A stretch of 36,209 nt of DNA from a virus (lineage: Duplodnaviria > Heunggongvirae > Uroviricota > Caudoviricetes). The stretch is taken from positions 1-36,209 of the IMG/VR virus record IMGVR_UViG_3300026224_000019. The stretch is one strand, 5' to 3'. This document shows, piece by piece, positions 1 through 36,209 of this stretch. Both the position numbers and the translations under genes were made by a program. The notes under the pieces were generated by a model. The model was not told the origin of the DNA, searched no databases, and saw nothing but the letters and a program-made list of their open reading frames with translations. Positions within the stretch are counted from its first letter, which is position 1; each line of letters opens with the position of its first letter.

Positions 1-1119
1 TCAAATAACCAACTTAACCCATTCCTGACCTCGAGTATCGTTATAGCGATCGGTGGTTGCCTGGATTTTATGTCCTAGTAATGTTTTTGTATCGATACCC
101 TGTGCACGGTACAGCCGTTCTGATAGAGAGCGTTGTTCATGAAATGTTGGCGGTGTTTTTCCGGCTGGTGGAATTATTCCAGCCAGATCCCGCGCTTTGG
201 CAAAGTAATCGCTCAGGTTGTCTTTACTCATTGGTTTTGGTTGTTTCTGGTGCCGACTATGAATCAGGTATGGACTCAATATTTTGTCCCTGCATCCATT
301 AATCACTTCTTTTAGCGATATCCCGATGGCATCACAGCGTAGCGTAAGCGGTAACGCAAGACGCATTCCAGTTTTTCCCTGGGTAATATGCAGGTGATCG
401 TTCCACACATCTGAAAAACGCATGTGGCAAATATCATCACGGCGCTGGCCAGTAACAATCGCAAGAAGCATTGCGTTACGGATAAAGTGTTTTTCAGGCG
501 TTGCGTTGTAAATTTTTTGCCAGTCTTCCAGAGTGAGCCTGGCTCTGGTTACTTTAGGGATCGGTTTACGGGTAGCCTCCGGAGGATTCCATCCGGGAGG
601 GACTTCCCCTGCATGCTGTGCTTCTTTATAAATATCAACCCATAATCCGCGATTTACTCTCGCTGTGCTGACCATGTCTTTATCCAGCCACTCGTCCAGT
701 ATTAATGCAAAGTCTCTTACTTCCAGTTCTTTCAATGGGTGGTTTCCCAGACGGGAAACCAGGAATGCAGCCATTCGCGCTTTTTCTTTGTGGGTTGTAG
801 CTGCAATATCTCCATTTTTCAGCCGCGCGTCCTGTATTTTCAGATATCGATCAACCCATGCCTTTAATCTGATACCCCGACGTTTTGTTGCTGACGGGCT
901 TTCATCAATTTTGCGCATGAAATATTCGGCTTCTGCTGCAGCTATTCGCTGATTGGCTGTGGAAGCGATTCTTTCAGCTTTGCCTTTGTCTGTTCCGAGT
1001 CCGTGAAATTTTCCAGTCACAGGGTTTTTATACTGGTAGTAAACTCTGCCAGTTCTGCGATCAAACTTTTCGTAAAGACCGGCTACGTCAGTGCTGTTTT
1101 TTCGTGGCCTCGGTGACAT
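1..1119 (-). CDS. int: Tyrosine recombinase, lambda-family phage integrase (372 aa)
   Basis: Full ORF with stop at window position 1-3. C-terminal catalytic region resembles lambda Int (LAIVTGQRRDD, PPTFHEQRSLSERLY, LLGHK...TTDRY). Sits at the prophage edge next to an Xis-like gene. Confidence 0.9.
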   Translation of the reverse strand: MSPRPRKNSTDVAGLYEKFDRRTGRVYYQYKNPVTGKFHGLGTDKGKAERIASTANQRIAAAEAEYFMRKIDESPSATKRRGIRLKAWVDRYLKIQDARLKNGDIAATTHKEKARMAAFLVSRLGNHPLKELEVRDFALILDEWLDKDMVSTARVNRGLWVDIYKEAQHAGEVPPGWNPPEATRKPIPKVTRARLTLEDWQKIYNATPEKHFIRNAMLLAIVTGQRRDDICHMRFSDVWNDHLHITQGKTGMRLALPLTLRCDAIGISLKEVINGCRDKILSPYLIHSRHQKQPKPMSKDNLSDYFAKARDLAGIIPPAGKTPPTFHEQRSLSERLYRAQGIDTKTLLGHKIQATTDRYNDTRGQEWVKLVI

Positions 1120-1357
1120 GAGTTAAAATCTCCTTCAGTGCATCATCATCGCCAGTATGAATTTCCGGCGCAATTCCCGTTTCACCAGGTCCAACAAATA
1201 CTGCCCGGCGATCTATCAGCCAACGTCCACGAATTTTTTGTGGTCTTGGTACGATGTATCCAAGTTTTCCGTATTTCACCAGGGTAGTGTTTGTTATTGG
1301 GAGACTGAACCGTTTGGGTTTCCACTCATCGAGCGTTATCAGGTACTGTTCGCTCAT
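1088..1357 (-). CDS. xis: Excisionase, lambda Xis-like (about 89 aa)
   Basis: MSEQYLITLDEWKPKRF...VPRPQKIRGRWLIDRRAV parallels lambda Xis (MYLTLQEW...PPPVKDGREYLF). Start placed at the ATG with GGAG 8 nt upstream; the track start at 1366 is a GTG lying directly against that GGAG. Overlaps the int start by 32 nt. Confidence 0.7.
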   Translation of the reverse strand: MSEQYLITLDEWKPKRFSLPITNTTLVKYGKLGYIVPRPQKIRGRWLIDRRAVFVGPGETGIAPEIHTGDDDALKEILTHVTEATKKQH

Positions 1358-1418
1358 GGTTATCACTCCGGAACGCGCCAGTTGCAGAATACCAACTACA
1401 ACTGGCGACGGTTGAACA

Positions 1419-3899
1419 TTAAAAATCAGTCTGATTCGGGATCAGTTTTTGTATCGTGGCTGTAACGTATTTCGCCTGGTGACGGGCATCATCCAGCGCA
1501 TGGTGGCGCACGCCTTCAAATGGAATAACTGTTCTGGCATCGAAGCCGATAGTTTTTCCCAGTTCAACGATTGTACGTACATCGCGATCGTTGTAGTAAC
1601 GCCACGGGCAGGGGATGTTCAGGCGTTCGTACGAGGTTCGTAAAATAGTGTTGTCGAAAGTTGCACCATTGCCCCATACCTGAACGAATTTTTCATCTGA
1701 GTATTCGTTGATGAACTCCCGAAACCGCGAAAGGGCATCCTTCAGTTTTACCTGGTCTGTTAAAATGGCAGCTCTGGCTTCACTGGACTGCTTCAGCCAC
1801 CATTCGATGGTGCCACCGTCAGGAACAGCCCCTGTATTCATTGCGTCAGTCAGACTGATAACGATATAAAATACTGGCCCGATTTCCCCTGTTTGTGGGT
1901 CGAAGAAAACCGCACCAATAACCACGATGGGCGCATTGGCGTTGGTTCCCATTGTTTCAAGGTCGATCATCAGGTGGTACCACACTCTGCTGGTGGATGT
2001 GATAATGTGATGACCGTTCACCGCAATTAAGGGATCTGCCGTCTCGCCAGTTTTATTATCGCTGGCGTGGTCCTGAGCGCTGCCAGCATTCTTCTTGTGT
2101 GAATGTTCAGCGCCTTCCATTTCCTCCGGATCATCTTCCTGAACTTCAACCTGATACTCTTCATCGAATGTTTCCTGGTATGTTGCGTCGCCCATCACCG
2201 CGCCACAATCAGGGCAGTTGCCGCCGCCGGTTTGACCGCAGGCGGTGCAGACTTTTTCCGGTTCCTGTTGCGCTACTGGCTCAGGTTGTTTCGTTTCTGG
2301 CTCGTTTTGTAACGCATTTGGGCCGTTTTGTTCCGCTTTCTGGTCGTTCTGTTCCGTTTCTTGCTGGTTCTGATTCACTGAATCGCGGGTTTCAATCCCC
2401 TTCACCCATTTCGGATCATTCGGGTCGCTAATCCCTGCAACAAATTCACCACGTGATACAGCAAGCAACTTATCGGCGTCAGGCTGGCTGATATTGGCTG
2501 CCTGCATAATTTTGTTTACTTCGTCAGCGGTAACTTTTACCGGCTCTGGTTGTACGGTCGTGTCAGATGCACCAGTATTTTGTTGTGAACCTGAGTACGT
2601 GCCGTTTTTACGTGCGAAGTATTCCTCTTTTGTGATTTCCGTAGCTCCCAAAGCCAGCGCTTTTTCCAGACCAGAAAGTTTGTTTGCACGACCATATTTT
2701 TCGCCATCCTTATCGGTGAAAAGGAAGTAGAACGGCCCCTCACGCTCTACAGATGGTTCAGTTTCCAGCGTGCTTTCATTTTTTTGGGTATCAGATACTT
2801 CAGTTTCCACTGCATCAGTTTGTGCTGCTGACGGCTGGAGAATATCAGCAGTGCTCTGGTCTGTTTCTTCATCCTCAAACACGCCCTTTGTCGCCAGGTA
2901 TTCAGTGATGTATTTGTTCAGTGCCACGGGATCCTTGTGAATGTCGAGCGGACGCTCACGGACAAGACCAAAAATAGTCTGACGGTTGTAGCGAATGGCA
3001 TCAGGCTGTTTGCGCATTGATGCGGAAATGCGCTTCCAGTCTTCGCGGTCTTTGGCGATAACTTCATTTTCTGCCCAGCGAAGGATGTTACCGTCAATGC
3101 TTCCGGGGTCCGTATCACCAGGCCAGAGATAGCAGGCCAGCTCCCTGTCCAGCGCTTTCCATGTCTGCTTATATTCGCGACGAATGGCAGCAGTGGCAGG
3201 GTTGATTTTTTCTGCTGAGTTTTCAGTGTGCTGTCGGTTGACTCTGACGCGGGCAAGGTCAACAACAGACGTGTATTTTCCAGTCTCTTTGCGCTCTGCG
3301 TCCTGCCGTTTTTTCCAGTTACGTAATTCAGCCTGAATTTCGGGCCATTTGGCACTCGGCTTGCATTTGTGCTTAACCCATCCGATAGCGAACAGTTTGC
3401 GTTCCGGATACATAGCGTTAATTTCAGGCGTTTTCATCAATGCCTCAACGATATGCCCGTCGAATGTTGCCATGTCCTCCTGCAACAATTCCTGTGCACT
3501 AATCACCATATCAACGGTGATGTTTTCACATGTACCGAACTTAACCAGGACCGCGTTCTGTACTTCAAGGGACAGCTTGTCAAAATTGACGTTCATCGGA
3601 TCGGATTCTGGTTCGACCGGAATAAAGGAAGCGGATTCCTCATCCCAGCGGTTTTCCAGCATATATTCGGTATCCCAGGAGTCGATGGCAGGGCGGGGCA
3701 TGCCGGGTTTATCCTCGCAGACAAGAAATTTATAAGCGCAGTCCTGAGCAGCCGGATATTGCTCCAGGAATTGCCAGGTAAATTTGGCACGGGCGCGACG
3801 TTCGTCGCCGGCTTCAATGGCAGTGGCTACAGCGACTGCACCTTCTTCCTTTATTGCCTGTTCGTCCGGAATGGCGGCGCAAATAAAGACTTTACTCAT
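1419..3899 (-). CDS. Large prophage exonuclease (826 aa): C-terminal DnaQ-like 3'-5' exonuclease domain, N-terminal ~550 aa of unknown function with a Cys4 zinc-ribbon motif
   Basis: C-terminal MIDLETMGTNANAPIVVIGAVFFD ... HHALDDARHQAKY matches the DEDDh exonuclease motif pattern. CTACGQ...CPDCG zinc ribbon mid-protein. Occupies the recombination-gene position next to int/xis. Confidence 0.7.
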   Translation of the reverse strand: MSKVFICAAIPDEQAIKEEGAVAVATAIEAGDERRARAKFTWQFLEQYPAAQDCAYKFLVCEDKPGMPRPAIDSWDTEYMLENRWDEESASFIPVEPESDPMNVNFDKLSLEVQNAVLVKFGTCENITVDMVISAQELLQEDMATFDGHIVEALMKTPEINAMYPERKLFAIGWVKHKCKPSAKWPEIQAELRNWKKRQDAERKETGKYTSVVDLARVRVNRQHTENSAEKINPATAAIRREYKQTWKALDRELACYLWPGDTDPGSIDGNILRWAENEVIAKDREDWKRISASMRKQPDAIRYNRQTIFGLVRERPLDIHKDPVALNKYITEYLATKGVFEDEETDQSTADILQPSAAQTDAVETEVSDTQKNESTLETEPSVEREGPFYFLFTDKDGEKYGRANKLSGLEKALALGATEITKEEYFARKNGTYSGSQQNTGASDTTVQPEPVKVTADEVNKIMQAANISQPDADKLLAVSRGEFVAGISDPNDPKWVKGIETRDSVNQNQQETEQNDQKAEQNGPNALQNEPETKQPEPVAQQEPEKVCTACGQTGGGNCPDCGAVMGDATYQETFDEEYQVEVQEDDPEEMEGAEHSHKKNAGSAQDHASDNKTGETADPLIAVNGHHIITSTSRVWYHLMIDLETMGTNANAPIVVIGAVFFDPQTGEIGPVFYIVISLTDAMNTGAVPDGGTIEWWLKQSSEARAAILTDQVKLKDALSRFREFINEYSDEKFVQVWGNGATFDNTILRTSYERLNIPCPWRYYNDRDVRTIVELGKTIGFDARTVIPFEGVRHHALDDARHQAKYVTATIQKLIPNQTDF

Positions 3900-3990
3900 T
3901 TTGTTTTAACCTCATTACAGATTTAAGGGTGAACAAATCCCTGCCATTGCTGGCATATATAAAAAGAATCTGATTTTTGAATTACCGCAC

Positions 3991-4185
3991 TCAGGATTTT
4001 GATGCAGGTGTTTCAGTAAAATTCTGGTGTATGATTTTTTCTACCGGATAACAGTTACCGGGAATTTTCTGTTCTTTCATTGCGGCAATACATTCCTCCT
4101 TGCTGTCATAAATACCCGTTACCATATCAACCGGTTCGCTGTTAGCCATAAAAACAAGCATGACCGAGGCCCACATTACACCCAT
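3991..4185 (-). CDS. Small membrane protein (64 aa), possibly YdfD-like
   Basis: Hydrophobic N-terminus (MGVMWASVMLVFMA). Lies immediately downstream of the DicB-like gene, the position of ydfD in Qin. The homology call is from memory only. Confidence 0.45.
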   Translation of the reverse strand: MGVMWASVMLVFMANSEPVDMVTGIYDSKEECIAAMKEQKIPGNCYPVEKIIHQNFTETPASKS

Positions 4186-4373
4186 GATTTTTTCTCCTGG
4201 AAAATGCCAAGTTTAAGAAGGGCGAGTCGGGAAAGCATGGAATTATCATTGAGAAGATAAGGTTCATATTTCCTCATATTAATGGCATCCTCAGTGAAGT
4301 CTTTATTGCTGAGCTGAATGCCAATATCAAAACAACCTTCAGATGTATTAACGTTTGGTAATAACGTTTCCAT
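4176..4373 (-). CDS. dicB: DicB-like cell-division inhibitor (65 aa)
   Basis: N-terminus METLLPNVNTSEGCFDIGIQLSN...FTEDAIN matches my recollection of E. coli DicB (MKTLLPNVNTSEGCFEIG...FTEDAINKRK). GAGGA RBS 8 nt upstream. Lies downstream of the DicF-like RNA as in Qin. Confidence 0.75.
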   Translation of the reverse strand: METLLPNVNTSEGCFDIGIQLSNKDFTEDAINMRKYEPYLLNDNSMLSRLALLKLGIFQEKKSWV

Positions 4374-4390
4374 TATCGCGTCCTCAACAA

Positions 4391-4530
4391 TGAATTTTGT
4401 GATGCGGTGCCTGGTGCCTCCAGGTGACGTTAACCAGTTAACAATTAACGCCGGAGTATTTCACCCATAAGGTTGCTTGTTTTAACTGTTCCGCGTGCGC
4501 TGAGCCGCATTCACCGCATCACAAAATTCA
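4391..4530. repeat. Perfect 19-bp inverted repeat (TGAATTTTGTGATGCGGTG / CACCGCATCACAAAATTCA) flanking 102 bp; candidate RNA duplex / processing site
   Basis: Arms at 4391-4409 and 4512-4530 are exact reverse complements. Inner region holds nested palindromes (CCTGGTGCCTCCAGG, GTTAACCAGTTAAC). Confidence 0.8.
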
Positions 4531-4590
4531 CTTTAAAAAGGGCGGACATCAGCCAGCAATGAAACTGATGCCGCCAAAAGGTAATCAACA
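4531..4590 (-). ncRNA. dicF: DicF-like small RNA with intrinsic terminator
   Basis: Minus-strand sequence ...UUUUGGCGGCAUCAGUUUCAUUGCUGGCUGAUGUCCGCCCUUUUU resembles E. coli DicF as I remember it (UUUGGCGGUAUCAGUUUU...GCCGCCCUUUUU). GC stem (4540-4552 / 4565-4575) followed by a U-run. Located upstream of the dicB-like gene. The 5' end is approximate. Confidence 0.6.
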
Positions 4591-4915
4591 TGGGTTGTTG
4601 CAGCGGGGTTGTCACTCAGGCGTATGGTCAACCTGACAACCCGGTGTTATCTCGAGGAAAAGATAGCCTCGCCATACTTACCGCCGCGCCATTTCGCGGA
4701 TTGCCACAACCGGAAGCGCACGGTCGAAGATGCCGGTGGCACGCAACAGAGGGAGAAATAACTTCGCCGTGCGCTTTCGCGTTATGCCCTGACTTTTCAG
4801 GGATATATCCTTTCAGTAAACTGTCAGTGCCGGATTCTTATCCGTGTCCGGCGCACGACAACACGCTGTCACGTGTGGTCTCCATTCTCAACCAGTAACC
4901 TCAATGGAGGATAAA

Positions 4916-5158
4916 ATGCCAACAAAACTATGCCCAGCCTGTAATTCTTCGTCTGATTTCTCAGAGAAGAATGGTTATTATATTTTTGATTGCCCGAAAC
5001 ACGGTGTATTCCATATATCAAAACTTGATGGGATATTTGTGAAACCAAGTCAGTATCAGGCTGACAAGTTAAATAAAATTCTCAATGCCAAAAGAGCGCC
5101 AGGCTATACGGGACCTATAGAGGTTTTACCGCGTCCTCGTCTTGTGGAACTGGATTAA
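4916..5158 (+). CDS. Hypothetical zinc-ribbon protein (80 aa)
   Basis: ATG at 4916 preceded by GGAGG with 6-nt spacing. CPAC...CPKH motif. The only plus-strand gene in the leftward early region. Its 3' end overlaps the convergent 186-aa gene by 44 nt. Confidence 0.55.
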   Translation: MPTKLCPACNSSSDFSEKNGYYIFDCPKHGVFHISKLDGIFVKPSQYQADKLNKILNAKRAPGYTGPIEVLPRPRLVELD

Positions 5159-5675
5159 ACCAGTGCTCCTGAATCGCTCGTATTTTTACCCTCGGATGAT
5201 TGCCGGGGGTGATTATTAATTCTGGCGGACATGGTTCTCCATTATGACAAATTGCGCTATAAGTGAAATCAGCCAGAGCAGTGCCGGTCATTATTATTCC
5301 GAACTTATCAAGCAGCGAGAGCAAATCACGCAAACAGGAGTTATCAGTTTTTTCGTTATAAAATGAATCCCCTGATGCAGAGAGCATTTCACCTCGCTCT
5401 GCGATGCGTTTGACCATTTTCCAGAATTCTTTTTTTGAATACTTTTCCTCGACATAAAAACCCATCGCCGAGGCAATCCGCTTTGCAGCTTCTTCAGTAT
5501 CCTGGTTGTTTGTTACCGAAACAGAGTACAATCCGATAAACGCATCGCGCACATTACGAGCCATATTATCAGTGTCTTTTTTCGTTACCGATTCCAATGC
5601 AAGTTCGTTCAGGTGTTGACGGAGTGTCTGTGCTGCAATCTCCTGGATTGATAGTGGTAAATCTTTAAATTCCAT
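5115..5675 (-). CDS. Hypothetical protein (186 aa), leftward early operon
   Basis: Complete ORF; ATG 11 nt downstream of the YdfB-like stop. No motif recognised. Confidence 0.6.
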   Translation of the reverse strand: MEFKDLPLSIQEIAAQTLRQHLNELALESVTKKDTDNMARNVRDAFIGLYSVSVTNNQDTEEAAKRIASAMGFYVEEKYSKKEFWKMVKRIAERGEMLSASGDSFYNEKTDNSCLRDLLSLLDKFGIIMTGTALADFTYSAICHNGEPCPPELIITPGNHPRVKIRAIQEHWFNPVPQDEDAVKPL

Positions 5676-5686
5676 CTTTAACCCCG

Positions 5687-5815
5687 TTAGCCGTTAGATT
5701 TTGCCGAACTGGAAAGCGCCTGTTTAAACTCACTGAAGCTGAGAGCTTCTTCGCCTTCGGCAAGGCCTTCGAAGTATTCTTCGTAAGCCTTTTCCATGAT
5801 TGTGTCGAAATCCAT
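5687..5815 (-). CDS. Small acidic protein (42 aa), YdfB-like
   Basis: MDFDTIMEKAYEEYFEGLAEGEEALSFSEFKQALSSSAKSNG. Start overlaps the upstream stop (TGAtATG). Same size and position as Qin ydfB. Confidence 0.5.
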   Translation of the reverse strand: MDFDTIMEKAYEEYFEGLAEGEEALSFSEFKQALSSSAKSNG

Positions 5816-5816
5816 A

Positions 5817-5972
5817 TCACTCACCTGAGTTTCTTTCCAGCCAGCGACGGGCACCATTTTCGGTTTTAAACGTTTTGCTTTTGGTATACGTCATCGCGGT
5901 GAACGTACCGTCCTGGTTGGGGAACACGCCACATACCAGAGATTCGCTGTTGCCAAGATCGATAGTATCCAT
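5817..5972 (-). CDS. Small protein (51 aa), YdfA-like (DUF1391-type)
   Basis: Internal ATG (MDTIDLGNSESL...) with GAGGT RBS; matches the size and position of Qin ydfA. The track ORF extends to 6065, but that start has no RBS and sits inside a promoter-like element. Confidence 0.5.
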   Translation of the reverse strand: MDTIDLGNSESLVCGVFPNQDGTFTAMTYTKSKTFKTENGARRWLERNSGE

Positions 5973-6049
5973 GCTGACCTCATTTCCCCTTAACGCCGGG
6001 GTAGCGGAACTGTTTGCTGAGAACACCGTGCGGTGTCTTGATGGATGGT

Positions 6050-6101
6050 AATTTAGTTTTCTCATGAAAATTGGTCAAGTGTTTTTGATGAGAAAACTCA
6101 A
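6050..6101 (-). promoter_or_regulatory. Candidate leftward early promoter and operators (pL/OL-like)
   Basis: Minus strand: TTGACC (6078-6073), 17-nt spacer, TAAATT (6055-6050). Flanked by inverted copies of TGAGAAAACT (6055-6064 reverse, 6089-6098 forward), a motif also present in the OR region. Confidence 0.5.
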
Positions 6102-6165
6102 TATTTAATGCAAAATAAAGCCAATACATTGAAATGTAAGGCTTTAAAATTAGTGAAGGGGGGGG

Positions 6166-6573
6166 TTATTGATGTTTGTTACGTTTGCGAGCTTCTAGTA
6201 GCTCGGTGAATAGGCGATTAAAATTCTCAACGCGGGCACGGAGTTCGCTGATTTGTGCTTGCTGCTCTGATTTTGGAAGTGCGCGATACAATCGCAACAT
6301 CTCCAACTCATCTTCCGATAAGTCTAAGGCGCTGTTGAGTGCAACTGGTGGATCTGGTGTTTTATCCTCGTCACCAAACAGTATCCAAGTTGGTGAACAT
6401 TGCAATACCTCAGCCAGGCGATGCAAATTTTGCCCGCGCGGGGCTGTATGGTCGCTTTCCCATAGTGAAATTGATGAGCCAGATACGCCAGCAGCTTTGC
6501 TTAAATCGTTTTGACTTAAACCAACCTGTTTGCGTCTTTCTCTAATTCGTTGGCCTAAAGTTTTCTCGTTCAT
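6166..6573 (-). CDS. dicA: Prophage repressor, HTH XRE-family, DicA-like (135 aa from Met18 of the track ORF)
   Basis: GLSQNDLSKAAGVSGSSISLWE helix-turn-helix; VLQCSPTWILFGDEDK and MLRLYRALPKSEQ...RARVENFNRLFTELLEARKR match my recollection of E. coli DicA. Divergent from the Cro-like gene. Confidence 0.8.
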   Translation of the reverse strand: MNEKTLGQRIRERRKQVGLSQNDLSKAAGVSGSSISLWESDHTAPRGQNLHRLAEVLQCSPTWILFGDEDKTPDPPVALNSALDLSEDELEMLRLYRALPKSEQQAQISELRARVENFNRLFTELLEARKRNKHQ

Positions 6574-6594
6574 ATTTAGATATCTTAATAACCC

Positions 6595-6637
6595 TTGACT
6601 TGAGATTCCTTGAGTGATTACCATTGAGAAAACTCAA
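6595..6637 (+). promoter_or_regulatory. Candidate rightward early promoter/operator (pR/OR-like)
   Basis: TTGACT at 6595-6600; TACCAT at 6619-6624; palindromic operator TTGAGAAAACTCAA at 6624-6637; GGAGGGG RBS before the Cro-like ATG at 6651. Confidence 0.45.
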
Positions 6638-6650
6638 CTTTGGAGGGGTG

Positions 6651-6878
6651 ATGTTTAAATCAGACGTAATTAATTTTTATGGGACGAAAGCCAAAGTAGC
6701 GAAAGCTGCTGGTGTTGATCCATCTGCTGTTTCTCAATGGGGAGAACTGGTTCCTGAAGGTCGCGCGATGCGCCTGCAAGAGGCATCTGGCGGGGAACTT
6801 CAGTACGATCCCAAAGTTTATGACGAATATCGTAAGGCAAAGCGTGCGGGGCGGTTGAACAATGAAAATCACCCCTGA
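6651..6878 (+). CDS. Cro-like HTH protein (DicC/YdaS family, 75 aa)
   Basis: Divergent from the repressor across an operator-containing intergenic region. ATG 6651 has a strong RBS. C-terminal motif VPEGRAMRLQEASGGELQYDPKVYDEY. Confidence 0.65.
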   Translation: MFKSDVINFYGTKAKVAKAAGVDPSAVSQWGELVPEGRAMRLQEASGGELQYDPKVYDEYRKAKRAGRLNNENHP

Positions 6879-7413
6879 ACAGGTTTGTGAGGCTCTGGAT
6901 GCCTGGGTATGCCGACCAGGAATGACACAGGAGCAGGCGACGATATTAATCACAGAAGCCTTCTGGGCCCTGAAAGAACGCCCGAACATCGATGTTCAAC
7001 GCGTCACGTTTGATGATGGCGCGGTTGATCAACGGGCGCTGGGCGTTAACCGGGTGAAGATATTCGAACGCTGGAAAGCTATCGACACCAGGGATAAGCG
7101 TGAAAAATTCACGGCGCTGATTCCGGCAATTATGGAGGCTATCCGGATCAGCGATTTCAGGTTGTATTGTGAAATTACTGACGGAAAAAGCATTACGTAC
7201 ATGATCGCCGGGTTAAACAAAGAATATGGCGATGTGGTGGAGTCCGGGCTGCTTTTTGCGGATCCAGCTGTTGTGGAACGTGAGACTGACGAGCTTATAG
7301 AAAAAGCTATTGCTTTCAAGCACGCGTATCGTCAGCAATACCAATATTACTTTGCAGATAAACAAATATCTGTCTGGGGTTCGTATGAGTATCGATGCAC
7401 TACGATGGGCTAA
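6862..7413 (+). CDS. YdaT-like protein at the cII position (183 aa)
   Basis: Position immediately after the Cro-like gene with overlapping start; family call from memory, no motif verified. Confidence 0.45.
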   Translation: MKITPEQVCEALDAWVCRPGMTQEQATILITEAFWALKERPNIDVQRVTFDDGAVDQRALGVNRVKIFERWKAIDTRDKREKFTALIPAIMEAIRISDFRLYCEITDGKSITYMIAGLNKEYGDVVESGLLFADPAVVERETDELIEKAIAFKHAYRQQYQYYFADKQISVWGSYEYRCTTMG

Positions 7414-8425
7414 AAAGGTGAAAACCGGCAGTTCATCCAGTAAGTCAGTATTGACCTGGCTTGCTGATATGTGCGGTGCCGATTTGTGTGCATACCCGTC
7501 TGTATCAGCCCTGGCAGAAGTAACGGAACTGAACAAAAAGACTGTGCAGGACAGCTTACGACACCTGATGGAGATTGGGTTAATTGTTGATACCGGTGAG
7601 AGAAAAGGCAGAACAAAGCAAATTGTGGTGTACCGACTTATCGGTGTAGAAGAAAGTGTTGCCGAGCCTGAATACACCCAAAAACGGGAGTCTTTAAAGG
7701 TGGGTAAAATTGGTGCTGTTAATAAAAACAGTACCGAAAACGGTTATGTTTCAGCACAAAACAGACCCAAAAACGGAACTCTTAACTGCATGGAAAATAA
7801 CCAAAGACACCCAAATTTTCCATTAAAGACACCCAAAAACGGATCACGGAACCCAAAGGAACCCAAAGATCTAAACCCCACACATAACGCACGCGAGAGT
7901 GCTCCGACCAGTGAGCAGGATGTTTTGTCGTTACAGGCAACGCCCCCTGTATTCCTGGATGGCCTGAGCGAACCCATCGGAAAATTTCCGATGACCGATA
8001 GCTGGCATCCGTCGCGGGATTTTCGGCGACGGGCTGCGTTGTGGGGGATGGCTTTGCCGGAACCAGAATTTACACCTGCTGAACTTGCCGCCTTCCGGGA
8101 CTACTGGGCAGCGGAGGGGAAAGTTTTCACGCAGGTTCAGTGGGAGCAGAAATTCGCCCGTCACGTAAATCACGTCAGGGCGCAGGCTAAACCAGTCAGC
8201 AAGGGGGTAAACCATGCAGCAGCACCAGGTGGCACCGCATCACGGGCAGTTCAGGAAATTCGGGCAGCACGTGAGCGGTGGGAGCGTGAAAACGGATTTA
8301 TCAACGACGGAAACTGCCTGGAAGCTGTGGGAACTCATGGGGGAGGTTTATTCGAACCGCTGGACCCAGAAGAACGGGGCCGCACCTTCGAAGCTCTGGA
8401 TTGCACAGATTGGCGCGATGACTGA
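7385..8425 (+). CDS. Replication initiation protein, O-like (N-terminal HTH, DnaT-like C-terminal region)
   Basis: MSIDALRWAKK...SVLTWLADMCGADLCAYPSVSALAEVTELNKKTVQDSLRHLMEIGLIV is a typical phage replication-protein HTH. C-terminal DSWHPSRDFRRRAALWGMALPEP...FRDYWAAEG resembles the DnaT ssDNA-binding domain. The 3' end is uncertain: the ORF runs 212 nt into the P-like gene in another frame. Confidence 0.6.
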   Translation: MSIDALRWAKKVKTGSSSSKSVLTWLADMCGADLCAYPSVSALAEVTELNKKTVQDSLRHLMEIGLIVDTGERKGRTKQIVVYRLIGVEESVAEPEYTQKRESLKVGKIGAVNKNSTENGYVSAQNRPKNGTLNCMENNQRHPNFPLKTPKNGSRNPKEPKDLNPTHNARESAPTSEQDVLSLQATPPVFLDGLSEPIGKFPMTDSWHPSRDFRRRAALWGMALPEPEFTPAELAAFRDYWAAEGKVFTQVQWEQKFARHVNHVRAQAKPVSKGVNHAAAPGGTASRAVQEIRAARERWERENGFINDGNCLEAVGTHGGGLFEPLDPEERGRTFEALDCTDWRDD

Positions 8426-8879
8426 GCAGCAAATCCGGCAGGTCTGCCGCCAGTGCATGGACCGTTGCAGGGCAGGTGAAACATGGCCTCCGGACCTGGC
8501 TGAGTTTGTGGCGCTGATTTCGGAAAGCGGGGCCAATCCATTTGGTCTGACGGTGGATGCTGTGATGGAGGAGTACCGACGCTGGCGCAATGAGTCCTGG
8601 CGATACGACGGAAGCGATAAATATCCGTGGCCTCAGCCTGTGCTGTATCACATTTGCCTCGAGATGCGTTCAAAGGGGATTGAGCGCCAGATGACCGAAG
8701 GTGAGTTAAAACGACTTGCAGAACGGCAACTGGCGAAATGGGCAAAGCATGTTGGTGACGGCTTCAGCGTTCCGCCCGTACGGCGGCAACTGGCAGCACC
8801 AAAACGCCCGTCGGGGCCAACACCAATTGAGTTGCTGAAACAGGAGTATGAACGCCGGAAAGCGGCTGGTTTTGTATGA
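8214..8879 (+). CDS. Replication protein P-like (helicase loader), 221 aa
   Basis: WPPDLAEFVALI..., YPWPQPVLYHICLEMRSKG, ELKRLAERQLAKW parallel lambda P (PSPGQFVAWC, YPWKSNAHYWLV, ELRRKAADEL). ATG 8214 has an AAGGGGG RBS. Alternative start at 8417 overlaps the O stop (ATGACTGA). Confidence 0.6.
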   Translation: MQQHQVAPHHGQFRKFGQHVSGGSVKTDLSTTETAWKLWELMGEVYSNRWTQKNGAAPSKLWIAQIGAMTEQQIRQVCRQCMDRCRAGETWPPDLAEFVALISESGANPFGLTVDAVMEEYRRWRNESWRYDGSDKYPWPQPVLYHICLEMRSKGIERQMTEGELKRLAERQLAKWAKHVGDGFSVPPVRRQLAAPKRPSGPTPIELLKQEYERRKAAGFV

Positions 8880-8909
8880 ATTGTGAAGGTGATTTTTTCA
8901 GGAGGATTT

Positions 8910-9137
8910 ATGGCGAAACCTTTTTCTCTCGAACAGCGGGAAGAGCTGAAGGCACGAATTATCGGATTGGTACGCAAAAATGGACGCATGACGATGTCAC
9001 AGCTGGAGAGAGCGACGGGAGCAGGCTGGCATTCGGTTCGACGCTGCCTTGTGGATGTGCTGGCTTGTGGCGATTTATACATGTCCGGTAAATACGGTGT
9101 TTTTTGCATCAGAGCAGGCGTATCGCGTATGGCGTAA
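8910..9137 (+). CDS. Hypothetical protein (75 aa)
   Basis: ATG 8910 with AGGAGG RBS; nin-region position. Confidence 0.5.
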   Translation: MAKPFSLEQREELKARIIGLVRKNGRMTMSQLERATGAGWHSVRRCLVDVLACGDLYMSGKYGVFCIRAGVSRMA

Positions 9138-9306
9138 GACACCGGAGAAAAGAACCGACCTGACACTGATTCGAAAGTTACCAGACGGAGAAATACGCCG
9201 CTACGACAGGCGTCAGAACATAATCTGTAGCGAGTGCCGGAAGAGCGAAGCTATGCAGCGCGTACTGGCGTTTTATCAGGGTAATTTTCAGGAGGTGGTG
9301 CGGTGA
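9049..9306 (+). CDS. Hypothetical protein, start uncertain
   Basis: Track ORF overlapping the previous gene; stop lies 4 nt before the next gene start. No clear RBS, and in-frame GTG alternatives exist. Confidence 0.3.
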   Translation: MWMCWLVAIYTCPVNTVFFASEQAYRVWRKTPEKRTDLTLIRKLPDGEIRRYDRRQNIICSECRKSEAMQRVLAFYQGNFQEVVR

Positions 9307-9569
9307 GTGAATCAAAATGCCAGGTTAAGGGCAACAAGATAGAACCATGTGCAGCACTGGCAAAGTCCCTTGAGCATGATGCTGAATACACGATGCGAAA
9401 AGGTCTGCTGATATACAAAGTCTGGAATGAGAATTTAACTCGCGCCCCTGATTTGGTGATGTTGCGTTCCGGTGAATTTTCTAAATCACCTATTCGAGTC
9501 TCATTTTGCCCGTTCTGTGGTGAAAGTCTGAAAACATGGAAAAAGGAGACAACCAGTGAGCAAGATTGA
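9303..9569 (+). CDS. Hypothetical protein (88 aa) with C-terminal CPFCG motif
   Basis: GTG start with AGGAGG RBS; overlaps neighbours by a few nt (operon-style coupling). Confidence 0.5.
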   Translation: MSESKCQVKGNKIEPCAALAKSLEHDAEYTMRKGLLIYKVWNENLTRAPDLVMLRSGEFSKSPIRVSFCPFCGESLKTWKKETTSEQD

Positions 9570-10455
9570 CTATCAGGCACTGCGTGAGGCGGCGGAACGT
9601 GCAATTCCAGCAATGGAACGCCTGTTAATGTTGCCAGCTGATGATGATTTGTTAAGTGAACAGGAACTTAAAGATTACGGTGTGGATATTGATGCGCTCA
9701 ACGCCTTCAAATTTCTGGCCGGACCAGAAACCGTGCTGGCACTACTGGATGAACGGGAAAGAAACCAGCAATACATAAAACGCCGAGACCAGGAAAACGA
9801 AATGATGGTTGATGCCATGCACGCGGCTATTGCCCTGACAAGTGTTGGAATAGACCTGGACGATTACGACGAATGCGTCTTGCGACTACATGAATGGGGC
9901 GCTTTACCTGACTATTGCATTGCGCTTTATGTGGATTTCGTTCACGGAATTGTATCGAAAAACAAACTTCTGGATTTTGGTTATATCAACGGTGCACCGG
10001 TATGGACGTTGCGTGATGAGCTGGAAGCCGCAGAGAACAACCTTATTGATAGTGAGTGCCATGTTGCTGAACTGGAAGAAGCGCTACGCGATAAGCAGGC
10101 GTTACTTGAAGCATCAGAGAAGCGCATAGCAGAACTGGAAACAAAAGCGAACCAGCAAACCAGAATAAGCGATAAGGGGCTGACAAAGCTGATTGCCGAT
10201 GCTGACAAAATGCTGGGTATGCGTTCGCCGGTTATAGACAGCGAGTGGTGGACGCTTTTACGGCAGTTCCTGATTGAACTTCAGGATCGCCGCAGAAACA
10301 GCATTTCTGAATCTGGAATCCGTGCTGAAACCCTGAATGATTTAATCCGACATATTGACAGAAACCTGGATATTGACGCGATGAAATCGCCGTTTGAACT
10401 GTCATCTGAAATTGTGGATTACGTTAATAGGCAACTGCACAAGGAGAATTCGTAA
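9556..10455 (+). CDS. Ead/Ea22-like coiled-coil protein (299 aa)
   Basis: N-terminus MSKIDYQALREAAERA and central coiled-coil (ELEEALRDKQALLEASEKRIAELETKANQQ) typical of lambdoid Ea22-like proteins. GTG start with AAGGAGA RBS. Confidence 0.6.
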   Translation: MSKIDYQALREAAERAIPAMERLLMLPADDDLLSEQELKDYGVDIDALNAFKFLAGPETVLALLDERERNQQYIKRRDQENEMMVDAMHAAIALTSVGIDLDDYDECVLRLHEWGALPDYCIALYVDFVHGIVSKNKLLDFGYINGAPVWTLRDELEAAENNLIDSECHVAELEEALRDKQALLEASEKRIAELETKANQQTRISDKGLTKLIADADKMLGMRSPVIDSEWWTLLRQFLIELQDRRRNSISESGIRAETLNDLIRHIDRNLDIDAMKSPFELSSEIVDYVNRQLHKENS

Positions 10456-10631
10456 TGCAGGTGGCATTTGTTGGCTTGTTACCGCATCCGATCCGCCTTT
10501 GGGCGGATATGTCACTCATAAAAACGCATTTTTTTACTACTGATGGCGGCATTCCGGCACCAAAGCGCCGCCATACCGGTATTGCAGCGGCACGACGAGC
10601 AGCAAAGAGACGCAGGAGAGCAAAACGATGA
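10455..10631 (+). CDS. Hypothetical small basic protein (58 aa)
   Basis: ATG overlaps the upstream stop (TAATG) and its own stop overlaps the next ATG (ATGA). Below the track size cut-off, so found by manual translation. Confidence 0.35.
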   Translation: MQVAFVGLLPHPIRLWADMSLIKTHFFTTDGGIPAPKRRHTGIAAARRAAKRRRRAKR

Positions 10632-10816
10632 AAAACCGTAAAGCAAAGATTCTGTTAGCTCGCAGAAACGGTGTTGGGGTCTGGCGATGGTTGAGGATTA
10701 GTAACAGACGAGTGAGGTTGACGGGGTGTTGCGGGGTGATGGGTCACAGCTGTTGCAAAAAGCCCAGCGCGGCGCAAAACCGCTGGAAAAACCACTTGCG
10801 CACTAAAGGAGAGTGA
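10628..10816 (+). CDS. Hypothetical basic protein (62 aa)
   Basis: Track ORF, translationally coupled on both sides. Confidence 0.35.
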   Translation: MKNRKAKILLARRNGVGVWRWLRISNRRVRLTGCCGVMGHSCCKKPSAAQNRWKNHLRTKGE

Positions 10817-10817
10817 T

Positions 10818-11183
10818 ATGGCACTGACGAAAAAACAACGTGCAGAACTGCGCATGAAGTTCGGCGGTCGCTGCGCTTATTGCGGCTGCGAACTTGGCGA
10901 AAAGTGGCATGCAGACCATGTAAAACCGGTCATTCGTTTTGATGGAAATATGCTTCACCAGGAACGTGACGATATATCCAACATGGTTCCGGCATGCCAC
11001 CCATGCAATCTGCACAAGCATTGCAGTAGCCTGGAAGATTATCGGCGAATTATCAGTGATGGTCGTCGTGAATTCCTTGCGTCCGGGAAAGGCAAAGCGC
11101 TGGTTCGTATGGGATTGGTTGAAATGAAACCTGACCCGGTTGTGTTCTGGTTTGAAAAATATCAAGAAGGGGCTACAGCATGA
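10818..11183 (+). CDS. HNH endonuclease (121 aa)
   Basis: CAYCGC...HADHVKP...N...ACHPCNLHK is the HNH/His-Me finger pattern with paired Cys motifs. Confidence 0.7.
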
Positions 11184-11524
11184 CGACTTTTACCAGAGAG
11201 CAGTTAATAGCTCACGCAGAGGAGACTATTGAAGCACAGAGACTGTGCATACCGGGCACAATCGACCATGACATCATCCGCACATATAAGATGGATATTG
11301 CTGTTCTGGAAATCGCACTGGTATCGCTGGCAGCAGAGCCAGCCGGTAAATTGCATGAATACAAACCAGTGGGATATCAGCGTCTGGTTGATGAGTTAAT
11401 CATGCTGGTAAAGCAGTTAACCTGGCAACTGAGGAAAGCGAAGCCAGACTGCAAATTACCGGATAAGGCGATGAGTTATCTGGAGCGGAACGGACTGATA
11501 AGCGTGGAGGATATTTTACGATGA
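11180..11524 (+). CDS. Hypothetical protein (114 aa)
   Basis: Track ORF, start overlaps the HNH stop. Confidence 0.5.
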
Positions 11525-11814
11525 CTGGCCTGAAGCATTCACAACGGTAGGAATTGCGATGGCAGTGGCGCTGGTGGTGTATTCGATTTGCCGCTGGGGA
11601 TAAAAACGGTTTGCGGGAAAAAGGGAGTTAAGTAAAATTGCTGCGGGTGCTTGAGGCTATCTGTCTCAGGCATGAACACCAAAAGGCAGATAGAGAAAAG
11701 CCCCAGTTAACATTACGCGTCCTGCAAGACGCTTAACATTAATCTGAGGCCCAATCTATGTCTCACAAATGTAGGTTAGCCTCTTACGTGCCGAAAGGCA
11801 AGGAGAAGCAGGCT

Positions 11815-11970
11815 ATGAAGCAGCAAAAGGCGATGTTAATCGCCCTGATCGTCATCTGTTTAACCGTCATAGTGACGGCACTGGTAACGAGGAAAGACCT
11901 CTGCGAGGTACGAATCCGAACCGGCCAGACGGAGGTTGCTGTCTTCGTAGACTACGAATCTGAGAAGTAA
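11815..11970 (+). CDS. hokD: Hok/Gef-family type I toxin (51 aa), HokD-like
   Basis: MKQQKAMLIALIVICLTVIVTALVTRKDLCEVRIRTGQTEVAVF is the Hok signature (single TM, conserved Cys, RxxxxEV). AAGGAGAAG RBS. In-frame upstream extension from 11758 could be the mok-like leader frame. Confidence 0.8.
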   Translation: MKQQKAMLIALIVICLTVIVTALVTRKDLCEVRIRTGQTEVAVFVDYESEK

Positions 11971-12041
11971 GAGTGACCAGGCGGGAGAGTAATCTCCCGC
12001 CACCTCTGATGTGTCGGCATCCTCAACGCACCCGCGCTTAA

Positions 12042-12066
12042 CCCGCTTCGGCGGGTTTTTTGTTTT
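12042..12066 (+). terminator. Intrinsic terminator after hok
   Basis: CCCGC-TTCG-GCGGG stem-loop followed by TTTTTTGTTTT. Confidence 0.6.
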
Positions 12067-12136
12067 ACGTATTCTGGTTTACAATCCACAGGCCAGCCTG
12101 AACAACTGGCACCTGCTGCGCCAGCAGAGAAAACCG

Positions 12137-12409
12137 ATGGCGCACAATACCAAACATCACAATTCTGATACCGACCTTGCCAGCAGGCACGGGCGGCGTT
12201 CTCATGCATTCAAATCTGACTGGTTCCAGCATGATCCATGCACTGAAGAACAGGCCGAATGGCTGATTCAGAACTACCGCAGACGTGGTTACGAGTTTCA
12301 GAAAGACCTCAGCCTCGACTTCCGACACTGGATCATCTCAGTCAGACTGCCTTACTCTGAACGCCCACCGCGTCCGTCCCGCACATTCCAGCAACTGATC
12401 TGGAGGTAA
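12137..12409 (+). CDS. Hypothetical protein (90 aa), possibly Rem-like
   Basis: Internal ATG of the track ORF chosen because the upstream part overlaps the hok terminator. Position between hok and the DUF968 gene mirrors rem in Qin. Confidence 0.4.
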   Translation: MAHNTKHHNSDTDLASRHGRRSHAFKSDWFQHDPCTEEQAEWLIQNYRRRGYEFQKDLSLDFRHWIISVRLPYSERPPRPSRTFQQLIWR

Positions 12410-12410
12410 C

Positions 12411-13457
12411 GTGCGGGTATTGCTTCGACCTGTTCCGGTACCGGAACTCGGGCTGGTGGTCCTTAAGCCTGGTCGTGAATCCATGCAGGTATTTCATAAC
12501 CCTCGAGTGCTGGTGGAGCCTGAACCGAAAAGCATGCGCGGGCTGCCGTCTGGGGTCGTTCCTGCCGCTCTCCAGCCGCTGGCGGAAGATAAATCTCTGC
12601 TGCCATTTTTCAGCAATGAGCGGGTGATTCGTGCTGCCGGCGGCGCAGGTGCACTGTCTGACTGGCTCCTGCGTCATGTTAAATCCTGCCAGTGGCCTCA
12701 TGGTGACTACCATCACAGCGAAACCGTCATACATCGTTACGGTGCTGGTGCGATGGTGTTGTGCTGGCACTGCGATAACCAGCTGCGTGACCAGACCTCC
12801 GAATCACTCGGGCAACTTGCTCATCAAAACCTGTCAGCATGGATGACTGACGTCATCCGTCACGCAATGAATGGCACACAGGAGCGGGAATTATCGCTGG
12901 CTGAATTATCCTGGTGGGCGGTCTGCAATCAGGTGGTGGACGCATTACCTGAGACAGTATTGCGTCGTTCTCTGGGGTTACGTGCGGAAAAAATCCGCTC
13001 AATGTACCGTGAAAGCGACATCGTACCGGGAGAGCAGACCGCCATCAGCATACTGAAGCAGCGCACAAAAAATCTTGCGCCGCTGCCTCACGCCCACCAG
13101 CAAAACCCGCCACAGGAAAAGACGGTGGTCAGTATTGCCGTTGATCCGGAGTCTCCTGAATCTTTCATGAGGCGGCCTAAACGTCGCCGTTGGGTAAATG
13201 AGAAATATACGCGCTGGGTGAAGATACAGCCGTGTGCGTGTTGTGGTCAGCCAGCCGACGATCCCCATCACCTGATTGGTCACGGTCAGGGAGGGATGGG
13301 GACAAAAGCCCACGATATTTTCACGCTACCGCTGTGCCGGGAGCATCACAATGAACTTCATGCTGATCCGCTGGCATTTGAAGAAAAGCATGGTTCCCAG
13401 ATTGATTTAATTTTTCGTTTTCTTGATCACGCCTTTGCAACCGGCGTGCTCGGGTAA
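12411..13457 (+). CDS. DUF968 family protein (YdfU-like, 348 aa) with C-terminal HNH-like zinc motif
   Basis: Size and position (before rusA and Q) as Qin ydfU. C-terminus CACCGQ...HHLIGHGQGG...CREHHNELH. GTG start with GGAGG RBS. Confidence 0.65.
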   Translation: MRVLLRPVPVPELGLVVLKPGRESMQVFHNPRVLVEPEPKSMRGLPSGVVPAALQPLAEDKSLLPFFSNERVIRAAGGAGALSDWLLRHVKSCQWPHGDYHHSETVIHRYGAGAMVLCWHCDNQLRDQTSESLGQLAHQNLSAWMTDVIRHAMNGTQERELSLAELSWWAVCNQVVDALPETVLRRSLGLRAEKIRSMYRESDIVPGEQTAISILKQRTKNLAPLPHAHQQNPPQEKTVVSIAVDPESPESFMRRPKRRRWVNEKYTRWVKIQPCACCGQPADDPHHLIGHGQGGMGTKAHDIFTLPLCREHHNELHADPLAFEEKHGSQIDLIFRFLDHAFATGVLG

Positions 13458-13469
13458 AAGAGGTTACTG

Positions 13470-13844
13470 ATGCGTATAGAGTTTGTTTTGCCTTACCCGC
13501 CGACGGTGAACACCTACTGGCGACGTCGTGGCAGTACATATTTTGTATCAAAAGCCGGTGAGCGTTATCGCCGTGATGTGGCGCTCATTGTTCGCCAGCA
13601 GCGGCTGAAATTAAACCTGTCCGGAAGGCTGGCGATAAAGATTATTGCAGAGCCACCGGATAAGCGCCGCCGTGACCTGGACAATATACTGAAAGCACCA
13701 CTGGATGCGCTGACGCATGCGGGACTGCTTATCGACGACGAGCAGTTTGATGAAATTAATATTGTGCGCGGACTGCCCGTTCCCGGTGGTCGGCTGGGCG
13801 TGAAGATTTACGAAATAATGCATGACGGGCAGGTCAAAAAATGA
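13470..13844 (+). CDS. rusA: Holliday junction resolvase RusA (124 aa)
   Basis: PYPPTVNTYWRRRG..., EPPDKRRRDLDNILKAPLDALTHAGLLIDDEQ matches RusA catalytic motifs (DRRRRDLDN, D-x-L). Confidence 0.85.
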   Translation: MRIEFVLPYPPTVNTYWRRRGSTYFVSKAGERYRRDVALIVRQQRLKLNLSGRLAIKIIAEPPDKRRRDLDNILKAPLDALTHAGLLIDDEQFDEINIVRGLPVPGGRLGVKIYEIMHDGQVKK

Positions 13845-14662
13845 AGCTGGAAGATTTACCGAAATACTATTCCCCAAAATCGCCTGGCCTGACTGATGCA
13901 TCCGCCTCGACGTCAAAAGATGCGCTGAGCATCACTGATGTGATGGCTGCGCAGGGTATGACACAAAACCGGGCTGAGATGGGGTTTTCTGCGTTCCTGG
14001 GGAAAATGGGCATTAGTATGAATGACAGGGCGCGGGCAACAGAATTACTGGCAGATTATGCATTAAGTCAGTGCGATCGCGTGGCGGCGTTAAGAAAACT
14101 TCCGGTAGAAATAAAACCGGCAGTGATGCGCATTATGGCTTCGTACGCTTTTGAGGATTATGCCCGCAGTGCAGCGAGTAAAAAGCAATGCCCTTGTTGC
14201 CGAGGGGAAAAATTTATTGAAAGCGAGGTTTTTACAAACAAGGTTCAGTATCCGGATGGCAAGCCGCCAGTATGGGCAAAGTGTACGAAAGGTGTGTATC
14301 CGTCTTACTGGGAAGAATGGAAAAAAATCCGGGAGTTGGTGAAAGTTTCCTGCCCGGTATGCAAGGGGAAAGGAGAGATTTCCACTGCCTGTAAAGATTG
14401 CCGTGGACGCGGTGTTGCCATTCATCGTGAAGAGTCGGAAAAACAGGGCGTACCAGTTTTCAGAAACTGTCAGCGTTGTGGTGGTCGTGGCTATGAAAGG
14501 CTGCCATCAACGGAGGCATTTAATGCCATATGCAAAGTGACGAGTGCTATCACGCTTGATACGTGGAAAAAATCAGTGAAATGCTTTTACGATACATTGG
14601 TGGTTCGGTTTGACATTGAAGAGGCATGGGCAGAGCAGCAGTTAAAGAGGGTAACGCGATAG
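13841..14662 (+). CDS. Late antiterminator Q-like protein (273 aa)
   Basis: Position directly after rusA and before a terminator and the lysis genes. Multiple CxxC zinc motifs (CPCCRG, CPVCKGKG, CKDCRGRG, CQRCGGRG). Confidence 0.65.
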   Translation: MKLEDLPKYYSPKSPGLTDASASTSKDALSITDVMAAQGMTQNRAEMGFSAFLGKMGISMNDRARATELLADYALSQCDRVAALRKLPVEIKPAVMRIMASYAFEDYARSAASKKQCPCCRGEKFIESEVFTNKVQYPDGKPPVWAKCTKGVYPSYWEEWKKIRELVKVSCPVCKGKGEISTACKDCRGRGVAIHREESEKQGVPVFRNCQRCGGRGYERLPSTEAFNAICKVTSAITLDTWKKSVKCFYDTLVVRFDIEEAWAEQQLKRVTR

Positions 14663-14744
14663 TGTTGTTGATTTTTCCCGAATCTGTGGTAAATTTGCCC
14701 TAACGATGGGCGTTTTATGCCTGACGTTAGAAGAATCTTTACAG

Positions 14745-14771
14745 CCCGCCATCGAGCGGGTTTTGTTGTTT
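14745..14771 (+). terminator. Candidate tR'-like intrinsic terminator downstream of Q
   Basis: CCCGC-CATCGA-GCGGG followed by TTTTGTTGTTT; a second GGCGGGCC-TTTTT element lies about 40 nt further on. Confidence 0.5.
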
Positions 14772-14936
14772 CTGAGGCTCGCTATGGCGGGCCTTTTTCA
14801 TATCCGCGCCACGCCCGGCGCACATCAAAAAACCACAGAGCCTTTCAGGGGTGAGCTTACGGGATGGTCAGTGTGACTTTCTCTGTGGGCTGGTCACTCC
14901 TGGGCGCAGGCTCACCCACTAAAAGGAAAAGTCACG

Positions 14937-15362
14937 ATGTTTGGTATTTTCAAAAAGAAAACCCGCAAGGCCATTACTGAAGTGAAGAAGATGGAGAACC
15001 GCGACGCAGTGGAGGCGACCGTCTGGGGCGCGTATTCCATTGCATATGCTGACGGCACCTGTGACGCGAAAGAAATCGCGGTACTGGAGAAAACCATTGC
15101 GGCACTTCCTGCCTTTGCGCCGTTCTCCGGTGAGATTGCACAAATGAGTGCAAATATCCGCGCCCGTTATGAAGCGTCGCCGCGCTCTGCCAATGCTGAA
15201 GCCCTTCGCCAGCTGGCTGATGTTGCCGGTACTGATGATGCAGTTAATGTACTGTGCCTGTGTCTGGATATCGCAGACCAGGATGGCATTGGTCCGGATG
15301 AAGAAGCGCAGCTCAAGAAAATTGCTCAGGCGCTGCAGTTACCGCTGGAGCAGTACCTGTGA
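14937..15362 (+). CDS. TerB-like domain protein (141 aa)
   Basis: Two repeats of the TerB pattern (IAYADGTCDAKEIAVLEK; CLDIADQDGIGPDEEAQLKKIAQAL) and a TerB-like N-terminus. Confidence 0.6.
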   Translation: MFGIFKKKTRKAITEVKKMENRDAVEATVWGAYSIAYADGTCDAKEIAVLEKTIAALPAFAPFSGEIAQMSANIRARYEASPRSANAEALRQLADVAGTDDAVNVLCLCLDIADQDGIGPDEEAQLKKIAQALQLPLEQYL

Positions 15363-15511
15363 AAAGTGCGCGCCTTGTGCTGGCTGCCATCCTGCTGTTT
15401 CTGGTAGTGGCGGTGGATTTCACCGGACGGCTGATGTCGGTGCTGGCAGATGGTGTGCTGGTGGCGATGGCGCTGGTCGTGCTCCGGCCTTTACTGCGTA
15501 AATCTGAATAA
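15359..15511 (+). CDS. Small hydrophobic membrane protein (50 aa)
   Basis: GTG start overlapping the TerB-like stop (GTGA). Almost entirely hydrophobic (LVLAAILLFLVVAV...VLVAMALVVL). Below the track cut-off. Confidence 0.4.
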   Translation: MKSARLVLAAILLFLVVAVDFTGRLMSVLADGVLVAMALVVLRPLLRKSE

Positions 15512-15559
15512 CACCACACAAAAGGCATCTGCGGGTGCCTTTAACGGGGTGTTTTTTAC

Positions 15560-15582
15560 GGGCCGCTGGTGGCCCTTTTTTA
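15560..15582 (+). terminator. Candidate intrinsic terminator closing the cargo pair
   Basis: GGGCC-GCTGGT-GGCCC followed by TTTTTTATTT. Confidence 0.4.
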
Positions 15583-15600
15583 TTTACAGGAGAAAAAAGT

Positions 15601-15993
15601 ATGTCTGAACCCTTATCCGGTTCCGGCACGGCTGCGGCGCTCGGTGGGGCGACGGTGTACGGGCTGTTTACCGGAACGGATTTCGGGATTGTGTTTGGTG
15701 CGTTCGCCGGGGCGTTATTTGTGGCAACGATGCCGCAGACGCTTTCAGCCTGGCGTGTTGCGGCGCATTTTCTGGTGTCGTTTATCGTGGGCGTACTGGG
15801 GGCAGAGGTTCTGGCATCCTGGCTGGTAAAGCATACAGAGTTTGACGGTGCACCTGTCGACGCATTGTGTGCAGTACTGGTGTCTGTATTGTCGGTAAAA
15901 GTGCTGTCCTTTGTGCACAGGCAGGACGTTATATCACTGATGTCCTGTCTGCTCTCCCGCCTGAAGAGTGGTGGAGGCGACAATGTTAAGTAA
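15601..15993 (+). CDS. Holin-like membrane protein (130 aa)
   Basis: ATG with AGGAGA RBS; multiple predicted TM segments; first gene of a cluster ending in an endolysin. Confidence 0.5.
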   Translation: MSEPLSGSGTAAALGGATVYGLFTGTDFGIVFGAFAGALFVATMPQTLSAWRVAAHFLVSFIVGVLGAEVLASWLVKHTEFDGAPVDALCAVLVSVLSVKVLSFVHRQDVISLMSCLLSRLKSGGGDNVK

Positions 15994-16258
15994 CCTTCCC
16001 GGATTACTGAATGTGGCGTTATGCACGGTTATCGTGCTGACGCTCTTTTTTTATCGTCGCCGTGATTCCAGACATAAACCGCTGATGTCATGGCTGGCCT
16101 GGCTGCTGATGTTGCTTTATGGCTTTGTTCCACTCAGCTATCTGTGTGGTCGCCCGTTAGAAACAGACTGGTTCCAGGTGTTTTTTAACCTGCTGTTCTG
16201 CGTGCTGGTGATACGCGCACGCGGGAACGTCACAAAAATCTTTCCATTGTTGAGGTGA
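15983..16258 (+). CDS. Second holin-like or antiholin-like membrane protein (91 aa)
   Basis: Two or three hydrophobic segments; start overlaps the previous gene; immediately precedes the endolysin. Confidence 0.5.
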   Translation: MLSNLPGLLNVALCTVIVLTLFFYRRRDSRHKPLMSWLAWLLMLLYGFVPLSYLCGRPLETDWFQVFFNLLFCVLVIRARGNVTKIFPLLR

Positions 16259-16260
16259 AT

Positions 16261-16638
16261 ATGTCGGGTAAATTCAGATTTAGTCGTCGCAGCGAAAAGA
16301 ATCTGGAGGGCGTCAAACCACAGCTGGTTGCTGTCGTTCGCCGTGCCCTTGAGCTGACGGAGGTTGATTTCGGTATTACGGAAGGCCTGCGCAGTAAGTA
16401 TCGCCAGAAACAGCTGGTCGCAGAAGGTAAGAGCCAGACCATGAACAGCCGCCACCTGACCGGTGATGCGGTGGATGTTGTGGCCTACATTGGCAGCCAG
16501 GTGTCATGGGACTGGCCTCTGTACGAGAAAATCGCGCAGGCATTTAAGCAGGCTGCCGCAGAGCTGGGAACCGCCATTGAATGGGGCGGGGACTGGAAAA
16601 CACTGAAAGACGGGCCTCATTTTCAATTGAAGCGATAG
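16261..16638 (+). CDS. Endolysin, peptidase M15 family (125 aa)
   Basis: SRHLTGDAVDVV and GPHFQL match the zinc-binding H-x6-D ... H pattern of M15 (VanY-like) cell-wall peptidases. Confidence 0.7.
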   Translation: MSGKFRFSRRSEKNLEGVKPQLVAVVRRALELTEVDFGITEGLRSKYRQKQLVAEGKSQTMNSRHLTGDAVDVVAYIGSQVSWDWPLYEKIAQAFKQAAAELGTAIEWGGDWKTLKDGPHFQLKR

Positions 16639-16708
16639 CTTGCAAAACATACAGGGCCGCCATGAGCGGCTTTTTTATTGCTCAAAAAACGAAAGAACGG
16701 GGGTACGT

Positions 16709-16990
16709 ATGTACGCACTGAAAAAAATCACGGTAACTGAAGATGGTCGTCAGGTTGAAGAAGTGCATGTTCTGGGGAATATGTATCGCCTGGAATTTTA
16801 CCCGCGCAACACTCACCTTGCTGCCCAAGTGGAGTATTGCCGGGATGGAAATGTGCCATGCATTTTGGTGGAAAAAACGGATGAAGCCTACATCACCACG
16901 CTGGCTGGTGACACGGTGCGTTGTATCTGTCGCGGTGACAGTAAAGCCAGGGATGAAATAGCCAGATGCCGCACCCAGGGCAGTAAATAA
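16709..16990 (+). CDS. Hypothetical protein (93 aa)
   Basis: Internal ATG of the track ORF; followed by a strong terminator. Confidence 0.45.
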   Translation: MYALKKITVTEDGRQVEEVHVLGNMYRLEFYPRNTHLAAQVEYCRDGNVPCILVEKTDEAYITTLAGDTVRCICRGDSKARDEIARCRTQGSK

Positions 16991-17001
16991 AAAAAACAAA
17001 A

Positions 17002-17035
17002 CCCCGGCTGCTGGAACAGTCCGGGGTTTTGAGTT
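17002..17035. terminator. Bidirectional intrinsic terminator
   Basis: CCCCGG-13 nt loop-CCGGGG, A-run upstream and TTTTGAGTTTT downstream. Confidence 0.6.
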
Positions 17036-17122
17036 TTCACGTCAGAGAGGAAATTGTGAGTAGTGAGTACGGAGAAAATCCTCGTGGGAAAGTATAAAAG
17101 ATTCTTTTTGAGGTTGTCCATT

Positions 17123-17236
17123 ATGAAAGGTATTGAAGTGGAAACTCCCGCGAGCCTTGATTTGACAAGGGCTGCGGCCTTTGCAATTCGCCTTGTGGCG
17201 GTCGCTGTTCTGATTTGGGCTGTGCGTTGGTGGTGA
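17123..17236 (+). CDS. Small membrane protein (37 aa)
   Basis: C-terminal TM (AAAFAIRLVAVAVLIWAV); stop overlaps the next ATG. Found by manual translation. Confidence 0.35.
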   Translation: MKGIEVETPASLDLTRAAAFAIRLVAVAVLIWAVRWW

Positions 17237-17237
17237 T

Positions 17238-17420
17238 ATGACGCGAAAACACTGGACACACAGAATGCCACGAACTGCGGCGAAATGGGCACTGGTAGCG
17301 ATACTGGTGCCTTTTTTATTGGTGGGATGCGTTAGCCTGGATAAAGCGCGCCAGCTTTTCGATACCGCTTCTCTGGTCTGTGAAATTGTCGACGGTGTCC
17401 GGCAGTGTCTGCAGAACTGA
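17238..17420 (+). CDS. Lipoprotein (60 aa), possible o-spanin-like or Bor-position cargo
   Basis: Signal peptide with lipobox LLVGC; several Cys in the mature part; located after the lysis genes. Confidence 0.5.
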   Translation: MTRKHWTHRMPRTAAKWALVAILVPFLLVGCVSLDKARQLFDTASLVCEIVDGVRQCLQN

Positions 17421-17595
17421 TCGCCTGTAAGAGCAGAATATTTTGCTGAAAAATGAAGGGGGGCGCCAGCGTCCGGAAAGCATGAAATTCTGTGTTTGTG
17501 GCTACTCAATAAAATAAATTCTTTCTGTCGCCGCGAATACTCAAATGTTGATCAGTGCCCGCTGCGGCGACGGGCTTTGATATCAGGAGACGATG

Positions 17596-17991
17596 ATGAA
17601 AAAAACAGAAAGCAAACCGATTGTAATTGGTACCGCTGCTGTTCCGTTTAAGTTTGAGTTGTCACAACTGGTGGAGGTACGTATCAGTGATGAATGGGGG
17701 GAAGTGAGGGGGCGTGCTCAGTATGCAGGTAGTGAAAACCAGTACTTGATCCACTACAAAGCAGCTGATGGTCGCGCCATGACGGAGTGGTTTGGTGAGT
17801 CAATGCTGGAAGCAACAGAAGATGGTCGTTATCCGGGCTGTCCGGTATTTGCCTGCATGGAATTGCCGGAAGGCGCAGTAGTTGAACTGCAGCCGGGTGA
17901 GATGTTCGTGATGACAGACATCATTGATGGTAAACCGCAGTATTCGCGTATTGAAATGAATGGTAAGAGTGCTCGCCTGATTCGTGAGTAA
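17596..17991 (+). CDS. Hypothetical protein (131 aa)
   Basis: ATG with AGGAGA RBS at 6-nt spacing; isolated gene between lysis and packaging modules. Confidence 0.5.
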   Translation: MKKTESKPIVIGTAAVPFKFELSQLVEVRISDEWGEVRGRAQYAGSENQYLIHYKAADGRAMTEWFGESMLEATEDGRYPGCPVFACMELPEGAVVELQPGEMFVMTDIIDGKPQYSRIEMNGKSARLIRE

Positions 17992-18243
17992 CAGGCATTA
18001 CAGCAGCTCTTCAGCGAGGGGCTGCGATAATGTAGGTGTTGGAGTGTATGCAAATGATAATTGCTCCCATTTTCACGGGTCCTTCCTGGAATTTAGAACA
18101 CCGAGGGGATACGGATGCGCAGAAATCGCCAAATTTTTGCATTTTCATCGTTCATCACCACCACTGTAATTTATTGATAATGAAAGGTTAAAAAATAGCT
18201 GGTGTCGAAAATGTTTGTTTTTTGTTCATCACTGGAGGGGTAA

Positions 18244-18744
18244 GTGGATAAGGAATTGAAACACCTTGTTCTTAATGTCAGCCAGTTAGCTGCGCTGTCG
18301 GGTGTGCACCGACAGACTGTCGCATCAAGAATCAAAAATGTCCGAACAGCGGGTGGGCATGAGAGTAACCTCAAGCTGTATAAACTTACTGATATTCTGG
18401 CAGAGCTAATGAAGTTGCCACCGCCTGTCGCTGAAGGGGAAATGGATCCCCATGACCGAAAAGCCTGGTATCAGTCAGAACGGGAACGTCTGAAATTTGA
18501 ACAGGAGGTCGGAGAACTGATCCCTGCGTCTGATGTCGCCCGTGAATTTGCTGAAATGGCAAAGGCTATGGTGCAGGTTCTGGAAACTCTCCCCGATATT
18601 CTTGAACGCGATTGCGCTCTCGAGCCTTCGGCTGTCATGCGGGTGCAAAGCATTATTGATGATTTGCGTGACGAAATTGCGCGGCGGGTGGCAGATGACA
18701 GCAAACAGGAAGATACAGAGGAGGAAAATCAGGAGGACGAATAA
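18244..18744 (+). CDS. Terminase small subunit, Nu1-like (166 aa)
   Basis: N-terminal HTH (LNVSQLAALSGVHRQTVASRI) like lambda Nu1; acidic C-terminus; immediately precedes the terminase large subunit. Confidence 0.6.
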   Translation: MDKELKHLVLNVSQLAALSGVHRQTVASRIKNVRTAGGHESNLKLYKLTDILAELMKLPPPVAEGEMDPHDRKAWYQSERERLKFEQEVGELIPASDVAREFAEMAKAMVQVLETLPDILERDCALEPSAVMRVQSIIDDLRDEIARRVADDSKQEDTEEENQEDE

Positions 18745-20861
18745 TGCCTGTGCAGGCGACCGCCAGATCGTTGAAACTGGATACGGGCCAGTTAATTAAA
18801 GCGCCGCGCAGGATGCCTGTTGCCGAAGCGGTACAAAAATTTATGCGAGTCCCTACATCTGGTGGCAACTCTGTTCCGTGGGATCCGCTGGTTGCACCGT
18901 ATGTGATTGAACCCATGAACTGCCTGTCGTCCCGTGAGTTTGATGCGGTTGTTTTTGTTGGCCCTGCCCGTACGGGCAAGACTAACGGCCTGATTGATGG
19001 CTGGGTGGTTTATAACATTGTTTGCGATCCGTCAGACTTTTTGCTGGTGCAGATGACGCAGGATAAGGCGCAGGAGCACTCCAAAAAGCGCCTGGCAAGA
19101 ACATTTCGTTGCAGTCCGGAGGTCAGAAAACGCCTCAGTCCACGCCGCAACGATAACAACGTTCATGACAAATATTTTCTGTCAGGCAGCTTTCTGAAAA
19201 TCGGCTGGCCCTCCATCAATGTCATGTCATCCTCTGATTTTAAATGTGTGGCGCTGACTGATTACGACCGATTTCCTGAAGATATCGATGGCGAAGGTGA
19301 TGGTTTCTCCCTGGCTTCAAAACGTACCACCACATTTATGTCAGCTGGTATGACGCTGGTGGAGAGTTCTCCCGGGCGTGAAATCACAAACAGCAAATGG
19401 CGCAGAACGTCACCGCATGAAGCCCCGCCCACCACGGGGATCCTTTCTCTGTATAACCGTGGCGATCGTCGTCGCTGGTACTGGCCTTGTCCGGATTGCG
19501 GTGATTATTTCCAGCCATCGATGGAGGCTATGACGGGGTATCGTGACAATCCTGATCCTGTAAAAGCCAGTGAAGCGGCTCATATATTATGCCCTCATTG
19601 TGGCAACCGAATCACCGCAGACATGAAACGTGAACTGAATGGTCGCGGCGTCTGGTTGCGTGAAGGTGAGCAGATTGACAGAGAAGGGAATGTTACCGGA
19701 ACGCCACGTCATTCAAGGATAGCCAGCTTCTGGATGGAAGGCCCCGCTGCAGCCTATCAGACCTGGGCGCAACTGGTTTACAAACTACTGACTGCTGAGC
19801 AGGAATATGAAGCCACAGGCAGTGAGGAAACACTGAAGGCGGTGATTAACACCGACTGGGGATTGCCTTATTTGCCTCGTTCCGCCATGGAGTTGCGCAG
19901 TGCAGATGTTCTGATGCAGCGGGCTGAGGATTACGGTAAGCGCCTGGTACCGCCGAAAGTGCGTTTTCTTATTGCGGCTGTGGACGTGCAGGGCGGGAAG
20001 AACCGACGGTTTGTGGTGCAGATTATTGGCTATGGCGAGGACGGCGAACGCTGGCTGGTGGACCGTTATAACATCCGACAGTCATTGCGTTGCGATGAAA
20101 ATGGCGAAGCATTACCTGTGCATCCCGGAGCTTACCCTGAAGACTGGCAGTTGCTGGTCACCGATGTACTGGAGAAAACGTATCCGCTCCAGTCCGATCC
20201 GGCCCGCAGAATGCCTGTACTGGCAATGGCGGTGGACAGTGGTGGTGAGGACGGGGTGACGGATAACGCCTATAAATTCTGGCGAAAATGTCGTCAGGAT
20301 GGACTGGGGCGACGGGTTTTTCTGGTAAAGGGAGACAGCACGAAACGCCAGAAAATTATTACCATCACACACCCGGATAATACCGGGCGAAGCGATCGCC
20401 GTGCGGATGCTCAGGGGAAGGTGCCGGTATATCTCCTGCAGACAGATCTGCTGAAAGATCAACTAAGCAATAACCTGCAACGTGAAATGCCCGGACCGGG
20501 CTACATTCATTTTCCTGACTGGCTAGGGGAGTGGTTTTATGAAGAGTTGACCTATGAGGAACGTGGTGCTGACGGGAAATGGCGCAAGCCGGGAAAAGGG
20601 AATAACGAAGCGTTTGACCTTTTTTGCTATGCCCATGCCGTCGCCATTCTGCGTGGCTATGAAAAAATCCGTGACTGGAGCAACCCTCCCCAGTGGGCAA
20701 GAGGGCAGGATGCTGACGCGGGGACTTCGGCAGACAGACGTTCTTCCGACACAGTGGACAAGAAAAACGTTGTCGGAAGAGATGAGCGGCAAAAAGCAGC
20801 GTCGCCGGAAGCGTTATCCGGAAACTGGTTATCACTACCCCGAAACGGAGGATGGTTGTGA
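18744..20861 (+). CDS. Terminase large subunit, lambda GpA family (705 aa)
   Basis: Walker A VFVGPARTGKT; CPDCGDY...CPHCG zinc ribbon; size and order as lambda A. Confidence 0.9.
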   Translation: MPVQATARSLKLDTGQLIKAPRRMPVAEAVQKFMRVPTSGGNSVPWDPLVAPYVIEPMNCLSSREFDAVVFVGPARTGKTNGLIDGWVVYNIVCDPSDFLLVQMTQDKAQEHSKKRLARTFRCSPEVRKRLSPRRNDNNVHDKYFLSGSFLKIGWPSINVMSSSDFKCVALTDYDRFPEDIDGEGDGFSLASKRTTTFMSAGMTLVESSPGREITNSKWRRTSPHEAPPTTGILSLYNRGDRRRWYWPCPDCGDYFQPSMEAMTGYRDNPDPVKASEAAHILCPHCGNRITADMKRELNGRGVWLREGEQIDREGNVTGTPRHSRIASFWMEGPAAAYQTWAQLVYKLLTAEQEYEATGSEETLKAVINTDWGLPYLPRSAMELRSADVLMQRAEDYGKRLVPPKVRFLIAAVDVQGGKNRRFVVQIIGYGEDGERWLVDRYNIRQSLRCDENGEALPVHPGAYPEDWQLLVTDVLEKTYPLQSDPARRMPVLAMAVDSGGEDGVTDNAYKFWRKCRQDGLGRRVFLVKGDSTKRQKIITITHPDNTGRSDRRADAQGKVPVYLLQTDLLKDQLSNNLQREMPGPGYIHFPDWLGEWFYEELTYEERGADGKWRKPGKGNNEAFDLFCYAHAVAILRGYEKIRDWSNPPQWARGQDADAGTSADRRSSDTVDKKNVVGRDERQKAASPEALSGNWLSLPRNGGWL

Positions 20862-21076
20862 AAAAAGATGAGATTTTCCAGATGCTGGTTATCGTGCGAC
20901 AGGCATACAGGGATTCCCTGGATGGTAAAAGTGTGTCTTTTACCGGGGTGAATGGCAGGGCGATCACCAACCATGATCCTGTTGCATTACGCAGGGAGCT
21001 TGAATACTGGGAAAAACGCTGGGCGGCGGCCTGCCAGCCCACAAGGAAACCGTACAAACTCGCCCGTTTCTCCTGA
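20858..21076 (+). CDS. Head-tail joining protein, gpW-like (72 aa)
   Basis: Small ORF between terminase and portal as in lambda W. GTG start has GGAGG at proper spacing; the track ATG at 20852 abuts the RBS. Confidence 0.5.
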   Translation: MKKDEIFQMLVIVRQAYRDSLDGKSVSFTGVNGRAITNHDPVALRRELEYWEKRWAAACQPTRKPYKLARFS

Positions 21077-21084
21077 GGTTTTTT

Positions 21085-22596
21085 ATGGGTTTTTTTGATA
21101 AAGCACTTGGCGCAATTGCGCCAGGGTGGGCAGTTTCGCGCGCCAGAAACAAAATACTGCTGAGAGCTTATGAGGCGGCGCAGCCTTCACGCCTGAATAA
21201 GGCGCGGCGCGAGAGCCGTTCTGCCGATACAGCGGTTTTTTCTGCCGGTACCTCGTTAAGGGAGCAGGCCAGGGCGCTGGATGAAGATCACGATATCGTG
21301 ATTGGTCTGCTGGATAAGCTGGAAGAGCGGGTTATTGGTGCGCAGGGGATCCAGGTCGAACCACAACCACTGAGAAGCGATGGCACCCTGCATGAATCGC
21401 TGGCAGAGCAGATCTCGGCATTGTGGTCTGAATGGTCTGTTCGCCCTGAGGTCACGGGGATGTTCACCCGCCCGGAGGCCGAACGGATGGCATTGCGATC
21501 TGCTTTGCGTGATGGCGAGATGTTCGTACAACTGGTGCGTGGTCCTGTCGCCGGTCTGAATCATTCCACTGTGGTGCCATTATCACTGGAACTTCTCGAA
21601 GCAGATTTTGTTCCGGTCAGTCTGAACACGAACGCGGGTCAGCAAGTCCGCCAGGGCATTATTCTTAACAACTGGGGGCGGCCTGTAGGGTATCGGGTTT
21701 ATAAATACCATCCTGCAAATATGCGTGGATTCAGCGCCGATCTCAAAACTGTTCACGCAGACAACATGCTTCATCTGGCGATGCGGAAACGGCTTCATCA
21801 GGTGAGAGGTGTCAGCCTGTTACATGGTGTGATTCGCCGGATTGCTGATCTGAAAGATTATGAAGAATCAGAGCGTGTGGCTGCCCGTATTGCTGCCGCG
21901 CTGGGTTTCTACATTAAGCGTGGTGATGCCGCCAGCTTTCCGACGGATAACGACTGGACACCCACAGAACAAAAACCCCGGTACTTTGATATTTCGCCGG
22001 GCATGATTTTTGACGAACTGGCCCCCGGTGAAGATCTGGGGATGGTGGAGTCGAATCGTCCGAATGTTCATCTTTATGAATTCCGGAACGGGCAGTTGCG
22101 TGCTGTGGCTGCCGGAACCCGTGGCAGTTATTCCAGTATTGCCCGTGACTATAACGGCTCCTACAGTTCGCAGCGTCAGGAGCTGGTGGAAGGTTACGAA
22201 GGCTACGGGGTTTTACAGCAGTGGTTTGTCGGTCAGTACAGCCGCCCGGTGTACCGGGCATGGCTGGAGCAGGCGATACCTTTTCTTGAAATTCCTCCTG
22301 ATGTGGATATGTCCACGCTTTTCAATGCCACTTATCTTGGCCCGGTGATGCCGTGGATTGATCCGGTGAAGGAGGCTGCAGCATGGCGGGCCATTCTTCG
22401 CGGTGGTGCCGGGACGGAGGCCGAGTGGATACGTGCCCGTGGGCAGTCACCGCAGGAGGTCAAACGTCAGCGACTGCGTGAAACTGAATTTAACCGGGAA
22501 AACGGGCTGGTGTTCGATTCTGACGCCGCTAACGATAAAGGAGTGATCCCTGATGCAGCAAATGATAAACCCGCGTCTTCGCGGGACGATGATTAA
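21085..22596 (+). CDS. Portal protein, lambda gpB family (503 aa)
   Basis: Size, position and N-terminus MGFFDKALGAIAPGW typical of lambda-family portal proteins. Confidence 0.85.
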   Translation: MGFFDKALGAIAPGWAVSRARNKILLRAYEAAQPSRLNKARRESRSADTAVFSAGTSLREQARALDEDHDIVIGLLDKLEERVIGAQGIQVEPQPLRSDGTLHESLAEQISALWSEWSVRPEVTGMFTRPEAERMALRSALRDGEMFVQLVRGPVAGLNHSTVVPLSLELLEADFVPVSLNTNAGQQVRQGIILNNWGRPVGYRVYKYHPANMRGFSADLKTVHADNMLHLAMRKRLHQVRGVSLLHGVIRRIADLKDYEESERVAARIAAALGFYIKRGDAASFPTDNDWTPTEQKPRYFDISPGMIFDELAPGEDLGMVESNRPNVHLYEFRNGQLRAVAAGTRGSYSSIARDYNGSYSSQRQELVEGYEGYGVLQQWFVGQYSRPVYRAWLEQAIPFLEIPPDVDMSTLFNATYLGPVMPWIDPVKEAAAWRAILRGGAGTEAEWIRARGQSPQEVKRQRLRETEFNRENGLVFDSDAANDKGVIPDAANDKPASSRDDD

Positions 22597-24643
22597 TCCC
22601 CGCGCCAGCCTTGCGGGGGTGGATGCCGCTAATGGTCAGTGCTGGTATGAAATCCGTGCACAGACTGCCGGGCGGGTGGAAATTTACCTCTATGACGTGA
22701 TTGGCGGATGGGGCATCACCGCGCAGCAGTTTATTGCTGACTGTAAGGATGCGGGGGTGTTTGAGGCCAGCGCTATTGATCTGCATATCCACAGCCCGGG
22801 CGGTGATGTGATGCAGGGGTTTGCCATCTTTAACACGCTGTCACGGCTGAAAGCGAAGGTGGATATCTGGGTGGATGGTGTTGCAGCCAGCATGGCCTCC
22901 ATGATTGTCTGCCTGCCAGGCGCCACAGTGCATATGCCTGAAAATTCCTGGCTGATGGTGCACAAGCCGTGGGGCGGGATCGCCGGTGATTCCGATGATA
23001 TGCGTGATTATGCTGACTGGCTGGATCGCAACGAGGCGCTGATGCTGTCAGCCTACATGAATAAAACCGGACTCGGGCAGGAGGAGCTGGAAGCCATGCT
23101 GAAAGCAGAAACCTGGCTGAACGGTGCTGAAGCCGTGGAAAAAGGCTTCGCTGATACGCTTGAACCTGAATTACAGGCTGCGGCCTGTGTGAACCAAAAT
23201 AAACTGAAGGATTACCATAATATGCCAGAACAGATTAACGCGCTTTTTGCTCCACGTGCAGAAACGACAAACGGACAGCCGCAGGAGCCGAAAGCAACCC
23301 CGCAAAATGCGCAACAGATCGCTGCTCAGCAGGCACCATCAACCGGAAATGTGGATATCAGCGCAATTGCTTCGCAGGTTCAGCAACAACTGATGGCAGC
23401 CAATGCGGAACGTGTGCAGGCTGTAACCGCAGTTTTTGCCTCTTTCCCGTCTTATGCCGCACTGAAAGCGGAGTGTCTGAACGACATGACCTGTACGGAA
23501 GCACAGGCCCGTGAAAAACTGTTGCAGGCGCTGGCAGCCGGAACGACACCAAGTGCAGGCCCGGGCGCTGTTCATATTCATGCCGGGAACGGTAATCTGG
23601 TCGGCGATTCCATTCGTGCGGCTGTGATGGCACGCGCCGGATATGCCGAAGCAGAAAAAGATAATGCTTATAACGGTTTTACACTGCGCGAGCTGGCGCG
23701 TGCTTCGCTGGTTGATCGCGGTATCGGTATCTCCGGTCATTCCGCACCGATGGCGATGGTGGGGCTGGCATTTACTCACAGCAGCAGCGATTTCGGCAAT
23801 ATCCTGATGGATGTGGCTCATAAAGCTGCGTTGCAGGGCTGGGATGATGCCAGCGAAAATTTTGACAAATGGACCCGCAAGGGAACGCTGACTGATTTTA
23901 AAACCGCGCATCGTGTCGGGCTGGAAACTTTCCCGACGCTACGAAAAGTATTGCCGGGGGCTGAATATAAATATGTGACCCTGAAAGATCGTGGCGAACC
24001 GATTGCACTGGCGACTTATGGCGAATTGTTCAGCATTGATCGCCAGACCATCATCAATGATGACCTGGATATGCTGACCCGTATTCCGATGGCAATGGGG
24101 GCGGCAGCGCGGACTACCGTGGGTGATCTGGTCTGGGCCGTGCTGACCAGCAATCCGAAAATGTCGGATGGCAAACCGCTGTTCCATGCAGATCATGGCA
24201 ACCTGGTGACTGCAGATTTGTCTATTGAGGGGCTGGATTCCGGGCGTAAAGCCATGCTGCTCCAGAAATCGGGTGACCGCCGCCTGAACATTCGTCCTGC
24301 TTTTATGTTGACGCCTGTTGCCATTGAGTCGCGTGCCAATCAGTTGATTAAGTCTGCCAGCGTGCCCGGTGCAGATGCGAACAGCGGCATTATTAACCCG
24401 ATTCAGAATTTTGCCACGGTTCTGTCAGAGGCCCGCCTTGATGACAGCAGCCCGACGGATTATTACCTGGTGGCAGCGCAGGGGCGTGACACGATTGAAG
24501 TGGCTTACCTCGACGGTATTGATACGCCGTATCTGGAGCAGCAACAGGGCTTTACGGTTGATGGTGCAGCATTCAAGGTGCGCATTGATGCCGGAGTGGC
24601 ACCGCTTGACTGGCGTGGCATGGTCAAAGTGAAAAAACAATAA
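22553..24643 (+). CDS. Prohead protease (ClpP/S14-like) fused to major capsid protein (696 aa)
   Basis: N-terminal ClpP-like region (IHSPGGDVMQGFAIFNTL, MVHKPWGG); C-terminal ~350 aa has capsid-like character; no separate major capsid gene follows. AAGGAG RBS before ATG 22553. Confidence 0.7.
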   Translation: MQQMINPRLRGTMINPRASLAGVDAANGQCWYEIRAQTAGRVEIYLYDVIGGWGITAQQFIADCKDAGVFEASAIDLHIHSPGGDVMQGFAIFNTLSRLKAKVDIWVDGVAASMASMIVCLPGATVHMPENSWLMVHKPWGGIAGDSDDMRDYADWLDRNEALMLSAYMNKTGLGQEELEAMLKAETWLNGAEAVEKGFADTLEPELQAAACVNQNKLKDYHNMPEQINALFAPRAETTNGQPQEPKATPQNAQQIAAQQAPSTGNVDISAIASQVQQQLMAANAERVQAVTAVFASFPSYAALKAECLNDMTCTEAQAREKLLQALAAGTTPSAGPGAVHIHAGNGNLVGDSIRAAVMARAGYAEAEKDNAYNGFTLRELARASLVDRGIGISGHSAPMAMVGLAFTHSSSDFGNILMDVAHKAALQGWDDASENFDKWTRKGTLTDFKTAHRVGLETFPTLRKVLPGAEYKYVTLKDRGEPIALATYGELFSIDRQTIINDDLDMLTRIPMAMGAAARTTVGDLVWAVLTSNPKMSDGKPLFHADHGNLVTADLSIEGLDSGRKAMLLQKSGDRRLNIRPAFMLTPVAIESRANQLIKSASVPGADANSGIINPIQNFATVLSEARLDDSSPTDYYLVAAQGRDTIEVAYLDGIDTPYLEQQQGFTVDGAAFKVRIDAGVAPLDWRGMVKVKKQ

Positions 24644-24645
24644 AT

Positions 24646-24671
24646 AACCGCCGGACAGGGCGGTTTTTTTT
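24646..24671 (+). terminator. Intrinsic terminator after the capsid gene
   Basis: AACCGCC-GGACAG-GGCGGTT followed by TTTTTTTT. Confidence 0.6.
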
Positions 24672-24716
24672 ATGGCTGAAGCGGCGCACTTTGCGCCGCA
24701 TTTACCGGAGAAAAAA

Positions 24717-25046
24717 ATGTCAAAAAATTTTGTTCAGGACGGAAAAAACGTCGACTGGGTGAACGGGACCGGGAAGGCGGTGTCATCTGGCGATCTGGTT
24801 GTTCAGGATAATCTTGTTGGTGTTGCTCACGCTGATATTCCGGACGGGGATGTGGGCATTCTGCATACGGTGGGGGTTTTCTCTTTACCTAAAGAGGCAG
24901 AGGCGCTAACGCAAGGCAAGCTGGTGTATTTCAAAGCGGATACGGCAACACTGACCGCAACGAAATCAGGTAATACGCTGGTGGGAACAGTATGGGCATC
25001 GGCTGAAGCCGGAGATGCCTGTGTTTGTGTGCGTCTGGGGTACTGA
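24717..25046 (+). CDS. Small head protein, putative decoration/cement protein (DUF2190-like, 109 aa)
   Basis: Position right after the capsid gene; Gly/Val-rich beta-type sequence; GGAG RBS. Confidence 0.45.
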   Translation: MSKNFVQDGKNVDWVNGTGKAVSSGDLVVQDNLVGVAHADIPDGDVGILHTVGVFSLPKEAEALTQGKLVYFKADTATLTATKSGNTLVGTVWASAEAGDACVCVRLGY

Positions 25047-25402
25047 TGCATCGATTTCATAAACGGCTGATGCGGGCAGATGCCCGCATTTCCCGGCTTT
25101 TTTCCGAGGAGTGTCCGGCGATACTGTCTATTGGCAGCGAGCGTCGCCCTGTTATGGTGATTTTTGAATCTCCGGATGCGCCGGTTCGTGTTCCGGGTGG
25201 TGGAGAAATTAACGATCAGGCTCCGGCATTCAGCGCACTGACAGAGGATATTAAGGGGCTCAGCACAAACTGCACAGTGGAGCTGAACCACGAATTTTAC
25301 CGCGTCACGCATATTGGTGCGGATGAAATGGGGCGTACACGCGTAACGCTCGGGCGTGGACGGGGGACGTCATTACCGACCATCGAATGGAGTAAAAAAT
25401 AA
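25046..25402 (+). CDS. Hypothetical head completion / connector protein (118 aa)
   Basis: Start overlaps the upstream stop (TGATG); position between head and tail modules only. Confidence 0.35.
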   Translation: MHRFHKRLMRADARISRLFSEECPAILSIGSERRPVMVIFESPDAPVRVPGGGEINDQAPAFSALTEDIKGLSTNCTVELNHEFYRVTHIGADEMGRTRVTLGRGRGTSLPTIEWSKK

Positions 25403-25423
25403 ACTTCATAAGGAGATATCGCA

Positions 25424-26107
25424 ATGGCGCGGGCATCACGCATCCGGCGAAATCTGTTGTTTGATATCGACGTCGAAGAATTGCGGGATATTGCGGCGCA
25501 GGCTGGTGCAACGCAGCACCAGTTCCGTCTGGCCTATTCCCGCGCACTGAAGCGAACGGCATCAAAAATGCGCATGAAGGCGCTTGCGGAACTGAAAACC
25601 GGCCTGGCTCCCCGCAAAATGGACACACTGGACAGGCGGCTTTTTTCCACCCGCATTACCCGGGGTAATGCTATGGATGAAGCCCGTCTCTGGTTTGGCC
25701 TTAATGCGATCAAGATAAAAGATTTGCGCGGACGCATTCGTGGGCAACGTGTCCGGCGTCATGATCTCCGTGATCCGGTAACCGGGCGGTTTATCAAAGA
25801 GAACCGTGTCCGGCGACGTCGCCGCAAAGCCAGCGATCCCGTTTTTGAACCCAACGGTTCGTTTTTATCTCCTGCCGCGTATGAAAACGGGCTGGTGATA
25901 CGTAGTCGCAAAGAGAACCGACGAACAATCATCATCAAAAATCCTGAAACCGGGCGTGTCCGGGAGGCTGAAGCTGGTATTTATGCCAGCACGATGGATT
26001 ATGTTGAAGATGTGGCTTTTGCGGAGTGCCTGGAAATTTTTATGAAAGAGTTCGAATCGGACATCCGGCGACGCGCGAAGTACGGCATTACCGTGGCCCC
26101 CCGATAA
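25424..26107 (+). CDS. Hypothetical basic protein (227 aa), possible neck/virion morphogenesis protein
   Basis: AAGGAG RBS; Arg-rich; assigned by position only. Confidence 0.4.
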   Translation: MARASRIRRNLLFDIDVEELRDIAAQAGATQHQFRLAYSRALKRTASKMRMKALAELKTGLAPRKMDTLDRRLFSTRITRGNAMDEARLWFGLNAIKIKDLRGRIRGQRVRRHDLRDPVTGRFIKENRVRRRRRKASDPVFEPNGSFLSPAAYENGLVIRSRKENRRTIIIKNPETGRVREAEAGIYASTMDYVEDVAFAECLEIFMKEFESDIRRRAKYGITVAPR

Positions 26108-26121
26108 AATGTGAGGACGCA

Positions 26122-26691
26122 ATGGCTGAACCCTTATGCATGGCATCCTGGCACGCTGCTGTGCTGGATGCCCTGAAAAAACTTAAATGGATCAATGATG
26201 CGGACACCTATCCGGAACGGGTCACGCAACTGGTCACTCCGGCGGTGTTTCTGGCGGTGGATGGCTGGGATGCGAAAAGCAATGCAGACGGGCAGATGAC
26301 GGTGGTGTTGTCTGCCGCGCTGTGGGTACTGGTTGACCGTGCCGGTGAGTCGGATAAAGAAAAAAAAGAAGAACGCAGGGCGATAAAGCCGGATATTTTT
26401 ATCCGTTCGGCGGCCGCCGCGTTGTCGCACTGGCTCGACGGGCAGACGTTCGGACTGGCAAATGTGGAGCCTGCCATTTTTATATCAGCGGACGCAGATG
26501 AAACCGATCCGCGTCTGGATGATTATCTGGTCTGGCAGATTTCATTTAACCAGACGGTGACGTTTGGTATGGATCCCTTTGCCACGGATAACCTGCCGTT
26601 ACAGCGGGCCTGGCTGGGCGTGGCACCGGAGATCGGGCGACAGCATGTGGATGATTATCGGCTGATTTTTGAGGGAAAGCCACGTGAATGA
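26122..26691 (+). CDS. Hypothetical tail completion / virion morphogenesis protein (189 aa)
   Basis: GAGGA RBS; lies immediately upstream of gpV, where P2-like phages carry tail completion genes. Confidence 0.4.
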   Translation: MAEPLCMASWHAAVLDALKKLKWINDADTYPERVTQLVTPAVFLAVDGWDAKSNADGQMTVVLSAALWVLVDRAGESDKEKKEERRAIKPDIFIRSAAAALSHWLDGQTFGLANVEPAIFISADADETDPRLDDYLVWQISFNQTVTFGMDPFATDNLPLQRAWLGVAPEIGRQHVDDYRLIFEGKPRE

Positions 26692-27304
26692 GGTTCTGGG
26701 GGATTTACAGCGTCGCCTGGCAAATATGGTCCGGCGTGGGGTGATCCACTCGGTGCGGCTGGACGGTGGTTTTCCGGAATGCCGCGTGGATCTGGGGGAT
26801 ATTGTGACCACCTGGCTGCCATTGTGTCAGGGTTTTGCCGGGAAAAACCGGGCAGATTTTGAGCCGTTTGCTGTGGGCGATGCGGTCACGGTACTGTCAG
26901 AGGCCGGGGAGCTGAATAACGGTCGTGTTTTTCCCGGCTGGAATACCGGTGAGGCACCGGCTCCGCAGGGCAGCGACAGTGAGCACATCACCCGTTACGG
27001 AGATGGCACGGAAATTTGCTATAACCGGGAGACGCACTCACTGACCATTATTCTGGCGGAAGGGGGCACCTATGCCATTACCGGGAATGGTGTGCTGGAC
27101 GGAAACGTCATGATCTCAGAAGACCTGATCGTGAACGGACGCACGATGGTTGAAGGTGAAGTGGTGGTGAAAAGTGATTTTTATGCAAAAGGCGAGGTGA
27201 CGGATAAATCCGGCAGCATGAGCCGGATCCGGGAAACGTTTAATGGACACGACCATCCCGGAGACAGTGGGGGAACCACGAAAGTACCGAATCAGAAAAT
27301 GTGA
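26684..27304 (+). CDS. Baseplate assembly protein V (P2 gpV-like spike)
   Basis: RRLANMVRRGVI..., VFPGWNTG, HDHPGDSGGTT match P2 gpV (IRTGIIVE..., HKHPGDSGGTT). Start could be GTG 26684 or TTG 26669. Confidence 0.75.
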   Translation: MNEVLGDLQRRLANMVRRGVIHSVRLDGGFPECRVDLGDIVTTWLPLCQGFAGKNRADFEPFAVGDAVTVLSEAGELNNGRVFPGWNTGEAPAPQGSDSEHITRYGDGTEICYNRETHSLTIILAEGGTYAITGNGVLDGNVMISEDLIVNGRTMVEGEVVVKSDFYAKGEVTDKSGSMSRIRETFNGHDHPGDSGGTTKVPNQKM

Positions 27305-27325
27305 CCTGCTGCGGCAGGTTTTTTT
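27305..27325 (+). terminator. Hairpin plus T-run between gpV and the sheath gene
   Basis: CCTGC-TGCG-GCAGG followed by TTTTTTT. Confidence 0.5.
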
Positions 27326-27342
27326 ATGTCCGGAGAATGCAA

Positions 27343-28803
27343 ATGGGGCAATTACATGGTGTGGAAACCATCGAGCTGACAGCAGGCACGGTGGCAGTAA
27401 CCACAATAGAGACAGCCATTATTGGTGTGGTGGGAACCGCGCCGCAGGCTGCCGGAGCTGTGGCAGCGACACTGACAGCGGGAACGCCGCTGCTGGATAA
27501 CGAGCTGACCTTTACGGCAAAAGCGGGGGGACGGAGCGGAAATACCATTACCGTTATTGCTGAACAGGCTGTCAAAGAAAAAAGTGCGGGTGCGGTTCCC
27601 ACGTCAGCAAAATGGGAAAACGGAAGCCTGTTGATTTGGCTTGGATGCAGTGAAGAGGGGGCAGGCAATGCCACCGTCAGTGATGTTGTGACGGCGGTGA
27701 ATGGTGTGGCGGGGGCCGGGGTGAGTGCCACCGGCAGCGGTGACGGTATTGTGTCGCCGTTTTCCGGCACACTGAGTGGCGGTGAAGATGAACCGTTTCC
27801 GCTGAACACGCCAGTGGCGATGGCGGGAACAACGGCGCTTTCACGTCTGGGGATCACCGGAACACTGAAGCAGGCGCTGACGGAGATTAACGACCAGCGT
27901 AACGCGCTGTCGGTGATCGTCCGGGTGGAAGAAAAAACGAAGCCGGAAGAGCAGCGTGCTGCCATTCTTGCGGGGATCAGCATGCTGTCATCGGCAAAAT
28001 CCGTCACCACGTATCAGCCACGTATTGTGATTGCACCAGGATTCAGTGAAGACGATGCGGTGGGTAAGGCACTGGAAACGGTGGCCGGAAAACTGCGTGC
28101 AGTGGCGTACGTGGATTGTGCTGCGGGCGCGACACTGCAGGATGTGGTGCAGCGTCGCCAGTCTTACGGTGCCAGGACTGAATTACTGCGCCCGCGTGTG
28201 CAGGTCAGTAATGCAGAGGGGCAACTGGTGTATCGCCCGTATTCGGCCTTTGCTGCCGGACTGCGTGCCCGTATTGACTATGAAAAAGGGTGGTGGTGGA
28301 GCAAATCAAACCAGGAGGTTTACAACATCCTCGGTGTTGAGCAGGTGGATGAATTTATCCTCGGTGAGCGTAACTGCGATGCCAACCTGCTTAATATGCA
28401 GAATGTCTCCACCCTGATCCGCCGCGCCGGATTTAAACACTGGGGAAACCGGCTGTGCTCGTCCCATCCTCAGTGGCATTTCGAGTCCGTCCGCCGTACT
28501 GCGGATGTGATTGAAGACAGTATCCAGGAGGCGATGCTGGCGTATGTTGACCGCCCGCTCGATCGCCAGAATGCGGACGACATTATTGGCACCATTAATG
28601 CGTATATGCGCCGTCTGGTGGCAGAAGGTGCCATCTTCGGGGGGCGGGCATGGCTGGATCCGGAACTGAATACCGCCGAAACGCTGGCAGCCGGTGAACT
28701 GTACATCAACTATGACTTCGGTCCCAAATCGCCGACTGAACTTATCAGCATGCGGGTGAGCGTCAACAACGAATACGGCATTAAGGAGATGACGGCAACA
28801 TGA
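27343..28803 (+). CDS. Contractile tail sheath protein (P2 FI-like)
   Basis: N-terminus MGQLHGVETIEL...TAIIGVVGTA parallels P2 FI (HHGVQVLEI...TAIVGMVCTA); C-terminal GFKHWGNR motif. ATG chosen by RBS spacing. Confidence 0.85.
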   Translation: MGQLHGVETIELTAGTVAVTTIETAIIGVVGTAPQAAGAVAATLTAGTPLLDNELTFTAKAGGRSGNTITVIAEQAVKEKSAGAVPTSAKWENGSLLIWLGCSEEGAGNATVSDVVTAVNGVAGAGVSATGSGDGIVSPFSGTLSGGEDEPFPLNTPVAMAGTTALSRLGITGTLKQALTEINDQRNALSVIVRVEEKTKPEEQRAAILAGISMLSSAKSVTTYQPRIVIAPGFSEDDAVGKALETVAGKLRAVAYVDCAAGATLQDVVQRRQSYGARTELLRPRVQVSNAEGQLVYRPYSAFAAGLRARIDYEKGWWWSKSNQEVYNILGVEQVDEFILGERNCDANLLNMQNVSTLIRRAGFKHWGNRLCSSHPQWHFESVRRTADVIEDSIQEAMLAYVDRPLDRQNADDIIGTINAYMRRLVAEGAIFGGRAWLDPELNTAETLAAGELYINYDFGPKSPTELISMRVSVNNEYGIKEMTAT

Positions 28804-29306
28804 GCAGTAAAAACACATTACGGGCCTGGACTTTTTTCCGCCAGGGGATCCGTATTCAGGGAGCGCATGAGTTCACGCCCCCCACGCTGTCCATAACCAC
28901 CACTGATTTACGCACCGGGGCACAGGATGCCCCCACGCCGGTTGACGACGGCATGGAGGCGCTGACCTGCCAGATTAAATTCTATGGTCTGGATACAGAC
29001 ATGCTGTCCAGTCTCGGATTTGTCAGTGGCAACCGCTCCCGCTTCACGGCCTATCAGGGCTATCTGGCAAACGGCACCGCGCTGGGGACCACCGAAGAAA
29101 TCGAAGGTTTTGTGAAAACGGTGACGCCGGATGCACGTGGAAACAGCAGCCTGTCAGAAAATGCGGTGACAGTGGAAATCGCGGTGAATTATTACCGTCA
29201 GACGCTGGAGGGGATCGAACTCATTATGATTGATACCGAGCGTTTTGAGCGTCGGATCAACGGCGTGAATGTTCTCGCCGGCCTGTCGGCAAAAGTGCGT
29301 CTCTGA
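28800..29306 (+). CDS. Tail tube protein (P2 FII-like)
   Basis: Follows the sheath with overlapping start (ATGA); size 168 aa. Confidence 0.8.
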   Translation: MSSKNTLRAWTFFRQGIRIQGAHEFTPPTLSITTTDLRTGAQDAPTPVDDGMEALTCQIKFYGLDTDMLSSLGFVSGNRSRFTAYQGYLANGTALGTTEEIEGFVKTVTPDARGNSSLSENAVTVEIAVNYYRQTLEGIELIMIDTERFERRINGVNVLAGLSAKVRL

Positions 29307-29324
29307 GCACTGATTAACGCATAA

Positions 29325-29346
29325 CGGCCTGCGGGCCGTTTTTTTT
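29325..29346 (+). terminator. Intrinsic terminator after the tail tube gene
   Basis: CGGCC-TGCG-GGCCG followed by TTTTTTTT, then AAGGAG RBS of the next gene. Confidence 0.6.
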
Positions 29347-29358
29347 AAGGAGCAGATT

Positions 29359-29658
29359 ATGAATATTCCGGGTGAAACCCGCACCATCACACTGTACACG
29401 CCGGTCACTCTGGGGGGCGGTGCTGTGCTGGAACGTATCACCATGCGCGAACCGCTGGTGCGCGATCGCATTGCCTTCACCAAAGACCGGGGAACAGAGG
29501 AGGAAAAAGAGGCGCGTATGATTGCGCAGCTTTGTAATCTGAGTGAGCAGGATATCTGGCTGCTGACCGCAGCGGATTATGCCCAGCTGACGGATGCCTT
29601 TAATGTTTTTATGCTGCCACCCGGGAAGCGACCGAAACCGAAATCTTCAGAGGGTTAA
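29359..29658 (+). CDS. Tail assembly chaperone (P2 gpE-like, 99 aa)
   Basis: Position between tube and tape measure; AAGGAG RBS. Confidence 0.7.
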   Translation: MNIPGETRTITLYTPVTLGGGAVLERITMREPLVRDRIAFTKDRGTEEEKEARMIAQLCNLSEQDIWLLTAADYAQLTDAFNVFMLPPGKRPKPKSSEG

Positions 29659-29786
29659 GGTTTCTCGGGCGGCGGCTGCATTTTCCTCTTTCCGATTATC
29701 TGTCCATGCCGTTCAGTGTGTTTACGGCATTTTTACTGGATGAAGTGGAGGCAGTAAAACGTGGGAAGCGTAAGCCAGAATCTTAA
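29604..29786 (+). other. Candidate E-prime extension frame (-1 relative to the chaperone), reachable by programmed frameshift
   Basis: The -1 frame is open from 29604 to a TAA at 29784-29786 and overlaps the tape measure start, as for P2 E+E'. No canonical X XXY YYZ heptamer was found; GTTTTTA at 29605-29611 is the best candidate. Confidence 0.35.
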
Positions 29787-31419
29787 GGCCACCGTGTCGT
29801 TCGGGGGCAAACTGGACAGTTCGTGGCGTCGTTCGGCGACGGATCTGCGAAAAAATCTGCAGGATGTGGAGCAGCAGGCTGCGCGTTTGCGTAAAGAGCA
29901 GGCAGAGCTGGCGGCAGAAATGAAACGGGCGGCGCTGGCAGGGAAACGTTTTAAGTCGATGGAGGATGAATACGCCCGGCTCACGGCTGAAATTAAGAAA
30001 GCGGATGCGGCCCAGAAAAAACTGAACCGGAGCCTTGAGCGTCGCGATCGGCTCGGACGTTTTATGGGGAAGGGAAAAAGCCTGCTTGCCGGAACCGGTA
30101 AATTTGCCTGGAATGCCGGTCTGGCGATGGGGGGCGGTGCCGTGACCACGGCACTTGGTGCGCTGATTGCTCCGGCTGCCATGAATGCGCAGACGGCTGA
30201 AACAGCGGGTAAAGCGACTGCGTATGGCGTGGATACCCGCACGTACATGAACTGGGACGCCCTGGCAAAACAGTACGATATGACCGGCGATAATATCGGG
30301 GATCTGTTTGAGGAATACCTGCATAAGGCCGGGGAATATAAACAAAATGGCAAGCAGAGTTCGCTTTCTGACGCCTTTGAAACGCTGGGATTTGAGGAAG
30401 GCGATCTTGCCGGACTGAGTGATAAGGAACAGTTCGAAAAAATTATCGACAGGGCGCTGTCACTGAAGGATGAATCAAAGGCATCGTTTGCGCTGGATGC
30501 ATTGTTTGGTGGTGAAGCCAGTAAACTGCTGATGCTGATCAAACGTTCTGGAAAAAGTTTTCAGGAACTGCTGGCTGAGCAGGATAAATATAACCTGGTG
30601 ACAAAAGAGGGTGTGGCTGGCGCACTCGCCGGAAACAAGGCTGTTTCTGATTTGCAGCAGGTTTTTTCTTCTGCGGTTGCAGAAATTTCCGGACAACTGG
30701 GCGCAGAGCTGGCCCCCGCCATACAAGAGACAGCGGGTGACCTGGCAGAGTGGTTTAAAGGCGGAGGCATTAAAAAGGTTGTGTCTTTTCTGAGGGACAC
30801 GCTGTATCCGGCGGCCCTGAAGTTCGGCGAAGGCGTCATTTTTGTCGGAAAAATTATTTTTGCAGTAGCCAAAAAACTCGCCTGGTTATTACCGGATGAA
30901 CAGGGCGATCAGAAGCAGATTCTGGAGTATGTCGGGCGTGGTGACATGACCGCTGCCCGGACAGTGGCCCGGAACAGCGGGCAGGATGCCTGGCTTGATG
31001 AGCAACTGAAAAATAATCCGGATTTTGAAAAGAATGTCCGTGAAAAATATAACGCCGCGAAGGGCTTTATGGGCATTGTGGATACGGATGCGTTTCATGA
31101 ATCGGTGAACAGTTACCTCACGCCGGAAAAAACGTTCGATTTTTCGTTGCCGGCAGCGCAGGCAGGATCTGCCGGAAAACAGGATGATCCTTTTGCCAGT
31201 GCGGGAGCATGGCAGGCTGCCGTGCAGGCCATTCCTGTTGAGGGCGGACAGTCCGGCGCACAGCTGAATGACAACAGCGTGAAGAATTATAACTTCAACA
31301 TTGTTGCGCAGCCCGGACAGAGCGAACAGGGTATTGCGGACGCCATTGCCGGTATGACGAAAAACAACCCGGCCTTCAGTGGTAATAATGCGTTGTGGGA
31401 TGGAGGAAGTGTCTGGTGA
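29761..31419 (+). CDS. Tail tape measure protein (552 aa)
   Basis: Long Ala/Gly-rich, coiled-coil-rich ORF after the chaperone; GTG start with GTGGAGG RBS. Confidence 0.8.
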   Translation: MGSVSQNLKATVSFGGKLDSSWRRSATDLRKNLQDVEQQAARLRKEQAELAAEMKRAALAGKRFKSMEDEYARLTAEIKKADAAQKKLNRSLERRDRLGRFMGKGKSLLAGTGKFAWNAGLAMGGGAVTTALGALIAPAAMNAQTAETAGKATAYGVDTRTYMNWDALAKQYDMTGDNIGDLFEEYLHKAGEYKQNGKQSSLSDAFETLGFEEGDLAGLSDKEQFEKIIDRALSLKDESKASFALDALFGGEASKLLMLIKRSGKSFQELLAEQDKYNLVTKEGVAGALAGNKAVSDLQQVFSSAVAEISGQLGAELAPAIQETAGDLAEWFKGGGIKKVVSFLRDTLYPAALKFGEGVIFVGKIIFAVAKKLAWLLPDEQGDQKQILEYVGRGDMTAARTVARNSGQDAWLDEQLKNNPDFEKNVREKYNAAKGFMGIVDTDAFHESVNSYLTPEKTFDFSLPAAQAGSAGKQDDPFASAGAWQAAVQAIPVEGGQSGAQLNDNSVKNYNFNIVAQPGQSEQGIADAIAGMTKNNPAFSGNNALWDGGSVW

Positions 31420-31895
31420 GTGTGGGTTCGGTTATTGCTCTCGCTGAAGACAGCCTTCAGCGTGACAACAGTTATCTCCGTGGTGCTGCAGATGCCAGAG
31501 TCATGCTGATGCTGGGGGATTTCGCCTTTTCCGTGGATACCACGGCATATAACCAGCTGACCCGTGAGGCGGGGTGGACCTGGAGCGAGCAGGCGCGCAT
31601 CGGTCAGCAGAGTCTGCTGCAGTACACCGGGAAGAACGGGCGAACCGTTCGCCTTGAAGGGGAATCGCACGCCTTTTTGGGGAAGTCGGGGACGGAGGCG
31701 GTGAACACGCTGTATGACCTAGCGAATAAGGCTGAGCCGCAACTGCTGGTCAGCGGAGAAGGTGATGTGCTGGGATGGTGGGTGGTGGAGCGTTTTTCTG
31801 ATTCCACCGACCGTTTTTTGCCTGGCGGTGGGCACCGTAACAAAAAGTGGAGTCTGGAGCTGAAACATTATGCCGACGATCTGGATAACCCGTGA
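31416..31895 (+). CDS. Tail protein U (P2 gpU-like)
   Basis: MLMLGDFAFSVDTTAYNQLTREAGWTW parallels P2 gpU (MMVLGLFVFMLQTVPYQELQYQRSWRH). GTG start overlaps the tape measure stop (GTGA); an in-frame ATG at 31503 is an alternative. Confidence 0.6.
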   Translation: MSVGSVIALAEDSLQRDNSYLRGAADARVMLMLGDFAFSVDTTAYNQLTREAGWTWSEQARIGQQSLLQYTGKNGRTVRLEGESHAFLGKSGTEAVNTLYDLANKAEPQLLVSGEGDVLGWWVVERFSDSTDRFLPGGGHRNKKWSLELKHYADDLDNP

Positions 31896-32085
31896 CGGGG
31901 ATGTGCTTGATGCGATTTGCGCCACGCATTACGGCACGGAAAATCTGTCTGCCGTGCTCACTCTTGTGCTGGAGGCCAATCAGGGGCTGGCAGAGAAAGG
32001 CGCGGTTTATCCGGCGGGGATCCGCATTGCGTTGCCTGAAATCACACAACAGGTGTCTGAGTCGCCATACAGCCTGTGGGATTAA
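31870..32085 (+). CDS. Tail protein X (P2 gpX-like, 71 aa)
   Basis: TRDGDVLDAICATHYG...VLEANQGLAEKGAVYPAGIRIALPE...LW parallels P2 gpX. Confidence 0.7.
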   Translation: MPTIWITRDGDVLDAICATHYGTENLSAVLTLVLEANQGLAEKGAVYPAGIRIALPEITQQVSESPYSLWD

Positions 32086-32096
32086 GGGAGGAGATG

Positions 32097-33269
32097 ATGA
32101 CGTCATTATCAGAACAGCTGCAGGCAATAAATGCCGCGTATCAGGCGTCCCTGAAAAATGAGAAAAAACAGGAAACCATCGCCACGACTGTCCGGGAATT
32201 CTGCCCGGCGTATCGGGTGACAGCTGAAGGGCGGGATATCACGCGGGTGCTGGCCCGTTATCTTGTGGATATCACCCTGACGGATTACGGCGGAGCCACC
32301 GCCAGGTCTGATGAACTGAAGATCACGCTGCTTTCTGAAAGACTGCCCCTGCCGACAAAGGGGGCGCGTCTGCGGGTGGCGCTGGGGTTTAACGGTAATC
32401 TGGTGGACAAGGGCTGGTTTGTGGTGTGCGGCGTGAGCAGCAGCGGCCCGCCGCGTCGGATCGAAATTTATGCTACTGCTGCCCCCATGAATGCGGAAAA
32501 GCAGTCCGGCGACGTGCTGAATCAGAAAACACGAAGCTGGGATAATCTCACGCTGGGTGATCTGGTGAAAACTGTTGCCACGGAAAACGGACTGAAGGCC
32601 CGGGTGGCGGAGAAGCTGGCGGGGATCCGCATTACCCATGTGGATCAGGTGGCAGAATCGGATGCCAGCCTGTTGTCCCGCCTTGCCCGGACGTATAACG
32701 CCGTCAGTAAACCTGCCGGAGGTTACTGGTTGTTTCTGGAGCAGGGTGCCGGAACCACCGTATCGGGCGCGCCCCTGAAGACCGTGACGCTGACACCTTC
32801 CGTGGTGTCATCCTGGAATTATCAGGAAGGTGAACGGGGGAGCTCTACCGGAGAAAAGAAGAAAGAAAAAATCACGGTTCGTTATTTTGACAAGGCTGAC
32901 GGGCGAACCAAAACAGCAACCGTGGAGCATGACGGCTCGTCTGTAACCAGTCCGTACACGCAGCCGGAAAAGGAAACGGCTGAACAACAGGCAAAGTCAA
33001 AAAAAACACAGGCGCAACGCAACAGCCGGAAAATGACGCTGACAGGGCCGTGCCGTCCTTCATATGTTGCCATGACCGCCGAATCCGGCGTGGTGACATC
33101 CGGATTTGGTAAGCGGGAAGATCGCCGCTGGCTCGTGGAGTCACTGGCGTTTTCCCTCTCTTCTTCAGGCTTTACCTTCACGTTTAATCTGGTGGCTGAA
33201 ATCAAAAGCAAAAAATCCGGTGATAAAACGCCGCCGGATTATTTTGGTACCGGATCAGGAAAAAAATAA
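32097..33269 (+). CDS. Late control / tail protein D (P2 gpD-like)
   Basis: Position after U and X; about 390 aa; ATG chosen by spacing from GGGAGG. Confidence 0.8.
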   Translation: MTSLSEQLQAINAAYQASLKNEKKQETIATTVREFCPAYRVTAEGRDITRVLARYLVDITLTDYGGATARSDELKITLLSERLPLPTKGARLRVALGFNGNLVDKGWFVVCGVSSSGPPRRIEIYATAAPMNAEKQSGDVLNQKTRSWDNLTLGDLVKTVATENGLKARVAEKLAGIRITHVDQVAESDASLLSRLARTYNAVSKPAGGYWLFLEQGAGTTVSGAPLKTVTLTPSVVSSWNYQEGERGSSTGEKKKEKITVRYFDKADGRTKTATVEHDGSSVTSPYTQPEKETAEQQAKSKKTQAQRNSRKMTLTGPCRPSYVAMTAESGVVTSGFGKREDRRWLVESLAFSLSSSGFTFTFNLVAEIKSKKSGDKTPPDYFGTGSGKK

Positions 33270-33271
33270 TC

Positions 33272-33625
33272 ATGAATGGTGTGAACTGCCGGACGGGGAA
33301 GCGCCTGTCCGGTGCGGCGCATCTGCGCCAGTCAGTCAGCGATATTCTGAACACGCCAGTGGGAAGCCGTGTTCTGGTCAGGGATTACGGCAGCGATCTT
33401 TTTGAATTGCTGGACTCTCCCCGGGATGACCTGCTGAGGCTGCGCATAATTGCTGCCACGGCGACGGCGCTGGCGCGCTGGGAGCCCCGGCTGAAAGTGT
33501 CAAAAGTGATCGTGACGTTTCCGGAAGATGAGGCCGGATGTGTGGTGGATATCACGGGGACGAATACGGAAACCGGTACACAGGTAACAACAGGAGGAAT
33601 AACCGTTTATGGCAGAAAGTTATGA
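33272..33625 (+). CDS. Baseplate assembly protein W (gp25-like, 117 aa)
   Basis: ILNTPVGSRVLVRDYGS matches P2 gpW (ILRTPVGSRVMRRDYGS). Confidence 0.8.
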   Translation: MNGVNCRTGKRLSGAAHLRQSVSDILNTPVGSRVLVRDYGSDLFELLDSPRDDLLRLRIIAATATALARWEPRLKVSKVIVTFPEDEAGCVVDITGTNTETGTQVTTGGITVYGRKL

Positions 33626-34514
33626 TGTGATCAATCTTTCGGATTTGCCCGTACCGGATGCCATTGTGGTGCCTGACGCATCGGTGATTTTCGGGGCCTG
33701 GCTGGCACGTCTGCGCGAACTGGATCCGGAATTTGATGCTCTGGTGGAATCCGACCCGACTTACAAGCAGGGCGAAGTGACCGCCTTTCAGCTCACCCTG
33801 GCTTTTCAGCGGGTGAATGATGCCGTGCGGGCTGTTTTTCTGGCAAGTGCGCAGAAGGCCGATCTCGATCAGATTGGCGCGGCGTTCAATGTCGGACGTA
33901 TGGTGATTGTTCCGGCAAATCCGGATGCCGTGCCTCCGACGGATGCGGTTATGGAAGAGGACGAGGCTTTTCGCGAACGTATTCAGTTGTCCTGGTCGCA
34001 ACTGAATACTGCAGGCGCCCGCAATGCCTATCGTTTTCATGCCCGCTCTGCTGATGAAAATGTGCTGGATGCTGATGCCTATGGTCCGGAAGAGCACGGG
34101 CGTGCGGGGGAGGTGGATGTCTACGTATTGTCCCGTGAAGGAAATGGCACTGCCAGCGAGGCGTTGCTGGATGCGGTCAGTGCGCGGCTGAATGCTGATG
34201 AAATTCGTCCGCTGACGGATTTTGTGACGGTGAAAAGCGCCATTATTAATGACTATACCGTGACGGCTGAACTGGAAATACCGGACGGCCCGGATGCCGG
34301 TGAAGTGCTGGAAAATGCGAAAAGCACGCTGATGTCTTATACCCGGCTGGCAAACCGGATTAATGGCATGGTGCCGCTGTCCGCCATTTACGCAGCACTT
34401 CAACAGACTGGTGTGGCGCGGGTTATTCTGTCCAGTCCCCGGGCTGATATCGAACCGGCAACCGGCACGGCTCCCCGCTGTGCTGCCGTTAATGTGACGC
34501 GCAGAGAGGTATAG
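33609..34514 (+). CDS. Baseplate assembly protein J (P2 gpJ-like, 301 aa)
   Basis: Size and position after W; AGGAGGA RBS; start overlaps the W end. Confidence 0.8.
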   Translation: MAESYDVINLSDLPVPDAIVVPDASVIFGAWLARLRELDPEFDALVESDPTYKQGEVTAFQLTLAFQRVNDAVRAVFLASAQKADLDQIGAAFNVGRMVIVPANPDAVPPTDAVMEEDEAFRERIQLSWSQLNTAGARNAYRFHARSADENVLDADAYGPEEHGRAGEVDVYVLSREGNGTASEALLDAVSARLNADEIRPLTDFVTVKSAIINDYTVTAELEIPDGPDAGEVLENAKSTLMSYTRLANRINGMVPLSAIYAALQQTGVARVILSSPRADIEPATGTAPRCAAVNVTRREV

Positions 34515-35071
34515 TGATGGCGGAGACGTTTCGCTCACTTCTGCCGCCTTCCGCTGTCAGGCCGGAGCGGGCACAGGAGCAGGCCACAACAGAAAGCATC
34601 CTGACACTTGATACGGATATGGTCAGAAAGGTGAAAAATCCGGATACCTGTCCGTTGCATCTGTTGCCGTGGCTGGCCTGGGAGTTTGCTGTGGATTTCT
34701 GGCAGGATGACTGGAGTGAAGAGCAGAAGCGGCAAATTTTACGTGATGCGGCATATGTGCATCAGCACCGGGGAACGGCGGGGGCAGTGCTGCGGGCGCT
34801 CAGTGCGGTTGGTGTTCCGGCTGCAATCAAAGAGTGGTGGCAGGATTCACCGCGCAAAAAACCGTACACCTTTCGTGTGGAGCTGTTTTTGCGGGAAGGT
34901 GCTGACAGTGTGCTTTACAGTCAGGTCAGGGCGCTGGTCATTAAGGCCAAGAATTTACGCAGCGGTCTGAGCACCATTGACGTAAATACGGATATCGGAA
35001 AGGACAGCCAGTTTTATGTTGGTGGCGCGGTGACCGCGCATATTGATGTGGTGATTGAGGCGGGAGAATAA
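34514..35071 (+). CDS. Tail protein I (P2 gpI-like, 185 aa)
   Basis: Follows J and precedes the fibre gene; overlapping start. Confidence 0.75.
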   Translation: MMAETFRSLLPPSAVRPERAQEQATTESILTLDTDMVRKVKNPDTCPLHLLPWLAWEFAVDFWQDDWSEEQKRQILRDAAYVHQHRGTAGAVLRALSAVGVPAAIKEWWQDSPRKKPYTFRVELFLREGADSVLYSQVRALVIKAKNLRSGLSTIDVNTDIGKDSQFYVGGAVTAHIDVVIEAGE

Positions 35072-35072
35072 C

Positions 35073-36209
35073 GTGACCACGAAACATTGCAGTATTCTGA
35101 CAAACAGAGGGAAAGCGCTCGAGGCTGCGTCTGCGGCGGGTGGTGCGCCGGTGGTGCTGGACGGGTTTGTGGTGGGGGACGGAAACGGAAATGCTGTCAC
35201 ACCAGAGGCCGGGCAGACGGCGCTGGTCAGGGAAGTTTATCGCGGCACCATCTCACGTCTGACGGTATCGCCTGATCAGGAAAACCAGTTTATTGCGTAT
35301 CTTGTACTGCCGGAGGGCGTGGGGGGGTTTACGGTCAGGGAAGCGGGGTTGCTGACCACCGATGGTGAGCTTTATGCCGTCGGAAGTTGTGCAGCCATTG
35401 AGAAACCGGTAAATGGCGTTACCGCCACACTGCAGTTCCGGCTGGCAGTGGAAGAAAGTGCGCAGGTCACGCTGAATGTGGCGACCGGGGATGGTCTGTT
35501 TCTGCGTCAGGACAGGAATCTTTCGGATGTGGAAGACAGGGATGAGGCCGTTGAAAACCTCGGATTAAAACCCACGGTGGACAAGGCAAAAAATGCCGTT
35601 CAGCGTGATGGTGACACCATGACCGGGGAACTGAAAATCCGTGGTGTTAATGCGCTGAGGATTTTCAACGAAGCCTTTGGTCTGATTTTTCGTCGTTCGG
35701 AAGAGTGCCTGCACCTTATCCCTACCAGTGAAGGTCAGGGCGAGAATGGCGATATTGGTCCACTTCGACCGTTCACTATTAATCTGCGGACGGGTGAAAT
35801 ATCCATGTCGCATAAAGTGTCTGTTGGCGGCGGTTCTCAGGTCAATGGTGCGCTGGGTATCGGCGTTCAGAACGCGCTGGGTGGAAACTCAATTGCTTTC
35901 GGGGATAACGATACCGGCCTGAAACAGAATGGTGACGGCCTGCTGGATGTTTATGCCAATGGTCAGCACGTATTCCGTTTTCAGAATGGCGCGTTACAAA
36001 GTAACCGGGCAGTGAATGTTTCAGGACGGGTAACACCGTCAGACTACGGAAACTTTGATGCCCGTTATCAGCAGCGAAATGGCGGTGTGCAGGATATCAG
36101 GCTGGGTAGTCAGAGGGTTGACGGGCACTATGACGATGATTTTACCGTTCCTTCGGGGTATGTCGTGGTTGGTGGTGATGTTGCCCCGTCATCAGCACTA
36201 AAACTGTAT
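35073..36209 (+). CDS. Tail fibre protein (P2 gpH-like), 3'-truncated by the window end
   Basis: GTG start with GGGAGA RBS. N-terminus VVLDGFVVGDGNGN...; NALGGNSIAFGDNDTGLKQNGDGLLDVYANGQHVFRFQNG matches P2 gpH (NALGGSSIVLGDNDTGFKQNGDGILDVYANSQRVFRFQNG). No stop before position 36209. Confidence 0.8.
   Translation, partial: MTTKHCSILTNRGKALEAASAAGGAPVVLDGFVVGDGNGNAVTPEAGQTALVREVYRGTISRLTVSPDQENQFIAYLVLPEGVGGFTVREAGLLTTDGELYAVGSCAAIEKPVNGVTATLQFRLAVEESAQVTLNVATGDGLFLRQDRNLSDVEDRDEAVENLGLKPTVDKAKNAVQRDGDTMTGELKIRGVNALRIFNEAFGLIFRRSEECLHLIPTSEGQGENGDIGPLRPFTINLRTGEISMSHKVSVGGGSQVNGALGIGVQNALGGNSIAFGDNDTGLKQNGDGLLDVYANGQHVFRFQNGALQSNRAVNVSGRVTPSDYGNFDARYQQRNGGVQDIRLGSQRVDGHYDDDFTVPSGYVVVGGDVAPSSALKLY

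Follow-up and report, generated by a model that had tools for sequence, protein, structure and literature searches.

The question raised by this locus is what a single large gene in the Rec-module slot of a lambdoid prophage encodes, and whether part of its product stands in for an annealase. In the window (the whole stretch of DNA analysed, 36,209 nucleotides), ORF calling identified one intact, ATG-started reading frame of 826 amino acids (aa) at positions 1419–3899 of the minus strand, located between xis and ydfD/dicB, in agreement with the earlier note, which had described a single large protein at this position. The gene is situated 52 bp upstream of the excisionase gene xis (1088–1366, minus strand; PF07825, phrog_629), next to the integrase gene int (1–1119, minus strand; an ORF whose counterpart in the 97%-identical locus L001 is labelled integrase). 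Since xis lies directly downstream of the exonuclease gene, there is no space for a recT-like gene. On its other side, the gene starts 91 bp downstream of a pair of small ORFs encoding a YdfD-like DUF1482 protein (3991–4185, minus strand; PF07358, E = 4e-19; annotated as 'lysis protein' in K-12 for ydfD) and the cell-division inhibitor DicB (4176–4373, minus strand; PF05358, E = 1.8e-32; NF049927). A DicF-like sRNA is located in the same operon.

All proteins retrieved by the initial homologue search shared at least 92% identity with the 826-aa protein. Database proteins with 96% identity are labelled exonuclease or 3'-5' exoribonuclease, and the PHROG family phrog_2082 ('exonuclease') was matched from end to end. 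Matches to the gene were present in 3968 of 5426 E. coli genomes, and the ORF is intact in the plaque-forming phages Tritos, Evi, mEp460 and HannyBb as well as in each of 80 viral contigs; it is a common E. coli prophage gene, already known and ordinary. Comparison with the Tritos homologue yielded dN/dS values of 0.10 for aa 1–206, 0.03 for aa 390–432, 0.15 for aa 471–507 and 0.15 for the nuclease domain, with values of ~1 restricted to predicted disordered linkers. The low values in the folded parts show that the ORF is under selection and not a chance ORF, which establishes it as an intact, selected gene of the early left operon of a lambdoid prophage.

The nuclease domain is confined to the C-terminal end, as noted before, and takes up the last ~185 residues (aa 642–814 by Pfam; positions 1458–1976, minus strand). 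PF16473 (Rv2179c-like) was the only Pfam nuclease family to be strongly matched (E = 3.9e-68; 229.1 bits against a gathering cut-off of 27; profile positions 2–175 of 177), while PF00929 (RNase_T) gave a weak match. The catalytic DEDDh set is complete, comprising D646 and E648 (DxE), D749 (equivalent to D119 of DexA) and H799-x4-D804. The closest solved relative is T4 DexA (8KEL; E = 5.7e-9 over aa 642–780), and sequence searches retrieved no solved relatives other than this DNA exonuclease and its mutant; a match of the 826-aa protein to oligoribonuclease was weak. Judged by sequence, the nuclease is a DEDDh 3'-5' exonuclease of the Rv2179c/T4 DexA family and not of the 5'-3' RecE/lambda Exo type. 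The earlier assignment of an exonuclease to the RecE/Exo slot thus holds for the presence of a nuclease but not for its type. DNA rather than RNA is the probable substrate, given that DexA is the solved DEDDh enzyme which the domain resembles most and that a DNA nuclease takes its place in related proteins (see below). The domain shares the DEDDh fold family and all catalytic residues with T4 DexA. However, DexA (227 aa) and its E. coli homologue EcD are stand-alone proteins, whereas the window domain forms the C-terminal fifth of an 826-aa polypeptide, and the DexA-specific loops correspond to alignment gaps. A literature search for functional work on Rv2179c in connection with phages retrieved none.

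The remaining part of the protein (aa 1–640) is a non-catalytic modular scaffold in which YdfE-type domains are followed by a helical and a beta/alpha domain and finally by a RecE-type segment, with fast-evolving acidic linkers in between; the domain and disordered-linker layout of the AF2 model agrees with the dN/dS pattern. All of its elements are encoded on the minus strand. The N-terminal part (aa 1–206; positions 3282–3899) consists of YdfE-like domains, alpha/beta and then helical (Pfam YdfE_N and YdfE_C, PF27430/PF27432), as supported by the identity to ydfE, an AF2 pLDDT of ~90 and the dN/dS of 0.10. It is followed by a helical domain (aa 247–343; positions 2871–3161) that is common to nearly all members of the family, including RecE (residues ~294–350), as seen by BLASTP, and is likewise modelled with a pLDDT of ~90. 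A small beta-hairpin/helix domain (aa 388–432; positions 2604–2738; pLDDT ~80, dN/dS 0.03 for aa 390–432) shows the strongest conservation within the scaffold, with GPFY, G399, R404, N406, K407, E421 and I422 being invariant in alignment A1. The scaffold ends with a RecE-type central segment containing acidic linkers (aa 456–640; positions 1980–2534), which extends to the nuclease junction, is ~80% identical to RecE 445–591 by BLASTP, overlaps the region matched by the RecE model NF007259 and shows an 86% nucleotide match to recE of Rac-SA53. Within this segment, the previously proposed zinc ribbon was verified as a C4 ribbon (aa 548–578; positions 2166–2258) with the pattern C551-x2-C554-x7-C562-x2-C565, based on its cysteine positions; it is conserved in RecE and 100% conserved in phage Tritos.

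The observation made in the earlier note is confirmed by these data, and its interpretation is partly supported. The N-terminal half, which it described as uncharacterised, is not without matches: aa 1–255 are 84% identical to YdfE, the product of a pseudogene in the K-12 Qin prophage, and aa 279–625 are homologous to RecE 294–591, the non-catalytic centre of that protein (BLASTP, E = 1e-62). Consistently, positions 243–603 of 877 in NF007259 (NCBIfam) match aa 219–626, which is the kind of similarity to a RecE-like domain that the note had taken to speak against its own reading. The Qin locus also shares the neighbours dicB and ydfD; however, its ydfE gene is a pseudogene, interrupted by IS2 at ~255 codons, whereas the window gene is complete. 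A literature search for functional work on ydfE found none. No match was obtained when family profiles A1 and A3 were compared with PDB sequences, and the central non-catalytic region of RecE has no assigned function (PMC11611040).

The Rac RecE (exonuclease VIII)/RecT system occupies the identical early-left slot near xis/int and shows the same general architecture, with a long scaffold followed by a C-terminal nuclease of ~200–260 aa. The two proteins have a homologous centre, with ~80% identity over the last 150 aa and the C4 zinc ribbon included. However, the match to RecE stops at aa 625 (equivalent to RecE 591), forming a fixed junction, and the window protein lacks the PD-(D/E)XK domain: in phmmer searches, RecE 600–866 matched relatives but not the window protein, and the Pfam family DUF3799 gave no match. 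Also missing is the N-terminal Exonuc_VIII domain (PF06630), with RecE 1–290 giving no match, and the score against NF007259 was 270.8 bits compared to an equivalog cut-off of 1269. The window nuclease belongs to the opposite polarity class (DEDDh, 3'-5'), and the RecT partner is absent. The locus is therefore not merely recE without recT. Instead, a DEDDh nuclease sits exactly where Rac RecE carries its 5'-3' PD-(D/E)XK nuclease, representing a domain swap at a fixed junction, and the product is a mosaic of a YdfE-type N-terminus, a RecE-type central scaffold and a DEDDh 3'-5' exonuclease. The genes of this group are often labelled 'exodeoxyribonuclease VIII', an annotation that should be corrected, as they are not RecE. 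Because their nuclease has the opposite polarity and RecT is lacking, RecET-type recombineering is not to be expected from them.

No annealase was found to accompany the gene. The small ORFs at 3991–4373, which the earlier note had named as a possible hiding place, encode YdfD and DicB according to Pfam, and the claim that an annealase gene is absent survives this check. No annealase family was detected in the remaining ORFs of the early left operon (Pfam, PHROG, NCBIfam), in the early right operon (YdaT, O-like, P-like, Ead/Ea22, HNH, DUF968, RusA and Q; Pfam) or among the genes annotated by PGAP in a whole prophage of 95% identity, and none of the 80 related viral contigs carried RecT-, Beta-, RecE-nuclease- or Rad52-like ORFs in the flanks. 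For Erf- and Sak4-type annealases, the exclusion covers the window and one relative and is based on Pfam and PGAP. More broadly, no SAP, SSB or known RecBCD inhibitor was detected by Pfam, PHROG and NCBIfam searches or in the PGAP annotation of the relative; a 186-aa ORF (5115–5675) has no assigned function. The only further recombination protein found in the window is the Holliday-junction resolvase RusA (13470–13844, plus strand; PF05866, E = 1e-15). Within the scope of these searches, the annealing partner is absent and the window carries a nuclease-only Rec module.

A module of this kind was described in 2025 in phages that depend on RecBCD/Chi recombination of the host, and the window fits it. 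Phage Tritos is the prototype of a nuclease-only class B, defined by the presence of a nuclease, the lack of SAP, SSB and anti-RecBCD functions, and richness in Chi sites (Zheng et al., Genome Res 2025, PMC12315714). It carries a homologous gene with 84% nucleotide identity over the full length, in the gene order shared with the window (int-xis-exo-ydfD-dicB-dicF). Differences from Tritos comprise the late region of the window, which is myovirus-like (tail sheath, baseplate), and the nuclease domain, which represents a minor allele with 71% identity to that of Tritos. The window contains 11 co-oriented Chi sites (GCTGGTGG) on the plus strand, spanning positions 164–24984 (at 164, 1989, 11570, 12452, 12509, 15457, 15565, 19355, 20054, 22182 and 24977), and a single site on the minus strand (13094). 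The total of 12 compares to 1.59 ± 1.33 expected sites, and none of 100 shuffles reached it. The top/bottom ratio of 11/1 resembles that of the Tritos type, for which 7/2 to 21/6 were published (PMC12315714); in 80 related loci, Chi sites were distributed 197 to 8 between the strands.

Based on these features, strand exchange may be left to the host: with many co-oriented Chi sites, RecBCD, Chi and RecA could promote the recombination required for phage growth, and the resulting junctions would be resolved by the phage RusA protein. The exonuclease would act on the 3' ends of linear phage DNA, its likeliest role being to trim 3' tails to blunt ends for the loading of RecBCD, whereas the scaffold would deliver or tether the fused effector and would not act as an annealase. 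Since 3'-5' exonucleases of the DnaQ type usually inhibit homologous recombination (PMC12315714), a pro-recombination role in end blunting is speculative. The account as a whole, combining an intact mosaic gene, a nuclease-only module of the Tritos type, host RecBCD/Chi-mediated recombination, end trimming and a tethering scaffold, is put forward with moderate confidence.

Several other functions were considered. A role in superinfection defence, in which the DexA-like 'HREX' nuclease would destroy incoming modified (e.g. 5hmC-containing) phage DNA and thus protect the host of the prophage, appears rather unlikely. It is consistent with the membership of the domain in the DexA family and with the presence of the gene in most E. 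coli genomes. In addition, EcD is reported to degrade T4 DNA and, upon plasmid-based expression, to protect cells as an anti-T4 defence nuclease (PMC12153337), its start (MIDTET, known from a primer sequence) corresponds to M644 ('MIDLET'), and the aromatic residue Y769 aligns with DexA W152. However, the tetramer-forming residue D90 of DexA, which is an alanine in EcD (PMC12153337), is kept as D721, and EcD is apparently a stand-alone protein of ~185 aa as opposed to an 826-aa fusion. Moreover, the operon position argues for repression or silence in lysogens, PADLOC models gave no match except for a weak one to a generic DEDDh model, and the precise exchange for the RecE nuclease on a common scaffold points to a role in recombination or replication. 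The substitution for a DNA exonuclease on a DNA-recombination scaffold also speaks against an RNA enzyme, i.e. an Rv2179c-like 3'-5' exoribonuclease acting on early-left transcripts, DicF-type sRNAs or host RNA, as do the position of the gene in the Rec module (PMC12315714) and the restriction of the solved sequence relatives to DexA and its mutant. We consider this reading improbable, even though the namesake of the Pfam family is an exoribonuclease, many homologues are listed as '3'-5' exoribonuclease' at NCBI, oligoribonuclease is weakly matched and the operon includes a DicF-like sRNA.

The proposal that the missing annealase (or a Gam-like) function resides in the N-terminal ~600 aa, which would turn the protein into a single-polypeptide recombinase, is very improbable. 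The 826-aa protein has no match to an SSAP family in Pfam. Foldseek comparison of the AF2 model of aa 1–460 with the PDB retrieved neither a solved SSAP nor Gam (best E = 0.89), while aa 461–640 match the non-catalytic region of RecE, and in hhalign comparisons with RecT, lambda Beta and RAD52, E was never below 0.15 and at most 37 columns were aligned. RecE-type proteins with the same scaffold still require an adjacent RecT, the annealase-like domain of relatives is added C-terminally and thus outside the scaffold, and a 3'-5' nuclease leaves 5' overhangs, which are not the annealing substrate of Red/RecET-type systems. On the other hand, the scaffold is under purifying selection, and full-length RecE, which shares aa 279–625, boosts linear-linear recombination beyond its nuclease domain according to a passage in PMC11611040 citing Fu 2012. 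Furthermore, the family is linked to annealing through relatives in which a probable Rad52-like domain is attached to the same scaffold. Least credible is a decaying remnant, i.e. a functionless ORF left from a RecET module that has lost recT and the RecE nuclease. K-12 Qin indeed retains only a truncated, IS2-cut ydfE gene, and modules of one or two genes have been called 'somewhat suspect' (PMC12315714); yet plaque-forming phages and all 80 viral contigs carry the ORF intact, the majority of E. coli genomes match it (see above), its folded domains show dN/dS values of 0.03–0.15 and the catalytic residues are intact.

Every pairing of N-terminus and C-terminal effector occurs among relatives of the protein, and each of the three effectors has its own pattern of partner genes. 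PD-(D/E)XK versions of the scaffold adjoin a recT gene, whereas DEDDh versions are directly followed by xis/int in the window, PSJ-22, Tritos, P393-F10 and a Rac-like locus. The third effector, a probable Rad52-like annealase domain, is found at the C-terminus of the 'RecE-2' proteins (such as Enterobacter P0133 and gp07 of Pectobacterium phage ZF40; PMC12315714). These share the YdfE_N/YdfE_C scaffold, the small GPFY domain and the operon slot with the window protein, at 40–50% identity over aa 1–460; however, their C-terminus consists of the probable Rad52-fold domain followed by a coiled coil, without a nuclease, and the next gene codes for a Sipho_Gp157 protein. Among the lambdoid phages recorded as annealase-free, some may therefore encode a Rad52-like annealase in fused form. 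As a tentative generalisation, the YdfE/RecE-type scaffold could possibly be a swappable platform that brings interchangeable DNA-end effectors (a 5'-3' nuclease, a 3'-5' nuclease or a Rad52-fold annealase) to a common site, which may be a DNA end or a partner from the host. If so, 'RecE-2' proteins, currently listed without a role, would be unrecognised scaffold-fused annealases, ZF40-like phages, which are counted as SAP-less, would possess one, and the DEDDh version in the window would be an end-blunting factor feeding phage ends to host RecBCD and Chi. The ~600-residue non-catalytic part of RecE has been without an assigned function for decades, and the occurrence of three effectors at one junction provides a handle on it. 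In support of a domain swap at this junction, the window and strain PSJ-22 are identical in DNA sequence over aa 1–640 and show a dS of 0.2 in the nuclease domain.

The early-left operon of this lambdoid prophage holds one large ORF in the recombination slot, as the earlier note had observed: a single reading frame of 826 aa with an ATG start (1419–3899, − strand; ORF calling on the window). In the early-left order, it comes after int (1–1119) and xis (1088–1366) and is followed by a DUF1482/ydfD gene (3991–4185) and dicB (4176–4373); the small ORFs at 3991–4373, considered previously as a possible hiding place for an annealase, thus encode YdfD and DicB. Upstream of dicB lies a divergent DicF-like sRNA (4540–4590, − strand; full model length, E 1.7e-5, 34.1 bits versus a gathering score of 48), separated by several small ORFs from the gene for a DicA-type repressor (6166–6624). 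An STnc100-like match (4396–4528, − strand) also stayed under its Rfam gathering score. The ydfC position is occupied by a 186-aa early-left ORF (5115–5675, − strand), whose product is the sole sizeable protein of the Rec-module region without an assignment; its PHROG matches were restricted to families of unknown function, and no Pfam or PDB match was obtained. Its end is overlapped by an opposite-strand ORF of 104 aa (4844–5158, + strand) with a weak zinc-ribbon match.

The exonuclease domain was correctly placed at the C-terminal end of the large protein, since PF16473 ('Rv2179c-like') was matched at aa 642–814 (E 3.9e-68; Pfam) as the only nuclease domain in the ORF, but its type had been misjudged: the nuclease is not RecE-like. 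The domain is predicted to be a DnaQ-superfamily DEDDh 3'-5' exonuclease with an intact active site, in which all catalytic residues are kept (D646, E648, D749, H799 and D804). The only relatives of solved structure detected by sequence were 8KEL and 8KEN (E 5.7e-9), which correspond to the DexA protein of phage T4 and a mutant form of it (PMC12153337). The nuclease of RecE, in contrast, is of the PD-(D/E)XK type. Because of the DEDDh assignment, a score below the cut-off of the RecE equivalog model (271 versus 1269 bits, with only central model positions 243–603 matching) and the absence from the 826-aa protein of both the RecE PD-(D/E)XK domain and the PF06630 N-terminal domain, the common database label 'exodeoxyribonuclease VIII' is, by sequence criteria, wrong for this protein. 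PGAP's present name is 'exonuclease' or '3'-5' exonuclease'. Of 5426 complete E. coli genomes, 3968 contained a match to the DNA encoding the DEDDh domain.

The N-terminal half, earlier regarded as uncharacterised, has recognisable relatives. Residues 1–255 share 84% identity with the protein encoded by ydfE, a pseudogene of the K-12 Qin prophage that lies after dicB-ydfD and is interrupted by IS2. Homologues in the databases are assigned to two recent Pfam families, PF27430 (YdfE_N) and PF27432 (YdfE_C). Residues 279–625 match RecE 294–591 (E 1e-62), a RecE-like domain of the kind that the earlier note had named beforehand as refuting its reading; identity is ~80% across the final ~150 residues, a stretch that contains the zinc ribbon (C551/C554/C562/C565), which proved real. 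The match ends immediately ahead of the RecE nuclease domain, and the RecE region that it covers is itself described as 'of unknown function' (PMC11611040). An AlphaFold2 model covering aa 1–460 (built on 90 sequences; mean pLDDT 76) contained confident domains at aa 1–206, 247–340 and 390–432, with disordered linkers between them. Relative to the homologous gene of phage Tritos, dN/dS was 0.10, 0.39 and 0.03 for these domains, respectively, 0.15 for aa 471–507 and ~1 in the linkers, and the zinc ribbon was unchanged; this pattern of purifying selection agrees with the predicted layout.

Related proteins formed 247 clusters among the 1.84 billion representative proteins searched, and mapping of segments onto the long members revealed that N- and C-terminal parts combine freely. 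The YdfE-type N-terminus is joined to the DEDDh domain in the window protein and to the RecE PD-(D/E)XK nuclease in two others (P0131 and P0383); the DEDDh domain also follows a K-12-type RecE N-terminus (P0128) or both N-termini in tandem (P0123). Many Enterobacter, Klebsiella, Citrobacter and Pantoea proteins combine the YdfE-type scaffold, i.e. the non-catalytic part, with a C-terminus lacking a Pfam match. The junction itself is a recent recombination breakpoint, since the DNA of the window and the homologous locus of strain PSJ-22 is identical over codons 1–640, after which the nuclease domain (1419–1980 versus L001) shows a dS of 0.2 and 93.5% aa identity. Two nuclease-domain alleles circulate, the window carrying the rarer one. 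This mosaic pattern makes the question of the role of the shared scaffold more tractable. Additional types of C-terminus on this scaffold were seen among P0353 (555 aa), P0125 and P0238; one scaffold variant carries an HTH_ParB domain (PF17762), and another a ~260-aa C-terminus whose sole match is phrog_26058, of unknown function.

The consensus of the C-termini without a Pfam match contains 'KKSLTDAIKKALSLLGF' and 'RATExFGPxGxGWG', both of which resemble the RAD52 DNA-binding core. Using a RAD52 query verified against the PDB, hhalign aligned this region with RAD52 residues 30–161 or 46–161 at E 0.03–0.05, at the edge of the shuffled-sequence control. For stand-alone phage homologues, Rad52_Rad22 was the best Pfam match, just under threshold (Vibrio phage D79, E 0.0012, 19.3 versus 20.3 bits; Pseudomonas phage LKA5, E 0.12), and Rad52 was not recovered by Foldseek. 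These lines of evidence are each weak and converge, so that this third effector is probably an annealase. Its carriers look like the 'RecE-2' proteins, described as a RecE-related group that lacks the nuclease domain and has no known role (PMC12315714). The stand-alone form (~250 aa; phrog_2489 and phrog_7838; 173 phage records) is found in many Vibrio and Pseudomonas phages, as in LKA5 gp019 (L009:3989–4744) and the D79 protein (L010:3989–4759), the gene for the latter adjoining a Mu Gam-like gene. It is often annotated 'exonuclease', a name apparently propagated from RecE-like fusions.

Partner genes go with the type of effector. PD-(D/E)XK versions have recT as the next gene (in K-12 Rac and one Pantoea locus), and DEDDh versions lead directly into xis/int (the window, PSJ-22, Tritos, strain P393-F10 and one Rac-like locus). 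The proposed lack of an annealase held up: neither an annealase nor an anti-RecBCD gene was detected, and RusA was the sole other recombination protein found in the window. In 80 IMG/VR contigs carrying a full-length homologue, the flanks contained no RecT-, Beta-, RecE-nuclease- or Rad52-like ORF, and YdfD and DicB were present in 78 and 77 of these contigs, respectively. The arrangement is real and non-random; it is also an ordinary, very common module that has already been classified. In the classification of lambdoid Rec modules by Zheng et al. (Genome Res 2025, PMC12315714), which also notes DnaQ-like 3'-5' nucleases among such modules, the class B 'Tritos' type (four phages) has a nuclease and lacks SAP, SSB and anti-RecBCD functions, with 7 to 21 top-strand Chi sites. 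Tritos carries a full-length homologue at 84% nucleotide identity, and the order of the genes matches that of the window. Phages that have neither a recombination system of their own nor a RecBCD inhibitor were argued to accumulate Chi and use host RecBCD (PMC12315714). The window contains 12 Chi sites (GCTGGTGG; 1.6 ± 1.3 expected), 11 on the + (late-gene) strand between 164 and 24984 and one on the − strand at 13094; 80 related viral loci showed the same polarity (197 versus 8). The window fits the published Chi-rich class without anti-RecBCD.

In the favoured reading, the 826-aa protein would be expressed in the lytic cycle from the early-left transcript. Its C-terminal domain would remove nucleotides from DNA 3' ends, and the scaffold would place the nuclease at the ends of linear DNA or on a partner; host RecBCD–Chi–RecA would carry out strand exchange, and RusA would resolve junctions. 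More specifically, the enzyme may convert 3'-tailed ends into blunt ones to allow RecBCD loading, a version resting on general knowledge of RecBCD end requirements. Against end-blunting, 3'-5' exonucleases usually depress recombination (PMC12315714).

The alternative of a defence nuclease resembling EcD/HREX (PMC12153337) is weakened on three counts: the gene comes after dicB and ydfD in an operon that is repressed, the protein keeps D721 at a position that is alanine in EcD, and PADLOC assigned no defence system. Action as an RNase is suggested mainly by the family name, and conservation and selection contradict a dead remnant. The idea that the N-terminus itself supplies the annealase is not supported because Foldseek comparison of the aa 1–460 model with the PDB yielded no fold match (best E 0.89), and when profiles were compared with RecT, lambda Beta and RAD52, the alignments were short and none was significant.

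Elsewhere in the window, a sok antitoxin RNA (RF01794, 120 bits; 11645–11820, + strand) points to a hok/sok-type module among the early-right genes. The late region (~18200–36209) is myovirus-like, with tail sheath, tail tube and baseplate genes joined to the lambdoid DicA/DicB-type early region. The related prophage (L011), which adjoins ompW in strain P393-F10, encodes a ClpP-like protease/major capsid fusion.

Follow-up and report, generated by a model that had tools for sequence, protein, structure and literature searches.

Does the leftward early operon in this viral DNA correspond to the Qin-type dic locus of Escherichia coli K-12, and would induction of the element that carries it deliver two inhibitors of the FtsZ ring, DicB and DicF? 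Both had been proposed in an earlier note on the 36,209-nucleotide stretch analysed here (hereafter the window). We find that a prophage of the lambdoid E. coli type carries a Qin-type dicA/dicC-dicBF early operon and that this module is an ordinary one. We place a probability of about 0.8 on the region comprising an immunity switch together with its PL-type leftward early operon, the prophage being lambdoid, Qin/PPompW-like and contractile-tailed. The RNA component of the locus is another matter, as it probably no longer targets ftsZ.

A Qin-type dic locus

The minus strand encodes dicA, ydfA, ydfB, a DicF-like RNA, dicB and ydfD, and dicC and ydaT diverge rightward. The protein-coding genes of this set are:

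6862-7413, plus strand: YdaT-family protein in the cII position (Pfam YdaT_toxin, E = 1e-5)
6651-6878, plus strand: dicC, the Cro analogue, 75 aa (NCBIfam DicC PRK09744, 167.6 bits against a cut-off of 130; Pfam P22_Cro)
6166-6573, minus strand: dicA-type immunity repressor, 135 aa (NCBIfam DicA PRK09706, 238.3 bits against a cut-off of 101)
5817-5972, minus strand: ydfA, 51 aa, first gene of the operon (Pfam DUF1391 PF07151, E = 3.5e-27)
5687-5815, minus strand: ydfB, 42 aa
4176-4373, minus strand: dicB, 65 aa, a 'type 2' DicB allele (Pfam DicB PF05358, E = 1.8e-32, 111.2 bits against 27)
3991-4185, minus strand: ydfD-like small DUF1482 protein, 64 aa (Pfam PF07358, E = 4.2e-19; phrog_1092)

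The proteins of the locus pass their Pfam or NCBIfam cut-offs or are 96–100% identical to K-12 proteins. Direct comparison with K-12 yielded identities of 96% for YdfA, 100% for YdfB, 71% for DicC, 66% for DicB, 54% for DicA and 46% for YdfD. Synteny holds for the K-12 Qin locus as annotated and likewise for E. coli NY1601, O157 and phage Tritos. Family matches, K-12 identities and synteny thus agree in identifying the leftward early operon as a Qin-type dic locus, as had been claimed, and each of the proposed dic elements was found on the minus strand, at most a few bases from where it had been placed. The gene list was sound as far as it went; absent from it were a cassette that replaces ydfC and a changed immunity specificity, both of which are described below.

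The small genes are tightly packed. The ATG of ydfB lies 1 nt past the ydfA stop codon, as in K-12, and dicB, located downstream of dicF, overlaps the start of ydfD, the last gene of the dicBF block, by 10 nt at its 3' end. The similarity of 4176-4373 to DicB is borne out by the Pfam match and by the K-12 comparison, and NCBIfam NF049927 is passed as well, though barely (101.2 bits against a cut-off of 100). An identical DicB protein occurs in 113 blocks of our collection, and its allele family is also linked to canonical dicF. K-12 DicB binds MinC, blocks division in a ZipA-dependent manner and inhibits ManYZ (PMC6832061). This mechanism has been established for the K-12 protein alone. By homology the DicB encoded here is expected to act through MinC as well, but its identity of only 66% and its narrow NCBIfam pass speak against carrying the function over.

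How unusual is such a locus in a phage? The earlier note had presented its presence in a potentially functional phage as noteworthy, a view that does not hold. The dic locus is common, with matches in 4759 of 5426 complete E. coli genomes, and the module is present in 78 deposited phage records; many phages that have been isolated contain it, among them Tritos, mEp460_ev081 and PPompW. Moreover, the functional phage mEp460_ev081 was reported by Ragunathan et al. (2023) to carry dicB, dicF, dicAC and rem (PMC10448788). A dicBF module in a complete lambdoid phage is therefore already known, and its recurrence here carries little weight in itself. Only two features are unusual, namely a minor, non-canonical dicF allele and the two-gene cassette in place of ydfC.

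The immunity switch

DicA and DicC have been modelled as counterparts of CI and Cro, with dicBp corresponding to PL (PMC10448788). In the window, dicA and dicC are divergently oriented, and a promoter scan places one promoter on each side of dicA:

6050-6101, minus strand: dicBp or PL-like promoter (-35 TTGACC, 17-nt spacer, -10 TAAATT)
6595-6637, plus strand: dicCp or PR-like promoter (-35 TTGACT, -10 TACCAT), with an operator copy at 6625-6637

Two further operator copies, at 6052-6064 and 6089-6101, bracket the PL-like promoter. The operator motif TGAGAAAACTCAA has three matches with no more than one mismatch, all of them inside the two promoter regions, and six matches with up to two mismatches in the window, where 0.85 would be expected. 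The operators are of the type TTGAGTTTTCTCAA and not of the K-12 DicA type TGTTAG-N6-CTAACA. From this arrangement we infer that DicA binds the palindromic operator TTGAGTTTTCTCAA.

The divergence of both regulators from K-12 is concentrated in their DNA-recognition halves. In DicA the helix-turn-helix (HTH) half is 40% and the C-terminal part 64% identical; in DicC, identity rises from 37.5% in the N-terminal part to 95% in the C-terminal one. Because the DNA-recognition halves have diverged and the operators are new, the immunity specificity appears to be unlike that of Qin.

Pfam detects only an HTH_3 domain in DicA, without an S24 peptidase domain. Short HTH-only repressors of this class are reported to be inactivated by antirepressors and not by cleavage (PMC10448788). 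A tblastn search of the window with K-12 Rem returned a best E value of 0.058, and neither an antirepressor nor an N-like antiterminator was found in the window. These negative results count against the operon model at two steps, the inactivation of DicA and the passage of transcription through a terminator of -21 kcal/mol into dicB, exo, xis and int.

Prophage context

The operon continues leftward into the genes for recombination and integration:

1-3899, minus strand: distal leftward unit, comprising an 826-aa exonuclease (1419-3899, phrog_2082), an excisionase-like open reading frame (about 1124-1342) and the integrase (1-1119, phrog_7244)

The integrase reading frame is intact (372 aa), with its stop codon at the window edge. 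Rightward lie genes for O/P-type replication proteins, Q, holins, an M15 endolysin, terminase, portal, a ClpP-capsid fusion, sheath, tube, tape measure and baseplate. We compared 30 early, lysis, head and tail genes with an ompW-inserted E. coli prophage, and each gave a single full-length tblastn match; the late genes are 97–100% identical and the late region as a whole is 96% identical. Since the two integrases are only 44% identical, the attachment site probably differs from that of this relative.

The description of the element as an apparently intact prophage can be kept in part. Genes for integration, replication, antitermination, lysis, head and tail are full length, but the window begins at the integrase stop codon, contains no att site and ends within the tail-fibre gene, whose reading frame is open up to the final base (374 of 407 aa matched). 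Since both att sites, the genes for fibre assembly and any end with Rha or an antirepressor fall outside the window, completeness cannot be shown. The ompW-type relative carries a Rha/ash pair past the position that corresponds to the window end.

One may ask whether the element is instead cryptic or immobile like Qin, its dic module being a host-domesticated module for stress and exclusion that is never delivered by induction. The missing att sites, fibre-gene end, fibre-assembly gene and antirepressor are compatible with this, as are the frameshifted integrase of NY1601, the closest relative at the level of the locus, and a DicA-type repressor that lacks an SOS-cleavable domain. However, all 30 compared genes are full length and in one piece, with late genes nearly identical to those of the relative, the integrase frame is open throughout, and close relatives of the module reside in phages that were isolated as particles. 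We therefore consider a cryptic element rather doubtful.

A divergent allele of dicF

The DicF-like RNA lies in an untranslated stretch that runs from the ydfC position to dicB:

4591-4857, minus strand: conserved, untranslated leader preceding dicF (homologous to K-12 sequence between ydfC and dicF)
4535-4590, minus strand: DicF-like RNA, non-canonical allele 'B' (Rfam RF00039 match at 4540-4590, model positions 1-52, E = 2.4e-5)
4396-4528, minus strand: dicF-dicB spacer or dicB leader (sub-threshold STnc100-like match, Rfam RF02076, 40.4 bits against a gathering score of 47)

Both leader and trailer of the RNA are conserved. With blastn, window positions 3900-4857 align to K-12 5079-4103 at 75% identity, the leader segment adjoining dicF is invariant in five loci, and the sub-threshold RF02076 match recurs at the equivalent position in K-12, NY1601, O157 and phage Tritos.

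The RNA itself departs from this pattern. The earlier note had recognised a DicF-like sRNA, and the homology is indeed recognisable with the Rfam model, but the score of 34.1 bits falls below the gathering score of 48, whereas the K-12, NY1601, O157 and Tritos copies reach 72.5–76.9 bits. Allele B consists of a short 5' arm followed by the hairpin GGCGGCAUCAG...CUGAUGUCCGCC and a U5 tract, and a terminator scan recognises the latter two as a Rho-independent terminator. The 5' arm is 10 nt shorter and the hairpin tighter (-21.0 kcal/mol versus -15.9 kcal/mol for K-12). The terminator hairpin with its GGCGG/CCGCC stem base and the U-tract are retained; the anti-Shine-Dalgarno loop ACUCCGU, which in canonical DicF matches the Shine-Dalgarno sequence of ftsZ by complementarity, is gone and CAUUGCUGG stands in its place. 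Alignment with canonical DicF further reveals a rewritten 3' stem, the changes lying inside the RNA between invariant flanks. Mutagenesis has identified the 3' region of DicF as the part that pairs with ftsZ (PMC5069750).

In line with these changes, cofolding with the ftsZ initiation region gave predicted binding energies of -3.7 to -7.6 kcal/mol for allele B compared with -14.1 to -16.1 kcal/mol for K-12 DicF, and the allele B value was worse than 87–99% of shuffles. No pairing of allele B with ftsZ, pykA or xylR was predicted in this in-silico test, which has limited power and uses K-12 targets that may not be those of the host. Extending the target by 10 nt weakens the K-12 DicF-ftsZ signal from 3% to 22% of shuffles, and the test misses the validated manX target and ignores Hfq and loop-loop contacts. 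Judged from its sequence, the allele probably no longer targets ftsZ. Inhibition of FtsZ by a delivered DicF should accordingly not be assumed, as the ftsZ-complementary loop and 3' region are both missing from this divergent allele.

Allele B is a minor allele, present in 81–89 of 5426 complete E. coli genomes (about 1.5%). Outside the window we also found it in three loci of our collection (L044, L089 and L092), and it is 100% conserved across the four diverged loci, with flanks 84–90% identical to the window. At the dicF position as a whole, alleles fall into four discrete classes, in which two 5' arms are combined with at least four hairpins between invariant flanks. Allele D keeps the canonical 5' arm together with predicted xylR and pykA pairing, so that arms behave as modules. 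The complete conservation of allele B would fit a functional trans-acting RNA and not a mere terminator. Together, these observations point towards a possible alternative in which allele B, together with alleles C and D, would be a retargeted sRNA acting in trans and the dicF position a swappable seed cassette, directed in this allele at host or phage mRNAs outside the known DicF targets. We hold this only tentatively, since the invariant block spans about 115 columns and includes the universally conserved flanks, so that the sRNA core is not singled out, and since the hairpin is so stable that little single-stranded sequence is left to serve as a seed.

A canonical dicBF pair, in which DicB (via MinC) and DicF (antisense to the ftsZ ribosome-binding site) would both block FtsZ on induction, is improbable: the RNA sits exactly where dicF is expected, its alignment covers RF00039 over all 52 positions, and it keeps the stem base and U-tract and shows by eye residual ftsZ complementarity (GGCG, ACA, GAAAC), and the pairing test against ftsZ targeting is weak, but the low Rfam score, the exchanged loop, the rewritten 3' stem and the poor predicted binding all argue against it. 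We favour a DicF-like element that has kept its terminator hairpin and lost its ftsZ-pairing sequences, and that most likely serves as a cis attenuator ahead of dicB; in trans it would have either no target or a different one.

A two-gene cassette in the ydfC position

The interval between ydfB and dicF lacks ydfC and holds orf186 and orf80 instead:

5115-5675, minus strand: orf186, operon-sense ORFan (N-terminus phrog_1363, 2151, 9419 and 6937)
5186-5212, plus strand: terminator-like hairpin, a consensus scan match only (10-pair stem, 6 GC pairs)
4916-5158, plus strand: orf80, small CxxC...CPxH zinc-ribbon-like protein (phrog_10133, E = 4e-31; weak Zn_ribbon_8 match)
4859-4880, minus strand: what is left of the ydfC 3' end (22 nt), bounding the variable cassette on its left (exact match to positions 3996-3975 of the K-12 locus, L001, inside ydfC)

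The two genes converge with a 44-nt 3' overlap, orf80 being antisense to the operon. Of the codon changes between orf80 and its O157 copy, 16 are synonymous and 19 non-synonymous, and third positions are in excess, a coding signature that sets it apart from the other frames (3–10 synonymous changes). A GGAGG lies 5 nt upstream of its ATG at 4916, and the O157 homologue is called as a gene by PGAP. The terminator-like hairpin follows closely on orf80 and falls within the coding sequence of orf186, which runs on the other strand.

The orf186 product combines a constant N-terminus of about 50 aa (MEFKDLP..IQEIAA..NVRDAF.GLY) with a type-specific C-terminus. It has no family match in Pfam, NCBIfam or PADLOC, and full-length homologues of 66–98% identity occur in E. 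coli and Salmonella. The cassette is present in 410 of 5426 genomes and belongs to a polymorphic slot.

A speculative extension, to which we give limited credence, is that Qin-like early-left operons contain two swappable specificity slots. One, at dicF, would hold the discrete sRNA alleles (at least four classes, allele B being retargeted and not an ftsZ antisense RNA). The other, at the ydfC position, would hold polymorphic pairs of convergent genes in which a constant N-terminal domain is fused to C-termini that differ by type, every type going strictly with a small opposite-strand partner of its own; such a pattern would fit a toxin/immunity-like or exclusion module.

Proposed mechanism and implications

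We propose that DicA, a short HTH-only repressor that would not be RecA-cleavable, maintains the prophage by occupying TTGAGTTTTCTCAA, with two copies around the PL-like promoter and one at the PR-like promoter, and that DicC acts as its Cro analogue. Once repression is lifted, leftward transcription would traverse ydfA, ydfB, orf186, the leader, the DicF-like hairpin/terminator, dicB and ydfD, and then exo, xis and int. By homology, DicB would capture MinC and recruit it to midcell through ZipA, so that FtsZ rings would be dismantled and filamentation follow; it would also block ManYZ-dependent entry of phage DNA.

For annotation, the lesson is that a syntenic 'DicF' is not automatically an ftsZ repressor: about 1.5% of complete E. 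coli genomes carry an allele that the Rfam threshold misses and in which the sequence for pairing with ftsZ is absent. Should the cassettes of linked convergent genes and the alternative alleles of dicF turn out to be functional, cassette exchange would be a way in which prophages diversify both the regulatory RNA and the two-gene module next to it, which would be of moderate relevance to phage-host regulation and superinfection exclusion.

Comparison with known systems

The locus shares gene order and orientation with K-12 Qin (ydfA-ydfB-ydfC-dicF-dicB-ydfD), as well as homologous dicF and dicB leaders and a promoter layout with operators on either side of the -35 element. However, the operator sequence differs, orf186 and the convergent orf80 replace ydfC, dicF is non-canonical (34 versus 77 bits) and no rem was found within the window. 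Whereas Qin is a cryptic remnant, the module here sits among full-length phage genes, as far as the window extends.

The complete genomes of mEp460_ev081, Tritos, vB_EcoS-640R1 and the EHEC PPompW prophages contain the same exo-ydfD-dicB-dicF-...-ydfB-ydfA-repressor/Cro block. Unlike the window, Tritos has a canonical DicF (72.5 bits) and ydfC.

When comparing the operon with the lambda PL operon, both place a leftward early cell-division inhibitor (in lambda kil, an FtsZ inhibitor) under an immunity repressor, followed by exo, xis and int (PMC10448788). Kil and DicB, however, have no sequence relationship, the DicA-type repressor lacks a RecA-cleavable domain, no N gene was identified in the window, and an sRNA/terminator is embedded in the operon here. 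Although no Rem or GfoA-like antirepressor was detected in the window, DicA belongs with the Gifsy-type repressors GfoR and GftR to the short, HTH-only class that is reported to be controlled by antirepressors (PMC10448788).

The dic locus as a Qin-type module

The leftward early operon is a genuine module of the dicBF type known from Qin, the defective K-12 prophage. The earlier note had described it as a Qin-type locus, and the ORF order, Pfam and NCBIfam matches and pairwise alignments with K-12 all bear this out. The annotated K-12 Qin locus served as reference for the gene-by-gene protein alignment.

Genes of the dic locus, with protein identity to K-12 where aligned
6862-7413, rightward, divergent: YdaT-family gene (ORF listing and sequence reading)
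6651-6878, rightward, divergent from the dicA string: Cro-like gene dicC, DicC family; 71%
6166-6573, minus: dicA-like gene (ORF listing and sequence reading), DicA family; 54%
5817-5972, minus: ydfA, DUF1391 family; 96%
5687-5815, minus: ydfB, its ATG 1 nt past the ydfA stop, as in K-12; 100%
5115-5675, minus: orf186, 186 aa (ORF listing)
4176-4373, minus: dicB, DicB family; 66%
3991-4185, minus: ydfD, DUF1482 family; 46%

The DicB, DUF1391, DUF1482, DicA and DicC family assignments all exceed the curated Pfam/NCBIfam cut-offs, the dicB product barely so in NCBIfam (101.2 vs 100 bits). Between orf186 and dicB the minus strand has no ORF for about 740 nt. Homology to K-12 comes in separate stretches. 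The left one covers ydfD, dicB, dicF and a leader of about 270 nt at 75% identity and ends at 4859-4880, in 22 nt left over from the 3' end of ydfC. Homology restarts at ydfB/ydfA (97%) and stops exactly at the promoter, at 6043. A G8 run (6158-6165; C8 on the coding strand) directly follows the dicA stop, on the side facing the PL-like promoter. K-12 has no counterpart of this run, which could be a slippage-prone tract.

The dicF-dicB spacer (4396-4528 in the window; 4433-4642 in the K-12 Qin locus, L001) matches the Rfam STnc100 model at 33–40 bits against a threshold of 47 in every dic locus examined. A separate STnc100 sRNA at 4396-4528 was rejected, since the dicB leader of K-12 itself has this match, likewise below threshold. 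The pattern suggests that STnc100 is the homologue, in Salmonella-type prophages, of this dicB leader.

A non-canonical dicF allele

At the Rfam gathering threshold, sok was the single match in the whole window. With a permissive threshold, positions 4540-4590 (minus strand) aligned to all 52 of 52 positions of the DicF model (E = 2.4e-5), so the DicF-like RNA claimed by the earlier note is indeed homologous. Its score of 34.1 bits nevertheless falls below the gathering score of 48, whereas the DicF copies of K-12, O157:H7, phage Tritos and E. coli NY1601, the closest locus-level relative of the window, reach 72.5–76.9 bits. In a five-way alignment of dicF the flanks are invariant and every change lies inside the RNA. 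The window's version (allele B, 4535-4590, minus strand) lacks 10 nt of the 5' arm and has CAUUGCUGG instead of ACUCCGUGA in the loop and CUGAUGUCCGCC instead of CUGCUCUGCCGCC in the 3' stem. Its hairpin is tighter than that of K-12 (–21.0 vs –15.9 kcal/mol).

Mutagenesis has shown that the DicF 3' region pairs with the ftsZ ribosome-binding site (PMC5069750). A plain RNAduplex comparison of DicF and ftsZ was dropped, as it did not separate K-12 DicF itself from shuffles. We replaced it with partition-function cofolding against dinucleotide shuffles, a test of limited power that missed manX even with K-12 DicF. On ftsZ, K-12 DicF gave –16.1 kcal/mol for –60..+30, equalled by 3% of shuffles, and –14.1 kcal/mol for –60..+40, equalled by 22%. 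Allele B gave –3.7 and –7.6 kcal/mol, so that 99.5% and 87% of shuffles respectively bound better, and in the same weak test it also bound less well than shuffles on pykA, xylR and manX. Weak as the test is, its results point in a consistent direction. Given the changed loop and 3' stem and the weak predicted ftsZ cofold, the window's DicF departs from the canonical form and probably does not act as an antisense RNA on ftsZ, the role envisaged previously.

A flank-anchored scan of the dicF position in phage contigs (viral loci L008-L126) recovered 122 copies, representing 19 alleles.

Classes of dicF in phage contigs
Canonical, about 109 copies: canonical 5' arm and hairpin
Class B (window), 4 identical copies: short 5' arm, hairpin B
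Class C, 6 copies: short 5' arm of B, different hairpin
Class D, 3 copies: canonical 5' arm, B-like stem

Allele B is not a private mutation, since the four phage-contig copies are identical and it occurs in 81–89 complete E. coli genomes (canonical dicF in 3953). The dicF alleles assort independently of two DicB allele families. Invariant flanks thus enclose four or more discrete classes of allele at this position, which combine two 5' arms with at least four hairpins, and the window's class is missed by the Rfam DicF gathering score. That allele B is 100% identical in four diverged loci was considered as a sign of selection acting on the core of the sRNA; we rejected this argument as unspecific, because the invariant block spans about 115 columns and includes the universally conserved flanks. 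No described divergent dicF alleles were found in a limited literature collection.

The immunity switch

DicA and DicC have been treated as a CI/Cro analogue, with dicBp as PL, and the antirepressor Rem relieves K-12 DicA (PMC10448788). The PL-like promoter has the layout of K-12 dicBp, with one operator preceding CACTTGACC (–35) and another lying across the spacer and –10. The operators themselves are TTGAGTTTTCTCAA in place of the K-12 TGTTAG-N6-CTAACA. Six copies of the operator core 13-mer occur in the window at up to 2 mismatches (0.85 expected). Of the best three, 6052-6064 and 6089-6101 bracket the PL-like promoter and 6625-6637 lies at the PR-like promoter. The DNA-recognition halves share 40% (DicA) and 37.5% (DicC) identity with K-12, compared with 64% and 95% for the remainder. 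As the operators are replaced and the divergence is concentrated in the recognition halves, the switch is, by prediction, a hetero-immune version with immunity specificity unlike that of Qin. In DicA, Pfam detects an HTH domain and no other, and tblastn found no Rem homologue within the window.

A polymorphic cassette in place of ydfC

The genes that the earlier note named are present; what it overlooked is a two-gene cassette at the ydfC slot, formed by orf186 and the convergent orf80 (4916-5158, plus strand). Both E. coli and Salmonella have full-length homologues of orf186 (66–98% identity), and the cassette is present in 410 of 5426 complete E. coli genomes. Between the zinc-ribbon-like orf80 and its O157 copy, 16 codon changes are synonymous and 19 non-synonymous, with an excess at third positions; the other frames have 3–10 synonymous changes. 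This pattern, the membership of orf80 in phrog_10133 and the PGAP call in O157 show that orf80 is a real gene.

Flanked by ydfB and the dicF leader, the slot (4881-5688) is polymorphic across the window and the fetched loci L006, L075, L110, L114 and L127-L132. In the fetched loci the sense gene has a constant N-terminus of about 50 aa and type-specific C-termini. In strict linkage, every type comes with a small convergent gene of its own (186+80, 208/212+69, 135+77 and 106+48 aa), whose 3' end abuts or overlaps the sense gene. No known domain was found in orf186, and a PDB profile search of it returned noise alone (S100-A4, E ≥ 0.015). Its AlphaFold2 model, from an 11-sequence alignment, was too poor for fold searches (mean pLDDT 48, pTM 0.36). 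Neither gene matched NCBIfam or gave anything credible in PADLOC, where a Cas11a match (E = 0.003) was taken as chance.

The host prophage

The locus lies in a lambdoid prophage that is gene-complete yet truncated by the ends of the window.

Modules flanking the dic locus
Left, same strand: 826-aa exonuclease, excisionase-like ORF, 372-aa integrase
Right, early/lysis: O/P-type replication genes, hok/sok, DUF968, RusA, Q, two holins, M15 endolysin
Right, head/tail: terminase, portal, ClpP-capsid fusion, sheath, tube, tape measure, baseplate

An ompW-inserted E. coli prophage (L003) is about 96% identical in the late region, and 30 of its genes each align to the window over their full length in one piece, with 97–100% protein identity for late genes. 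These matches support the "apparently intact" reading within the window only, since the window opens on the stop codon of the integrase and breaks off within the tail-fibre gene (374/407 aa). Beyond that point the relative carries fibre assembly, a second fibre, Rha/ash and attR. A truncated endolysin, proposed from a 127-aa ORF against a 292-position PHROG profile, was rejected: the M15 peptidase at that position in the relative is 125 aa long, which makes the window's gene full length. Despite the similarity of the late genes, the integrases (1-1119; L003 616-1746) are only 44% identical, which suggests an attachment site unlike that of the relative, as does a 372-aa integrase adjoining potC/potD in the fetched locus L127.

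Other features were observed along the element. A hok/sok type I toxin-antitoxin (11645-11970; Rfam sok 120 bits; 70-aa ORF with a Hok-like peptide at its end) sits in the nin-like region, as does hokD in Qin. A 121-aa HNH endonuclease (10818-11183) weakly matches the PADLOC models for PtuB (Septu) and PDC-M01B nuclease, probably merely through the shared HNH domain. A 141-aa ORF (14937-15362; phrog_632, labelled a 'tellurite resistance' moron) separates the Q antiterminator from the holins, in the stx position of Stx phages. The genome is mosaic (18244-35071), joining lambdoid early and Q-lysis regions to a P2/Mu-like contractile tail with sheath, tube and gpV/W/J/I baseplate; the capsid gene is a ClpP-protease/major-capsid fusion.

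Relation to known systems

The Qin-type label carries caveats here, namely a non-canonical dicF, an immunity unlike that of Qin and a polymorphic two-gene cassette replacing ydfC. The 3-kb locus is matched in 4759 of 5426 complete E. coli genomes, at a median of two places per genome. Balasubramanian et al. (2016) reported that dicBF occurs in multiple prophage contexts and that O157:H7 has several copies of it. The ydfD-dicB-dicF block occurs in 78 deposited phage records, including Tritos (DicF annotated), mEp460_ev081, the vB_Eco series and PPompW prophages. A dic locus in a functional phage, held notable by the earlier note, was thus already known, as Ragunathan et al. (2023) described the functional phage mEp460_ev081 with dicB, dicF, dicAC and rem (PMC10448788). 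The dicBF module in a lambdoid prophage is an already known kind of system.

Follow-up and report, generated by a model that had tools for sequence, protein, structure and literature searches.

The dicBF-type locus

The window, which is the whole stretch of viral DNA that was analysed (IMGVR_UViG_3300026224_000019, 36,209 nt), carries a DicF-like small RNA on its minus strand, followed by a gene for a DicB-like cell-division inhibitor. The genes and signals of this neighbourhood are the following, with coordinates counted from the first letter of the window:

3991-4185, minus strand: YdfD-like DUF1482 protein
4176-4373, minus strand: DicB-like cell-division inhibitor ORF of 65 aa (from the ORF list; Pfam PF05358, 111 bits)
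4371-4373, minus strand: AUG of dicB, outside the duplex described below
4381-4385, minus strand: Shine-Dalgarno sequence of dicB, GAGGA, outside the duplex and 5 nt 3' of its 19-nt arm
4540-4590, minus strand: DicF-like small RNA (Rfam RF00039, 34.1 bits), homologous to K-12 dicF
4545-4572, then U-run to about 4535, minus strand: DicF terminator hairpin (detected as a terminator-like site with T-run)
4711-4779, minus strand: second RNase III-type hairpin, upstream of DicF
5817-6065, minus strand: DUF1391 YdfA-like gene
6166-6624, minus strand: CI/DicA-like HTH repressor
6624-6878, plus strand: divergent P22-Cro/DicC-like gene

In a permissive local search, the DicF-like RNA matched the complete Rfam DicF model (RF00039, positions 1-52) with 34.1 bits and an E-value of 1.3e-5, which is lower than the gathering score of 48. 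When the whole window was searched at the Rfam gathering thresholds, only sok was found, and neither DicF nor STnc100. The search suggested in a preliminary description of the locus, made by a model from the sequence alone, thus supported the DicF label through a full-length match but left it short of the curated threshold. The surroundings are those of a DicF gene, with a terminator hairpin and U-run, DicB downstream, and CI-like repressor and P22_Cro/DicC-like genes upstream. Sequence comparison indicates that this is a real but divergent DicF-like RNA, and that the minus strand carries a lambdoid early-left operon of the Qin/dicBF type. No promoter-like site was found at 4300-5000. Related DNA was present in 4642 of 5426 complete E. 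coli genomes (~86%), and the best identity of the 6-kb neighbourhood to any complete E. coli genome was about 94%. Also encoded in the neighbourhood is a protein of 826 aa, at whose C-terminus a 3'-5' exonuclease domain is found.

The hairpin at 4711-4779 (-42.9 kcal/mol, z -3.2) has a homologue in K-12; the 5' end of the 190-nt DicF species, which RNase III generates (PMC10448788), lies in the 3' arm of that K-12 hairpin. With this RNase III-type hairpin upstream and a long helix downstream, DicF is bracketed by two such sites.

A perfect inverted repeat forms a 21-bp helix

The region between DicF and dicB contains the following elements:

4391-4409, minus strand: 3' arm of the helix, CACCGCAUCACAAAAUUCA, with pairing going on to 4389 (repeat search, folds, arm-pair variants)
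4410-4511, minus strand: structured RNA core, a candidate divergent STnc100-family module (Rfam RF02076 and family alignment)
4410-4424, minus strand: terminal hairpin CCUGG-AGGCA-CCAGG, abutting the 3' arm
about 4492-4509, minus strand: P1 hairpin
4512-4530, minus strand: 5' arm of the helix, UGAAUUUUGUGAUGCGGUG, with pairing going on for 2 bp to 4532 (repeat search, folds, 46 arm-pair variants)

The preliminary description had drawn attention to a perfect 19-bp inverted repeat with arms 102 nt apart, and a repeat search bore this out: the arms at 4391-4409 and 4512-4530 comprise 19 nt each, are 100% complementary and are separated by 102 nt. The arm pattern had two exact matches in the whole window, i.e., one per strand, and none in 100 dinucleotide-preserving shuffles, even when two mismatches were allowed. 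The inverted repeat is real and far from what chance would produce.

Folding of the minus-strand RNA agreed with the proposed duplex. The helix was present in both the minimum free energy and the centroid folds. Beyond the 19 Watson-Crick pairs, a G.U and an A-U pair lengthen it to 21 bp (4532-4512 with 4409-4389), so that it attains the approximately 20 bp, or two helical turns, of largely uninterrupted double-stranded RNA expected of an E. coli RNase III processing site. The 261-nt region 4360-4620 folded with -92.4 kcal/mol (z -4.6), the element alone with -58.5 kcal/mol (z -7.0), and the stability of the duplex itself was about -37 kcal/mol. The placement of the arms had been described slightly too tightly. 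The 5' arm does adjoin the DicF U-run, but not directly, as 4 nt (AAAG) intervene before the 19-nt arm; similarly, the 3' arm does end close to the GAGGA at 4381-4385, but with 5 nt (UUGUU) in between.

The arms covary in the transcribed strand

Two conserved motifs were used to search public collections of genomes, viral sequences and metagenomes. The subfamily sharing the core of the window comprised 216 copies, corresponding to 103 unique sequences and 53 distinct arm pairs; the DicF-type set within which pairing was analysed contained 46 distinct arm-pair variants from 205 copies, with 21 pairs scored in each. In-register pairing was observed in 98.6% of the cells, as compared to 31-51% when the partner strand was slid by 1-3 nt. 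There were 11 cells with compensatory changes on both sides, 56 one-side changes that kept the pairing, and 14 broken cells. Independent compensations comprised A-U to G-C and C-G to U-A (in L018, L013 and L172), U-A to G-C (in L166) and U-A to C-G (in L172 and L013). Lack of conservation or of covariation in homologous loci had been named in advance as an observation that would speak against the duplex, and the opposite was found.

On the DicF strand, G.U pairs outnumbered A.C combinations by 79 to 5, which argues that the pairing acts in the RNA of that strand, and not in DNA or in an antisense transcript. In 45 of the 46 DicF-type arm pairs, the helix had at least 19 bp and a duplex energy of -26 to -40 kcal/mol, and it was either continuous or composed of 10 bp, a bulged A and 9-12 bp. 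The exception, L246, has a stem of different sequence (about -24 kcal/mol) in which a 1x1 loop separates 7 bp from 8 bp; its outer helix is unrelated in sequence, with pairing kept. The perfect duplex of the window was the commonest allele sampled (13 unique sequences carry it, and 4 have the K-12 type). The comparative evidence indicates that selection maintains the pairing in the transcribed strand.

The helix encloses an STnc100-like RNA

The preliminary description had paid no attention to the sequence that the arms enclose. Its length of 102 nt is as stated there, but it forms a conserved and covarying structured RNA and not a mere spacer. In a permissive local search, the Rfam STnc100 model (RF02076) matched with 40.4 bits (E-value 2.9e-7) over model positions 21-154 of 206, so that the match of the window copy is partial and lies below the gathering score of 47. 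The 8-bp outer helix of the model coincided with the inner part of the duplex. Related copies scored similarly (43 bits for phage P7, 38 bits for L018), and a full-length match at the curated threshold was obtained for 14 of 15 loci sampled from the family alignment (52-161 bits). The sampled STnc100 copies were often in tandem and adjacent to tRNA genes.

The non-redundant alignment, which contains 118 sequences including the window copy, was analysed with RNAalifold, and compensatory changes were found in 13 of the 24 consensus pairs. The shared layout starts with a closing stem containing invariant GGUG/CACC, an AAU linker and the P1 hairpin, and continues with a variable middle, a covarying penultimate hairpin, which is also present in the window core, and a CCNGG-AGGCA-CCNGG hairpin abutting the 3' strand of the stem. 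The window copy has the closing stem, P1 and the hairpin with the AGGCA loop, and its P1 shows compensatory GC-for-CG swaps. This architecture suggests that the enclosed RNA belongs, as a divergent member, to the STnc100/PasD family of small RNAs from prophages, and the long duplex appears to be the lengthened closing stem of this STnc100-like module.

Free-standing copies of the family (151 unique sequences) showed upstream signals that fit a sigma-70 promoter initiating at the closing stem: a TANNNT hexamer begins at -17 from the last G of the stem in 59 of them and at -20 or -18 in 32 more, an A is found at -16 in 78% and a T at -40 in 61%. A terminator-like site was present within 130 nt downstream in 73 of the 151. 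For the window copy, neither a promoter-like site (at 4300-5000) nor a terminator after the 3' arm was found, and dicB follows directly; it does not have the makings of a stand-alone gene with a promoter and a terminator of its own.

We also considered that the element might be a C4-type antisense RNA or an RNase P substrate. The idea arose because the P1-like phages P7 and D6 carry the core and because the stacking of the terminal hairpin on the closing stem resembles that of a T-arm on an acceptor stem. It was rejected, as there was no Rfam C4 match and no ARAGORN match, and CCA did not consistently follow the stem. An antitermination element of the nut/boxB or put type was rejected as well, since the element lies downstream of the terminator that would have to be overridden and shows no resemblance to such sites.

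Stem length and genomic context

Across the copies, the arms vary from 7 to 22 bp according to context. In the family as a whole, the gap-free closing stem mostly has 6-10 bp, and it reaches at least 15 bp in only 19 of 244 copies, 18 of which are flanked by both DicF and dicB. DicF- or KilS-linked copies that precede kilR, an Ash-family gene or other genes keep a long helix with one bulged A, and the helix is found in front of at least five genes that are unrelated and differ in their leaders. In L018, L013 and L246, a long helix directly follows the stop codon of the upstream ORF, and DicF is missing. In P7 and D6, a core that is about 90% identical is found after tRNA genes and just before terB/tciA, and the stems have only 8-9 bp despite this position within an operon, which indicates that embedding does not always bring about an extension of the stem.

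The association with DicF and dicB that had been proposed for the helix is thus borne out by the flanks of 18 of the 19 long gap-free helices, but it is not exclusive, as the helix is also found without DicF (in L018, L013 and L246) and without dicB (at kilR, Ash-like and other junctions). The distribution suggests that stem extension goes with most copies embedded between cistrons, rather than with the DicF-dicB pair as such.

Correspondence with mapped RNA ends in K-12

The comparison with the dicF-dicB region of K-12 revealed a homologous helix. K-12 Qin has its arms at identical aligned positions (L001 2445-2463 and 2574-2592), two neighbouring pairs being wobbles (U.G and G.U), and the identity between the window and K-12 Qin amounts to 84% over the 261-nt region. 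We take the helix to be the version, in this prophage, of the RNase III site downstream of DicF in Qin, as the alignment indicates.

Several published observations bear on the K-12 site. RNase III processing that turns full-length dicBF RNA into a 72-nt DicF has been described in K-12 (Faubladier, Cam and Bouche 1990, as cited by Balasubramanian et al. 2016 and a 2022 review; PMC5069750 and PMC9438474). Since dicF is annotated at L001 2383-2435 (53 nt) and 53 + 19 nt equals 72 nt, the end of the 72-nt form, as these citing papers describe it, falls at L001 2454, i.e., at position 10 of the 19-nt 5' arm (2445-2463). Table S1 of Gordon 2017 lists a site at 1649470 between dicF and dicB, flagged as known, with 0/0 spanning reads in the wild type versus 26 in an rnc mutant; this position is 8 nt inward of the 5' arm, in the spacer, and the read count (26) is low. 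Finally, the Term-seq data of Adams 2021 contain, under two growth conditions, a 3' end at 1649584, 25 nt before the AUG of dicB, whose Rho score (0.95) and intrinsic terminator score (1.2) class it as neither Rho-dependent nor intrinsic. This end corresponds to L001 2585, which is position 12 of the 3' arm (CACUGCAUCACA|AAAUUCA). It might alternatively come from a promoter-driven module RNA trimmed to its closing stem, and not from RNase III. In the Term-seq data of Adams 2021, neither the 72-nt position nor the DicF terminator has a reported end, and none is given for the kilR leader of Rac.

The two K-12 ends (1649453 and 1649584) lie on opposite strands of the duplex with an offset of 3 nt. 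The canonical stagger of RNase III cuts is 2 nt, and the K-12 offset is within 1 nt of this value. Transferred to the window by homology, the cuts are predicted to within about 1 nt:

between 4521 and 4520, minus strand: predicted RNase III cut in the 5' arm (homology to the 3' end of the 72-nt K-12 DicF)
3' end at 4398 (4398/4397), minus strand: predicted RNase III cut in the 3' arm (homology to the K-12 Term-seq end 1649584)

The preliminary description had put the duplex forward as a substrate of RNase III that could determine the 3' end of DicF. This is corroborated by the K-12 homologue, which carries the 72-nt end, the Term-seq end and the rnc-dependent gap in the spacer, but it is not new biology: an RNase III site 3' of DicF was already known for K-12, from which both the mapped ends and the RNase III dependence in the cited accounts come, and what is added here is its extension to a divergent prophage copy, at which cleavage is to be expected by homology.

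Proposed mechanism

Taken together, the locus is probably best explained as an RNase III processing helix of a dicBF-type operon that encloses an STnc100-like RNA. Transcription would read through the leaky DicF terminator into dicB, and in the read-through RNA the flanks of the embedded STnc100-like RNA would pair over two helical turns (21 bp). RNase III would then cut the two strands with a stagger, close to mid-helix, at about 4521|4520 and 4398|4397. This would provide DicF with an alternative, longer 3' end (72 nt in K-12, ~70 nt here), separate the dicB-ydfD mRNA with a leader of ~24 nt, and, we infer, release the enclosed RNA as a species of ~123 nt. The latter would keep a closing stem of 9 bp, like its free-standing relatives (7-10 bp), and it would be the lengthening of the closing stem to ~20 bp that turns it into an RNase III substrate.

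More tentatively, and with somewhat less confidence than doubt, we propose that operons of the dicBF and KilS-kilR types make a third product, namely an RNase III-released STnc100/PasD RNA of ~120-130 nt with a 9-bp closing stem. The long stem would then take the place of the promoter and the terminator on which free-standing copies rely, and this RNA would, in K-12, extend between the ends at 1649453 and 1649584.

Alternative explanations

The preliminary description had further suggested that the duplex gates the translation of dicB, i.e., that it keeps the ribosome-binding site inactive until cleavage or melting switches translation on. We consider this rather unlikely. The Shine-Dalgarno sequence (4381-4385) and the AUG (4371-4373) both lie 3' of the helix (4389-4409) and outside the duplex, so that neither is paired within it, although the helix stops 5 nt before the Shine-Dalgarno sequence, within the usual 30S footprint, and helices of the kilR type run to within about 1 nt of it. 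The accessibility calculations conflict with each other. With the predicted cut, the energy needed to open positions -20 to +15 drops from 16.8 to 11.5 kcal/mol and the probability that the Shine-Dalgarno sequence is unpaired rises from 0.20 to 0.80 (partition function), but opening the stretch from the Shine-Dalgarno sequence to the AUG becomes more costly (from 5.1 to 8.1 kcal/mol), and the probability that the AUG is unpaired falls from 0.13 to 0.002. The low accessibility of the Shine-Dalgarno sequence in uncut RNA is due to weak pairing that GAGG can form with the C/U-run of the terminator, stacked on the helix, and this pairing is missing from the centroid fold. RNase III cuts do activate translation in the lambda N and T7 early mRNAs, which provides a precedent, but the same helix serves at least five genes that are unrelated and have different leaders, and a 5'-monophosphate end could equally hasten the decay of the mRNA of a toxic gene. 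Some effect on dicB is possible, in either direction.

It might also be argued that the module is an independent small RNA gene with its own promoter, of which the outer 5' arm would hold a remnant, and with a 3' end made by exonuclease trimming, the long helix playing no part in its production. Indeed, the -10-like hexamer of the free-standing relatives sits exactly at the place of the outer 5' arm, the K-12 Term-seq end lies 2-3 nt past a closing stem of 9-10 bp, as is typical of a stop of 3' exonucleases, and this end was seen in uninduced cells, for which no DicF terminator end was reported. The matching hexamer in the window is, however, GAATTT, a poor -10 sequence, the region 4300-5000 is the one in which no promoter-like site was found, and Ragunathan 2023 found no promoter evidence inside the operon except for dicBp. 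This explanation also leaves unaccounted for both the conserved and compensated outer 10-12 bp and the RNase III-dependent 72-nt end of DicF, and we judge that it has only a small chance of being correct.

The helix might, instead, remain uncut and be purely structural, stabilising the enclosed RNA or blocking exonucleases, as a clamp for read-through DicF or for the 5' end of dicB. Stem-loops at the 5' and 3' ends are well-known stabilisers of RNA, which makes such a role conceivable for a duplex as stable as this one (about -37 kcal/mol). A stem of 7-10 bp is nevertheless sufficient for the rest of the family, and in K-12 two mapped ends fall inside the duplex, on opposite strands, with an rnc-dependent discontinuity in the region; the probability of this explanation appears very low to us.

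Least credible of all is a feature at the DNA level, be it a miniature mobile element with the arms as its terminal inverted repeats, or a palindrome for protein binding or recombination: although a unit of ~140 bp bounded by 19-bp inverted repeats is found again and again in different genomes and contexts, P1-like phages and plasmids among them, and recombinant junctions occur at or within the element (L241), the arms covary instead of conserving a binding-site sequence, the G.U to A.C ratio of 79:5 on one strand only is unexpected for a DNA palindrome, arm length is not fixed but varies with context (7-22 bp), the interior contains covarying hairpins typical of RNA, and the junctions that were read through showed no obvious flanking direct repeats. 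The arms thus differ from the terminal repeats of fixed length and conserved sequence of a MITE, no sign of target-site duplications was noticed in those junctions, and the strand-specific wobble pattern, together with the covariation, contradicts both a MITE and a DNA palindrome.

Significance

In the literature within our reach, we did not find it stated that a conserved, structured RNA of the STnc100/PasD family makes up the dicF-dicB 'spacer', that the same cassette occurs between KilS and kilR in Rac and before other early genes, or that the two independently published K-12 ends fit a staggered cut across a helix. The perfect duplex is a common allele, of which K-12 carries a wobble variant. 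If the core RNA is released and functional, the DicF operons found in ~86% of complete E. coli genomes would encode an overlooked RNA, and a single early-left transcript would yield two small RNAs and the mRNA of a cell-division inhibitor. Lengthening of the stem would then represent a simple route from a stand-alone small RNA gene to one that is embedded in an operon and processed. Experiments in which the dicF-dicB spacer is deleted or reused may therefore remove an RNA and not a neutral sequence. Overall, this is a modest and directly testable lead and not a new kind of system.

Comparison with known systems

The closest counterpart is the site 3' of DicF in K-12 Qin, a homologous locus with the same arm positions and the same downstream gene, dicB, whose start codon comes 36 nt later than the base that opens the 3' arm. 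It differs by its two adjacent wobbles, where the arms of the window are perfectly Watson-Crick, and by its interior of 110 nt instead of 102 nt; the DicF of the window is, in addition, divergent (34 bits).

The KilS-kilR region of K-12 Rac has the same succession of a DicF-like terminator hairpin, AAAG, a long helix, an STnc100-like core, a Shine-Dalgarno sequence and a gene for an FtsZ inhibitor. The annotated small RNA KilS ends in the DicF-like terminator, with an Rfam DicF score of 39 bits, and a promoter of its own has been reported for it (Bar et al. 2021, PMC8175672). Unlike in the window, the helix contains one bulged A (10 bp + A + 9-12 bp) and is followed by kilR and not by dicB. 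Gordon 2017 and Adams 2021 report no RNase III site and no Term-seq end that would fall within the helix of Rac, the site 1418510 of Gordon 2017 being upstream of KilS and outside the helix.

With STnc100/PasD RNAs, the window copy shares the GGUG/CACC closing stem, the AAU linker, P1 and the CCNGG-AGGCA-CCNGG hairpin stacked on the closing stem. It differs from them in that it scores below threshold (40.4 versus 47), matches only part of the model (21-154), has GC pairs swapped for CG in P1, is devoid of its own promoter or terminator, has a closing stem of 19-21 bp as compared to 7-10 bp, and lies in an early-left operon rather than in the late region.

More generally, RNase III cuts in the stems of pre-16S and pre-23S rRNA (rrn), at the T7 early intercistronic sites and in the lambda N leader release an enclosed RNA or separate cistrons. 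While the rrn stems enclose 1.5-2.9 kb and the present helix 102 nt, whose release we infer, the likeness to the rrn, T7 and lambda sites is that the sequences on either side of a folded RNA form a duplex of about two helical turns.

Hairpins upstream of DicF

A second hairpin of the RNase III type is found 5' of the DicF-like RNA, at 4711-4779 on the minus strand (-42.9 kcal/mol, z -3.2), and therefore, together with the long helix between DicF and dicB, two such helices bracket DicF. Its homologue in the Qin locus of E. coli K-12 (L001) is the hairpin at 2181-2251, the 3' arm of which coincides with the published 5' end made by RNase III, that of the 190-nt DicF species. K-12 Term-seq data also contain an abundant 3' end at L001 2370 (1649368-1649369), located 13 nt ahead of where DicF starts and directly 3' of a GGGUUGUCA/UGACAACCC hairpin, which is kept in the window at 4606-4642. 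RNase E cleavage, which generates DicF, likely leaves this K-12 end on the upstream fragment.

STnc100 genes and related copies of the module

Free-standing STnc100 genes have a -10 hexamer, TANNNT, at -17, with A at -16 in 78%. Its position is occupied by UGAAUUUU, the outer half of the 5' arm of the long helix (4512-4530, minus strand), which may be what remains of a promoter, co-opted as part of the helix. Genuine STnc100 genes frequently form tandem arrays (L132 2265-3380, with five matches in tandem; L138 3121-3798; other loci), and often adjoin tRNA gene clusters.

In the K-12 Rac locus (L457 1730-2003, minus strand; NC_000913.3 1418229-1418502), the annotated sRNA KilS has at its 3' end a terminator hairpin like that of DicF (39 bits with the Rfam DicF model). 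Beyond it come the same long helix, here with a single bulged A, an STnc100-like core and then kilR. DicF is not mentioned in the KilS paper (PMC8175672).

A core of the same subfamily, with about 90% identity, was found in the P1-like phages P7 (L002 2501-2616) and D6 (L003 2501-2621), where it lies 3' of tRNA genes and immediately upstream of terB/tciA, and is closed by a stem of 8-9 bp only. Upstream of another dicB copy (L241, ~3450-3600) the module is reduced to its 3' half, and unrelated sequence stands in place of the 5' half and 5' arm. The L241 copy is a recombinant and should be without the RNase III helix.

Neighboring features in the window

1419-3899, minus strand: protein of 826 aa, with an Rv2179c-like 3'-5' exoribonuclease domain at the C-terminus
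4176-4373, minus strand: DicB-like protein, 65 aa
4904-5158, plus strand: 84-aa ORF, in antisense orientation inside the early-left operon, with the ydfA-like genes on one side and DicF on the other
11645-11820, plus strand: full-length sok antisense RNA (Rfam RF01794, 120 bits)

The sok match shows that the prophage carries a toxin-antitoxin module of the hok/sok type. The 84-aa ORF had no Pfam match and overlaps convergently, by about 44 nt, with the 3' end of the ORF at 5115-5675 (minus strand), so that minus-strand transcription must cross it to reach DicF.

The gene for the 826-aa protein fills the slot taken in Qin and Rac by ydfE or recE-like exonuclease genes. In its C-terminal third, the DicB-like protein differs both from K-12 DicB and from its counterpart in E. 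coli A36, although the dicF-dicB spacer of A36 is otherwise 100% identical to that of the window.

Follow-up and report, generated by a model that had tools for sequence, protein, structure and literature searches.

A polymorphic cassette of two convergent, overlapping genes in the early-left operon of a Qin/Rac-like lambdoid prophage

Introduction

Genes that face the early-left operon in convergent orientation have been described in lambda, where sieB abuts N, and in the Rac prophage, where sieB overlaps ydaF by 4 nt. The Rac sieB/ydaF pair is listed as a convergent excludon with overlapping transcription, based on RNA-seq of MG1655 (PMC12288877). [quoted passage not shown]

The genes of the ydfB-dicF slot have no known function, and dicBF-type regions are present in most E. 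coli genomes. Here, we analyzed this slot in a stretch of viral DNA of 36,209 nt (IMG/VR record IMGVR_UViG_3300026224_000019), and we refer to this whole stretch as the window. The original prediction regarded convergent overlapping pairs next to the immunity region as a classic place for exclusion functions, and this holds for the annotated cases, i.e., lambda N/sieB and Rac ydaF/sieB.

Results

The part of the window that runs from the repressor gene to the DicF-like RNA contains the following features:

6166-6624, minus strand: repressor gene (a Cro-like gene was also recognised)
6050..6078, minus strand: PL-like promoter candidate, TTGACC-17-TAAATT, between the repressor gene and the ydfA-like gene
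5115..5675, minus strand: large gene, an ORF of 186 aa
5115..5158, both strands: antiparallel coding overlap of 44 nt between the 3' ends of the large and small genes
4916..5158, plus strand: small gene, encoding an 80-aa zinc-ribbon protein (ATG at 4916, stop at 5156-5158)
4591..4915, minus strand: conserved, non-coding DicF-precursor leader of the early-left transcript, about 325 nt
4540..4590, minus strand: DicF-like small RNA with its terminator, a variant with a 5' segment unlike that of K-12 DicF

Orientation and synteny place the 186-aa gene in the early-left (leftward) operon of a Qin/Rac-like lambdoid prophage, and the candidate promoter at 6050..6078 would drive this operon, the 186-aa gene included. 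The DicF-like RNA matches the full Rfam model RF00039 at 34.1 bits (E = 2.8e-5), which is below the gathering score of 48, and has the synteny of DicF, with a long leader upstream, dicB downstream and an intrinsic terminator at its end; a terminator-like site lies within it at 4572-4545. It is followed by genes for DicB (Pfam, 1.8e-32) and then for a DUF1482/YdfD-like protein. Flanks of the dicBF type were matched in 4,734 of 5,426 complete E. coli genomes.

The leader is the same element as the 340-nt spacer between ydfC and dicF in K-12 Qin. Over roughly 4600-4850 it is 86-100% identical to K-12 and to all alleles of the slot, and it folds better than shuffled controls (z = -3.1). The original prediction noted an ORF-poor stretch of about 520 nt on the minus strand. 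The observation itself stands, at a length of 524 nt (5114-4591) and with a longest ATG-started ORF of 17 codons; ORFs of 31 and 59 codons appear when GTG and TTG starts are allowed, in frames that hold 4-7 stops across other alleles. This stretch is not a feature of the cassette described below, as it consists of the 325 nt of leader and 199 nt antisense to the small gene. An ORF at 4590-4898 on the plus strand was considered as a further gene and rejected, as it runs opposite the leader in a frame that varies between loci.

Our analysis of the small gene used the following elements, all on the plus strand:

4906-4910, plus strand: GGAGG ribosome site, 5 nt ahead of the ATG
4931-4933, 4940-4942, 4991-4993 and 5000-5002, plus strand: codons of the predicted zinc ligands C6, C9, C26 and H29

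The original prediction described a zinc-ribbon ORF at 4916-5158 with a GGAGG ribosome site, and a convergent 44-nt overlap of its 3' end with the 186-aa gene; we recovered the ORF at these positions and the overlap at 5115-5158. A second in-frame ATG at 4904 would yield 84 aa, and the start codon is not certain, because the variant P0138 has ATA at the position of 4916. Many genome annotations leave the small gene out or give it differing starts. The ligands (CxxC...CxxH) are invariant across all homologues, including a homologue of 44% identity in the distant prophage L014, which bears out the assignment as a zinc ribbon. In the AF2 model of the 80-aa protein, residues 1-35 form a four-stranded ribbon (pLDDT 81-86) and a helix spans residues 46-59, so that the modelled protein shows what defines a zinc-ribbon fold, i.e., conserved ligand pairs on predicted beta-hairpin knuckles.

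An 80-codon ORF is by itself unremarkable. Between diverged alleles (69% nucleotide identity) the small gene has a dN/dS of 0.09-0.17 in its own frame, with the 80-aa length and the ...VELD end preserved in both alleles compared, while the other five frames across the gene give 0.43-1.9 and contain 3-8 stops. The ORF could still be a chance frame, the shadow of conserved minus-strand sequence, given that it is short, that annotations omit it or vary its start, and that its final 14 codons are antisense to a real gene. This is contradicted by codons 1-65, which lie opposite no minus-strand gene and have a dN/dS of 0.13-0.31 against 0.43-1.9 in other frames, by the conserved length and ligands, and by the presence of the L014 homologue in the same arrangement, and we give a chance frame almost no credence. 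The small gene is real and under purifying selection.

The large gene has three parts, all on the minus strand:

5511-5675, minus strand: N-domain, codons 1-55, widely shared
codons 56-78, minus strand: linker
5118-5441, minus strand: C-domain, codons 79-186, specific to this allele

Many proteins whose C-termini are unrelated contain the N-domain. In an exhaustive profile search of 1.84 billion representatives, the C-domain turned up elsewhere only in P0147, with the N-domain widespread in the same set. The N-domain has a dN/dS of 0.20-0.25 in two comparisons, and the two with L013 give 0.40 and 1.07; values for the C-domain are 0.12-0.24. The large gene is real and under purifying selection. 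Its AF2 model is poor (pLDDT 49.8), with the N-terminal helices alone reaching about 70, and the models of both proteins are too poor for judging an interaction. PGAP calls the 186-aa protein an "RNA-binding protein", which we set aside because nothing in any library or literature searched backs it.

Identity in sliding windows, measured against K-12 and alleles B-E, showed which part of the locus varies among alleles whose large gene is of the MEFKDLP class:

4930..5520: exchangeable cassette

Both borders of this cassette are intragenic, one at about codon 5 of the small gene and the other at about codons 50-57 of the large gene. In at least five alleles the large gene begins with the same ~55 codons and the small gene has the same ribosome site and start (ATGGAGGATAAAATG), and the gene bodies differ. 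Across ~65 loci, the type of large-gene C-terminus and the type of small gene are in strict 1:1 pairing (large proteins of 186/179 aa with a small protein of 80 aa, 212 with 69, 112 with 64, and 129 with 99), and a convergent partner is present in every MEFKDLP-class allele seen. The small gene of allele C has a dN/dS of ~0.25 in frame, compared with 0.7-1.8 in other frames. The allele in the window is rare, with 25 occurrences among the 5,426 complete E. coli genomes; its carriers include UMNF18 and porcine O139/O141 strains.

Our comparison of synteny across Qin-like prophages, which the original prediction had called for, showed that the flanks are shared and that slot content varies by allele. 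It also confirmed that the locus corresponds to the ydfC slot of Qin, with the same flanks and with a ydfC unrelated to the 186-aa protein. The description of the locus as a replaced cassette was right in that the content of the ydfC slot has been replaced, and incomplete in that the locus is polymorphic, with exchange borders inside both genes. Prophages exchange both genes as one polymorphic cassette, and not by simple gene-for-gene replacement. An invertible segment of the Gin/Cin type was considered and rejected: the only inverted repeat is 16 nt long and 75% identical (4889-4904/5493-5508), with a 7-nt perfect core, and its second arm (5493-5508) is not conserved in other alleles.

The C-domain/zinc-ribbon pair persists in the distant prophage L014, which is of the KilR type. 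Its large gene has no N-domain and encodes a C-domain homologue at 37% identity, and its zinc-ribbon gene, never called as a gene, is convergent with it over a 71-nt overlap and has an extended -10 promoter (TGATATACT). Neither gene is intact in the O157 lineage (129 aa after a frameshift, and 61 aa), and this joint decay is one clonal event. Locus L114 has a frameshifted large gene and an intact small gene, where a homopolymer sequencing error could explain the frameshift. A recombinant, L113, also seen in TUM9812 (1 of the 25 complete genomes), contains the C-domain up to ...HWFN without the 80-aa gene, which is replaced by an unrelated convergent gene of 168 aa. A resemblance between the ribbon of the 80-aa protein and that of the L113 168-aa protein, suggestive by eye, was without BLASTP support and was dropped.

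These loci bear on whether the two genes are functionally linked. They may be independent neighbours, i.e., a stand-alone zinc-ribbon accessory gene in the sieB slot beside an unrelated early gene with a shuffled C-terminus, which travel jointly only through their abutment or overlap between two conserved recombination flanks. In keeping with this, the C-domain occurs in L113/TUM9812 with no 80-aa gene beside it, no gene converges on ydfC in K-12 Qin, L114 retains an intact small gene beside its possibly misread large gene, and lambdoid mosaicism with conserved flanks would give 1:1 pairing without any functional link. However, in L014 the pair has survived in another background, without the N-domain flank and at 37-44% protein identity, both partners decay together in O157, and no MEFKDLP-class allele seen is without a convergent partner. 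We consider independence somewhat unlikely.

The same loci can be read in terms of an effector and its immunity gene, where the early-expressed C-domain would be a harmful host-takeover effector and the small gene a constitutive antidote against leaky early transcription. Such an arrangement would be expected to show a conserved N-terminal part with hypervariable C-termini, each followed at once by a small cognate gene, as found here, and the small gene is on the opposite strand in an inducible operon that ends in lethal DicF, DicB and a YdfD-like lysis protein; in L114, an intact small gene beside a frameshifted large gene would fit an antidote outliving its toxin. Yet no toxin or immunity domain was recognised in either protein, and L113 has a near-complete C-domain but no 80-aa gene, a combination that would be expected to do harm if that domain were a toxin, so that this explanation appears distinctly improbable to us.

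Two further elements on the plus strand concern the transcription of the small gene:

5186..5222, plus strand: terminator-like hairpin, TTACCCTCGG-7 nt-CCGGGGGTGA, with a T-rich tail (-15 kcal/mol)
4794..4822, plus strand: weak promoter-like site, TTTTCA-17-TAAACT, 8/12 matches, the sole one upstream of the small gene

In the overlap, the end of the small protein (...PIEVLPRPRLVELD) is encoded opposite the end of the large protein (...NPVPQDEDAVKPL). Elsewhere the overlap is 20 nt (allele B), 71 nt (L014), or 0, 12 and 131 nt in other alleles. The hairpin lies 27 nt past the stop codon of the small gene and within the large gene (codons ITPGNHPRV), and is a putative transcription terminator of the small gene; it would act one way only, because leftward reading gives an A-rich tail. 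It is preserved in allele B (-12.9 kcal/mol), and a comparable hairpin with a T-tail follows the small gene in L014. A convincing promoter for the small gene was not found in the window, where a stricter scan of the plus strand was empty, and conservation of the site at 4794..4822 is uninformative because the leader sequence is conserved anyway. In a further occupant of this slot, the extended -10 is perfect (TGTATAAT).

Convergent overlap of this kind would also suit regulation by RNA, with the plus-strand transcript regulating the early-left transcript in antisense, either by RNase III cleavage or by transcriptional interference, and so controlling read-through into the DicF precursor and dicB, while the encoded peptide matters little. 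A plus-strand transcript started in the leader would pair with several hundred nt of leftward RNA, the DicF precursor is an RNase III substrate in K-12, and Rac sieB-ydaF is an example of overlapping transcription. However, strong purifying selection on the protein in two alleles and L014 indicates that the peptide itself matters, the small-gene bodies differ completely while the leader is constant, a change for which regulation of the leader by RNA gives no reason, and K-12 processes DicF without any such gene. We rate this explanation as very unlikely.

Our searches for function covered both proteins and their partners in other alleles. Pfam, NCBIfam, PHROGs and PADLOC yielded no functional homologue, PDB sequence searches gave nothing below E = 0.28, and no similarity to known exclusion, defence or toxin-antitoxin proteins was found. 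There was no significant match among the PADLOC 2.0 defence models, a weak negative because this library misses Rac SieB too and does not cover exclusion genes of such type. The 80-aa protein matches phrog_10133 (1.1e-27), whose function is unknown, and in Pfam Zn_ribbon_TFIIB alone, below threshold (14.7 bits, cut-off 22). The remote homology and structural comparison suggested with the original prediction returned a functional homologue for neither protein, and for the 80-aa protein Foldseek retrieved only generic zinc ribbons (ZifS, RPB9/RPC11-type; E >= 0.067). INPHARED phages contained no match at the DNA or protein level, and the GTDB representative genomes no relatives. With the L014 proteins as queries against IMG/VR, the zinc-ribbon protein gave only a spurious methyltransferase match and the C-domain protein no relative. 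Literature searches found no description of the cassette.

Discussion

The reading that we tentatively prefer is that the small gene is an exclusion-type gene expressed in the lysogen, and that its expression alternates with that of a cognate partner in the early operon. We infer the promoter and timing of the small gene, transcriptional interference, a protein-protein partnership and the exclusion role. The two genes would form an accessory module inside a dicBF-type early-left operon, at the position of sieB in lambda and Rac. Since the large gene is in the repressor-controlled leftward operon, the 186-aa protein would be made only after derepression, and since the 80-aa gene is read from the other strand and has a ribosome site to itself, it needs separate transcription, which would most likely take place in the lysogen and end at the one-way hairpin inside the large gene. 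As convergent, overlapping transcription units, the two should exclude each other in the manner of an excludon: in the lysogen the small gene would be on, and after induction strong leftward transcription would cross and silence it. The zinc-ribbon protein would then provide an exclusion-type function active in the lysogen, with the allele-specific C-domain of the early protein as its cognate partner or antagonist, and such cognate proteins would explain why the genes are exchanged as a single cassette.

We count in favour of the lysogen-exclusion reading the purifying selection, the 1:1 alleles, the L014 pair and the joint decay in O157, and also the positional equivalents of sieB, the hairpin (alleles A, B and L014), the extended -10 of the other slot occupant and the repressor-controlled leftward operon. 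We count against it that the best promoter candidate for the small gene matches at just 8/12 positions in otherwise conserved sequence, that the pair is separable (L113/TUM9812) and the O157 decay a single clonal event, and that neither protein resembles a known exclusion, defence or toxin-antitoxin protein. The co-variation could also reflect mere linkage, because abutting or overlapping genes are not cleanly separable by recombination.

A further reading, which we think unlikely, is a polymorphic lock-and-key system, in which the lysogen would express a blocker of the lytic growth of related phages and the conserved early protein would carry the matching escape domain. If this were true, only a phage with the same allele would grow, including the resident prophage on induction; the targets would be incoming or co-resident relatives, with at least five specificities swapped as cassettes, and the logic of P22 sieB/esc would be generalised to multi-allelic self-recognition among the commonest E. 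coli prophages.

What occupies the slot, at the position of sieB, is a series of two-gene cassettes that prophages exchange, each pairing a gene on the lysogenic strand with one on the early-lytic strand, and these cassettes are candidates for prophage-prophage or prophage-phage exclusion with built-in self-immunity. Our analysis also identified several small genes that annotation pipelines overlook or annotate with a wrong start. Cognate pairs would supply a new set of small, specific proteins, both inhibitors and anti-inhibitors, and would help to explain the strong mosaicism of the lambdoid early-left region; if the genes are independent neighbours, the result is useful but ordinary, i.e., another uncharacterised accessory gene in a known hotspot.

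Among described systems, the ydfC slot of K-12 Qin has identical flanks (ydfA, ydfB, a leader of 325-340 nt, dicF, dicB and ydfD). YdfC differs in being 72 aa long, with no MEFKDLP N-domain and no convergent partner gene, it gave no BLASTP alignment with the 186-aa protein at E <= 100, and the ydfC allele has its left border upstream of the small-gene ribosome site. The architecture is also that of polymorphic toxin-immunity cassettes, with a conserved N-terminal region, exchangeable C-termini and a small gene adjacent to each. In pore-forming colicin operons the immunity genes are in opposite orientation, and the small gene here likewise lies on the opposite strand inside an inducible operon. 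Unlike those systems, no toxin, immunity, secretion or delivery domain was recognised here, and one recombinant is without the small partner. The genes also differ from type II toxin-antitoxin systems in being convergent and not co-transcribed, and neither a toxin nor an antitoxin match was found in Pfam, NCBIfam or PADLOC.

With convergent excludons the pair shares convergent genes, overlapping coding ends and a predicted terminator inside the neighbour, known here from sequence, and differs in that one partner is within a long operon that needs read-through to dicF and dicB. SieB, at about 160-190 aa, is unrelated to the 80-aa zinc ribbon, which has no match to Pfam SieB, and the convergent neighbour here has a C-terminus that varies along with the small gene; an exclusion role for the small gene is suggested by analogy. 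In position, the small gene resembles sieB of both lambda and Rac, as an opposite-strand gene in the early-left operon, just past the first early genes and by the immunity region. Like Rac sieB, it is also upstream of a small RNA (kilS in Rac) and a cell-division inhibitor (kilR), and the leader in Rac is partly alignable with the leader of the window.

Gene order around the convergent pair

The window is a lambdoid prophage, and its gene order around the pair is that of the dicBF operon of the K-12 Qin prophage.

Features around the convergent gene pair
6624-6878, plus strand: P22-Cro-like gene
6166-6624, minus strand: CI-type repressor gene, divergent from the P22-Cro-like gene
6078-6050, minus strand (leftward): PL-like promoter candidate
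5817-6065, minus strand: DUF1391/ydfA-like gene
5687-5857, minus strand: ydfB-like gene
5115-5675, minus strand: large gene (186 aa)
4540-4590, minus strand: DicF-like RNA (Rfam, 34.1 bits, below the threshold of 48)
4396-4528, minus strand: STnc100-like element (sub-threshold, 40.4 bits vs 47)
4176-4373, minus strand: dicB
3991-4185, minus strand: DUF1482/ydfD-like gene
1419-3899, minus strand: YdfE-type exonuclease gene

The Qin equivalent of the PL-like candidate, dicBp, is controlled by the repressor DicA (PMC5069750; bioRxiv 10.1101/2023.04.14.536235), and the equivalent promoter in a related prophage, PL933P, by PaaR2/YdaS (PMC8630535). The ydfB-like gene is variably present among otherwise alike prophage loci, being absent from L007, L047 and L068. 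Elsewhere in the same prophage, 11645-11820 (plus strand) strongly matches sok (Rfam RF01794, 120 bits, E = 4.9e-27), the antitoxin RNA of a hok/sok-type type I toxin-antitoxin locus.

Both members of the pair are genes

The convergent pair described in the original prediction was confirmed: the plus-strand ORF (4916-5158) has a GGAGG 5 nt before its ATG at 4916, and its 3′ end overlaps that of the large gene by 44 nt. The ORF is also conserved. Comparison of the window's allele (A) with a diverged version (B; 69% nucleotide identity) gives dN/dS of 0.13-0.15 in the ORF's own frame, and of 0.43-1.9, with 3-8 stops each, in the other five frames over the non-overlapping codons 1-65; the 80-aa length, the ...VELD at the C-terminus and the ligands C6, C9, C26 and H29 are kept. 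The small ORF is a genuine gene, and the chance that it is spurious, against which this in-frame purifying selection stands, is negligible. The C-domain of the large gene (codons 79-186) is likewise under purifying selection (dN/dS 0.12-0.24).

Among L001-L003 and the flank-match genomes H1-H30, RefSeq calls of the small gene are inconsistent: several genomes lack the call, and others start it further upstream, giving 135, 189 or 199 aa. We found no support in this analysis for the name "RNA-binding protein" given to the 186-aa protein in two RefSeq genomes. Codons K81-K82 of the large gene form an A7 homopolymer (5430-5436, minus strand), and in one compared locus, L114, a -1 frameshift falls exactly at this run, which may mark a site prone to slippage or be an error of sequencing.

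A cassette of several alleles, its borders within the two genes

The pair had been proposed to be a replaced cassette in the slot that ydfC occupies in Qin. The 186-aa protein is indeed unrelated to YdfC, but what occupies the slot is one form of a multi-allelic cassette, with sliding identity placing the left exchange border at ~4930, near small-gene codon 5, and the right at ~5500-5520, near large-gene codons 50-57. The first ~55 residues of the 186-aa protein (MEFKDLP..IQEIAA..L...RNVRDAF.GLY) are a domain common to many prophage proteins whose C-termini are mutually unrelated, and across prophage loci from IMG/VR and other assemblies each type of C-terminus is paired with its own opposite-strand small gene. 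A conserved ribosome site and start, ATGGAGGATAAAATG, is common to the small genes of all listed pairs, and the 69-aa small gene is under purifying selection too. Prophages exchange the two genes as one cassette; no description of such a cassette, with borders inside both genes, was found in the literature searched.

Large and small genes paired in the cassette alleles
186 or 179 aa with the 80-aa zinc ribbon: overlap of 44 or 20 nt
212 aa with 69 aa: abutting
112 aa with 64 aa: overlap of 12 nt
129 aa with 99 aa: overlap of 131 nt

Cassette flanks were matched in 4,734 of the 5,426 complete E. coli genomes searched, and the window's cassette-specific DNA is rare (25 of 5,426). Swine are the source of 19 of these 25 genomes (O139, O141 and ETEC strains), many of them from one study, and two complete genomes carry the allele twice. 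Close homologues occur in Escherichia and Salmonella only. A 16-nt inverted repeat at both borders (4889-4904 and 5493-5508; 75% complementary, 7-nt perfect core CAACCAG) is most likely due to chance, because its second arm is not conserved in other alleles.

The ORF-poor stretch is largely DicF leader

The gap of some 520 nt noted on the minus strand between the large gene and the DicF-like RNA is real, at 524 nt with a longest ATG-started ORF of 17 codons (ORFs of 31 and 59 codons that start with GTG or TTG are broken up in other alleles), but it is not specific to the cassette. [quoted passage not shown] Folding of this leader exceeds that of shuffled controls (z = -3.1), and the other 199 nt lie antisense to the small gene, so that leader and antisense together explain the gap. 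An alternative places the main role at the RNA level, with the small-gene transcript regulating the DicF/dicB transcript; we regard this as very unlikely.

The frame at 4590-4898 (plus strand, 102 codons, antisense to the leader), a "hypothetical protein" in a few genomes, is almost certainly no gene, because its reading frame changes between loci. In the DicF-like RNA the K-12 5′ segment UUUCUGGUGACG is missing or replaced and the terminator stem-loop is kept; strains PEC422 and W13-16 carry the same variant, which may act on other targets than K-12 DicF does. The STnc100-like region, between DicF and dicB, is nearly identical in K-12 Qin; STnc100 is a Salmonella small RNA.

Evidence for and against partnership

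Two observations count for partnership. The C-domain has a single distant homologue, P0147 (37% identity, without the shared N-domain), which sits in a KilR-type prophage, L014, where a gene for a 91-aa zinc-ribbon homologue (44% identity; 3843-4118, minus strand) lies directly downstream on the other strand and overlaps it by 71 nt. The assembly's gene finder missed this gene, which carries an extended -10 promoter-like site of its own and, within its neighbour, a hairpin ending in a T-tail; protein databases probably under-count small convergent genes of this type. Both genes are also damaged in the O157 lineage, with a frameshift in the large one (129 aa) and a truncation of the small one (61 aa), an argument weakened in that this is one clonal event.

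Against partnership, linkage alone makes abutting or overlapping genes between two conserved flanks co-vary. Moreover, a recombinant (L113 2098-2604, minus strand; also TUM9812, NZ_CP128926.1) keeps the type-A C-domain up to ...HWFN, its 177-aa large gene ending in HWFN followed by SEL, and an unrelated convergent gene of 168 aa (phrog_1244; coiled coil and C-terminal zinc ribbon) stands in place of the 80-aa gene and has an extended -10 that is perfect, TGTATAAT. L035 carries a related gene of 172 aa. The frameshifted large gene of L114 beside an intact small gene counts the same way, although it may be a sequencing error. That the two genes are independent neighbours is a serious if somewhat unlikely explanation.

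Searches for function

No library or fold search assigned a function to either protein. Pfam gave the small protein a sub-threshold zinc-ribbon match only, NCBIfam and PADLOC gave nothing significant and PDB sequence searches no match for either protein, and the PHROGs families of the proteins searched are of unknown function. PADLOC misses Rac SieB too, so its silence is no argument against an exclusion role. In its AF2 model the small protein forms a zinc ribbon of four strands (pLDDT 81-86), then a helix and a disordered tail; this model matches generic ribbons only, and that of the large protein is unreliable past the N-terminal helices.

Expression and likeness to sieB

The leftward operon cannot include the small gene. 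The sole promoter-like site upstream of this gene is weak (TTTTCA-17-TAAACT, 4794-4822), and a stricter promoter scan of the window found none there. A strong hairpin with a T-rich tail, kept in allele B, lies 27 nt past the small gene's stop inside the large gene; read leftward this hairpin has an A-rich tail and so would not stop the early operon. The convergent overlap would make expression of the two genes mutually exclusive.

The observation of the original prediction stands, and its interpretation is supported in part. We tentatively favor an accessory module of two genes that occupies the sieB slot, in which a lysogen-expressed, exclusion-type zinc-ribbon protein would face a cognate domain on an early-operon protein, with mutually exclusive expression. 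Reversed roles, as an effector-immunity pair, are unlikely.

Known already are the position and orientation, which are those of sieB; the proteins themselves are uncharacterised. The Rac sieB-ydaF pair is listed among the convergent excludons detected in MG1655 RNA-seq (PMC12288877), and from this listing and the sieB position we infer that the lysogen would express the small gene and that, once induction has occurred, convergent early transcription would silence it. The suggestion that this neighborhood of the immunity region is a site for exclusion genes agrees with two annotated cases: in lambda, sieB is convergent with N and abuts it, and in Rac, sieB converges on ydaF and overlaps it by 4 nt, with the kilS RNA and kilR coming next, the small gene of the window lying in the equal position in each comparison.

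Follow-up and report, generated by a model that had tools for sequence, protein, structure and literature searches.

Putative operators of an undescribed sequence type in the immunity region of a DicA/DicC-type lambdoid prophage

Genes and promoters of the immunity region

The window (the whole 36,209-nucleotide stretch of viral DNA analysed here) contains a lambdoid immunity region with divergently oriented repressor and Cro/DicC-like genes, and a leftward operon that begins beyond the repressor gene. Its features are the following.

4176-4373, leftward operon: dicB (Pfam DicB, 111 bits)
4540-4590, leftward operon: DicF-like RNA (full length, 34 bits, below the gathering score of 48)
5687-5815, leftward operon: ydfB, located after ydfA and followed by a 186-aa ORF
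5817..5972, minus strand: ydfA (Pfam DUF1391), first gene of the leftward operon
6050..6078, minus strand: PL, the dicBp equivalent, from a promoter scan; -35 TTGACC (6078..6073), 17-nt spacer, -10 TAAATT (6055..6050)
6052..6065, minus strand: putative operator, OL1-equivalent, proximal to the transcription start; ATGAGAAAACTAAA; extends over the PL spacer and four bases into the -10
6088..6101, plus strand: putative operator, OL2-equivalent, distal to the transcription start; ATGAGAAAACTCAA (TTGAGTTTTCTCAT on the minus strand); 9 bp upstream of the PL -35
6109..6146, minus strand: terminator-like hairpin and U-tract, following the repressor stop codon and preceding the leftward putative operators
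6166..6573, minus strand: DicA-family repressor, 135 aa; N-terminal HTH_3 domain (Pfam), recognition helix SGSSISLWES
6575..6588, minus strand: weak, hypothetical candidate operator (OR3?); TTAAGATATCTAAA; near-palindrome I11, ending 1 nt before the repressor ATG
6595..6624, plus strand: PR, the dicCp equivalent; -35 TTGACT (6595-6600), 18-nt spacer, -10 TACCAT (6619-6624)
6600..6613, plus strand: weak, hypothetical candidate operator (OR2?); TTGAGATTCCTTGA; 24 bp from OR1, with a single good half-site
6624..6637, plus strand: putative operator, OR1-equivalent, at the position of K-12 Oc; TTGAGAAAACTCAA; overlaps the last PR -10 base and the expected cro/DicC-like transcription start
6651..6878, plus strand: Cro/DicC-like regulator, 75 aa (Pfam P22_Cro, 1.1e-17); recognition helix DPSAVSQW

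The repressor matched the NCBIfam model NF007257 ("transcriptional repressor DicA") over its full length (residues 1-135 on model positions 1-135) with 238.3 bits against a cut-off of 101, which bears out the original prediction of a DicA-like protein; K-12 DicA scores 234.3 bits on the same model. The two proteins are 55% identical overall (53% in the N-terminal 70 aa and 54% in the C-terminal halves), and the junction VLQCSPTWILFGDEDK is identical in both. A Pfam search of the repressor revealed HTH families only and no LexA/S24 peptidase (autocleavage) domain, and the closest solved structure is the N-terminal domain of P22 C2 (E = 2e-15 over residues 1-72). The Cro/DicC-like protein reached 167.6 bits with the DicC model NF007282 (NCBIfam, cut-off 130), and in the alignment its C-terminal half is nearly identical to that of K-12 DicC.

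Natural variation was followed in 85 loci sharing the repressor recognition helix, which represent 26 rightward and 42 leftward haplotypes. The repressor start was placed at 6573, since most haplotypes have ATA in place of the upstream ATG at 6624; the 152-aa ORF starting at 6624 was rejected on this ground, and RefSeq also annotates 135 aa. PL, which matches 9 of the 12 consensus positions in the promoter scan, is predicted to be a strong leftward promoter driving ydfA, ydfB, the DicF-like RNA and dicB. The hairpin at 6109-6146 (-11.3 kcal/mol, z = -4.1, followed by UAUUUUG) is kept in the E. coli haplotypes.

A clustered 14-bp inverted repeat

The 10-mer TGAGAAAACT, which had been proposed as an operator motif shared by both sides of the repressor gene, was found at all three positions claimed for it (6055-6064 on the minus strand, 6089-6098 and 6625-6634 on the plus strand) and nowhere else in the window. 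The three exact copies lie within 6052-6637, a span of less than 590 bp, and a motif search revealed no similar frequency elsewhere in the window (three exact copies as against 0.03 expected from 100 dinucleotide-preserving shuffles, none of which contained three matches). The full unit is a 14-mer, TTGAG-N4-CTCAA, and its complete form, TTGAG-AAAA-CTCAA, consists of 5-bp arms (TTGAG/CTCAA) in inverted orientation around a non-palindromic AAAA centre. The original description of 6624-6637 as a palindrome thus holds for its symmetric arms and not for the centre, so that it is properly an inverted repeat. This copy (TTGAGAAAACTCAA) is free of mismatches to the 14-mer, while those at 6088-6101 (ATGAGAAAACTCAA) and 6052-6065 on the minus strand (ATGAGAAAACTAAA) have one and two, respectively.

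Further matches to the 14-mer, at two or three mismatches, were located in the remainder of the window at 9472, 11152, 14668, 17029, 17654 and 26173, none of them at a divergent promoter; the nine matches obtained in total (3.5 expected) are at chance level, one of the shuffles also having yielded nine. One weaker match, at 6557-6570 (ACGAGAAAACTTTA), falls in codons 2-6 of the repressor; this fourth copy is probably a coincidence and was rejected as an operator, as Buttiauxella reads ATGAATGAAATGACG there. A literature search with the 14-mer in both orientations retrieved no paper from the library covered, and the matches to the 10-mer were unrelated primers.

The rightward copy lies over the -10/start region, as had been claimed: it overlaps the last -10 base of PR and the expected transcription start, and 13 nt separate its 3' end from the cro-like ATG (6651). 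Its core is unchanged in the 26 rightward haplotypes, in Buttiauxella and in the related locus L206. The leftward copies do bracket TTGACC, one being upstream and one downstream of this -35 hexamer, although the original prediction requires correction in detail, as the second extends over the spacer into the -10. These two copies are in opposite orientation, with a centre-to-centre distance of 36 bp (35-36 bp in the relatives).

In switches of the lambda/P22 type, OR is tripartite, with three repressor sites at intervals of about 24 bp. The OR region here comprises one strong site and two weaker operator-like elements that the original description does not mention, spaced 24 and 25 bp apart and each with two half-site mismatches, the middle pair of half-sites not being kept in Buttiauxella and L206. 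The block 6600-6613 is conserved in the E. coli haplotypes, while in Buttiauxella and L206 (GCAAGGAAACTCAG) the TTGAG half-sites at 6600 and 6610 read CTCAG and CGCAA; for this reason only the weak candidate 6600-6613 was retained, for which an alternative role as the -35 region of the repressor promoter is conceivable. The element TTAAGATATCTAAA is identical in all 26 haplotypes and equivalent in position to the K-12 "Oa", lying 49 bp from OR1 (Oc-Oa, 50 bp in K-12); the same position in L206 reads TTAAGATTTCTAAA, three mismatches from the operator. A leaderless repressor mRNA, a type of transcript described for the CP-933P repressor (PMC8630535), may also originate from a promoter whose -10 lies within 6575-6588.

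Comparison with K-12 Qin and with related loci

The Qin prophage of E. coli K-12 has the same organisation, with dicC-like and dicA-like genes diverging from an operator, and then a leftward promoter leading to ydfA-ydfB, DicF and dicB. The repressors of both loci have 135 aa, the same C-terminal half and no RecA-cleavable domain; the two loci also share both -35 hexamers (TTGACT rightward, TTGACC leftward), and in both cases one leftward site is upstream of the -35 and one between the -35 and the -10, 35-36 bp apart. In K-12, DicA binds Oc (TTGTTAGTCATAACTAACAA) in vivo, this binding is abolished by single-base mutations, and Oc overlaps the -10 of dicCp, a promoter with a TTGACT -35 and a mapped transcription start (PMC3441716). 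The distance to the dicC ATG is 14 nt for Oc, as against 13 nt to the cro ATG here, and Oc-like sites at dicBp occupy the OL2 position (L001:1877-1896, in the K-12 locus) and the OL1 position (L001:1912-1931); overall, the operator positions agree within 1-2 bp. The proposed OL/OR layout is therefore the same, relative to promoters and start codons, as that of Oc and the predicted dicBp operators. Only Oc is experimentally supported in K-12, however, as the dicBp sites are predicted and the predicted Om and Oa did not show DicA binding in vivo (PMC3441716), and the argument from position consequently does not prove each of the sites.

The equivalence of position is accompanied by a difference in sequence. 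The K-12 operator is TTGTTAGT-CATA-ACTAACAA (20 bp), whereas that of the window is TTGAG-AAAA-CTCAA (14 bp); the repressor helix is SHVSVSQWER in K-12 and SGSSISLWES here, and the Cro helix RLASLYSW and DPSAVSQW, respectively. No Oc-like site was detected in the immunity region of the window at up to six mismatches, nor the 14-mer in the K-12 locus at up to three, so the locus has neither the Oc-type operator nor the helix of the K-12 DicA immunity group. Since operator and recognition helices are both unlike those of K-12, the locus is predicted to be heteroimmune to Qin. The two prophages also differ in that an ORF of 186 aa takes the place of ydfC in the window, and a full YdaT-like gene follows cro. 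At the DNA level, 5689-6043, with the PL leader and ydfAB, is 97% and 6750-7141 90% identical to K-12, while no alignment was obtained for 6044-6749 in between; this stretch reaches from the leftward sites as far as the cro HTH and constitutes the sole non-homologous block between the two prophages.

The motif occupies all three positions in 86 independent loci with the same helix, including Buttiauxella (73-76% identity). In the window, L002-L005 and L206, the repressors are 73-96% identical with the helix S[GD]S[ST]ISLWES, the Cro helix is DPSAVSQW, and TGAGTTTTCTCA is kept at the three positions, in L206 despite different cargo downstream of the leftward promoter. Loci with other helices have other inverted repeats at these positions: K-12-type loci and L009 (SHVSVSQWER) carry Oc-type sites, and L006 (SHATISLWES) a third operator type. 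This co-variation with the repressor and Cro/DicC-like helices, together with the location of the motif inside the only block non-homologous to K-12 Qin, strengthens the earlier proposal that it sets the immunity specificity of the prophage. Because the two helices co-vary together, the comparison cannot tell whether a given site is bound by the repressor, the Cro-like protein or both.

The sites are evidently under purifying selection, as judged from sequence variation. In the 85 loci, operator columns had a mean variability of 0.015 and the remaining intergenic columns one of 0.085 (p = 5e-6 in a Mann-Whitney test, an optimistic value given the phylogenetic relatedness of the haplotypes), and hypervariable columns lie directly at the site edges; a few natural variants have single-base changes within the sites, so that these are not absolutely invariant. 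A scan of viral sequences with protein alignment yielded 80 nearly identical repressors, a set that serves the variation test and not diversity. The exact 14-mer was present in 120 viral contigs, mostly as chance singletons, as expected for a huge collection (107 singletons without a DicA-type protein), and the scan became informative once filtered for clustered copies: all 13 contigs with at least two copies have them adjoining such a repressor. This type of prophage is present in approximately 800 complete E. coli genomes, O157:H7 lineages included.

Alternative explanations and the proposed switch

Taken together, these data support the original interpretation, and the three 14-mers very probably represent the operators of the prophage's immunity switch. 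This reading rests on the excess of copies over expectation, their operator-typical overlap with promoters and the membership of both proteins in the DicA/DicC families, as well as on positional homology with K-12, the module boundaries, helix co-variation and column constraint; the multi-copy contigs beside DicA-type repressors and a 5+4+5 geometry like that of P22 point in the same direction. The design is that of an ordinary lambdoid switch, with an operator sequence that was not previously described.

It is conceivable, though unlikely, that the sites are bound only or mainly by the Cro/DicC-like protein and that the repressor recognises another element, such as TTAAGATATCTAAA at its own start codon. 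The helix DPSAVSQW and the repressor helix co-vary with the motif in exactly the same way, and TTAAGATATCTAAA is invariant among haplotypes; however, this element is also kept in L006, which has another helix and another operator type, and so does not follow the specificity of the repressor. In lambdoid switches, moreover, it is well established that repressor and Cro share common sites. The K-12 data also argue against a purely Cro-directed role, in that DicA binds the positionally equivalent Oc (PMC3441716) and represses dicBp 22-fold, with no effect of a dicC deletion there (preprint 10.1101/2023.04.14.536235). Even less probable is a site for the YdaT-like (CII-like) protein, whose gene follows cro. 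YdaT of CP-933P is described as binding an inverted repeat in its own immunity region (PMC9986795), but its site (TTGATTN6AATCAA) is absent from the window at up to two mismatches. The exchanged module does not include the 5' part of the YdaT-like gene (to 7141), which has 90% identity with K-12 DNA beside dicC; since K-12 shares this part and has different operators, the YdaT-like protein cannot determine the specificity of the motif.

The leftward copies might alternatively form an RNA or DNA hairpin with a role, for example, in termination or processing after the repressor gene, given that they lie in a 20-nt inverted repeat (6051-6070/6083-6102; I1, 90% complementary) whose minus strand folds at -12.1 kcal/mol (z = -3.8). 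We consider this very unlikely and rejected it on the basis of the fold and of haplotype variation: the stem is A/U-rich with a loop of 12-22 nt and no U-tract after it, a separate terminator-like hairpin with a U-tract is present upstream (6109-6146), and transcripts from PL would begin downstream of both arms. Beyond the 14-mers, the haplotypes do not preserve the inner stem: AAAA is constant while its partner TTTT changes, without compensation, to CATT, CACT, TTAA or GCGC. A hairpin also leaves unexplained the third copy 536 bp away and the co-variation with protein helices. There is similarly very little to recommend a chance cluster, for which the expectation is 0.03, or a by-product of duplicated small-ORF starts, despite the fact that ATGAGAAAACT encodes Met-Arg-Lys-Leu and that the ORFs 5817..6065 (minus strand) and 6624..6878 (plus strand) both begin with MRKLN. 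The annotated, conserved starts are located downstream (ydfA at 5972; cro at 6651, with a GGAGG Shine-Dalgarno sequence), the DNA directly 3' of the motif is hypervariable and lacks a codon pattern, and the copy at 6088-6101 heads no ORF of at least 30 aa.

Under the preferred operator reading, a dimer of the DicA-family repressor would sit on each TTGAG-N4-CTCAA through its P22-C2-like helix-turn-helix, with one monomer per 5-bp half-site and indirect readout of the A-tract centre. In the P22 repressor site the four central bases are not contacted and A/T-rich centres are bound best (PMC4267663; solved complexes 2R1J and 3JXB-D), and the symmetric P22 sites with a 4-base A/T centre fit the 5+4+5 layout and invariant AAAA observed here. 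The lambdoid OL/OR arrangement is likewise common to both systems. In contrast, P22 C2 has 216 aa and a cleavable C-terminal domain (preprint 10.1101/2023.04.14.536235), whereas the repressor of the window has a DicA-type C-terminal half; recognition-helix residues 32-34 and 37 align as NVA..Q in P22 and GSS..L here; and P22 uses six 18-bp sites (PMC4267663), as compared with three strong 14-bp sites and at most two weak ones. The CI-Cro systems of lambda and P22 further differ by RecA-stimulated autocleavage (S24), the repressor of the window having no peptidase domain.

Occupation of 6624-6637 would keep RNA polymerase off PR, and with it the cro/DicC-like, YdaT-like and replication genes, while occupation of 6052-6065 and 6088-6101 would block PL, whose cargo includes ydfA, ydfB, the DicF-like RNA, the cell-division inhibitor DicB, an exonuclease, an excisionase and an integrase. 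The centre of the rightward site is 57.5 bp upstream of the repressor start codon, and by analogy with K-12 DicA at Oc this site probably serves in addition to activate the weak promoter of the repressor; the Cro/DicC-like protein probably competes for the same or weaker adjacent sites, which would create a bistable switch. K-12 DicA is antagonised by the antirepressor Rem (preprint 10.1101/2023.04.14.536235). The prophages CP-933P (PaaR2/YdaS/YdaT) and Rac (RacR/YdaS/YdaT) resemble the locus in gene order, the repressor and Cro-like genes being divergent and a YdaT-family gene following them, and in having operators at the PR/PRM region plus a distant PL. PaaR2 and RacR are nevertheless unrelated proteins outside the DicA family, and CP-933P differs also in its 18-bp palindromes (half-site consensus GTTTAGTAA) and in a repressor co-transcribed with a toxin-antitoxin pair.

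Regulators encoded by Rac have reportedly been shown recently to have off-target sites in the host chromosome. A more far-reaching reading, which we regard as unlikely, is that the locus defines an uncharacterised DicA/DicC immunity group with a switch simpler than that of lambda: a single high-affinity rightward site would repress cro and, from -57.5, activate a leaderless repressor transcript, the opposed leftward pair would clamp the -35, and the repressor could have off-target sites on the host chromosome. If such host sites exist, approximately 800 sequenced E. coli strains, O157:H7 included, would carry an unrecognised regulator of host genes.

To conclude, the locus reveals no new mechanism, but a new specificity within the known DicA/DicC kind. 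With K-12 Oc and the Citrobacter braakii type, the operator forms a natural helix/operator series in which specificity change in P22-C2-like HTH domains can be studied. Knowledge of the operator may also be used in the design of reporters or decoys for prophage derepression, and should make heteroimmunity predictable among DicA-type prophages, many of which are co-resident in one cell.

Candidate operators and promoters of the immunity region

The 10-mer TGAGAAAACT occurs three times in the 36,209-bp window, at 6055-6064 (-), 6089-6098 (+) and 6625-6634 (+), exactly where the original prediction had placed it. Only 0.03 copies are expected, three were reached in 0 of 100 dinucleotide-preserving shuffles, and no further exact copy was found in the window. 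Each copy forms part of a 14-mer with inverted 5-bp arms (TTGAG/CTCAA); the palindrome that had been claimed is thus real in the arms, but not in the A-tract centre. The two leftward 14-mers face opposite ways and together form a 20-nt inverted repeat. A consensus scan over 5700-6900 detected exactly two promoter-like sites.

Features of the immunity region
5817-5972: ydfA (DUF1391), left of the repressor gene, where ydfB is also located
6052-6065 (-): leftward 14-mer (OL1), ATGAGAAAACTAAA
6078..6050: leftward promoter, TTGACC-17-TAAATT
6088-6101: leftward 14-mer (OL2), ATGAGAAAACTCAA
6166-6573 (-): HTH_3 repressor gene (135 aa), between the sites
6575-6588: hypothetical weak site, operator-like near-palindrome, TTAAGATATCTAAA on the - strand
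6595-6624: rightward promoter, TTGACT-18-TACCAT
6600-6613: hypothetical weak site, operator-like, TCAAGGAATCTCAA on the - strand
6624-6637 (+): rightward 14-mer, TTGAGAAAACTCAA
6651-6878: P22_Cro-type gene (75 aa), divergent from the repressor gene; a YdaT-family gene is next

The first base of the rightward 14-mer is the last base of the -10 hexamer, and the expected transcription start is covered. On the leftward side, 9 bp separate OL2 from the -35 hexamer TTGACC downstream of it, and OL1 occupies the promoter spacer and the first four -10 bases. That the copies bracket this -35 hexamer and, on the rightward side, overlap the -10/start region had been predicted. The rightward -10 (6619-6624) reads TACCAT in the window and TACTAT in most related prophages; this base change also creates a spurious upstream ATG at 6624, and hence a 152-aa ORF. 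The "MRKLN" ORF starts proved to be artefacts of the motif.

The window represents a lambdoid prophage. Its genes include replication genes of DnaT-like and P-like type and one for a Q antiterminator; a type I toxin-antitoxin locus, hok/sok, is marked by the sok antisense RNA (Rfam RF01794, 11645-11820 (+), 120 bits). The leftward operon continues with a 186-aa ORF, a DicF-like RNA, DicB, an exonuclease and an integrase. The ORF (5115-5675, -), for which no Pfam or NCBIfam family was matched, takes the place of ydfC in K-12 and O157:H7 TW14359. The DicF-like match (4540-4590, -) is full length, with 34 bits against an Rfam gathering score of 48. A second RNA match, STnc100-like (4396-4528, -), likewise falls short of its threshold (40 bits; gathering score 47). 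Both are upstream of the DicB gene (4176-4373), a location which identifies the former as a divergent DicF copy. A poly-C tract of about 4 to 8 C across haplotypes (6158-6165) directly follows the repressor stop codon. Between this stop and the leftward sites there is a terminator-like hairpin (6109-6146 (-), -11.3 kcal/mol, z = -4.1, followed by UAUUUUG), overlooked by a simple terminator scan.

Comparison with the DicA locus of K-12

The repressor matches the NCBIfam family "transcriptional repressor DicA" over its full length (238 bits, cut-off 101), and the Cro-like protein matches "DicC" (167.6 bits, cut-off 130). Identity to K-12 DicA is 55% overall, but only 53% in the N-terminal 70 residues; the two proteins share the VLQCSPTWILFGDEDK junction unchanged and have related C-terminal halves. 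Among solved structures, the P22 C2 N-terminal domain is closest (E = 2e-15). In the alignment, recognition-helix positions 32-34 and 37, which we take to face bases as in the P22 complexes, are unlike those of both P22 C2 and K-12 DicA.

In K-12, DicA binds in vivo to Oc (TTGTTAGTCATAACTAACAA), a site that overlaps the dicC promoter at its -10 (transcription start mapped), and thereby represses dicC and activates dicA; single-base mutations abolish binding, and two more predicted sites, Om and Oa, are not bound (PMC3441716). Moreover, dicBp is repressed 22-fold by DicA, and operators were predicted there (preprint 10.1101/2023.04.14.536235). When the K-12 locus was compared side by side with the window, the -35 hexamers of both promoters were identical. 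From the end of the operator to the start codon there are 14 nt at Oc (dicC) and 13 nt at the rightward site (cro). Oc-like sites flank TTGACC at K-12 dicBp (L001:1877-1896 and 1912-1931, 35 bp apart), as the leftward 14-mers (36 bp apart) do in the window. The site sequences, however, are entirely different: no Oc-like site was found in the immunity region of the window, and no copy of the window motif in the K-12 locus. BLAST aligned 5689-6043 (97% identity) and 6750-7141 (90%) with K-12, and between them only 67 bp of the C-terminal half of the repressor gene (78%). This non-homologous block extends exactly from the leftward operators to the Cro-like HTH, which is how an exchanged immunity ("imm") module is classically defined.

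Co-variation with recognition helices and natural variation

Related loci were retrieved with protein patterns derived from the repressor-DicA alignment and its conserved junction, and the set is therefore independent of the motif. Three operator types were distinguished.

Helix and operator types of related loci
L002, L003, L004 (Buttiauxella ferragutiae), L005 (B. gaviniae), L206 (viral contig): repressor identity 73-96%; helix S[GD]S[ST]ISLWES; Cro helix DPSAVSQW; core TGAGTTTTCTCA at 3/3 positions
L006 (Citrobacter braakii): 67%; SHATISLWES; DRSAVSQW; third site type (TTGTTGAGTTTATTTAACAA and relatives)
L007, L008, L009: 53-55%; SHVSVSQWER; RLASLYSW in K-12-type L008, none recovered in L009; Oc-type sites

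In the first group orientations and leftward spacing (35-36 bp) are kept, while the flanks of the sites differ, and the gene that follows the leftward promoter in L206 is another one. L002, L003 and L007 come from metagenome-assembled genomes labelled Bacillota, Veillonella parvula and Collinsella. Their DicA prophage DNA is of E. coli type, with proteins 96-100% identical to those of E. coli, and probably reflects mis-binned contigs rather than real host range. In the reverse direction, an exact scan of viral contigs for the 14-mer gave at least 120 loci. Among the matches listed, 13 of the 13 with two or more 10-mers within 800 bp adjoin a DicA-family repressor of the same helix type; the 107 singletons, with no DicA-type protein nearby, are chance occurrences in a huge collection.

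Among 85 same-helix loci (26 distinct rightward-region and 42 leftward-region haplotypes), mean column variability was 0.015 in the 42 operator columns vs 0.085 in 112 other intergenic columns (Mann-Whitney p = 5e-6, optimistic because the haplotypes are related, although the raw listing shows the contrast clearly). Variability exceeded 0.1 in 2% and 25% of these columns, respectively. The most variable columns adjoin the site edges, in the leftward promoter spacer and from the rightward site to the cro Shine-Dalgarno sequence. Hypervariable columns next to the cores (6066-6072, 6638-6641 and 6040-6047; also in L010-L089) differ in up to 50% of haplotypes of otherwise near-identical prophages (spacer variants AATTTTC, AACATTC, AATTAAC, AAGCGCC and TGTTAAC), with the 14-mers and promoter hexamers fixed; changes look denser here than in the terminator and leader on either side. 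Within the operators, single-base variants were noted in viral contigs L011, L012, L014, L016, L027, L046 and L061 (e.g. OL2 TTGAGCTTTCTCAT or TTGAGTTTTATCAT; OL1 ATGATAAAACTAAA). In L046 and L061 the rightward site (…CTTAA) and OL2 are both changed and the repressor N-terminus is unchanged. These contigs may be decaying or partly derepressed prophages.

The leftward inverted repeat might alternatively act as an RNA hairpin, as it folds at -12 kcal/mol; however, it lacks a U-tract, its inner stem is not maintained across haplotypes, and it is placed downstream of the better hairpin and upstream of the leftward transcription start. A YdaT-type binding site is excluded, since such sites are known to have a different sequence and the 5' part of the YdaT-like gene is outside the exchanged module. 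The proposed OL/OR layout of a DicA-like repressor appears correct, given the family matches and the positions of the sites, which match those of Oc and the Oc-like sites in K-12. The motif's role in immunity specificity is likewise supported by co-variation with the helices and location in the block non-homologous to K-12.

Proposed mechanism and significance

P22 repressor sites are symmetric and contacted at positions 2-7 and 12-17, with four non-contacted central bases; A/T-rich centres, which narrow the minor groove, are bound best (PMC4267663). TTGAG-AAAA-CTCAA is built in the same way, around an A-tract that does not vary. With a repressor dimer on each 14-mer, the site at 6624-6637 would occlude the rightward promoter, and those at 6052-6065 and 6088-6101 the leftward one. 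The rightward site is centred at -57.5 from the repressor ATG (Oc: -59.5 from the dicA ATG), and by this analogy it probably activates the weak promoter of the repressor gene itself. Competition for this region by the Cro-like protein is probable; the comparative data are compatible with binding of each site by the repressor, the Cro-like protein or both.

The candidate weak elements are located left of the strong rightward site, with spacings of 24 and 25 bp. Element 6575-6588 stops 1 nt short of the repressor ATG; all 26 haplotypes have it unchanged, and in L206 it reads TTAAGATTTCTAAA. It is the positional equivalent of Oa, with 49 bp to the strong site (Oc-Oa in K-12: 50 bp). It is also kept in C. 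braakii despite the other operator type, and could for this reason serve, instead or in addition, as the -10 region (TAAGAT) of a promoter for leaderless mRNA. No Shine-Dalgarno sequence precedes the repressor ATG. This suggests a leaderless repressor mRNA, a weak third operator, or both; lambda cI and CP-933P paaR2 are leaderless (PMC8630535).

About 797 complete E. coli genomes contain this DNA, among them O157:H7 TW14359 and EC4115 (prophage at ompW); phages HannyBb and mEp460 share it at about 92% identity. The annotation of these loci lists no regulatory feature, and no paper containing the 14-mer turned up in the literature searched. To conclude, both the observation and its interpretation hold at the level of comparative analysis. 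The design is the textbook lambdoid/DicA layout, and the result is sound, though not unusual. Its novelty lies in the operator sequence and in the pairing of that operator with a recognition helix, which would define a new specificity.

Follow-up and report, generated by a model that had tools for sequence, protein, structure and literature searches.

A C-terminal initiator tail, probably overprinted on a P-like helicase-loader gene, in a 212-nt overlap of phage replication genes

In lambda (O-P) and phi80 (gp15-gp14), an initiator gene is followed by a helicase-loader gene in the early-right operon, and classical genetics established that the C-terminal part of lambda O works with P. Both pairs meet at a 4-nt ATGA junction, with closed alternative frames over the 5′ end of P. 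In the phiV10/epsilon15-type module, a DnaT-family initiator precedes a lambda-P-family loader; the phiV10 initiator ends shortly past its DnaT domain, again with a 4-nt junction, and the alternative frames contain 4–5 stops. Long out-of-frame overprinted genes are represented by phiX174 and lambda Rz/Rz1, in which an ancestral and a derived frame coexist and synonymous variation is reduced. Structural work on lambda has provided the domain limits of P, with domain II at residues 30–119, and used O residues 156–299 as the P-side construct; no density was seen for O (PMC12661323). Loaders also adjoin O-like genes in the study describing VdhL, where a variable N-terminal region is essential for loading, similarity to lambda-P-domain proteins is weak (~30%), and the word "overlap" is absent (PMC11087808). 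No description of a long overlap between such genes was found in a literature search that had most subscription journals and older lambda-genetics papers outside its scope.

We analyzed a 36,209-nt stretch of a Caudoviricetes prophage (hereafter the window; IMG/VR record IMGVR_UViG_3300026224_000019), in which initiator and loader genes stand in the same order as in lambda and phi80 but share 70 codons (Table 1). The O-like frame opens with ATG 7385 and meets its first stop at TGA 8423–8425, while the loader frame, +1 relative to it, is open from 8211, just past a TAA at 8208–8210. Loader residues 1–70 and the last 70 residues of the initiator are thus coded by one shared stretch in two frames. 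aaGGGGGtaaacc precedes ATG 8214 and places a Shine-Dalgarno 6 nt upstream of it. The out-of-frame overlap described in the initial annotation, with an O-like frame lacking a stop until 8425 and a P-like frame with a strong ribosome-binding site and ATG at 8214, was therefore confirmed in both coordinates and sequence features; the second ATG that it placed at 8417 does overlap the O stop, but lies at 8418–8420. From the comparisons presented below, we consider it probable that these are two genuine genes and that 8214–8425 is read in both frames, with the loader starting at ATG 8214 and the initiator tail representing a selected, portable module overprinted on the loader.

Table 1 Features of the initiator-loader region, in window coordinates
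Feature	Position	Strand	Basis or remark
O-like replication initiator gene, 346 aa	7385..8425	+	ORF; also a PGAP CDS (1041 nt) in E. coli genomes
Candidate origin iterons within initiator gene	7676..7867	+	Repeat sequences
Initiator C-terminal tail coding region, O frame	8186..8425	+	BLASTP, tail alignments, tail HMM, AF2
Shine-Dalgarno AAGGGGG of loader gene	8201..8207	+	Sequence; sits within O codons K-G-V
P-like helicase-loader gene, 221-aa full form	8214..8879	+	PF06992, homologue alignment, AF2, Foldseek, ATG conservation
Probable doubly coding overlap, 212 nt	8214..8425	+	Codon-position conservation, sliding window, synonymous-shuffle tests
ATG of loader Met42, nearly invariant	8337..8339	+	Homologue alignments; PGAP start of 180-181 aa forms in several other genera
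ATGACTGA: ATG (Met69) overlapping O stop	8418..8425	+	PGAP start in E. coli; not a conserved start

From its N-terminus onward, the initiator comprises an HTH, a linker bearing iterons, a DnaT-like domain (aa 201–268), and a C-terminal tail (aa ~268–346), with the DnaT domain ending at ~8188, right before the overlap. It scored 64.3 bits against Pfam PF17948 DnaT (cutoff 25) and 20.7 bits, below cutoff, against HTH_36; no match to PF04492 Phage_rep_O was found in Pfam for the window initiator, which is thus not a Phage_rep_O protein. Its PF17948 domain and its location between a ydaT-like gene and the loader gene place it among the DnaT-like-domain prophage initiators, a class named "DnaT-like ssDNA-binding domain-containing protein" by PGAP. 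The AF2 model of the tail contains helices at 287–302 and 328–336, with the rest at a confidence so low that the tail can only be described as a helix with disorder.

The loader, in its 221-aa form, matched PF06992 with 59 bits (cutoff 26) over residues 56–188, and its profile matched the lambda P chains 8v9t_V and 8v9s_A, aligned from W62, the equivalent of lambda P W70. AF2 predicted a disordered segment (1–27), a set of helices within 29–181, and a C-terminal helix (204–217), and a Foldseek comparison with lambda P 9oa1_Z extended over 222 columns (probability 1.0), the TM score of only 0.36 being attributable to flexibly linked domains. The protein thus shows the four-part architecture of lambda P, i.e., a disordered N-terminal segment, compact domains II and III, and a C-terminal segment. 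Three of the predicted helices (29–46, 48–54, and 60–67; pLDDT ~85) fall in domain II and are coded inside the overlap. Homologues of 212–223 aa align over their entire length, and a comparison of 28 homologues, with identities down to 44%, shows no variation at W50, K53, N54, G55, P58, and W62. The impression from the initial annotation that the N-terminal part looks P-like accordingly held for residues 34–68, which are coded upstream of 8418, include these invariant positions, correspond to lambda P domain II, and form the best-conserved part of the family, but not for residues 1–33, which are variable.

On sequence grounds, the conserved loader start is ATG 8214. In most of the 28 loci, a GGAGG, GGGGG, or GAGG core precedes the first ATG by 6–10 nt. 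The O-frame codon over this ATG is NAT in 25 of 25 loci, with a residue that varies between H, N, Y, and D, and the first base of the codon that follows is always G; the TAA-ACC-ATG context is also found in Vibrio phage D77. Since residues 1–33 are poorly conserved, it is the ATG, the Shine-Dalgarno, and the open frame that support placing the start exactly at 8214. Pfam cannot settle the start question, because the long form gains only 1.9 bits against PF06992 over a 153-aa form.

Public annotation uses four starts, yielding proteins of 221, 180, 153, and 140 aa. The 153-aa form, annotated by PGAP in E. coli, begins at ATG 8418, where ATGACTGA resembles classical translational coupling: the loader would be coupled to the O stop by an 8-nt overlap, and the open frame upstream would be fortuitous, as might be expected with p ~0.26 in the window alone. 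This start, which the initial annotation had raised as an alternative, appears highly improbable. CTG or TTG takes the place of this ATG in 5 of the 28 loci, no Shine-Dalgarno precedes it in the loci compared (n = 28), and M69 is not conserved across the 28 homologues, with L in many of them. It also lies inside domain II, so that a 153-aa product would lack three helices of this domain together with the family's best-conserved segment, and the Pfam match begins upstream of it, at residue 56. The ATG 8418/TGA 8423 junction is thus present but without a conserved start, and only annotation choices place homologues there. A start at ATG 8337 (Met42), which would reduce the overlap to 89 nt and leave the P frame untranslated over 8214–8336, is unlikely as well, although Met42 is nearly invariant, PGAP annotates the 180-181 aa forms in Citrobacter, Klebsiella, Brenneria, and Pectobacterium, and GGGAGG is found just upstream in some loci. 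The weak conservation of P-frame residues 1–33 and the dominance of O-frame constraint before ~8310 (see below) would also fit this start. However, a conserved A-W-x-L-W-E motif and the AF2 helix from residue 29 are located upstream of Met42, and ATG 8214 is kept by NAT codon choice in all 25 loci, along with its conserved Shine-Dalgarno. In addition, stand-alone Erwinia loaders and Vibrio loaders begin 24–50 codons before W50, and lambda P has 69 residues ahead of the equivalent Trp. Hence, ATG 8337 most likely encodes an internal residue, and could act as a secondary start.

In the window alone, an overlap of this kind is not improbable: when the O protein was fixed and its synonymous codons resampled, the P frame was open in 26% of trials, and when the P protein was fixed, the O frame was open in 6%. 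Its significance comes from the comparison with other loci. The same geometry, in line with the genuine overlap of about 70 codons that the initial annotation had listed as one possibility, was observed at 25 loci from ~15 genera, and 16 of these have their initiator stop 65 nt past the W50 codon. Geometric-mean open-frame probabilities per locus were 0.22 for the P frame and 0.035 for the O frame across these 25 loci, which are phylogenetically related, so that the per-locus values are not to be multiplied as if independent. Conversely, frames are closed where the partner is absent: stand-alone Erwinia loaders keep the residue 34–68 segment with no open overlapping frame, and the tail frame contains 2–7 stops in stand-alone loaders and 2–5 in lambda, phi80, and phiV10. 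Both frames are thus open beyond expectation, and both bear signs of purifying selection. Codon periodicity moves from O to P near 8310, with O dominating the constraint before this point and P after it, and wobble-class sites vary less in the overlap than they do in its flanks (p = 0.004 and 0.012). Tail residues S286, A288, Q290, R293, R296, and W299 coincide with variable P-frame positions. In the second half of the tail, conservation is partly forced by the loader frame, e.g., E-E-R/W in O follows from K-N-G in P. Two loci (L024 and L033) have a tail ending ~11 codons earlier, which makes its extreme C-terminus dispensable there.

The tail, defined as 79 residues, is found on at least five different initiator bodies, including HTH_36+DnaT, Phage_rep_O, lambda-O C-domain type, DUF1376, and bodies with no Pfam match. 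Three loci (L022, L023, and L025) match the window O by BLASTP over residues ~265–346 only, and PF04492 is present in two tail-bearing initiators (L022 and P0145). The body-tail joint is always near the loader ribosome-binding site. The same cassette is found in Vibrio phages D77, D68, and 1.247.B, which represent three lineages, with overlaps of 212, ~200, and 191 nt, respectively: the tail HMM matches their initiator C-termini with 25–30 bits, and the tail is overprinted on the N-terminal 100–130 residues of the loader. Unlike the window loader, these Vibrio loaders have a C-terminal half with no PF06992 match, and can be likened to VdhL by gene setting. An exhaustive phmmer search with the tail yielded 26 matches, several of which were low-complexity, multi-stretch proteins and were set aside; a word-indexed search with the tail alone gave no useful information, its only matches being 7 short fragments from E. 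coli. The tail is absent from lambda, phi80, and phiV10: the tail HMM had no match in lambda O, lambda P, or any frame of the lambda region, had none in phi80 either, and scored 4.3 bits in phiV10. Since phiV10 pairs the same two families as the window in this tail-less form, the tail and overlap are not necessary for DnaT-P pairing. The ends of lambda O and phi80 gp15 (DLDxxNTDWxYGV) resemble the tail end (LDCTDW, DLDNGDW), a visual lead only given that the tail HMM finds nothing in lambda.

Two rival explanations concern the tail itself. It could be a tolerated read-through, with its conservation and modular spread as by-products of selection on the loader, as any initiator recombined upstream of a loader ribosome-binding site would gain some read-through. 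The second-half tail sequence largely dictated by conserved loader residues, the two loci that cut the tail early, and the low AF2 confidence are all consistent with this scenario, which we nonetheless regard as quite unlikely: across 8214–8310, periodicity and conserved residues belong to the O frame and not to P, given the P protein, an open O frame has a per-locus p of ~0.035, and the tail frame has stops in stand-alone loaders as well as in lambda, phi80, and phiV10. Moreover, the tail can still be recognized (25–30 bits) in Vibrio phages, where loader identity is as low as 31–43%. Alternatively, a natural or sequencing frameshift near 8190–8230, as envisaged in the initial annotation, could have produced an artificial 70-codon extension of an initiator truly ending near 8210. 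The DnaT domain does stop at aa 268, just ahead of the overlap, and TAA 8208 followed by ATG 8214 resembles a classical junction in the other frame, but the 1041-nt gene is intact, with the same 346-aa protein, in independent complete E. coli genomes, and none of the homologous loci compared has an O ending near 8210. O-frame periodicity also continues through 8214–8310, the tail is conserved as a protein over genera, unrelated bodies, and Vibrio phages, and genuine frameshifted cases look different (L031, a P-to-O frameshifted copy, and P0108, from a fragmented long-read assembly), making a frameshift in this gene extremely improbable.

In our preferred reading, with both genes translated across the overlap, the O-like, DnaT-domain-type initiator would be translated from 7385 to TGA 8423, and the lambda-P-type loader would start independently at 8214, from a Shine-Dalgarno inside initiator codons, and extend to 8879. 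The loader frame would be ancestral, because it is homologous to lambda P, which has nothing overlapping, and the initiator tail would have been overprinted on it; in Vibrio phages, the same tail precedes loaders with a different C-terminal half. The tail may allow the initiator, once bound at the origin, to bring in the loader (with DnaB), a role that in lambda falls to the C-terminal part of O with respect to P; we infer this docking role by analogy to the lambda paradigm and from co-inheritance. Being written inside the loader gene, the tail would keep recombination from splitting the cognate pair in mosaic phage genomes. More tentatively, the ~8186–8425 region might form a portable adaptor cassette encoding both sides of the initiator-loader interface in two frames. 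If so, any origin-binding body in front and any helicase-binding domain behind (lambda-P type in Enterobacterales, another C-terminal half in Vibrio) would be automatically matched, and overprinting would ensure that interacting partners are inherited together in mosaic phages. This arrangement differs from overprinting of the phiX174 or Rz/Rz1 type in that the overprinted product is a C-terminal extension of the upstream gene rather than a separate gene, both products probably act as partners in the same pathway, and the stretch behaves like a cassette in recombination, with differing bodies upstream and differing domains downstream.

These results point towards a deeply conserved C-terminal extension, probably overprinted on a neighbor gene, that is common to Enterobacterales and Vibrio phages. 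If the tail is a loader-docking element, it would illustrate how cognate replication partners stay together in mosaic phages, and would supply a defined peptide of 79 residues with which to study initiator-loader recruitment. The loader gene is very common and was matched in 1,256 of 5,426 complete E. coli genomes, and the RefSeq E. coli form of the loader would be missing half of a folded domain, so that cloning or modeling the 153-aa protein would probably mean working with a truncated loader.

Fusion of the two genes by programmed ribosomal frameshifting was considered separately. An O-to-P fusion would need a +1 shift. The sole fused ORF seen, in P0108, is on a Canu contig with fragmented neighbor genes and was set aside as a probable indel or assembly artefact. 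Finally, the initiator gene contains repeats resembling the lambda ori iterons, with ACCCAAAAACGG found three times (7676, 7765, and 7831) and AAAGACACCCAAA and GGAACCCAAA twice each. By analogy to lambda, whose ori lies inside O, these iterons may mark the replication origin, and the three exact ACCCAAAAACGG copies are found nowhere else in the window.

The replication module in the window is of the lambdoid early-right type, ordered in close relatives as dicA, dicC, a ydaT-family gene, a 'DnaT-like ssDNA-binding domain-containing protein', and 'replication protein P'. Both open reading frames bear out the 212-nt length given in the initial annotation to the overlap between the O-like initiator and the P-type helicase loader, and the initiator frame does run without a stop to its terminal TGA. 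In the window sequence alone, this arrangement is statistically unremarkable: the loader frame is open in 26% of synonymous-codon resamplings that keep the initiator protein fixed, and the initiator frame in 6% of those that keep the loader fixed. The ydaT-family gene also overlaps the initiator start, out of frame and by 29 nt (7385-7413), as it does in the PGAP annotation of E. coli genomes.

Features of the replication module in the window and in comparison loci
Feature	Record	Coordinates	Strand	Detail
ydaT-family gene	window	6862..7413		
Initiator ORF	window	ATG 7385 to TGA 8423-8425	+	346 aa; first stop 8423-8425
Exact ACCCAAAAACGG copies	window	7676, 7765, 7831		initiator-gene linker (7676-7867)
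AAGGGGG ahead of loader ATG	window	8201-8207	+	
Loader upstream context	window	TAA 8208-8210, then ACC, then ATG 8214	+	+1 frame
Loader ORF	window	ATG 8214 to 8879	+	+1 frame relative to initiator; 221 aa
Second ATG, overlapping initiator stop	window	8418	+	ATGACTGA
Annotated loader start	many GenBank entries	8214		221-223 aa
Annotated loader start	PGAP, several other genera	8337		180-181 aa
Annotated loader start	PGAP in E. coli (RefSeq)	8418		153 aa
Annotated loader start	DDBJ PPompW phage records	8457		140 aa
sok antitoxin RNA	window	11645-11820	+	Rfam RF01794; 120 bits vs gathering score 59
Stand-alone loader	L027 (Erwinia)	2941-3567		208 aa
Stand-alone loader	L030 (Erwinia)	2974-3543		189 aa
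O-like gene over loader ORF	Vibrio phage D77	1152..2012; loader ATG 1801		overlap 212 nt
Overlap	Vibrio phage D68			about 200 nt
Overlap	Vibrio phage 1.247.B			191 nt; initiator body with lambda-O C-domain
Vibrio phage loader	L037	1801-2460		
Vibrio phage loader	L038	1693-2334		
Vibrio phage loader	L041	1390-2019		

Comparison across Enterobacterales genomes established that the overlap is neither an error nor peculiar to the window, and of the alternatives proposed initially a genuine overlap is the correct reading. Of 5,426 complete E. coli genomes, 1,256 matched a 1-kb query spanning the junction (86-97% identity), and the initiator (the same 1041 nt) and loader were both annotated intact in all E. 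coli records sampled, contrary to the suggested frameshift or sequencing error in the initiator. A scan in which each species was represented by a single genome found 28 loci, distributed across Escherichia, Citrobacter, Enterobacter, Klebsiella, Pluralibacter, Phytobacter, Kluyvera, Salmonella, Scandinavium, Leclercia, Pectobacterium, Erwinia, Buttiauxella, Samsonia, Limnobaculum, and Symbiopectobacterium. In 25 of these 28 loci, a long upstream ORF extends over the 5' portion of the loader frame, and in 16 its stop falls exactly 65 nt past position 1 of the W50 codon, as in the window; homologues with an initiator ending near 8210, as had been envisaged, were looked for in this comparison and none was found.

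Both frames are open and selected across the overlap. Pairwise nucleotide identity upstream of it is 0.67, 0.71, and 0.45 at initiator-frame positions 1, 2, and 3, a periodicity that goes on over 8214-8310 (0.66, 0.72, 0.57) before that of the loader frame takes over at ~8310-8422 (0.86, 0.88, and 0.59 at loader-frame positions 1, 2, and 3; 0.83, 0.86, and 0.48 in the loader-only region). In both halves of the overlap, conservation of the 'wobble' class exceeds that in the single-coding flank (Mann-Whitney p = 0.004 and 0.012), and conserved residues S286, A288, Q290, R293, R296, and W299 of the initiator tail (its C-terminal ~79 residues) fall where the loader frame is variable. With the loader protein fixed, the initiator frame is open across the overlap in ~3.5% of synonymous resamplings per locus and across its second half alone in ~25%; this half of the tail is partly dictated by the loader, in which K-N-G forces E-E-R/W in the initiator. 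The reading of the tail as tolerated read-through is weakened by the initiator-frame signal in 8214-8310, and also by the closure of this frame wherever the initiator is absent. Two stand-alone lambda-P-type loaders from two Erwinia genomes, one immediately following a ttcA-like gene and the other a PTS transporter gene, sit at chromosomal sites without an initiator gene, overlapping or otherwise, and their initiator-equivalent frames contain 7 stops (L030) and 2 stops (L027). These loaders, which may be prophage remnants or domesticated, both keep the AWxLW...M..IY.NRW..KNG block, whose conservation is therefore independent of the initiator frame. Lambda, phi80 (gp15/gp14), and phiV10, the last of which pairs a DnaT-family initiator with P, each have a 4-nt ATGA junction instead of a 212-nt overlap, no tail detected by HMM, and alternative frames closed by 2-5 stops over the loader 5' end. 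Since these junctions are tail-less, the overlap represents a derived state, in which the tail is overprinted on an ancestral loader frame.

Public records are inconsistent as to the loader start, with four start codons annotated for the same gene, a question that alignment of the 28 homologues settles for the most part. The best-conserved loader block (residues 34-68) is encoded upstream of 8418, and W50, K53, N54, G55, P58, and W62 are invariant in loaders down to 44% identity. The downstream ATG, initially placed at 8417 but actually at 8418, makes a poor start: the corresponding Met69 is often Leu, five loci have CTG or TTG in its place, and a Shine-Dalgarno is never present ahead of it across the 28 loci. 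A loader-family profile aligned lambda P from loader W62 = lambda W70, and domain II spans ~30-119 in recent lambda P-DnaB structures, preceded by a disordered N-terminal 'lasso' (1-29; PMC12661323), which places loader residue 69 midway through a folded domain. The AlphaFold2 (AF2) model of the 221-aa loader includes disordered residues 1-27 followed by helices 29-46, 48-54, and 60-67 at pLDDT about 85, and Foldseek aligned this model with the full lambda P chain 9oa1_Z (222 aligned columns). Most loci have a GGAGG, GGGGG, or GAGG core 6-10 nt upstream of the first ATG. The initiator codon providing the A and T of this ATG is NAT in 25/25 loci, with a varying residue (His 15, Asn 8, Tyr 1, Asp 1), and the next codon starts with G in every case, as would be expected under selection on the ATG itself. 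A conserved loader start signal is found inside initiator codons, and the first ATG is the only conserved candidate for the exact start. The loader would then initiate independently at 8214, a start we consider quite probable, with Met42 (8337) as the main alternative.

The tail is inherited modularly together with the loader N-domain. Based on BLASTP and Pfam, tail-bearing initiators differ in body, including HTH_36 plus a DnaT domain (window), a DnaT domain behind other N-termini such as DUF1376, a Phage_rep_O N-domain (L022, 35% identical to lambda O residues 1-140), a lambda-O C-domain type (L023, 50% identical to lambda O residues 159-268), DUF1376 without a DnaT domain (L025), and bodies with no Pfam match. 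Initiators with different bodies share only residues ~265-346 with that of the window, i.e., DNA from ~8186, just upstream of the loader ribosome-binding site, and an exhaustive phmmer search located the tail exclusively in C-terminal position, in proteins of 317-360 aa. Beyond Enterobacterales, the 221-aa loader matched 124 Vibrio phage records (tblastn against phage genomes), each match falling under two annotated genes. In phage D77, the loader ATG follows TAA-ACC as in the window, and the tail (…ATSRVSAALEKQRAEF…HQEERGGSFIDLDNGDWSSK) scores 29 bits on the HMM of enterobacterial tails. Vibrio loaders resemble the window loader only over residues 1-132 or 38-102, corresponding to domains I-II, with just the N-terminal 100-130 residues shared in L037, L038, and L041, and no match to PF06992 or other Pfam families in their C-terminal halves. 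The conserved unit is therefore the doubly coding cassette itself, with different modules on both sides. The L037, L038, and L041 loaders, annotated as 'hypothetical protein' with starts downstream of the probable ATG, may be related to the Vibrio virus-derived loaders (VdhL) described in 2024, which adjoin O-like genes and require their variable N-terminus, in a paper that mentions no overlap (PMC11087808).

The overlap belongs with the lambda-type initiator-loader module and with overprinted phage genes generally. The C-terminal part of lambda O tethers lambda P, and by analogy the tail, which has an acidic, Trp-containing end and an amphipathic helix (287-302) predicted by AF2, could be a flexible segment tethering the loader together with DnaB to an initiator bound at the origin. 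Such docking is a tentative proposal, to which we give slightly less than even chances. With the tail written into the loader gene, recombination would be unable to separate cognate partners, a testable hypothesis on their co-inheritance; the overlap also has a practical consequence for annotation. Short acidic, Trp-containing ends are similar among initiators partnered with P-type loaders: KLDLTNTDWIYGVDL in lambda O (L035), DLDFNNTDWAYGVIR in phi80 gp15 (L039), ALDCTDWRDD in the window (8390-8422), IDLDNGDWSSK in Vibrio D77, and PEAWEDFL in phiV10. These could represent a shared docking motif, with no statistical support for a common motif and no match of the tail HMM in lambda or phi80.

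Two further loci depart from this organization. In L031 (Leclercia adecarboxylata NCTC13032, ~2938-3189), the loader frame passes into the initiator-tail frame after '...AWHLWQVMG' and reads '...GNILEPVDAEEWGRTFGALDSPDRFDD' up to a stop; this is a frameshifted loader copy (pseudogene or assembly error). P0108, a 385-aa ORF in L036 (ENA ERZ1331313 tig00000001, 2501-3658), joins the DnaT-domain end and the initial half of the tail to the loader and a downstream gene; rather than a natural fusion, it is probably an indel artefact, because its contig was assembled from long reads and the genes adjacent to it are fragmented.

Finally, the initiator-gene linker contains three exact copies of ACCCAAAAACGG, found nowhere else in the window, along with two copies each of AAAGACACCCAAA and GGAACCCAAA. 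These repeats are candidate origin iterons, analogous in their position inside the initiator gene to the lambda ori inside O; at ≤2 mismatches, ACCCAAAAACGG has 8 matches in the window, which is not unusual compared to shuffles. The sok match lies ~3 kb downstream from the replication genes and indicates a hok/sok-type toxin-antitoxin locus.

Follow-up and report, generated by a model that had tools for sequence, protein, structure and literature searches.

A probable copy of the phage P1 tciA-tciB moron module in the Q-to-lysis cargo slot of a lambdoid prophage

The 36,209-nucleotide stretch of phage DNA analyzed here (IMG/VR record IMGVR_UViG_3300026224_000019; hereafter the window) carries two small open reading frames between a Q-type antiterminator and a lysis cassette, at a position equivalent to that of the stx genes, which raises the question of what this two-gene cargo is, whether its members belong together and what they could do for the phage that carries them. 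Both frames lie where the original prediction had placed them, flanked on the 5' side by DUF968, RusA and Q genes and on the 3' side by genes for two holins and an endolysin; the Q protein (13841-14662) matches Pfam PF03589 (E 3.9e-51) as well as PHROG 127 and 25523. The TGA stop codon of the first frame is shared with the GTG start codon of the second in a GTGA overlap (15359-15362), and a GGAG motif is found 8 nt 5' of the latter start. The locus is laid out as follows:

13841-14662, plus strand: Q-type late antiterminator, 273 aa with a DnaJ-type zinc finger (upstream context)
14668-14695, plus strand: candidate PR'-like late promoter, read by eye (TTGATT, a 16-nt spacer ending in TG-n, TAAATT)
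14743-14772, plus strand: hairpin and T-run, tR'-like, part of the Q module (-11.2 kcal/mol, z -3.1)
14774-14800, plus strand: hairpin and T-run at the 5' edge of the tciAB module (-14.9 kcal/mol, z -3.9)
14801-14936, plus strand: conserved tciA leader (~140 nt), containing the ribosome-binding site of tciA and a long hairpin predicted at ~14838-14914
14937-15362, plus strand: tciA, cytoplasmic TerB-family protein of 141 aa (ATG start, AGGA at 14924-14927)
15359-15511, plus strand: tciB, DUF3927 peptide of 50 aa with two hydrophobic segments (GTG start)
15521-15582, plus strand: lysis-cassette leader with two hairpins (15521-15542, and 15560-15575 plus a T-run)
15601-16638, plus strand: lysis cassette, assigned by Pfam and PHROG matches (downstream context), with the three genes below
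15601-15993, plus strand: Phage_holin_8 (Pfam/PHROG)
15983-16258, plus strand: Phage_holin_3_7 (Pfam/PHROG)
16261-16638, plus strand: M15 endolysin (Pfam/PHROG)

The first of the two proteins, TciA, had been predicted to be TerB-like, and both a profile HMM check and the predicted fold agree. The Pfam TerB family (PF05099) is matched at 32.4 bits, above the gathering cut-off of 24.4 (E 1.2e-7), through a weak alignment in two stretches, the best of which pairs residues 11-57 with profile positions 60-106 of 118, and PHROG 632, a family in the moron category, is matched by residues 1-141 over profile positions 1-143 (E 4.3e-65). Solved structures searched by sequence with the profile of TciA gave no significant match, and TerB-like structures were recovered by fold comparison only. 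Judging from its sequence and predicted fold, TciA is a soluble, acidic, six-helix protein with a TerB-like all-helical fold; it features no transmembrane helices, its basic and conserved N-terminal tail (residues 1-25) is predicted to be disordered, its conserved residues include two DG...E motifs, and its gene shows a dN/dS of 0.05. TciB belongs to DUF3927 (Pfam, E 2.4e-14) and to PHROG 1470 (E 2.5e-24), likewise in the moron category, and is markedly hydrophobic (GRAVY +1.4), with K/R residues at each end. A conserved Asp lies within or next to each of its two hydrophobic segments; of the conserved residues D20 and D31 the latter is invariant, and the VDF motif is almost so, at a tciB dN/dS of 0.33-0.39.

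The names tciA-tciB were reportedly given in phage P1 by Lobocka et al. in 2004, and they stand in the P1 GenBank annotation (AF234172). The TciA of the window shares 86% identity with its P1 counterpart at the protein level and 79% at the nucleotide level, TciB shares 48%, and near-identical copies of the two genes are present in RefSeq as "tellurite resistance TerB family protein" and "DUF3927 family protein". The idea that the pairing was undescribed therefore does not hold: the pair has been named since 2004, has entries in both PHROGs and Pfam, and receives its annotation as a matter of routine. By both identity and architecture, the two genes are very probably a copy of the P1 tciA-tciB moron module set in the Q-to-lysis slot of a lambdoid prophage. 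Both phages are temperate, and in each the gene for a TerB-family TciA runs directly into that for a DUF3927 TciB, the stop codon of the one overlapping the start codon of the other, within an accessory region that varies. The two copies differ in the overlap, which is GTGA here, and in their setting, as the C1-controlled Pban promoters lie upstream of the P1 copy, which is found among tRNA genes, whereas this one is placed between Q and the holins. They also differ in that P1 carries tciC, encoding a 35-aa peptide, while the stretch from the stop codon of tciB (15511) to the first holin gene (15601) contains no open reading frame here; since tciC is absent from the lambdoid copies examined, we treat it as an optional P1-type extra.

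The module is widespread, and common in temperate phages of enterobacteria. Its coding region matches 345 of 5426 complete E. coli genomes (~6%); a figure of 2243 of 5426 was discarded as misleading for tciAB because it reflects mostly the shared holin leader and other flanks rather than the coding region. The pair is further found in 799 plasmid records, mostly non-mobilizable and about 90-115 kb in size, and in hundreds of phage-plasmids from E. coli, Klebsiella, Salmonella and Aeromonas. A literature search for a tested function of tciAB or DUF3927 found none; a 2022 paper states that the role of tciAB "remains unclear", and P1 tciA, tciB and tciC are non-essential by CRISPRi (PMC10695390).

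A co-occurrence survey, carried out from the side of each gene, reveals that tciA and tciB are almost never separated. Among 97 loci with full-length tciA, tblastn detects tciB in 93, diverged tciB-like reading frames are present in two more, an intact tciB adjoins a tciA pseudogene in one (L090), and a tciB frame lies 3' of tciA in 96; from the tciB side, none of 79 loci lacks tciA, which is 5'-truncated beside an intact tciB in 12 of them. The two genes remain adjacent on IncY and Aeromonas plasmids at a TciA identity of 29-34%, and the GTGA overlap is seen in 83 related loci; the small frame is thus conserved and, in agreement with its earlier description, encodes a translationally coupled membrane peptide. 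An intact tciB also adjoins a 5'-truncated tciA in the complete E. coli genomes H56 and H57. Tight coupling of this kind, a TciB size and composition resembling those of small hydrophobic toxins, and residence on plasmid-prophages in need of stabilization could all be accommodated by a toxin-antidote pair, in which TciB would act as a type I-like membrane-depolarizing toxin and TciA as its neutralizer, for the purpose of addiction or abortive infection. We nevertheless give this reading very little credence, as an intact tciB beside a broken tciA (the L090 pseudogene, the 12 truncated loci, H56 and H57) would be unexpected if free TciB were lethal, addiction in P1 is already served by phd-doc, and knockdown of P1 tciA is tolerated (PMC10695390).

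From the linkage of the genes we propose that TciA and TciB may be in contact. A TciA-TciB model based on a natural frameshift fusion (P0051) was rejected: the alignment led by the fusion had misplaced the TciB rows, and P0051 folded alone gave a poor, uninformative model at a pLDDT of 64, with TciB as one long helix. We also note that the lineage with 5'-truncated tciA and intact tciB fits an obligate two-protein complex poorly, unless it is decaying.

The variability of the slot bears on how the module relates to its neighbors. The expected equivalence to the stx position is borne out: the Stx2a phage Stx2_EH1910 features the same ydfU-rusA-Q genes (quuQ and Q are 90% identical) and a post-Q region 92% identical over window positions 14665-14764, beyond which come a methylase, tRNAs and stx2AB; in phage P27 stx2e lies directly 5' of the same holin cassette. 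Across other phages with the same holin, the slot is occupied by stx2e, the LT-II toxin, SubAB, an AraC regulator or a methylase with tRNAs. The slot toxins (stx2a, stx2e, LT-II and subAB) thus resemble tciAB in their position and in a shared Q/promoter/terminator region or holin cassette, but their products are unrelated proteins, secreted virulence factors in contrast to the cytoplasmic protein and the tiny membrane peptide of tciAB. The module has sharp joints, one at ~14769 and the other at the stop codon of tciB. On the 5' side, its matches in E. coli start at about 14769-14778, and in 57 of 80 same-holin loci homology to the window starts at ~15500-15519, whatever is found upstream. As the latter recombination joint coincides exactly with the tciB stop codon, the holin leader represents a separate unit. 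Presence/absence polymorphism, sharp joints and flanking terminators are traits of a moron, a self-contained cargo unit set between genes that adjoin each other in relatives. Furthermore, remnants of tciAB in a decayed state adjoin stx2e in phage P27 and subAB in a SubAB locus, which suggests that these toxin cassettes arrived by displacing tciAB.

Proximity to the holins nonetheless invites the question of whether TciB or TciA could serve as an antiholin-like regulator that times lysis by the adjacent two-holin cassette. Such a role would suit a small membrane peptide, and in 69 of 93 adjacent-pair loci, both lambdoid and P1-type, a Phage_holin_8 gene does lie 3' of tciB, at a distance of 80-109 nt in 66 of the 69, and the linkage survives a divergence of the holins to 43-48% identity at L008, L009 and L019. 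When loci were grouped by the same holin (85% identity or more), however, only 14 of 78 phages carried the pair and 60 carried neither gene, so that tciAB is not a standard lysis accessory conserved in all relatives, as the original prediction had also held. P1 and other phage-plasmids have the pair beside replication genes, far from those for lysis, and the recombination joint at the tciB stop codon further speaks against a lysis-timing role, which we regard as decidedly improbable. Rather than a lysis accessory, tciAB is optional cargo, whose gain and loss do not track the lysis genes.

The insert had further been described as bounded by its own terminators, which is half right. Both hairpins exist, within a set of terminator-like structures that is enriched over positions 14400-15800 (7 versus 2.4 +/- 1.5 in shuffles, with 14696-14712, 14743-14762, 14774-14795 and 15560-15575 among its members), but neither is the module's own: 14743-14762 belongs to the Q module and 15560-15575 to the holin leader. 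The former hairpin, 14743-14772 with its T-run, is common to the Q modules of Stx2a_EH1910 and locus L093 and absent from tciAB loci with other Q genes, and is most likely a terminator read through by Q (tR'-like). The 15521-15582 leader is not specific to tciAB either, as it is kept in phage P27 and the SubAB locus L176, and its 15560-15575 hairpin recurs in relatives that lack tciAB. In the place of 14774-14800, other tciAB loci feature hairpins of different sequence, each followed by a T-run, and all contexts examined have a terminator hairpin ahead of the module. The ~140-nt leader of tciA is 83-98% identical among lambdoid tciAB loci and absent from P1-type loci. It was considered as an RNA element and rejected: the stretch 14769-14945, into which the upstream hairpin at 14774-14795 also falls, is more stably folded than its shuffles (z -3.2), but eight diverse sequences show no compensatory pair changes in the leader and no Rfam family matches it.

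How the pair is expressed follows in part from this arrangement. A sigma-70 scan of 14400-15800 against a strict consensus, which would miss a non-canonical promoter, found no match, and as inspection by eye offered weak candidates only, a promoter proper to the pair was not retained. Downstream of Q, the 14668-14695 region is conserved with Stx2a_EH1910 and L093 (alignment A6); the PR'-like sequence within it agrees with 8 of 12 consensus positions, which is below the scan threshold, and for this reason it is presented as a candidate. With no promoter found for the pair, terminators ahead of the module and a probable late promoter downstream of Q, we favor, on balance, expression on the late transcript, of which tciAB would form the first coding unit, antiterminated by Q and made during induction. 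The claim that the cargo is amplified on induction did not find support in a promoter of the pair and is plausible only through this Q-dependent transcript. In P1 (AF234172), tciABC has the annotated C1-controlled Pban promoters on one side and ban on the other, and by virtue of this location appears to belong to the ban operon, in parallel to late expression here.

The same features weigh on a reading of tciAB as a lysogenic-conversion determinant, by which lysogens would gain resistance to tellurite, oxidative stress or pore-forming colicins. Homology-based names such as "tellurite/colicin resistance protein" and the terminator-gene-terminator layout, typical of morons, are consistent with it, as would be a promoter hidden in the conserved leader; a non-canonical one may indeed lie within the 140 nt, and lysogen expression from it would favor lysogenic conversion. 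Yet the canonical trait is conferred by a six-gene operon, terZABCDE, while here a distant TerB-like gene is found with Q upstream and holins downstream, the 14400-15800 scan found no consensus promoter, and the P1 copies lie downstream of repressor-controlled Pban promoters, which leaves this reading improbable.

Like TerB of terZABCDE(F), TciA is soluble, matches the TerB domain of Pfam, has a helical fold of the TerB type and is encoded beside a membrane protein; unlike in the ter clusters, none of terZ, terA, terC, terD and terE is found alongside, and the partner is a 50-aa peptide rather than the multi-pass TerC. With the Bunzi and Shango systems, tciAB shares a TerB-type domain, a mobile-element setting and a proposed membrane link, but the Shango helicase and ATPase partners are absent next to it, and the Bunzi TerB protein contains transmembrane helices of its own (Millman et al. 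preprint), whereas in tciAB the membrane peptide is a separate gene. A function in anti-phage exclusion, akin to ter "phage inhibition" or to Bunzi and Shango, would have TciAB act at the membrane, which it would sense or alter, so that superinfecting phages are blocked, possibly through abortive infection. It draws on the association of ter clusters with phage inhibition and colicin resistance, on the TerB domains of Bunzi and Shango, for which "membrane surveillance" has been proposed (Millman et al. preprint), on the location of the pair in variable regions of prophages and phage-plasmids, where defense genes are common, and on its absence from about half of one P1 subgroup. Against it, neither protein matched any PADLOC family (PADLOC-DB v2.0.0, E up to 1), a helicase, ATPase or other effector partner is absent, and no promoter was found for the expression in lysogens that lysogen defense would need; we therefore consider exclusion rather unlikely.

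We propose instead, tentatively, that tciAB has a membrane-protection function. TciB would form a hairpin in the inner membrane, its two ends facing the cytoplasm, and would recruit, or be regulated by, TciA, in the way TerB is reported to be the partner of the membrane protein TerC (PMC11003894); TerB itself is reportedly membrane-associated (Millman et al. preprint). The resulting TciAB complex would condition the inner membrane of the phage-producing cell, whose integrity or ion balance may thereby be protected against pore-formers, superinfecting phage or early holin firing. On this view tciAB would be a fitness factor that the phage can do without, and neither a toxin nor a core lysis protein. 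It is also conceivable, though doubtful, that the pair constitutes a minimal membrane device, composed of a TerB-fold sensor or regulator and a 50-aa peptide, that excludes competing phages or colicins or counters host abortive-infection systems acting through a collapse of membrane potential, and such a device could be deployed during induction or, from an unrecognized promoter, in lysogens. If true, this would provide the first defined function both for a free-standing TerB protein and for DUF3927. The tciAB remnants next to toxin genes offer a small but concrete clue to the assembly of toxin-converting phages, and the module itself, widespread and strictly linked, presents a compact system in which to ask what the TerB domain does at the membrane.

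The gene pair between the late antiterminator gene Q and the lysis genes is another copy of the known, named and widely annotated tciA-tciB (tciAB) module of phage P1. The first protein, of 141 residues, scores 32.4 bits against Pfam TerB (threshold 24.4), its best stretch matching part of the model only, and corresponds over its full length to PHROG 632 ('tellurite resistance', moron category; E 4e-65); the second, of 50 residues, corresponds to Pfam DUF3927 (E 2.4e-14) and to PHROG 1470, 'TciB-like inhibition of cell division or resistance to colicin' (E 2.5e-24). A phage genome search matched P1 tciA at 79% nucleotide identity, with protein identities to P1 of 86% for TciA and 48% for TciB. 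Near-identical E. coli copies are labeled in RefSeq as 'tellurite resistance TerB family protein' and 'DUF3927 family protein', public databases contain proteins with 97-98% identity to TciA of the window and 98% to its TciB, and IMG/VR matches to TciA reach 100%. The original prediction was thus right to call the first protein TerB-like, and its claim that the pairing had not been described fails because the module is already widely annotated. Confidence in the identity of the module and in its architecture is high.

Genes and terminator-like hairpins of the region:
13841-14662: Q antiterminator gene, 273 aa, upstream of the pair
14937-15362, plus strand: tciA, 141 aa, ATG start, AGGA nine bases upstream
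15359-15511, plus strand: tciB, 50 aa, GTG start, GGAG eight bases upstream
15601-15993: Phage_holin_8 gene, downstream of the pair
15983-16258: Phage_holin_3_7 gene, downstream of the pair
16261-16638: M15 endolysin gene, downstream of the pair
14696-14712, 14743-14762, 14774-14795 and 15560-15575: terminator-like hairpins

Both ORFs share a strand, the GTG start of tciB lying on the TGA stop of tciA in a GTGA overlap, and the upstream side also holds a DUF968 gene and rusA. Terminator-like hairpins are enriched in 14400-15800 (7 observed vs 2.4 ± 1.5 in shuffles). With the ORFs, their neighbors and the hairpins all confirmed, the sequence was correctly described at the outset as two ORFs between Q and a lysis cassette, flanked by hairpins. 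Farther away, at 11645-11820, the sequence matches Rfam RF01794, the sok antisense RNA, with 120 bits, which points to a toxin-antitoxin locus of the hok/sok type in the prophage early region.

The stretch from 14663 to about 14768 is part of the Q module, common to the Stx2a phage Stx2_EH1910 (92% identity), where a methylase gene, tRNAs and stx2AB follow, and to comparison locus L093, where tRNA genes and then tciAB follow. The tciAB module itself runs from about 14769, where it has a hairpin of its own (14774-14795), to the tciB stop codon.

Elements at the module boundaries:
14663 to about 14768: Q module stretch holding a candidate extended -10 promoter read by eye (TTGATT, 16-nt spacer ending TG-n, TAAATT)
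14743-14772: hairpin with T-run, within the Q module
14801-14936: leader upstream of tciA, about 140 nt, 83-98% identical across lambdoid copies
15521-15582: two hairpins of the holin leader, assigned from the onset of homology

The leader, absent from P1-type copies, contains a long predicted hairpin at about 14838-14914, and the folded stretch 14769-14945, which includes the upstream terminator hairpin, has a z of -3.2; within 14801-14936 we found neither compensatory changes among eight diverse sequences nor an Rfam match nor a consensus promoter. On the 3' side, homology to the window starts at about 15500-15519 in 57 of the 80 loci that share this holin, and the hairpins at 15521-15582 are therefore those of the holin leader. 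The terminators proposed to bound the insert do exist as hairpins, but the 5' one belongs to the Q module, where it is most likely a terminator overridden by Q, and the 3' one to the lysis cassette.

The two genes form a unit. Among 97 full-length tciA loci from IMG/VR, GTDB species representatives and annotated records, tblastn places tciB directly downstream in 93, and the GTGA overlap is seen in 83; tciB-like ORFs are recognizable in two diverged loci, from Scandinavium and Rosenbergiella (the latter with 68% TciA identity), and the sample includes one tciA pseudogene with an intact tciB and one truncated tciB. Searched from the tciB side, 66 of 79 loci carry a full tciA, 13 a truncated one and none lacks it. 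The pair is kept at 34% TciA identity on an IncY phage-plasmid and at 29% on an Aeromonas plasmid, and selection is strongly purifying on tciA (dN/dS 0.05) and purifying, if weaker, on tciB (0.33-0.39). A recurring variant, in which a 5'-truncated tciA (residues 73-141, corresponding to PHROG 9865) precedes an intact tciB, occurs in L210, L212-L218, L221-L223, L233 and the E. coli records NZ_CP024240 and NZ_CM180507 (H56, H57), and could represent either decay within one lineage or a shorter protein that still functions. A 196-aa protein on a 33.9-kb Logan contig (P0051) joins P1-type TciA and TciB, with both Pfam domains, in a single chain; it was called in one assembly and arises from a frameshift where tciA meets tciB, explained perhaps by a sequencing error, perhaps by a natural fusion.

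The pair is optional cargo and no lysis accessory. In 78 IMG/VR loci with the same holin (at least 85% identity) and enough upstream sequence, tciAB is present in 14, fragments in 4 and neither gene in 60, a distribution that speaks against a standard lysis accessory; a role in lysis timing is less probable than the membrane role considered below. Some of these loci hold nothing past Q, and others a DNA methylase with tRNA genes, an AraC-family regulator or stx2e, which bears out the earlier reading of a cargo slot. Recognized by eye are also the subtilase cytotoxin SubAB and, from translated ORFs upstream of a Phage_holin_8 gene in L120, L122 and L127, A and B subunits resembling heat-labile enterotoxin type II (LT-II), ordered B then A in L127. 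Two further loci (L126, L129) carry an unannotated two-gene unit encoding a 220-aa protein and then a 169-aa protein resembling a multi-pass membrane protein. In P1-type elements, the pair adjoins ban/dnaB, distant from the lysis genes. The original prediction thus passes its own check on whether the pair is a standard lysis accessory. Remnants lie beside toxin genes: in the stx2e phage P27 (L005, AJ298298; about 3940-4140), a frameshifted tciB 3' fragment, the final ~100 nt, sits between stx2eB and the holin leader, and in IMG/VR locus L176 (about 3109-3365), what comes after subAB is the second half of tciA plus a tciB with a frameshift. These remnants suggest that, at least in the lineages concerned, toxin cassettes inserted into, or replaced, tciAB.

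In 5426 complete E. coli genomes, the tciAB coding region is found in 345, 165 of them with at least 80% query coverage, all chromosomal and lambdoid; its plasmid-borne matching places number 166. A count of 2243 genomes was rejected, as it reflects common flanks rather than the genes. TciA occurs in 799 plasmid records, 781 of them non-mobilizable and the listed examples about 90-115 kb. E. coli and Klebsiella account for most of these records, and Salmonella, Shigella, Cronobacter and Aeromonas for some. The family is small and compact: of 1.84 billion representative proteins searched exhaustively with a profile, only 237 matched at E ≤0.001, most of 140-150 aa. The record 'Actinobacillus phage vB_Apl-pPE4' (L003, PP818812), whose stated host is Actinobacillus pleuropneumoniae, shares 95.7% identity with the window across tciAB and 88-98% in holin and endolysin; as it resembles a lambdoid prophage of E. 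coli, that host may have been assigned wrongly. Enterobacterial-type tciA (80-96% identical) also appears on GTDB contigs labeled as a Bacillota MAG, Pseudomonas lundensis, Acinetobacter idrijaensis and Kocuria sabuli (L006, L012, L021, L022); the Pseudomonas contig spans 760 kb, and on the three short ones (221-2736 bases) contamination is likely.

Modeled with AlphaFold from 14 homologues (mean pLDDT 86, pTM 0.83), TciA has six helices between residues 22 and 132 and a low-confidence N-terminal tail. Residues 1-20 carry 7 K/R vs 2 D/E, the remaining protein being acidic, and their KK-x-ENR-D/N motif is kept even in 30-35% identical homologues; the tail may therefore be a binding interface. 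TciB (GRAVY +1.4) has DFTGR between two hydrophobic stretches and K/R at both ends, with D31 invariant and D20 nearly so, a pattern that suggests a hairpin in the membrane whose two ends are cytoplasmic.

A literature search found no experiment on tciAB function. A CRISPRi screen of P1 (PMC10695390) scored tciA, tciB and tciC as non-essential; according to a 2022 survey of P1-like plasmids (PMC9603915), the operon is missing from about half of one subgroup, and how it relates to phage inhibition 'remains unclear'. No PADLOC model matched TciA or TciB and, by this test, tciAB is no relative of Bunzi and Shango, defense systems with TerB. Phage exclusion is less probable than the membrane role. 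A consensus scan of 14400-15800 detected no promoter for the module, terminators precede it, a probable Q-dependent late promoter lies upstream, and the P1 copy stands downstream of the C1-controlled Pban promoters; together, these features make it reasonably probable that tciAB is made during lytic growth, on the late transcript, and lysogenic conversion is given a lower probability.

TerB is reported as a partner of the membrane protein TerC (PMC11003894) and as membrane-associated (Millman et al. preprint), which, with the strict coupling of tciA and tciB, suggests that TciB and TciA act at the inner membrane; a toxin-antidote pair is the less probable reading. TciB would there tether TciA or be gated by it. 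By analogy with TerB and TerC, we tentatively propose a membrane-protection role, in which the TciA-TciB complex would buffer the membrane of the phage-producing cell.
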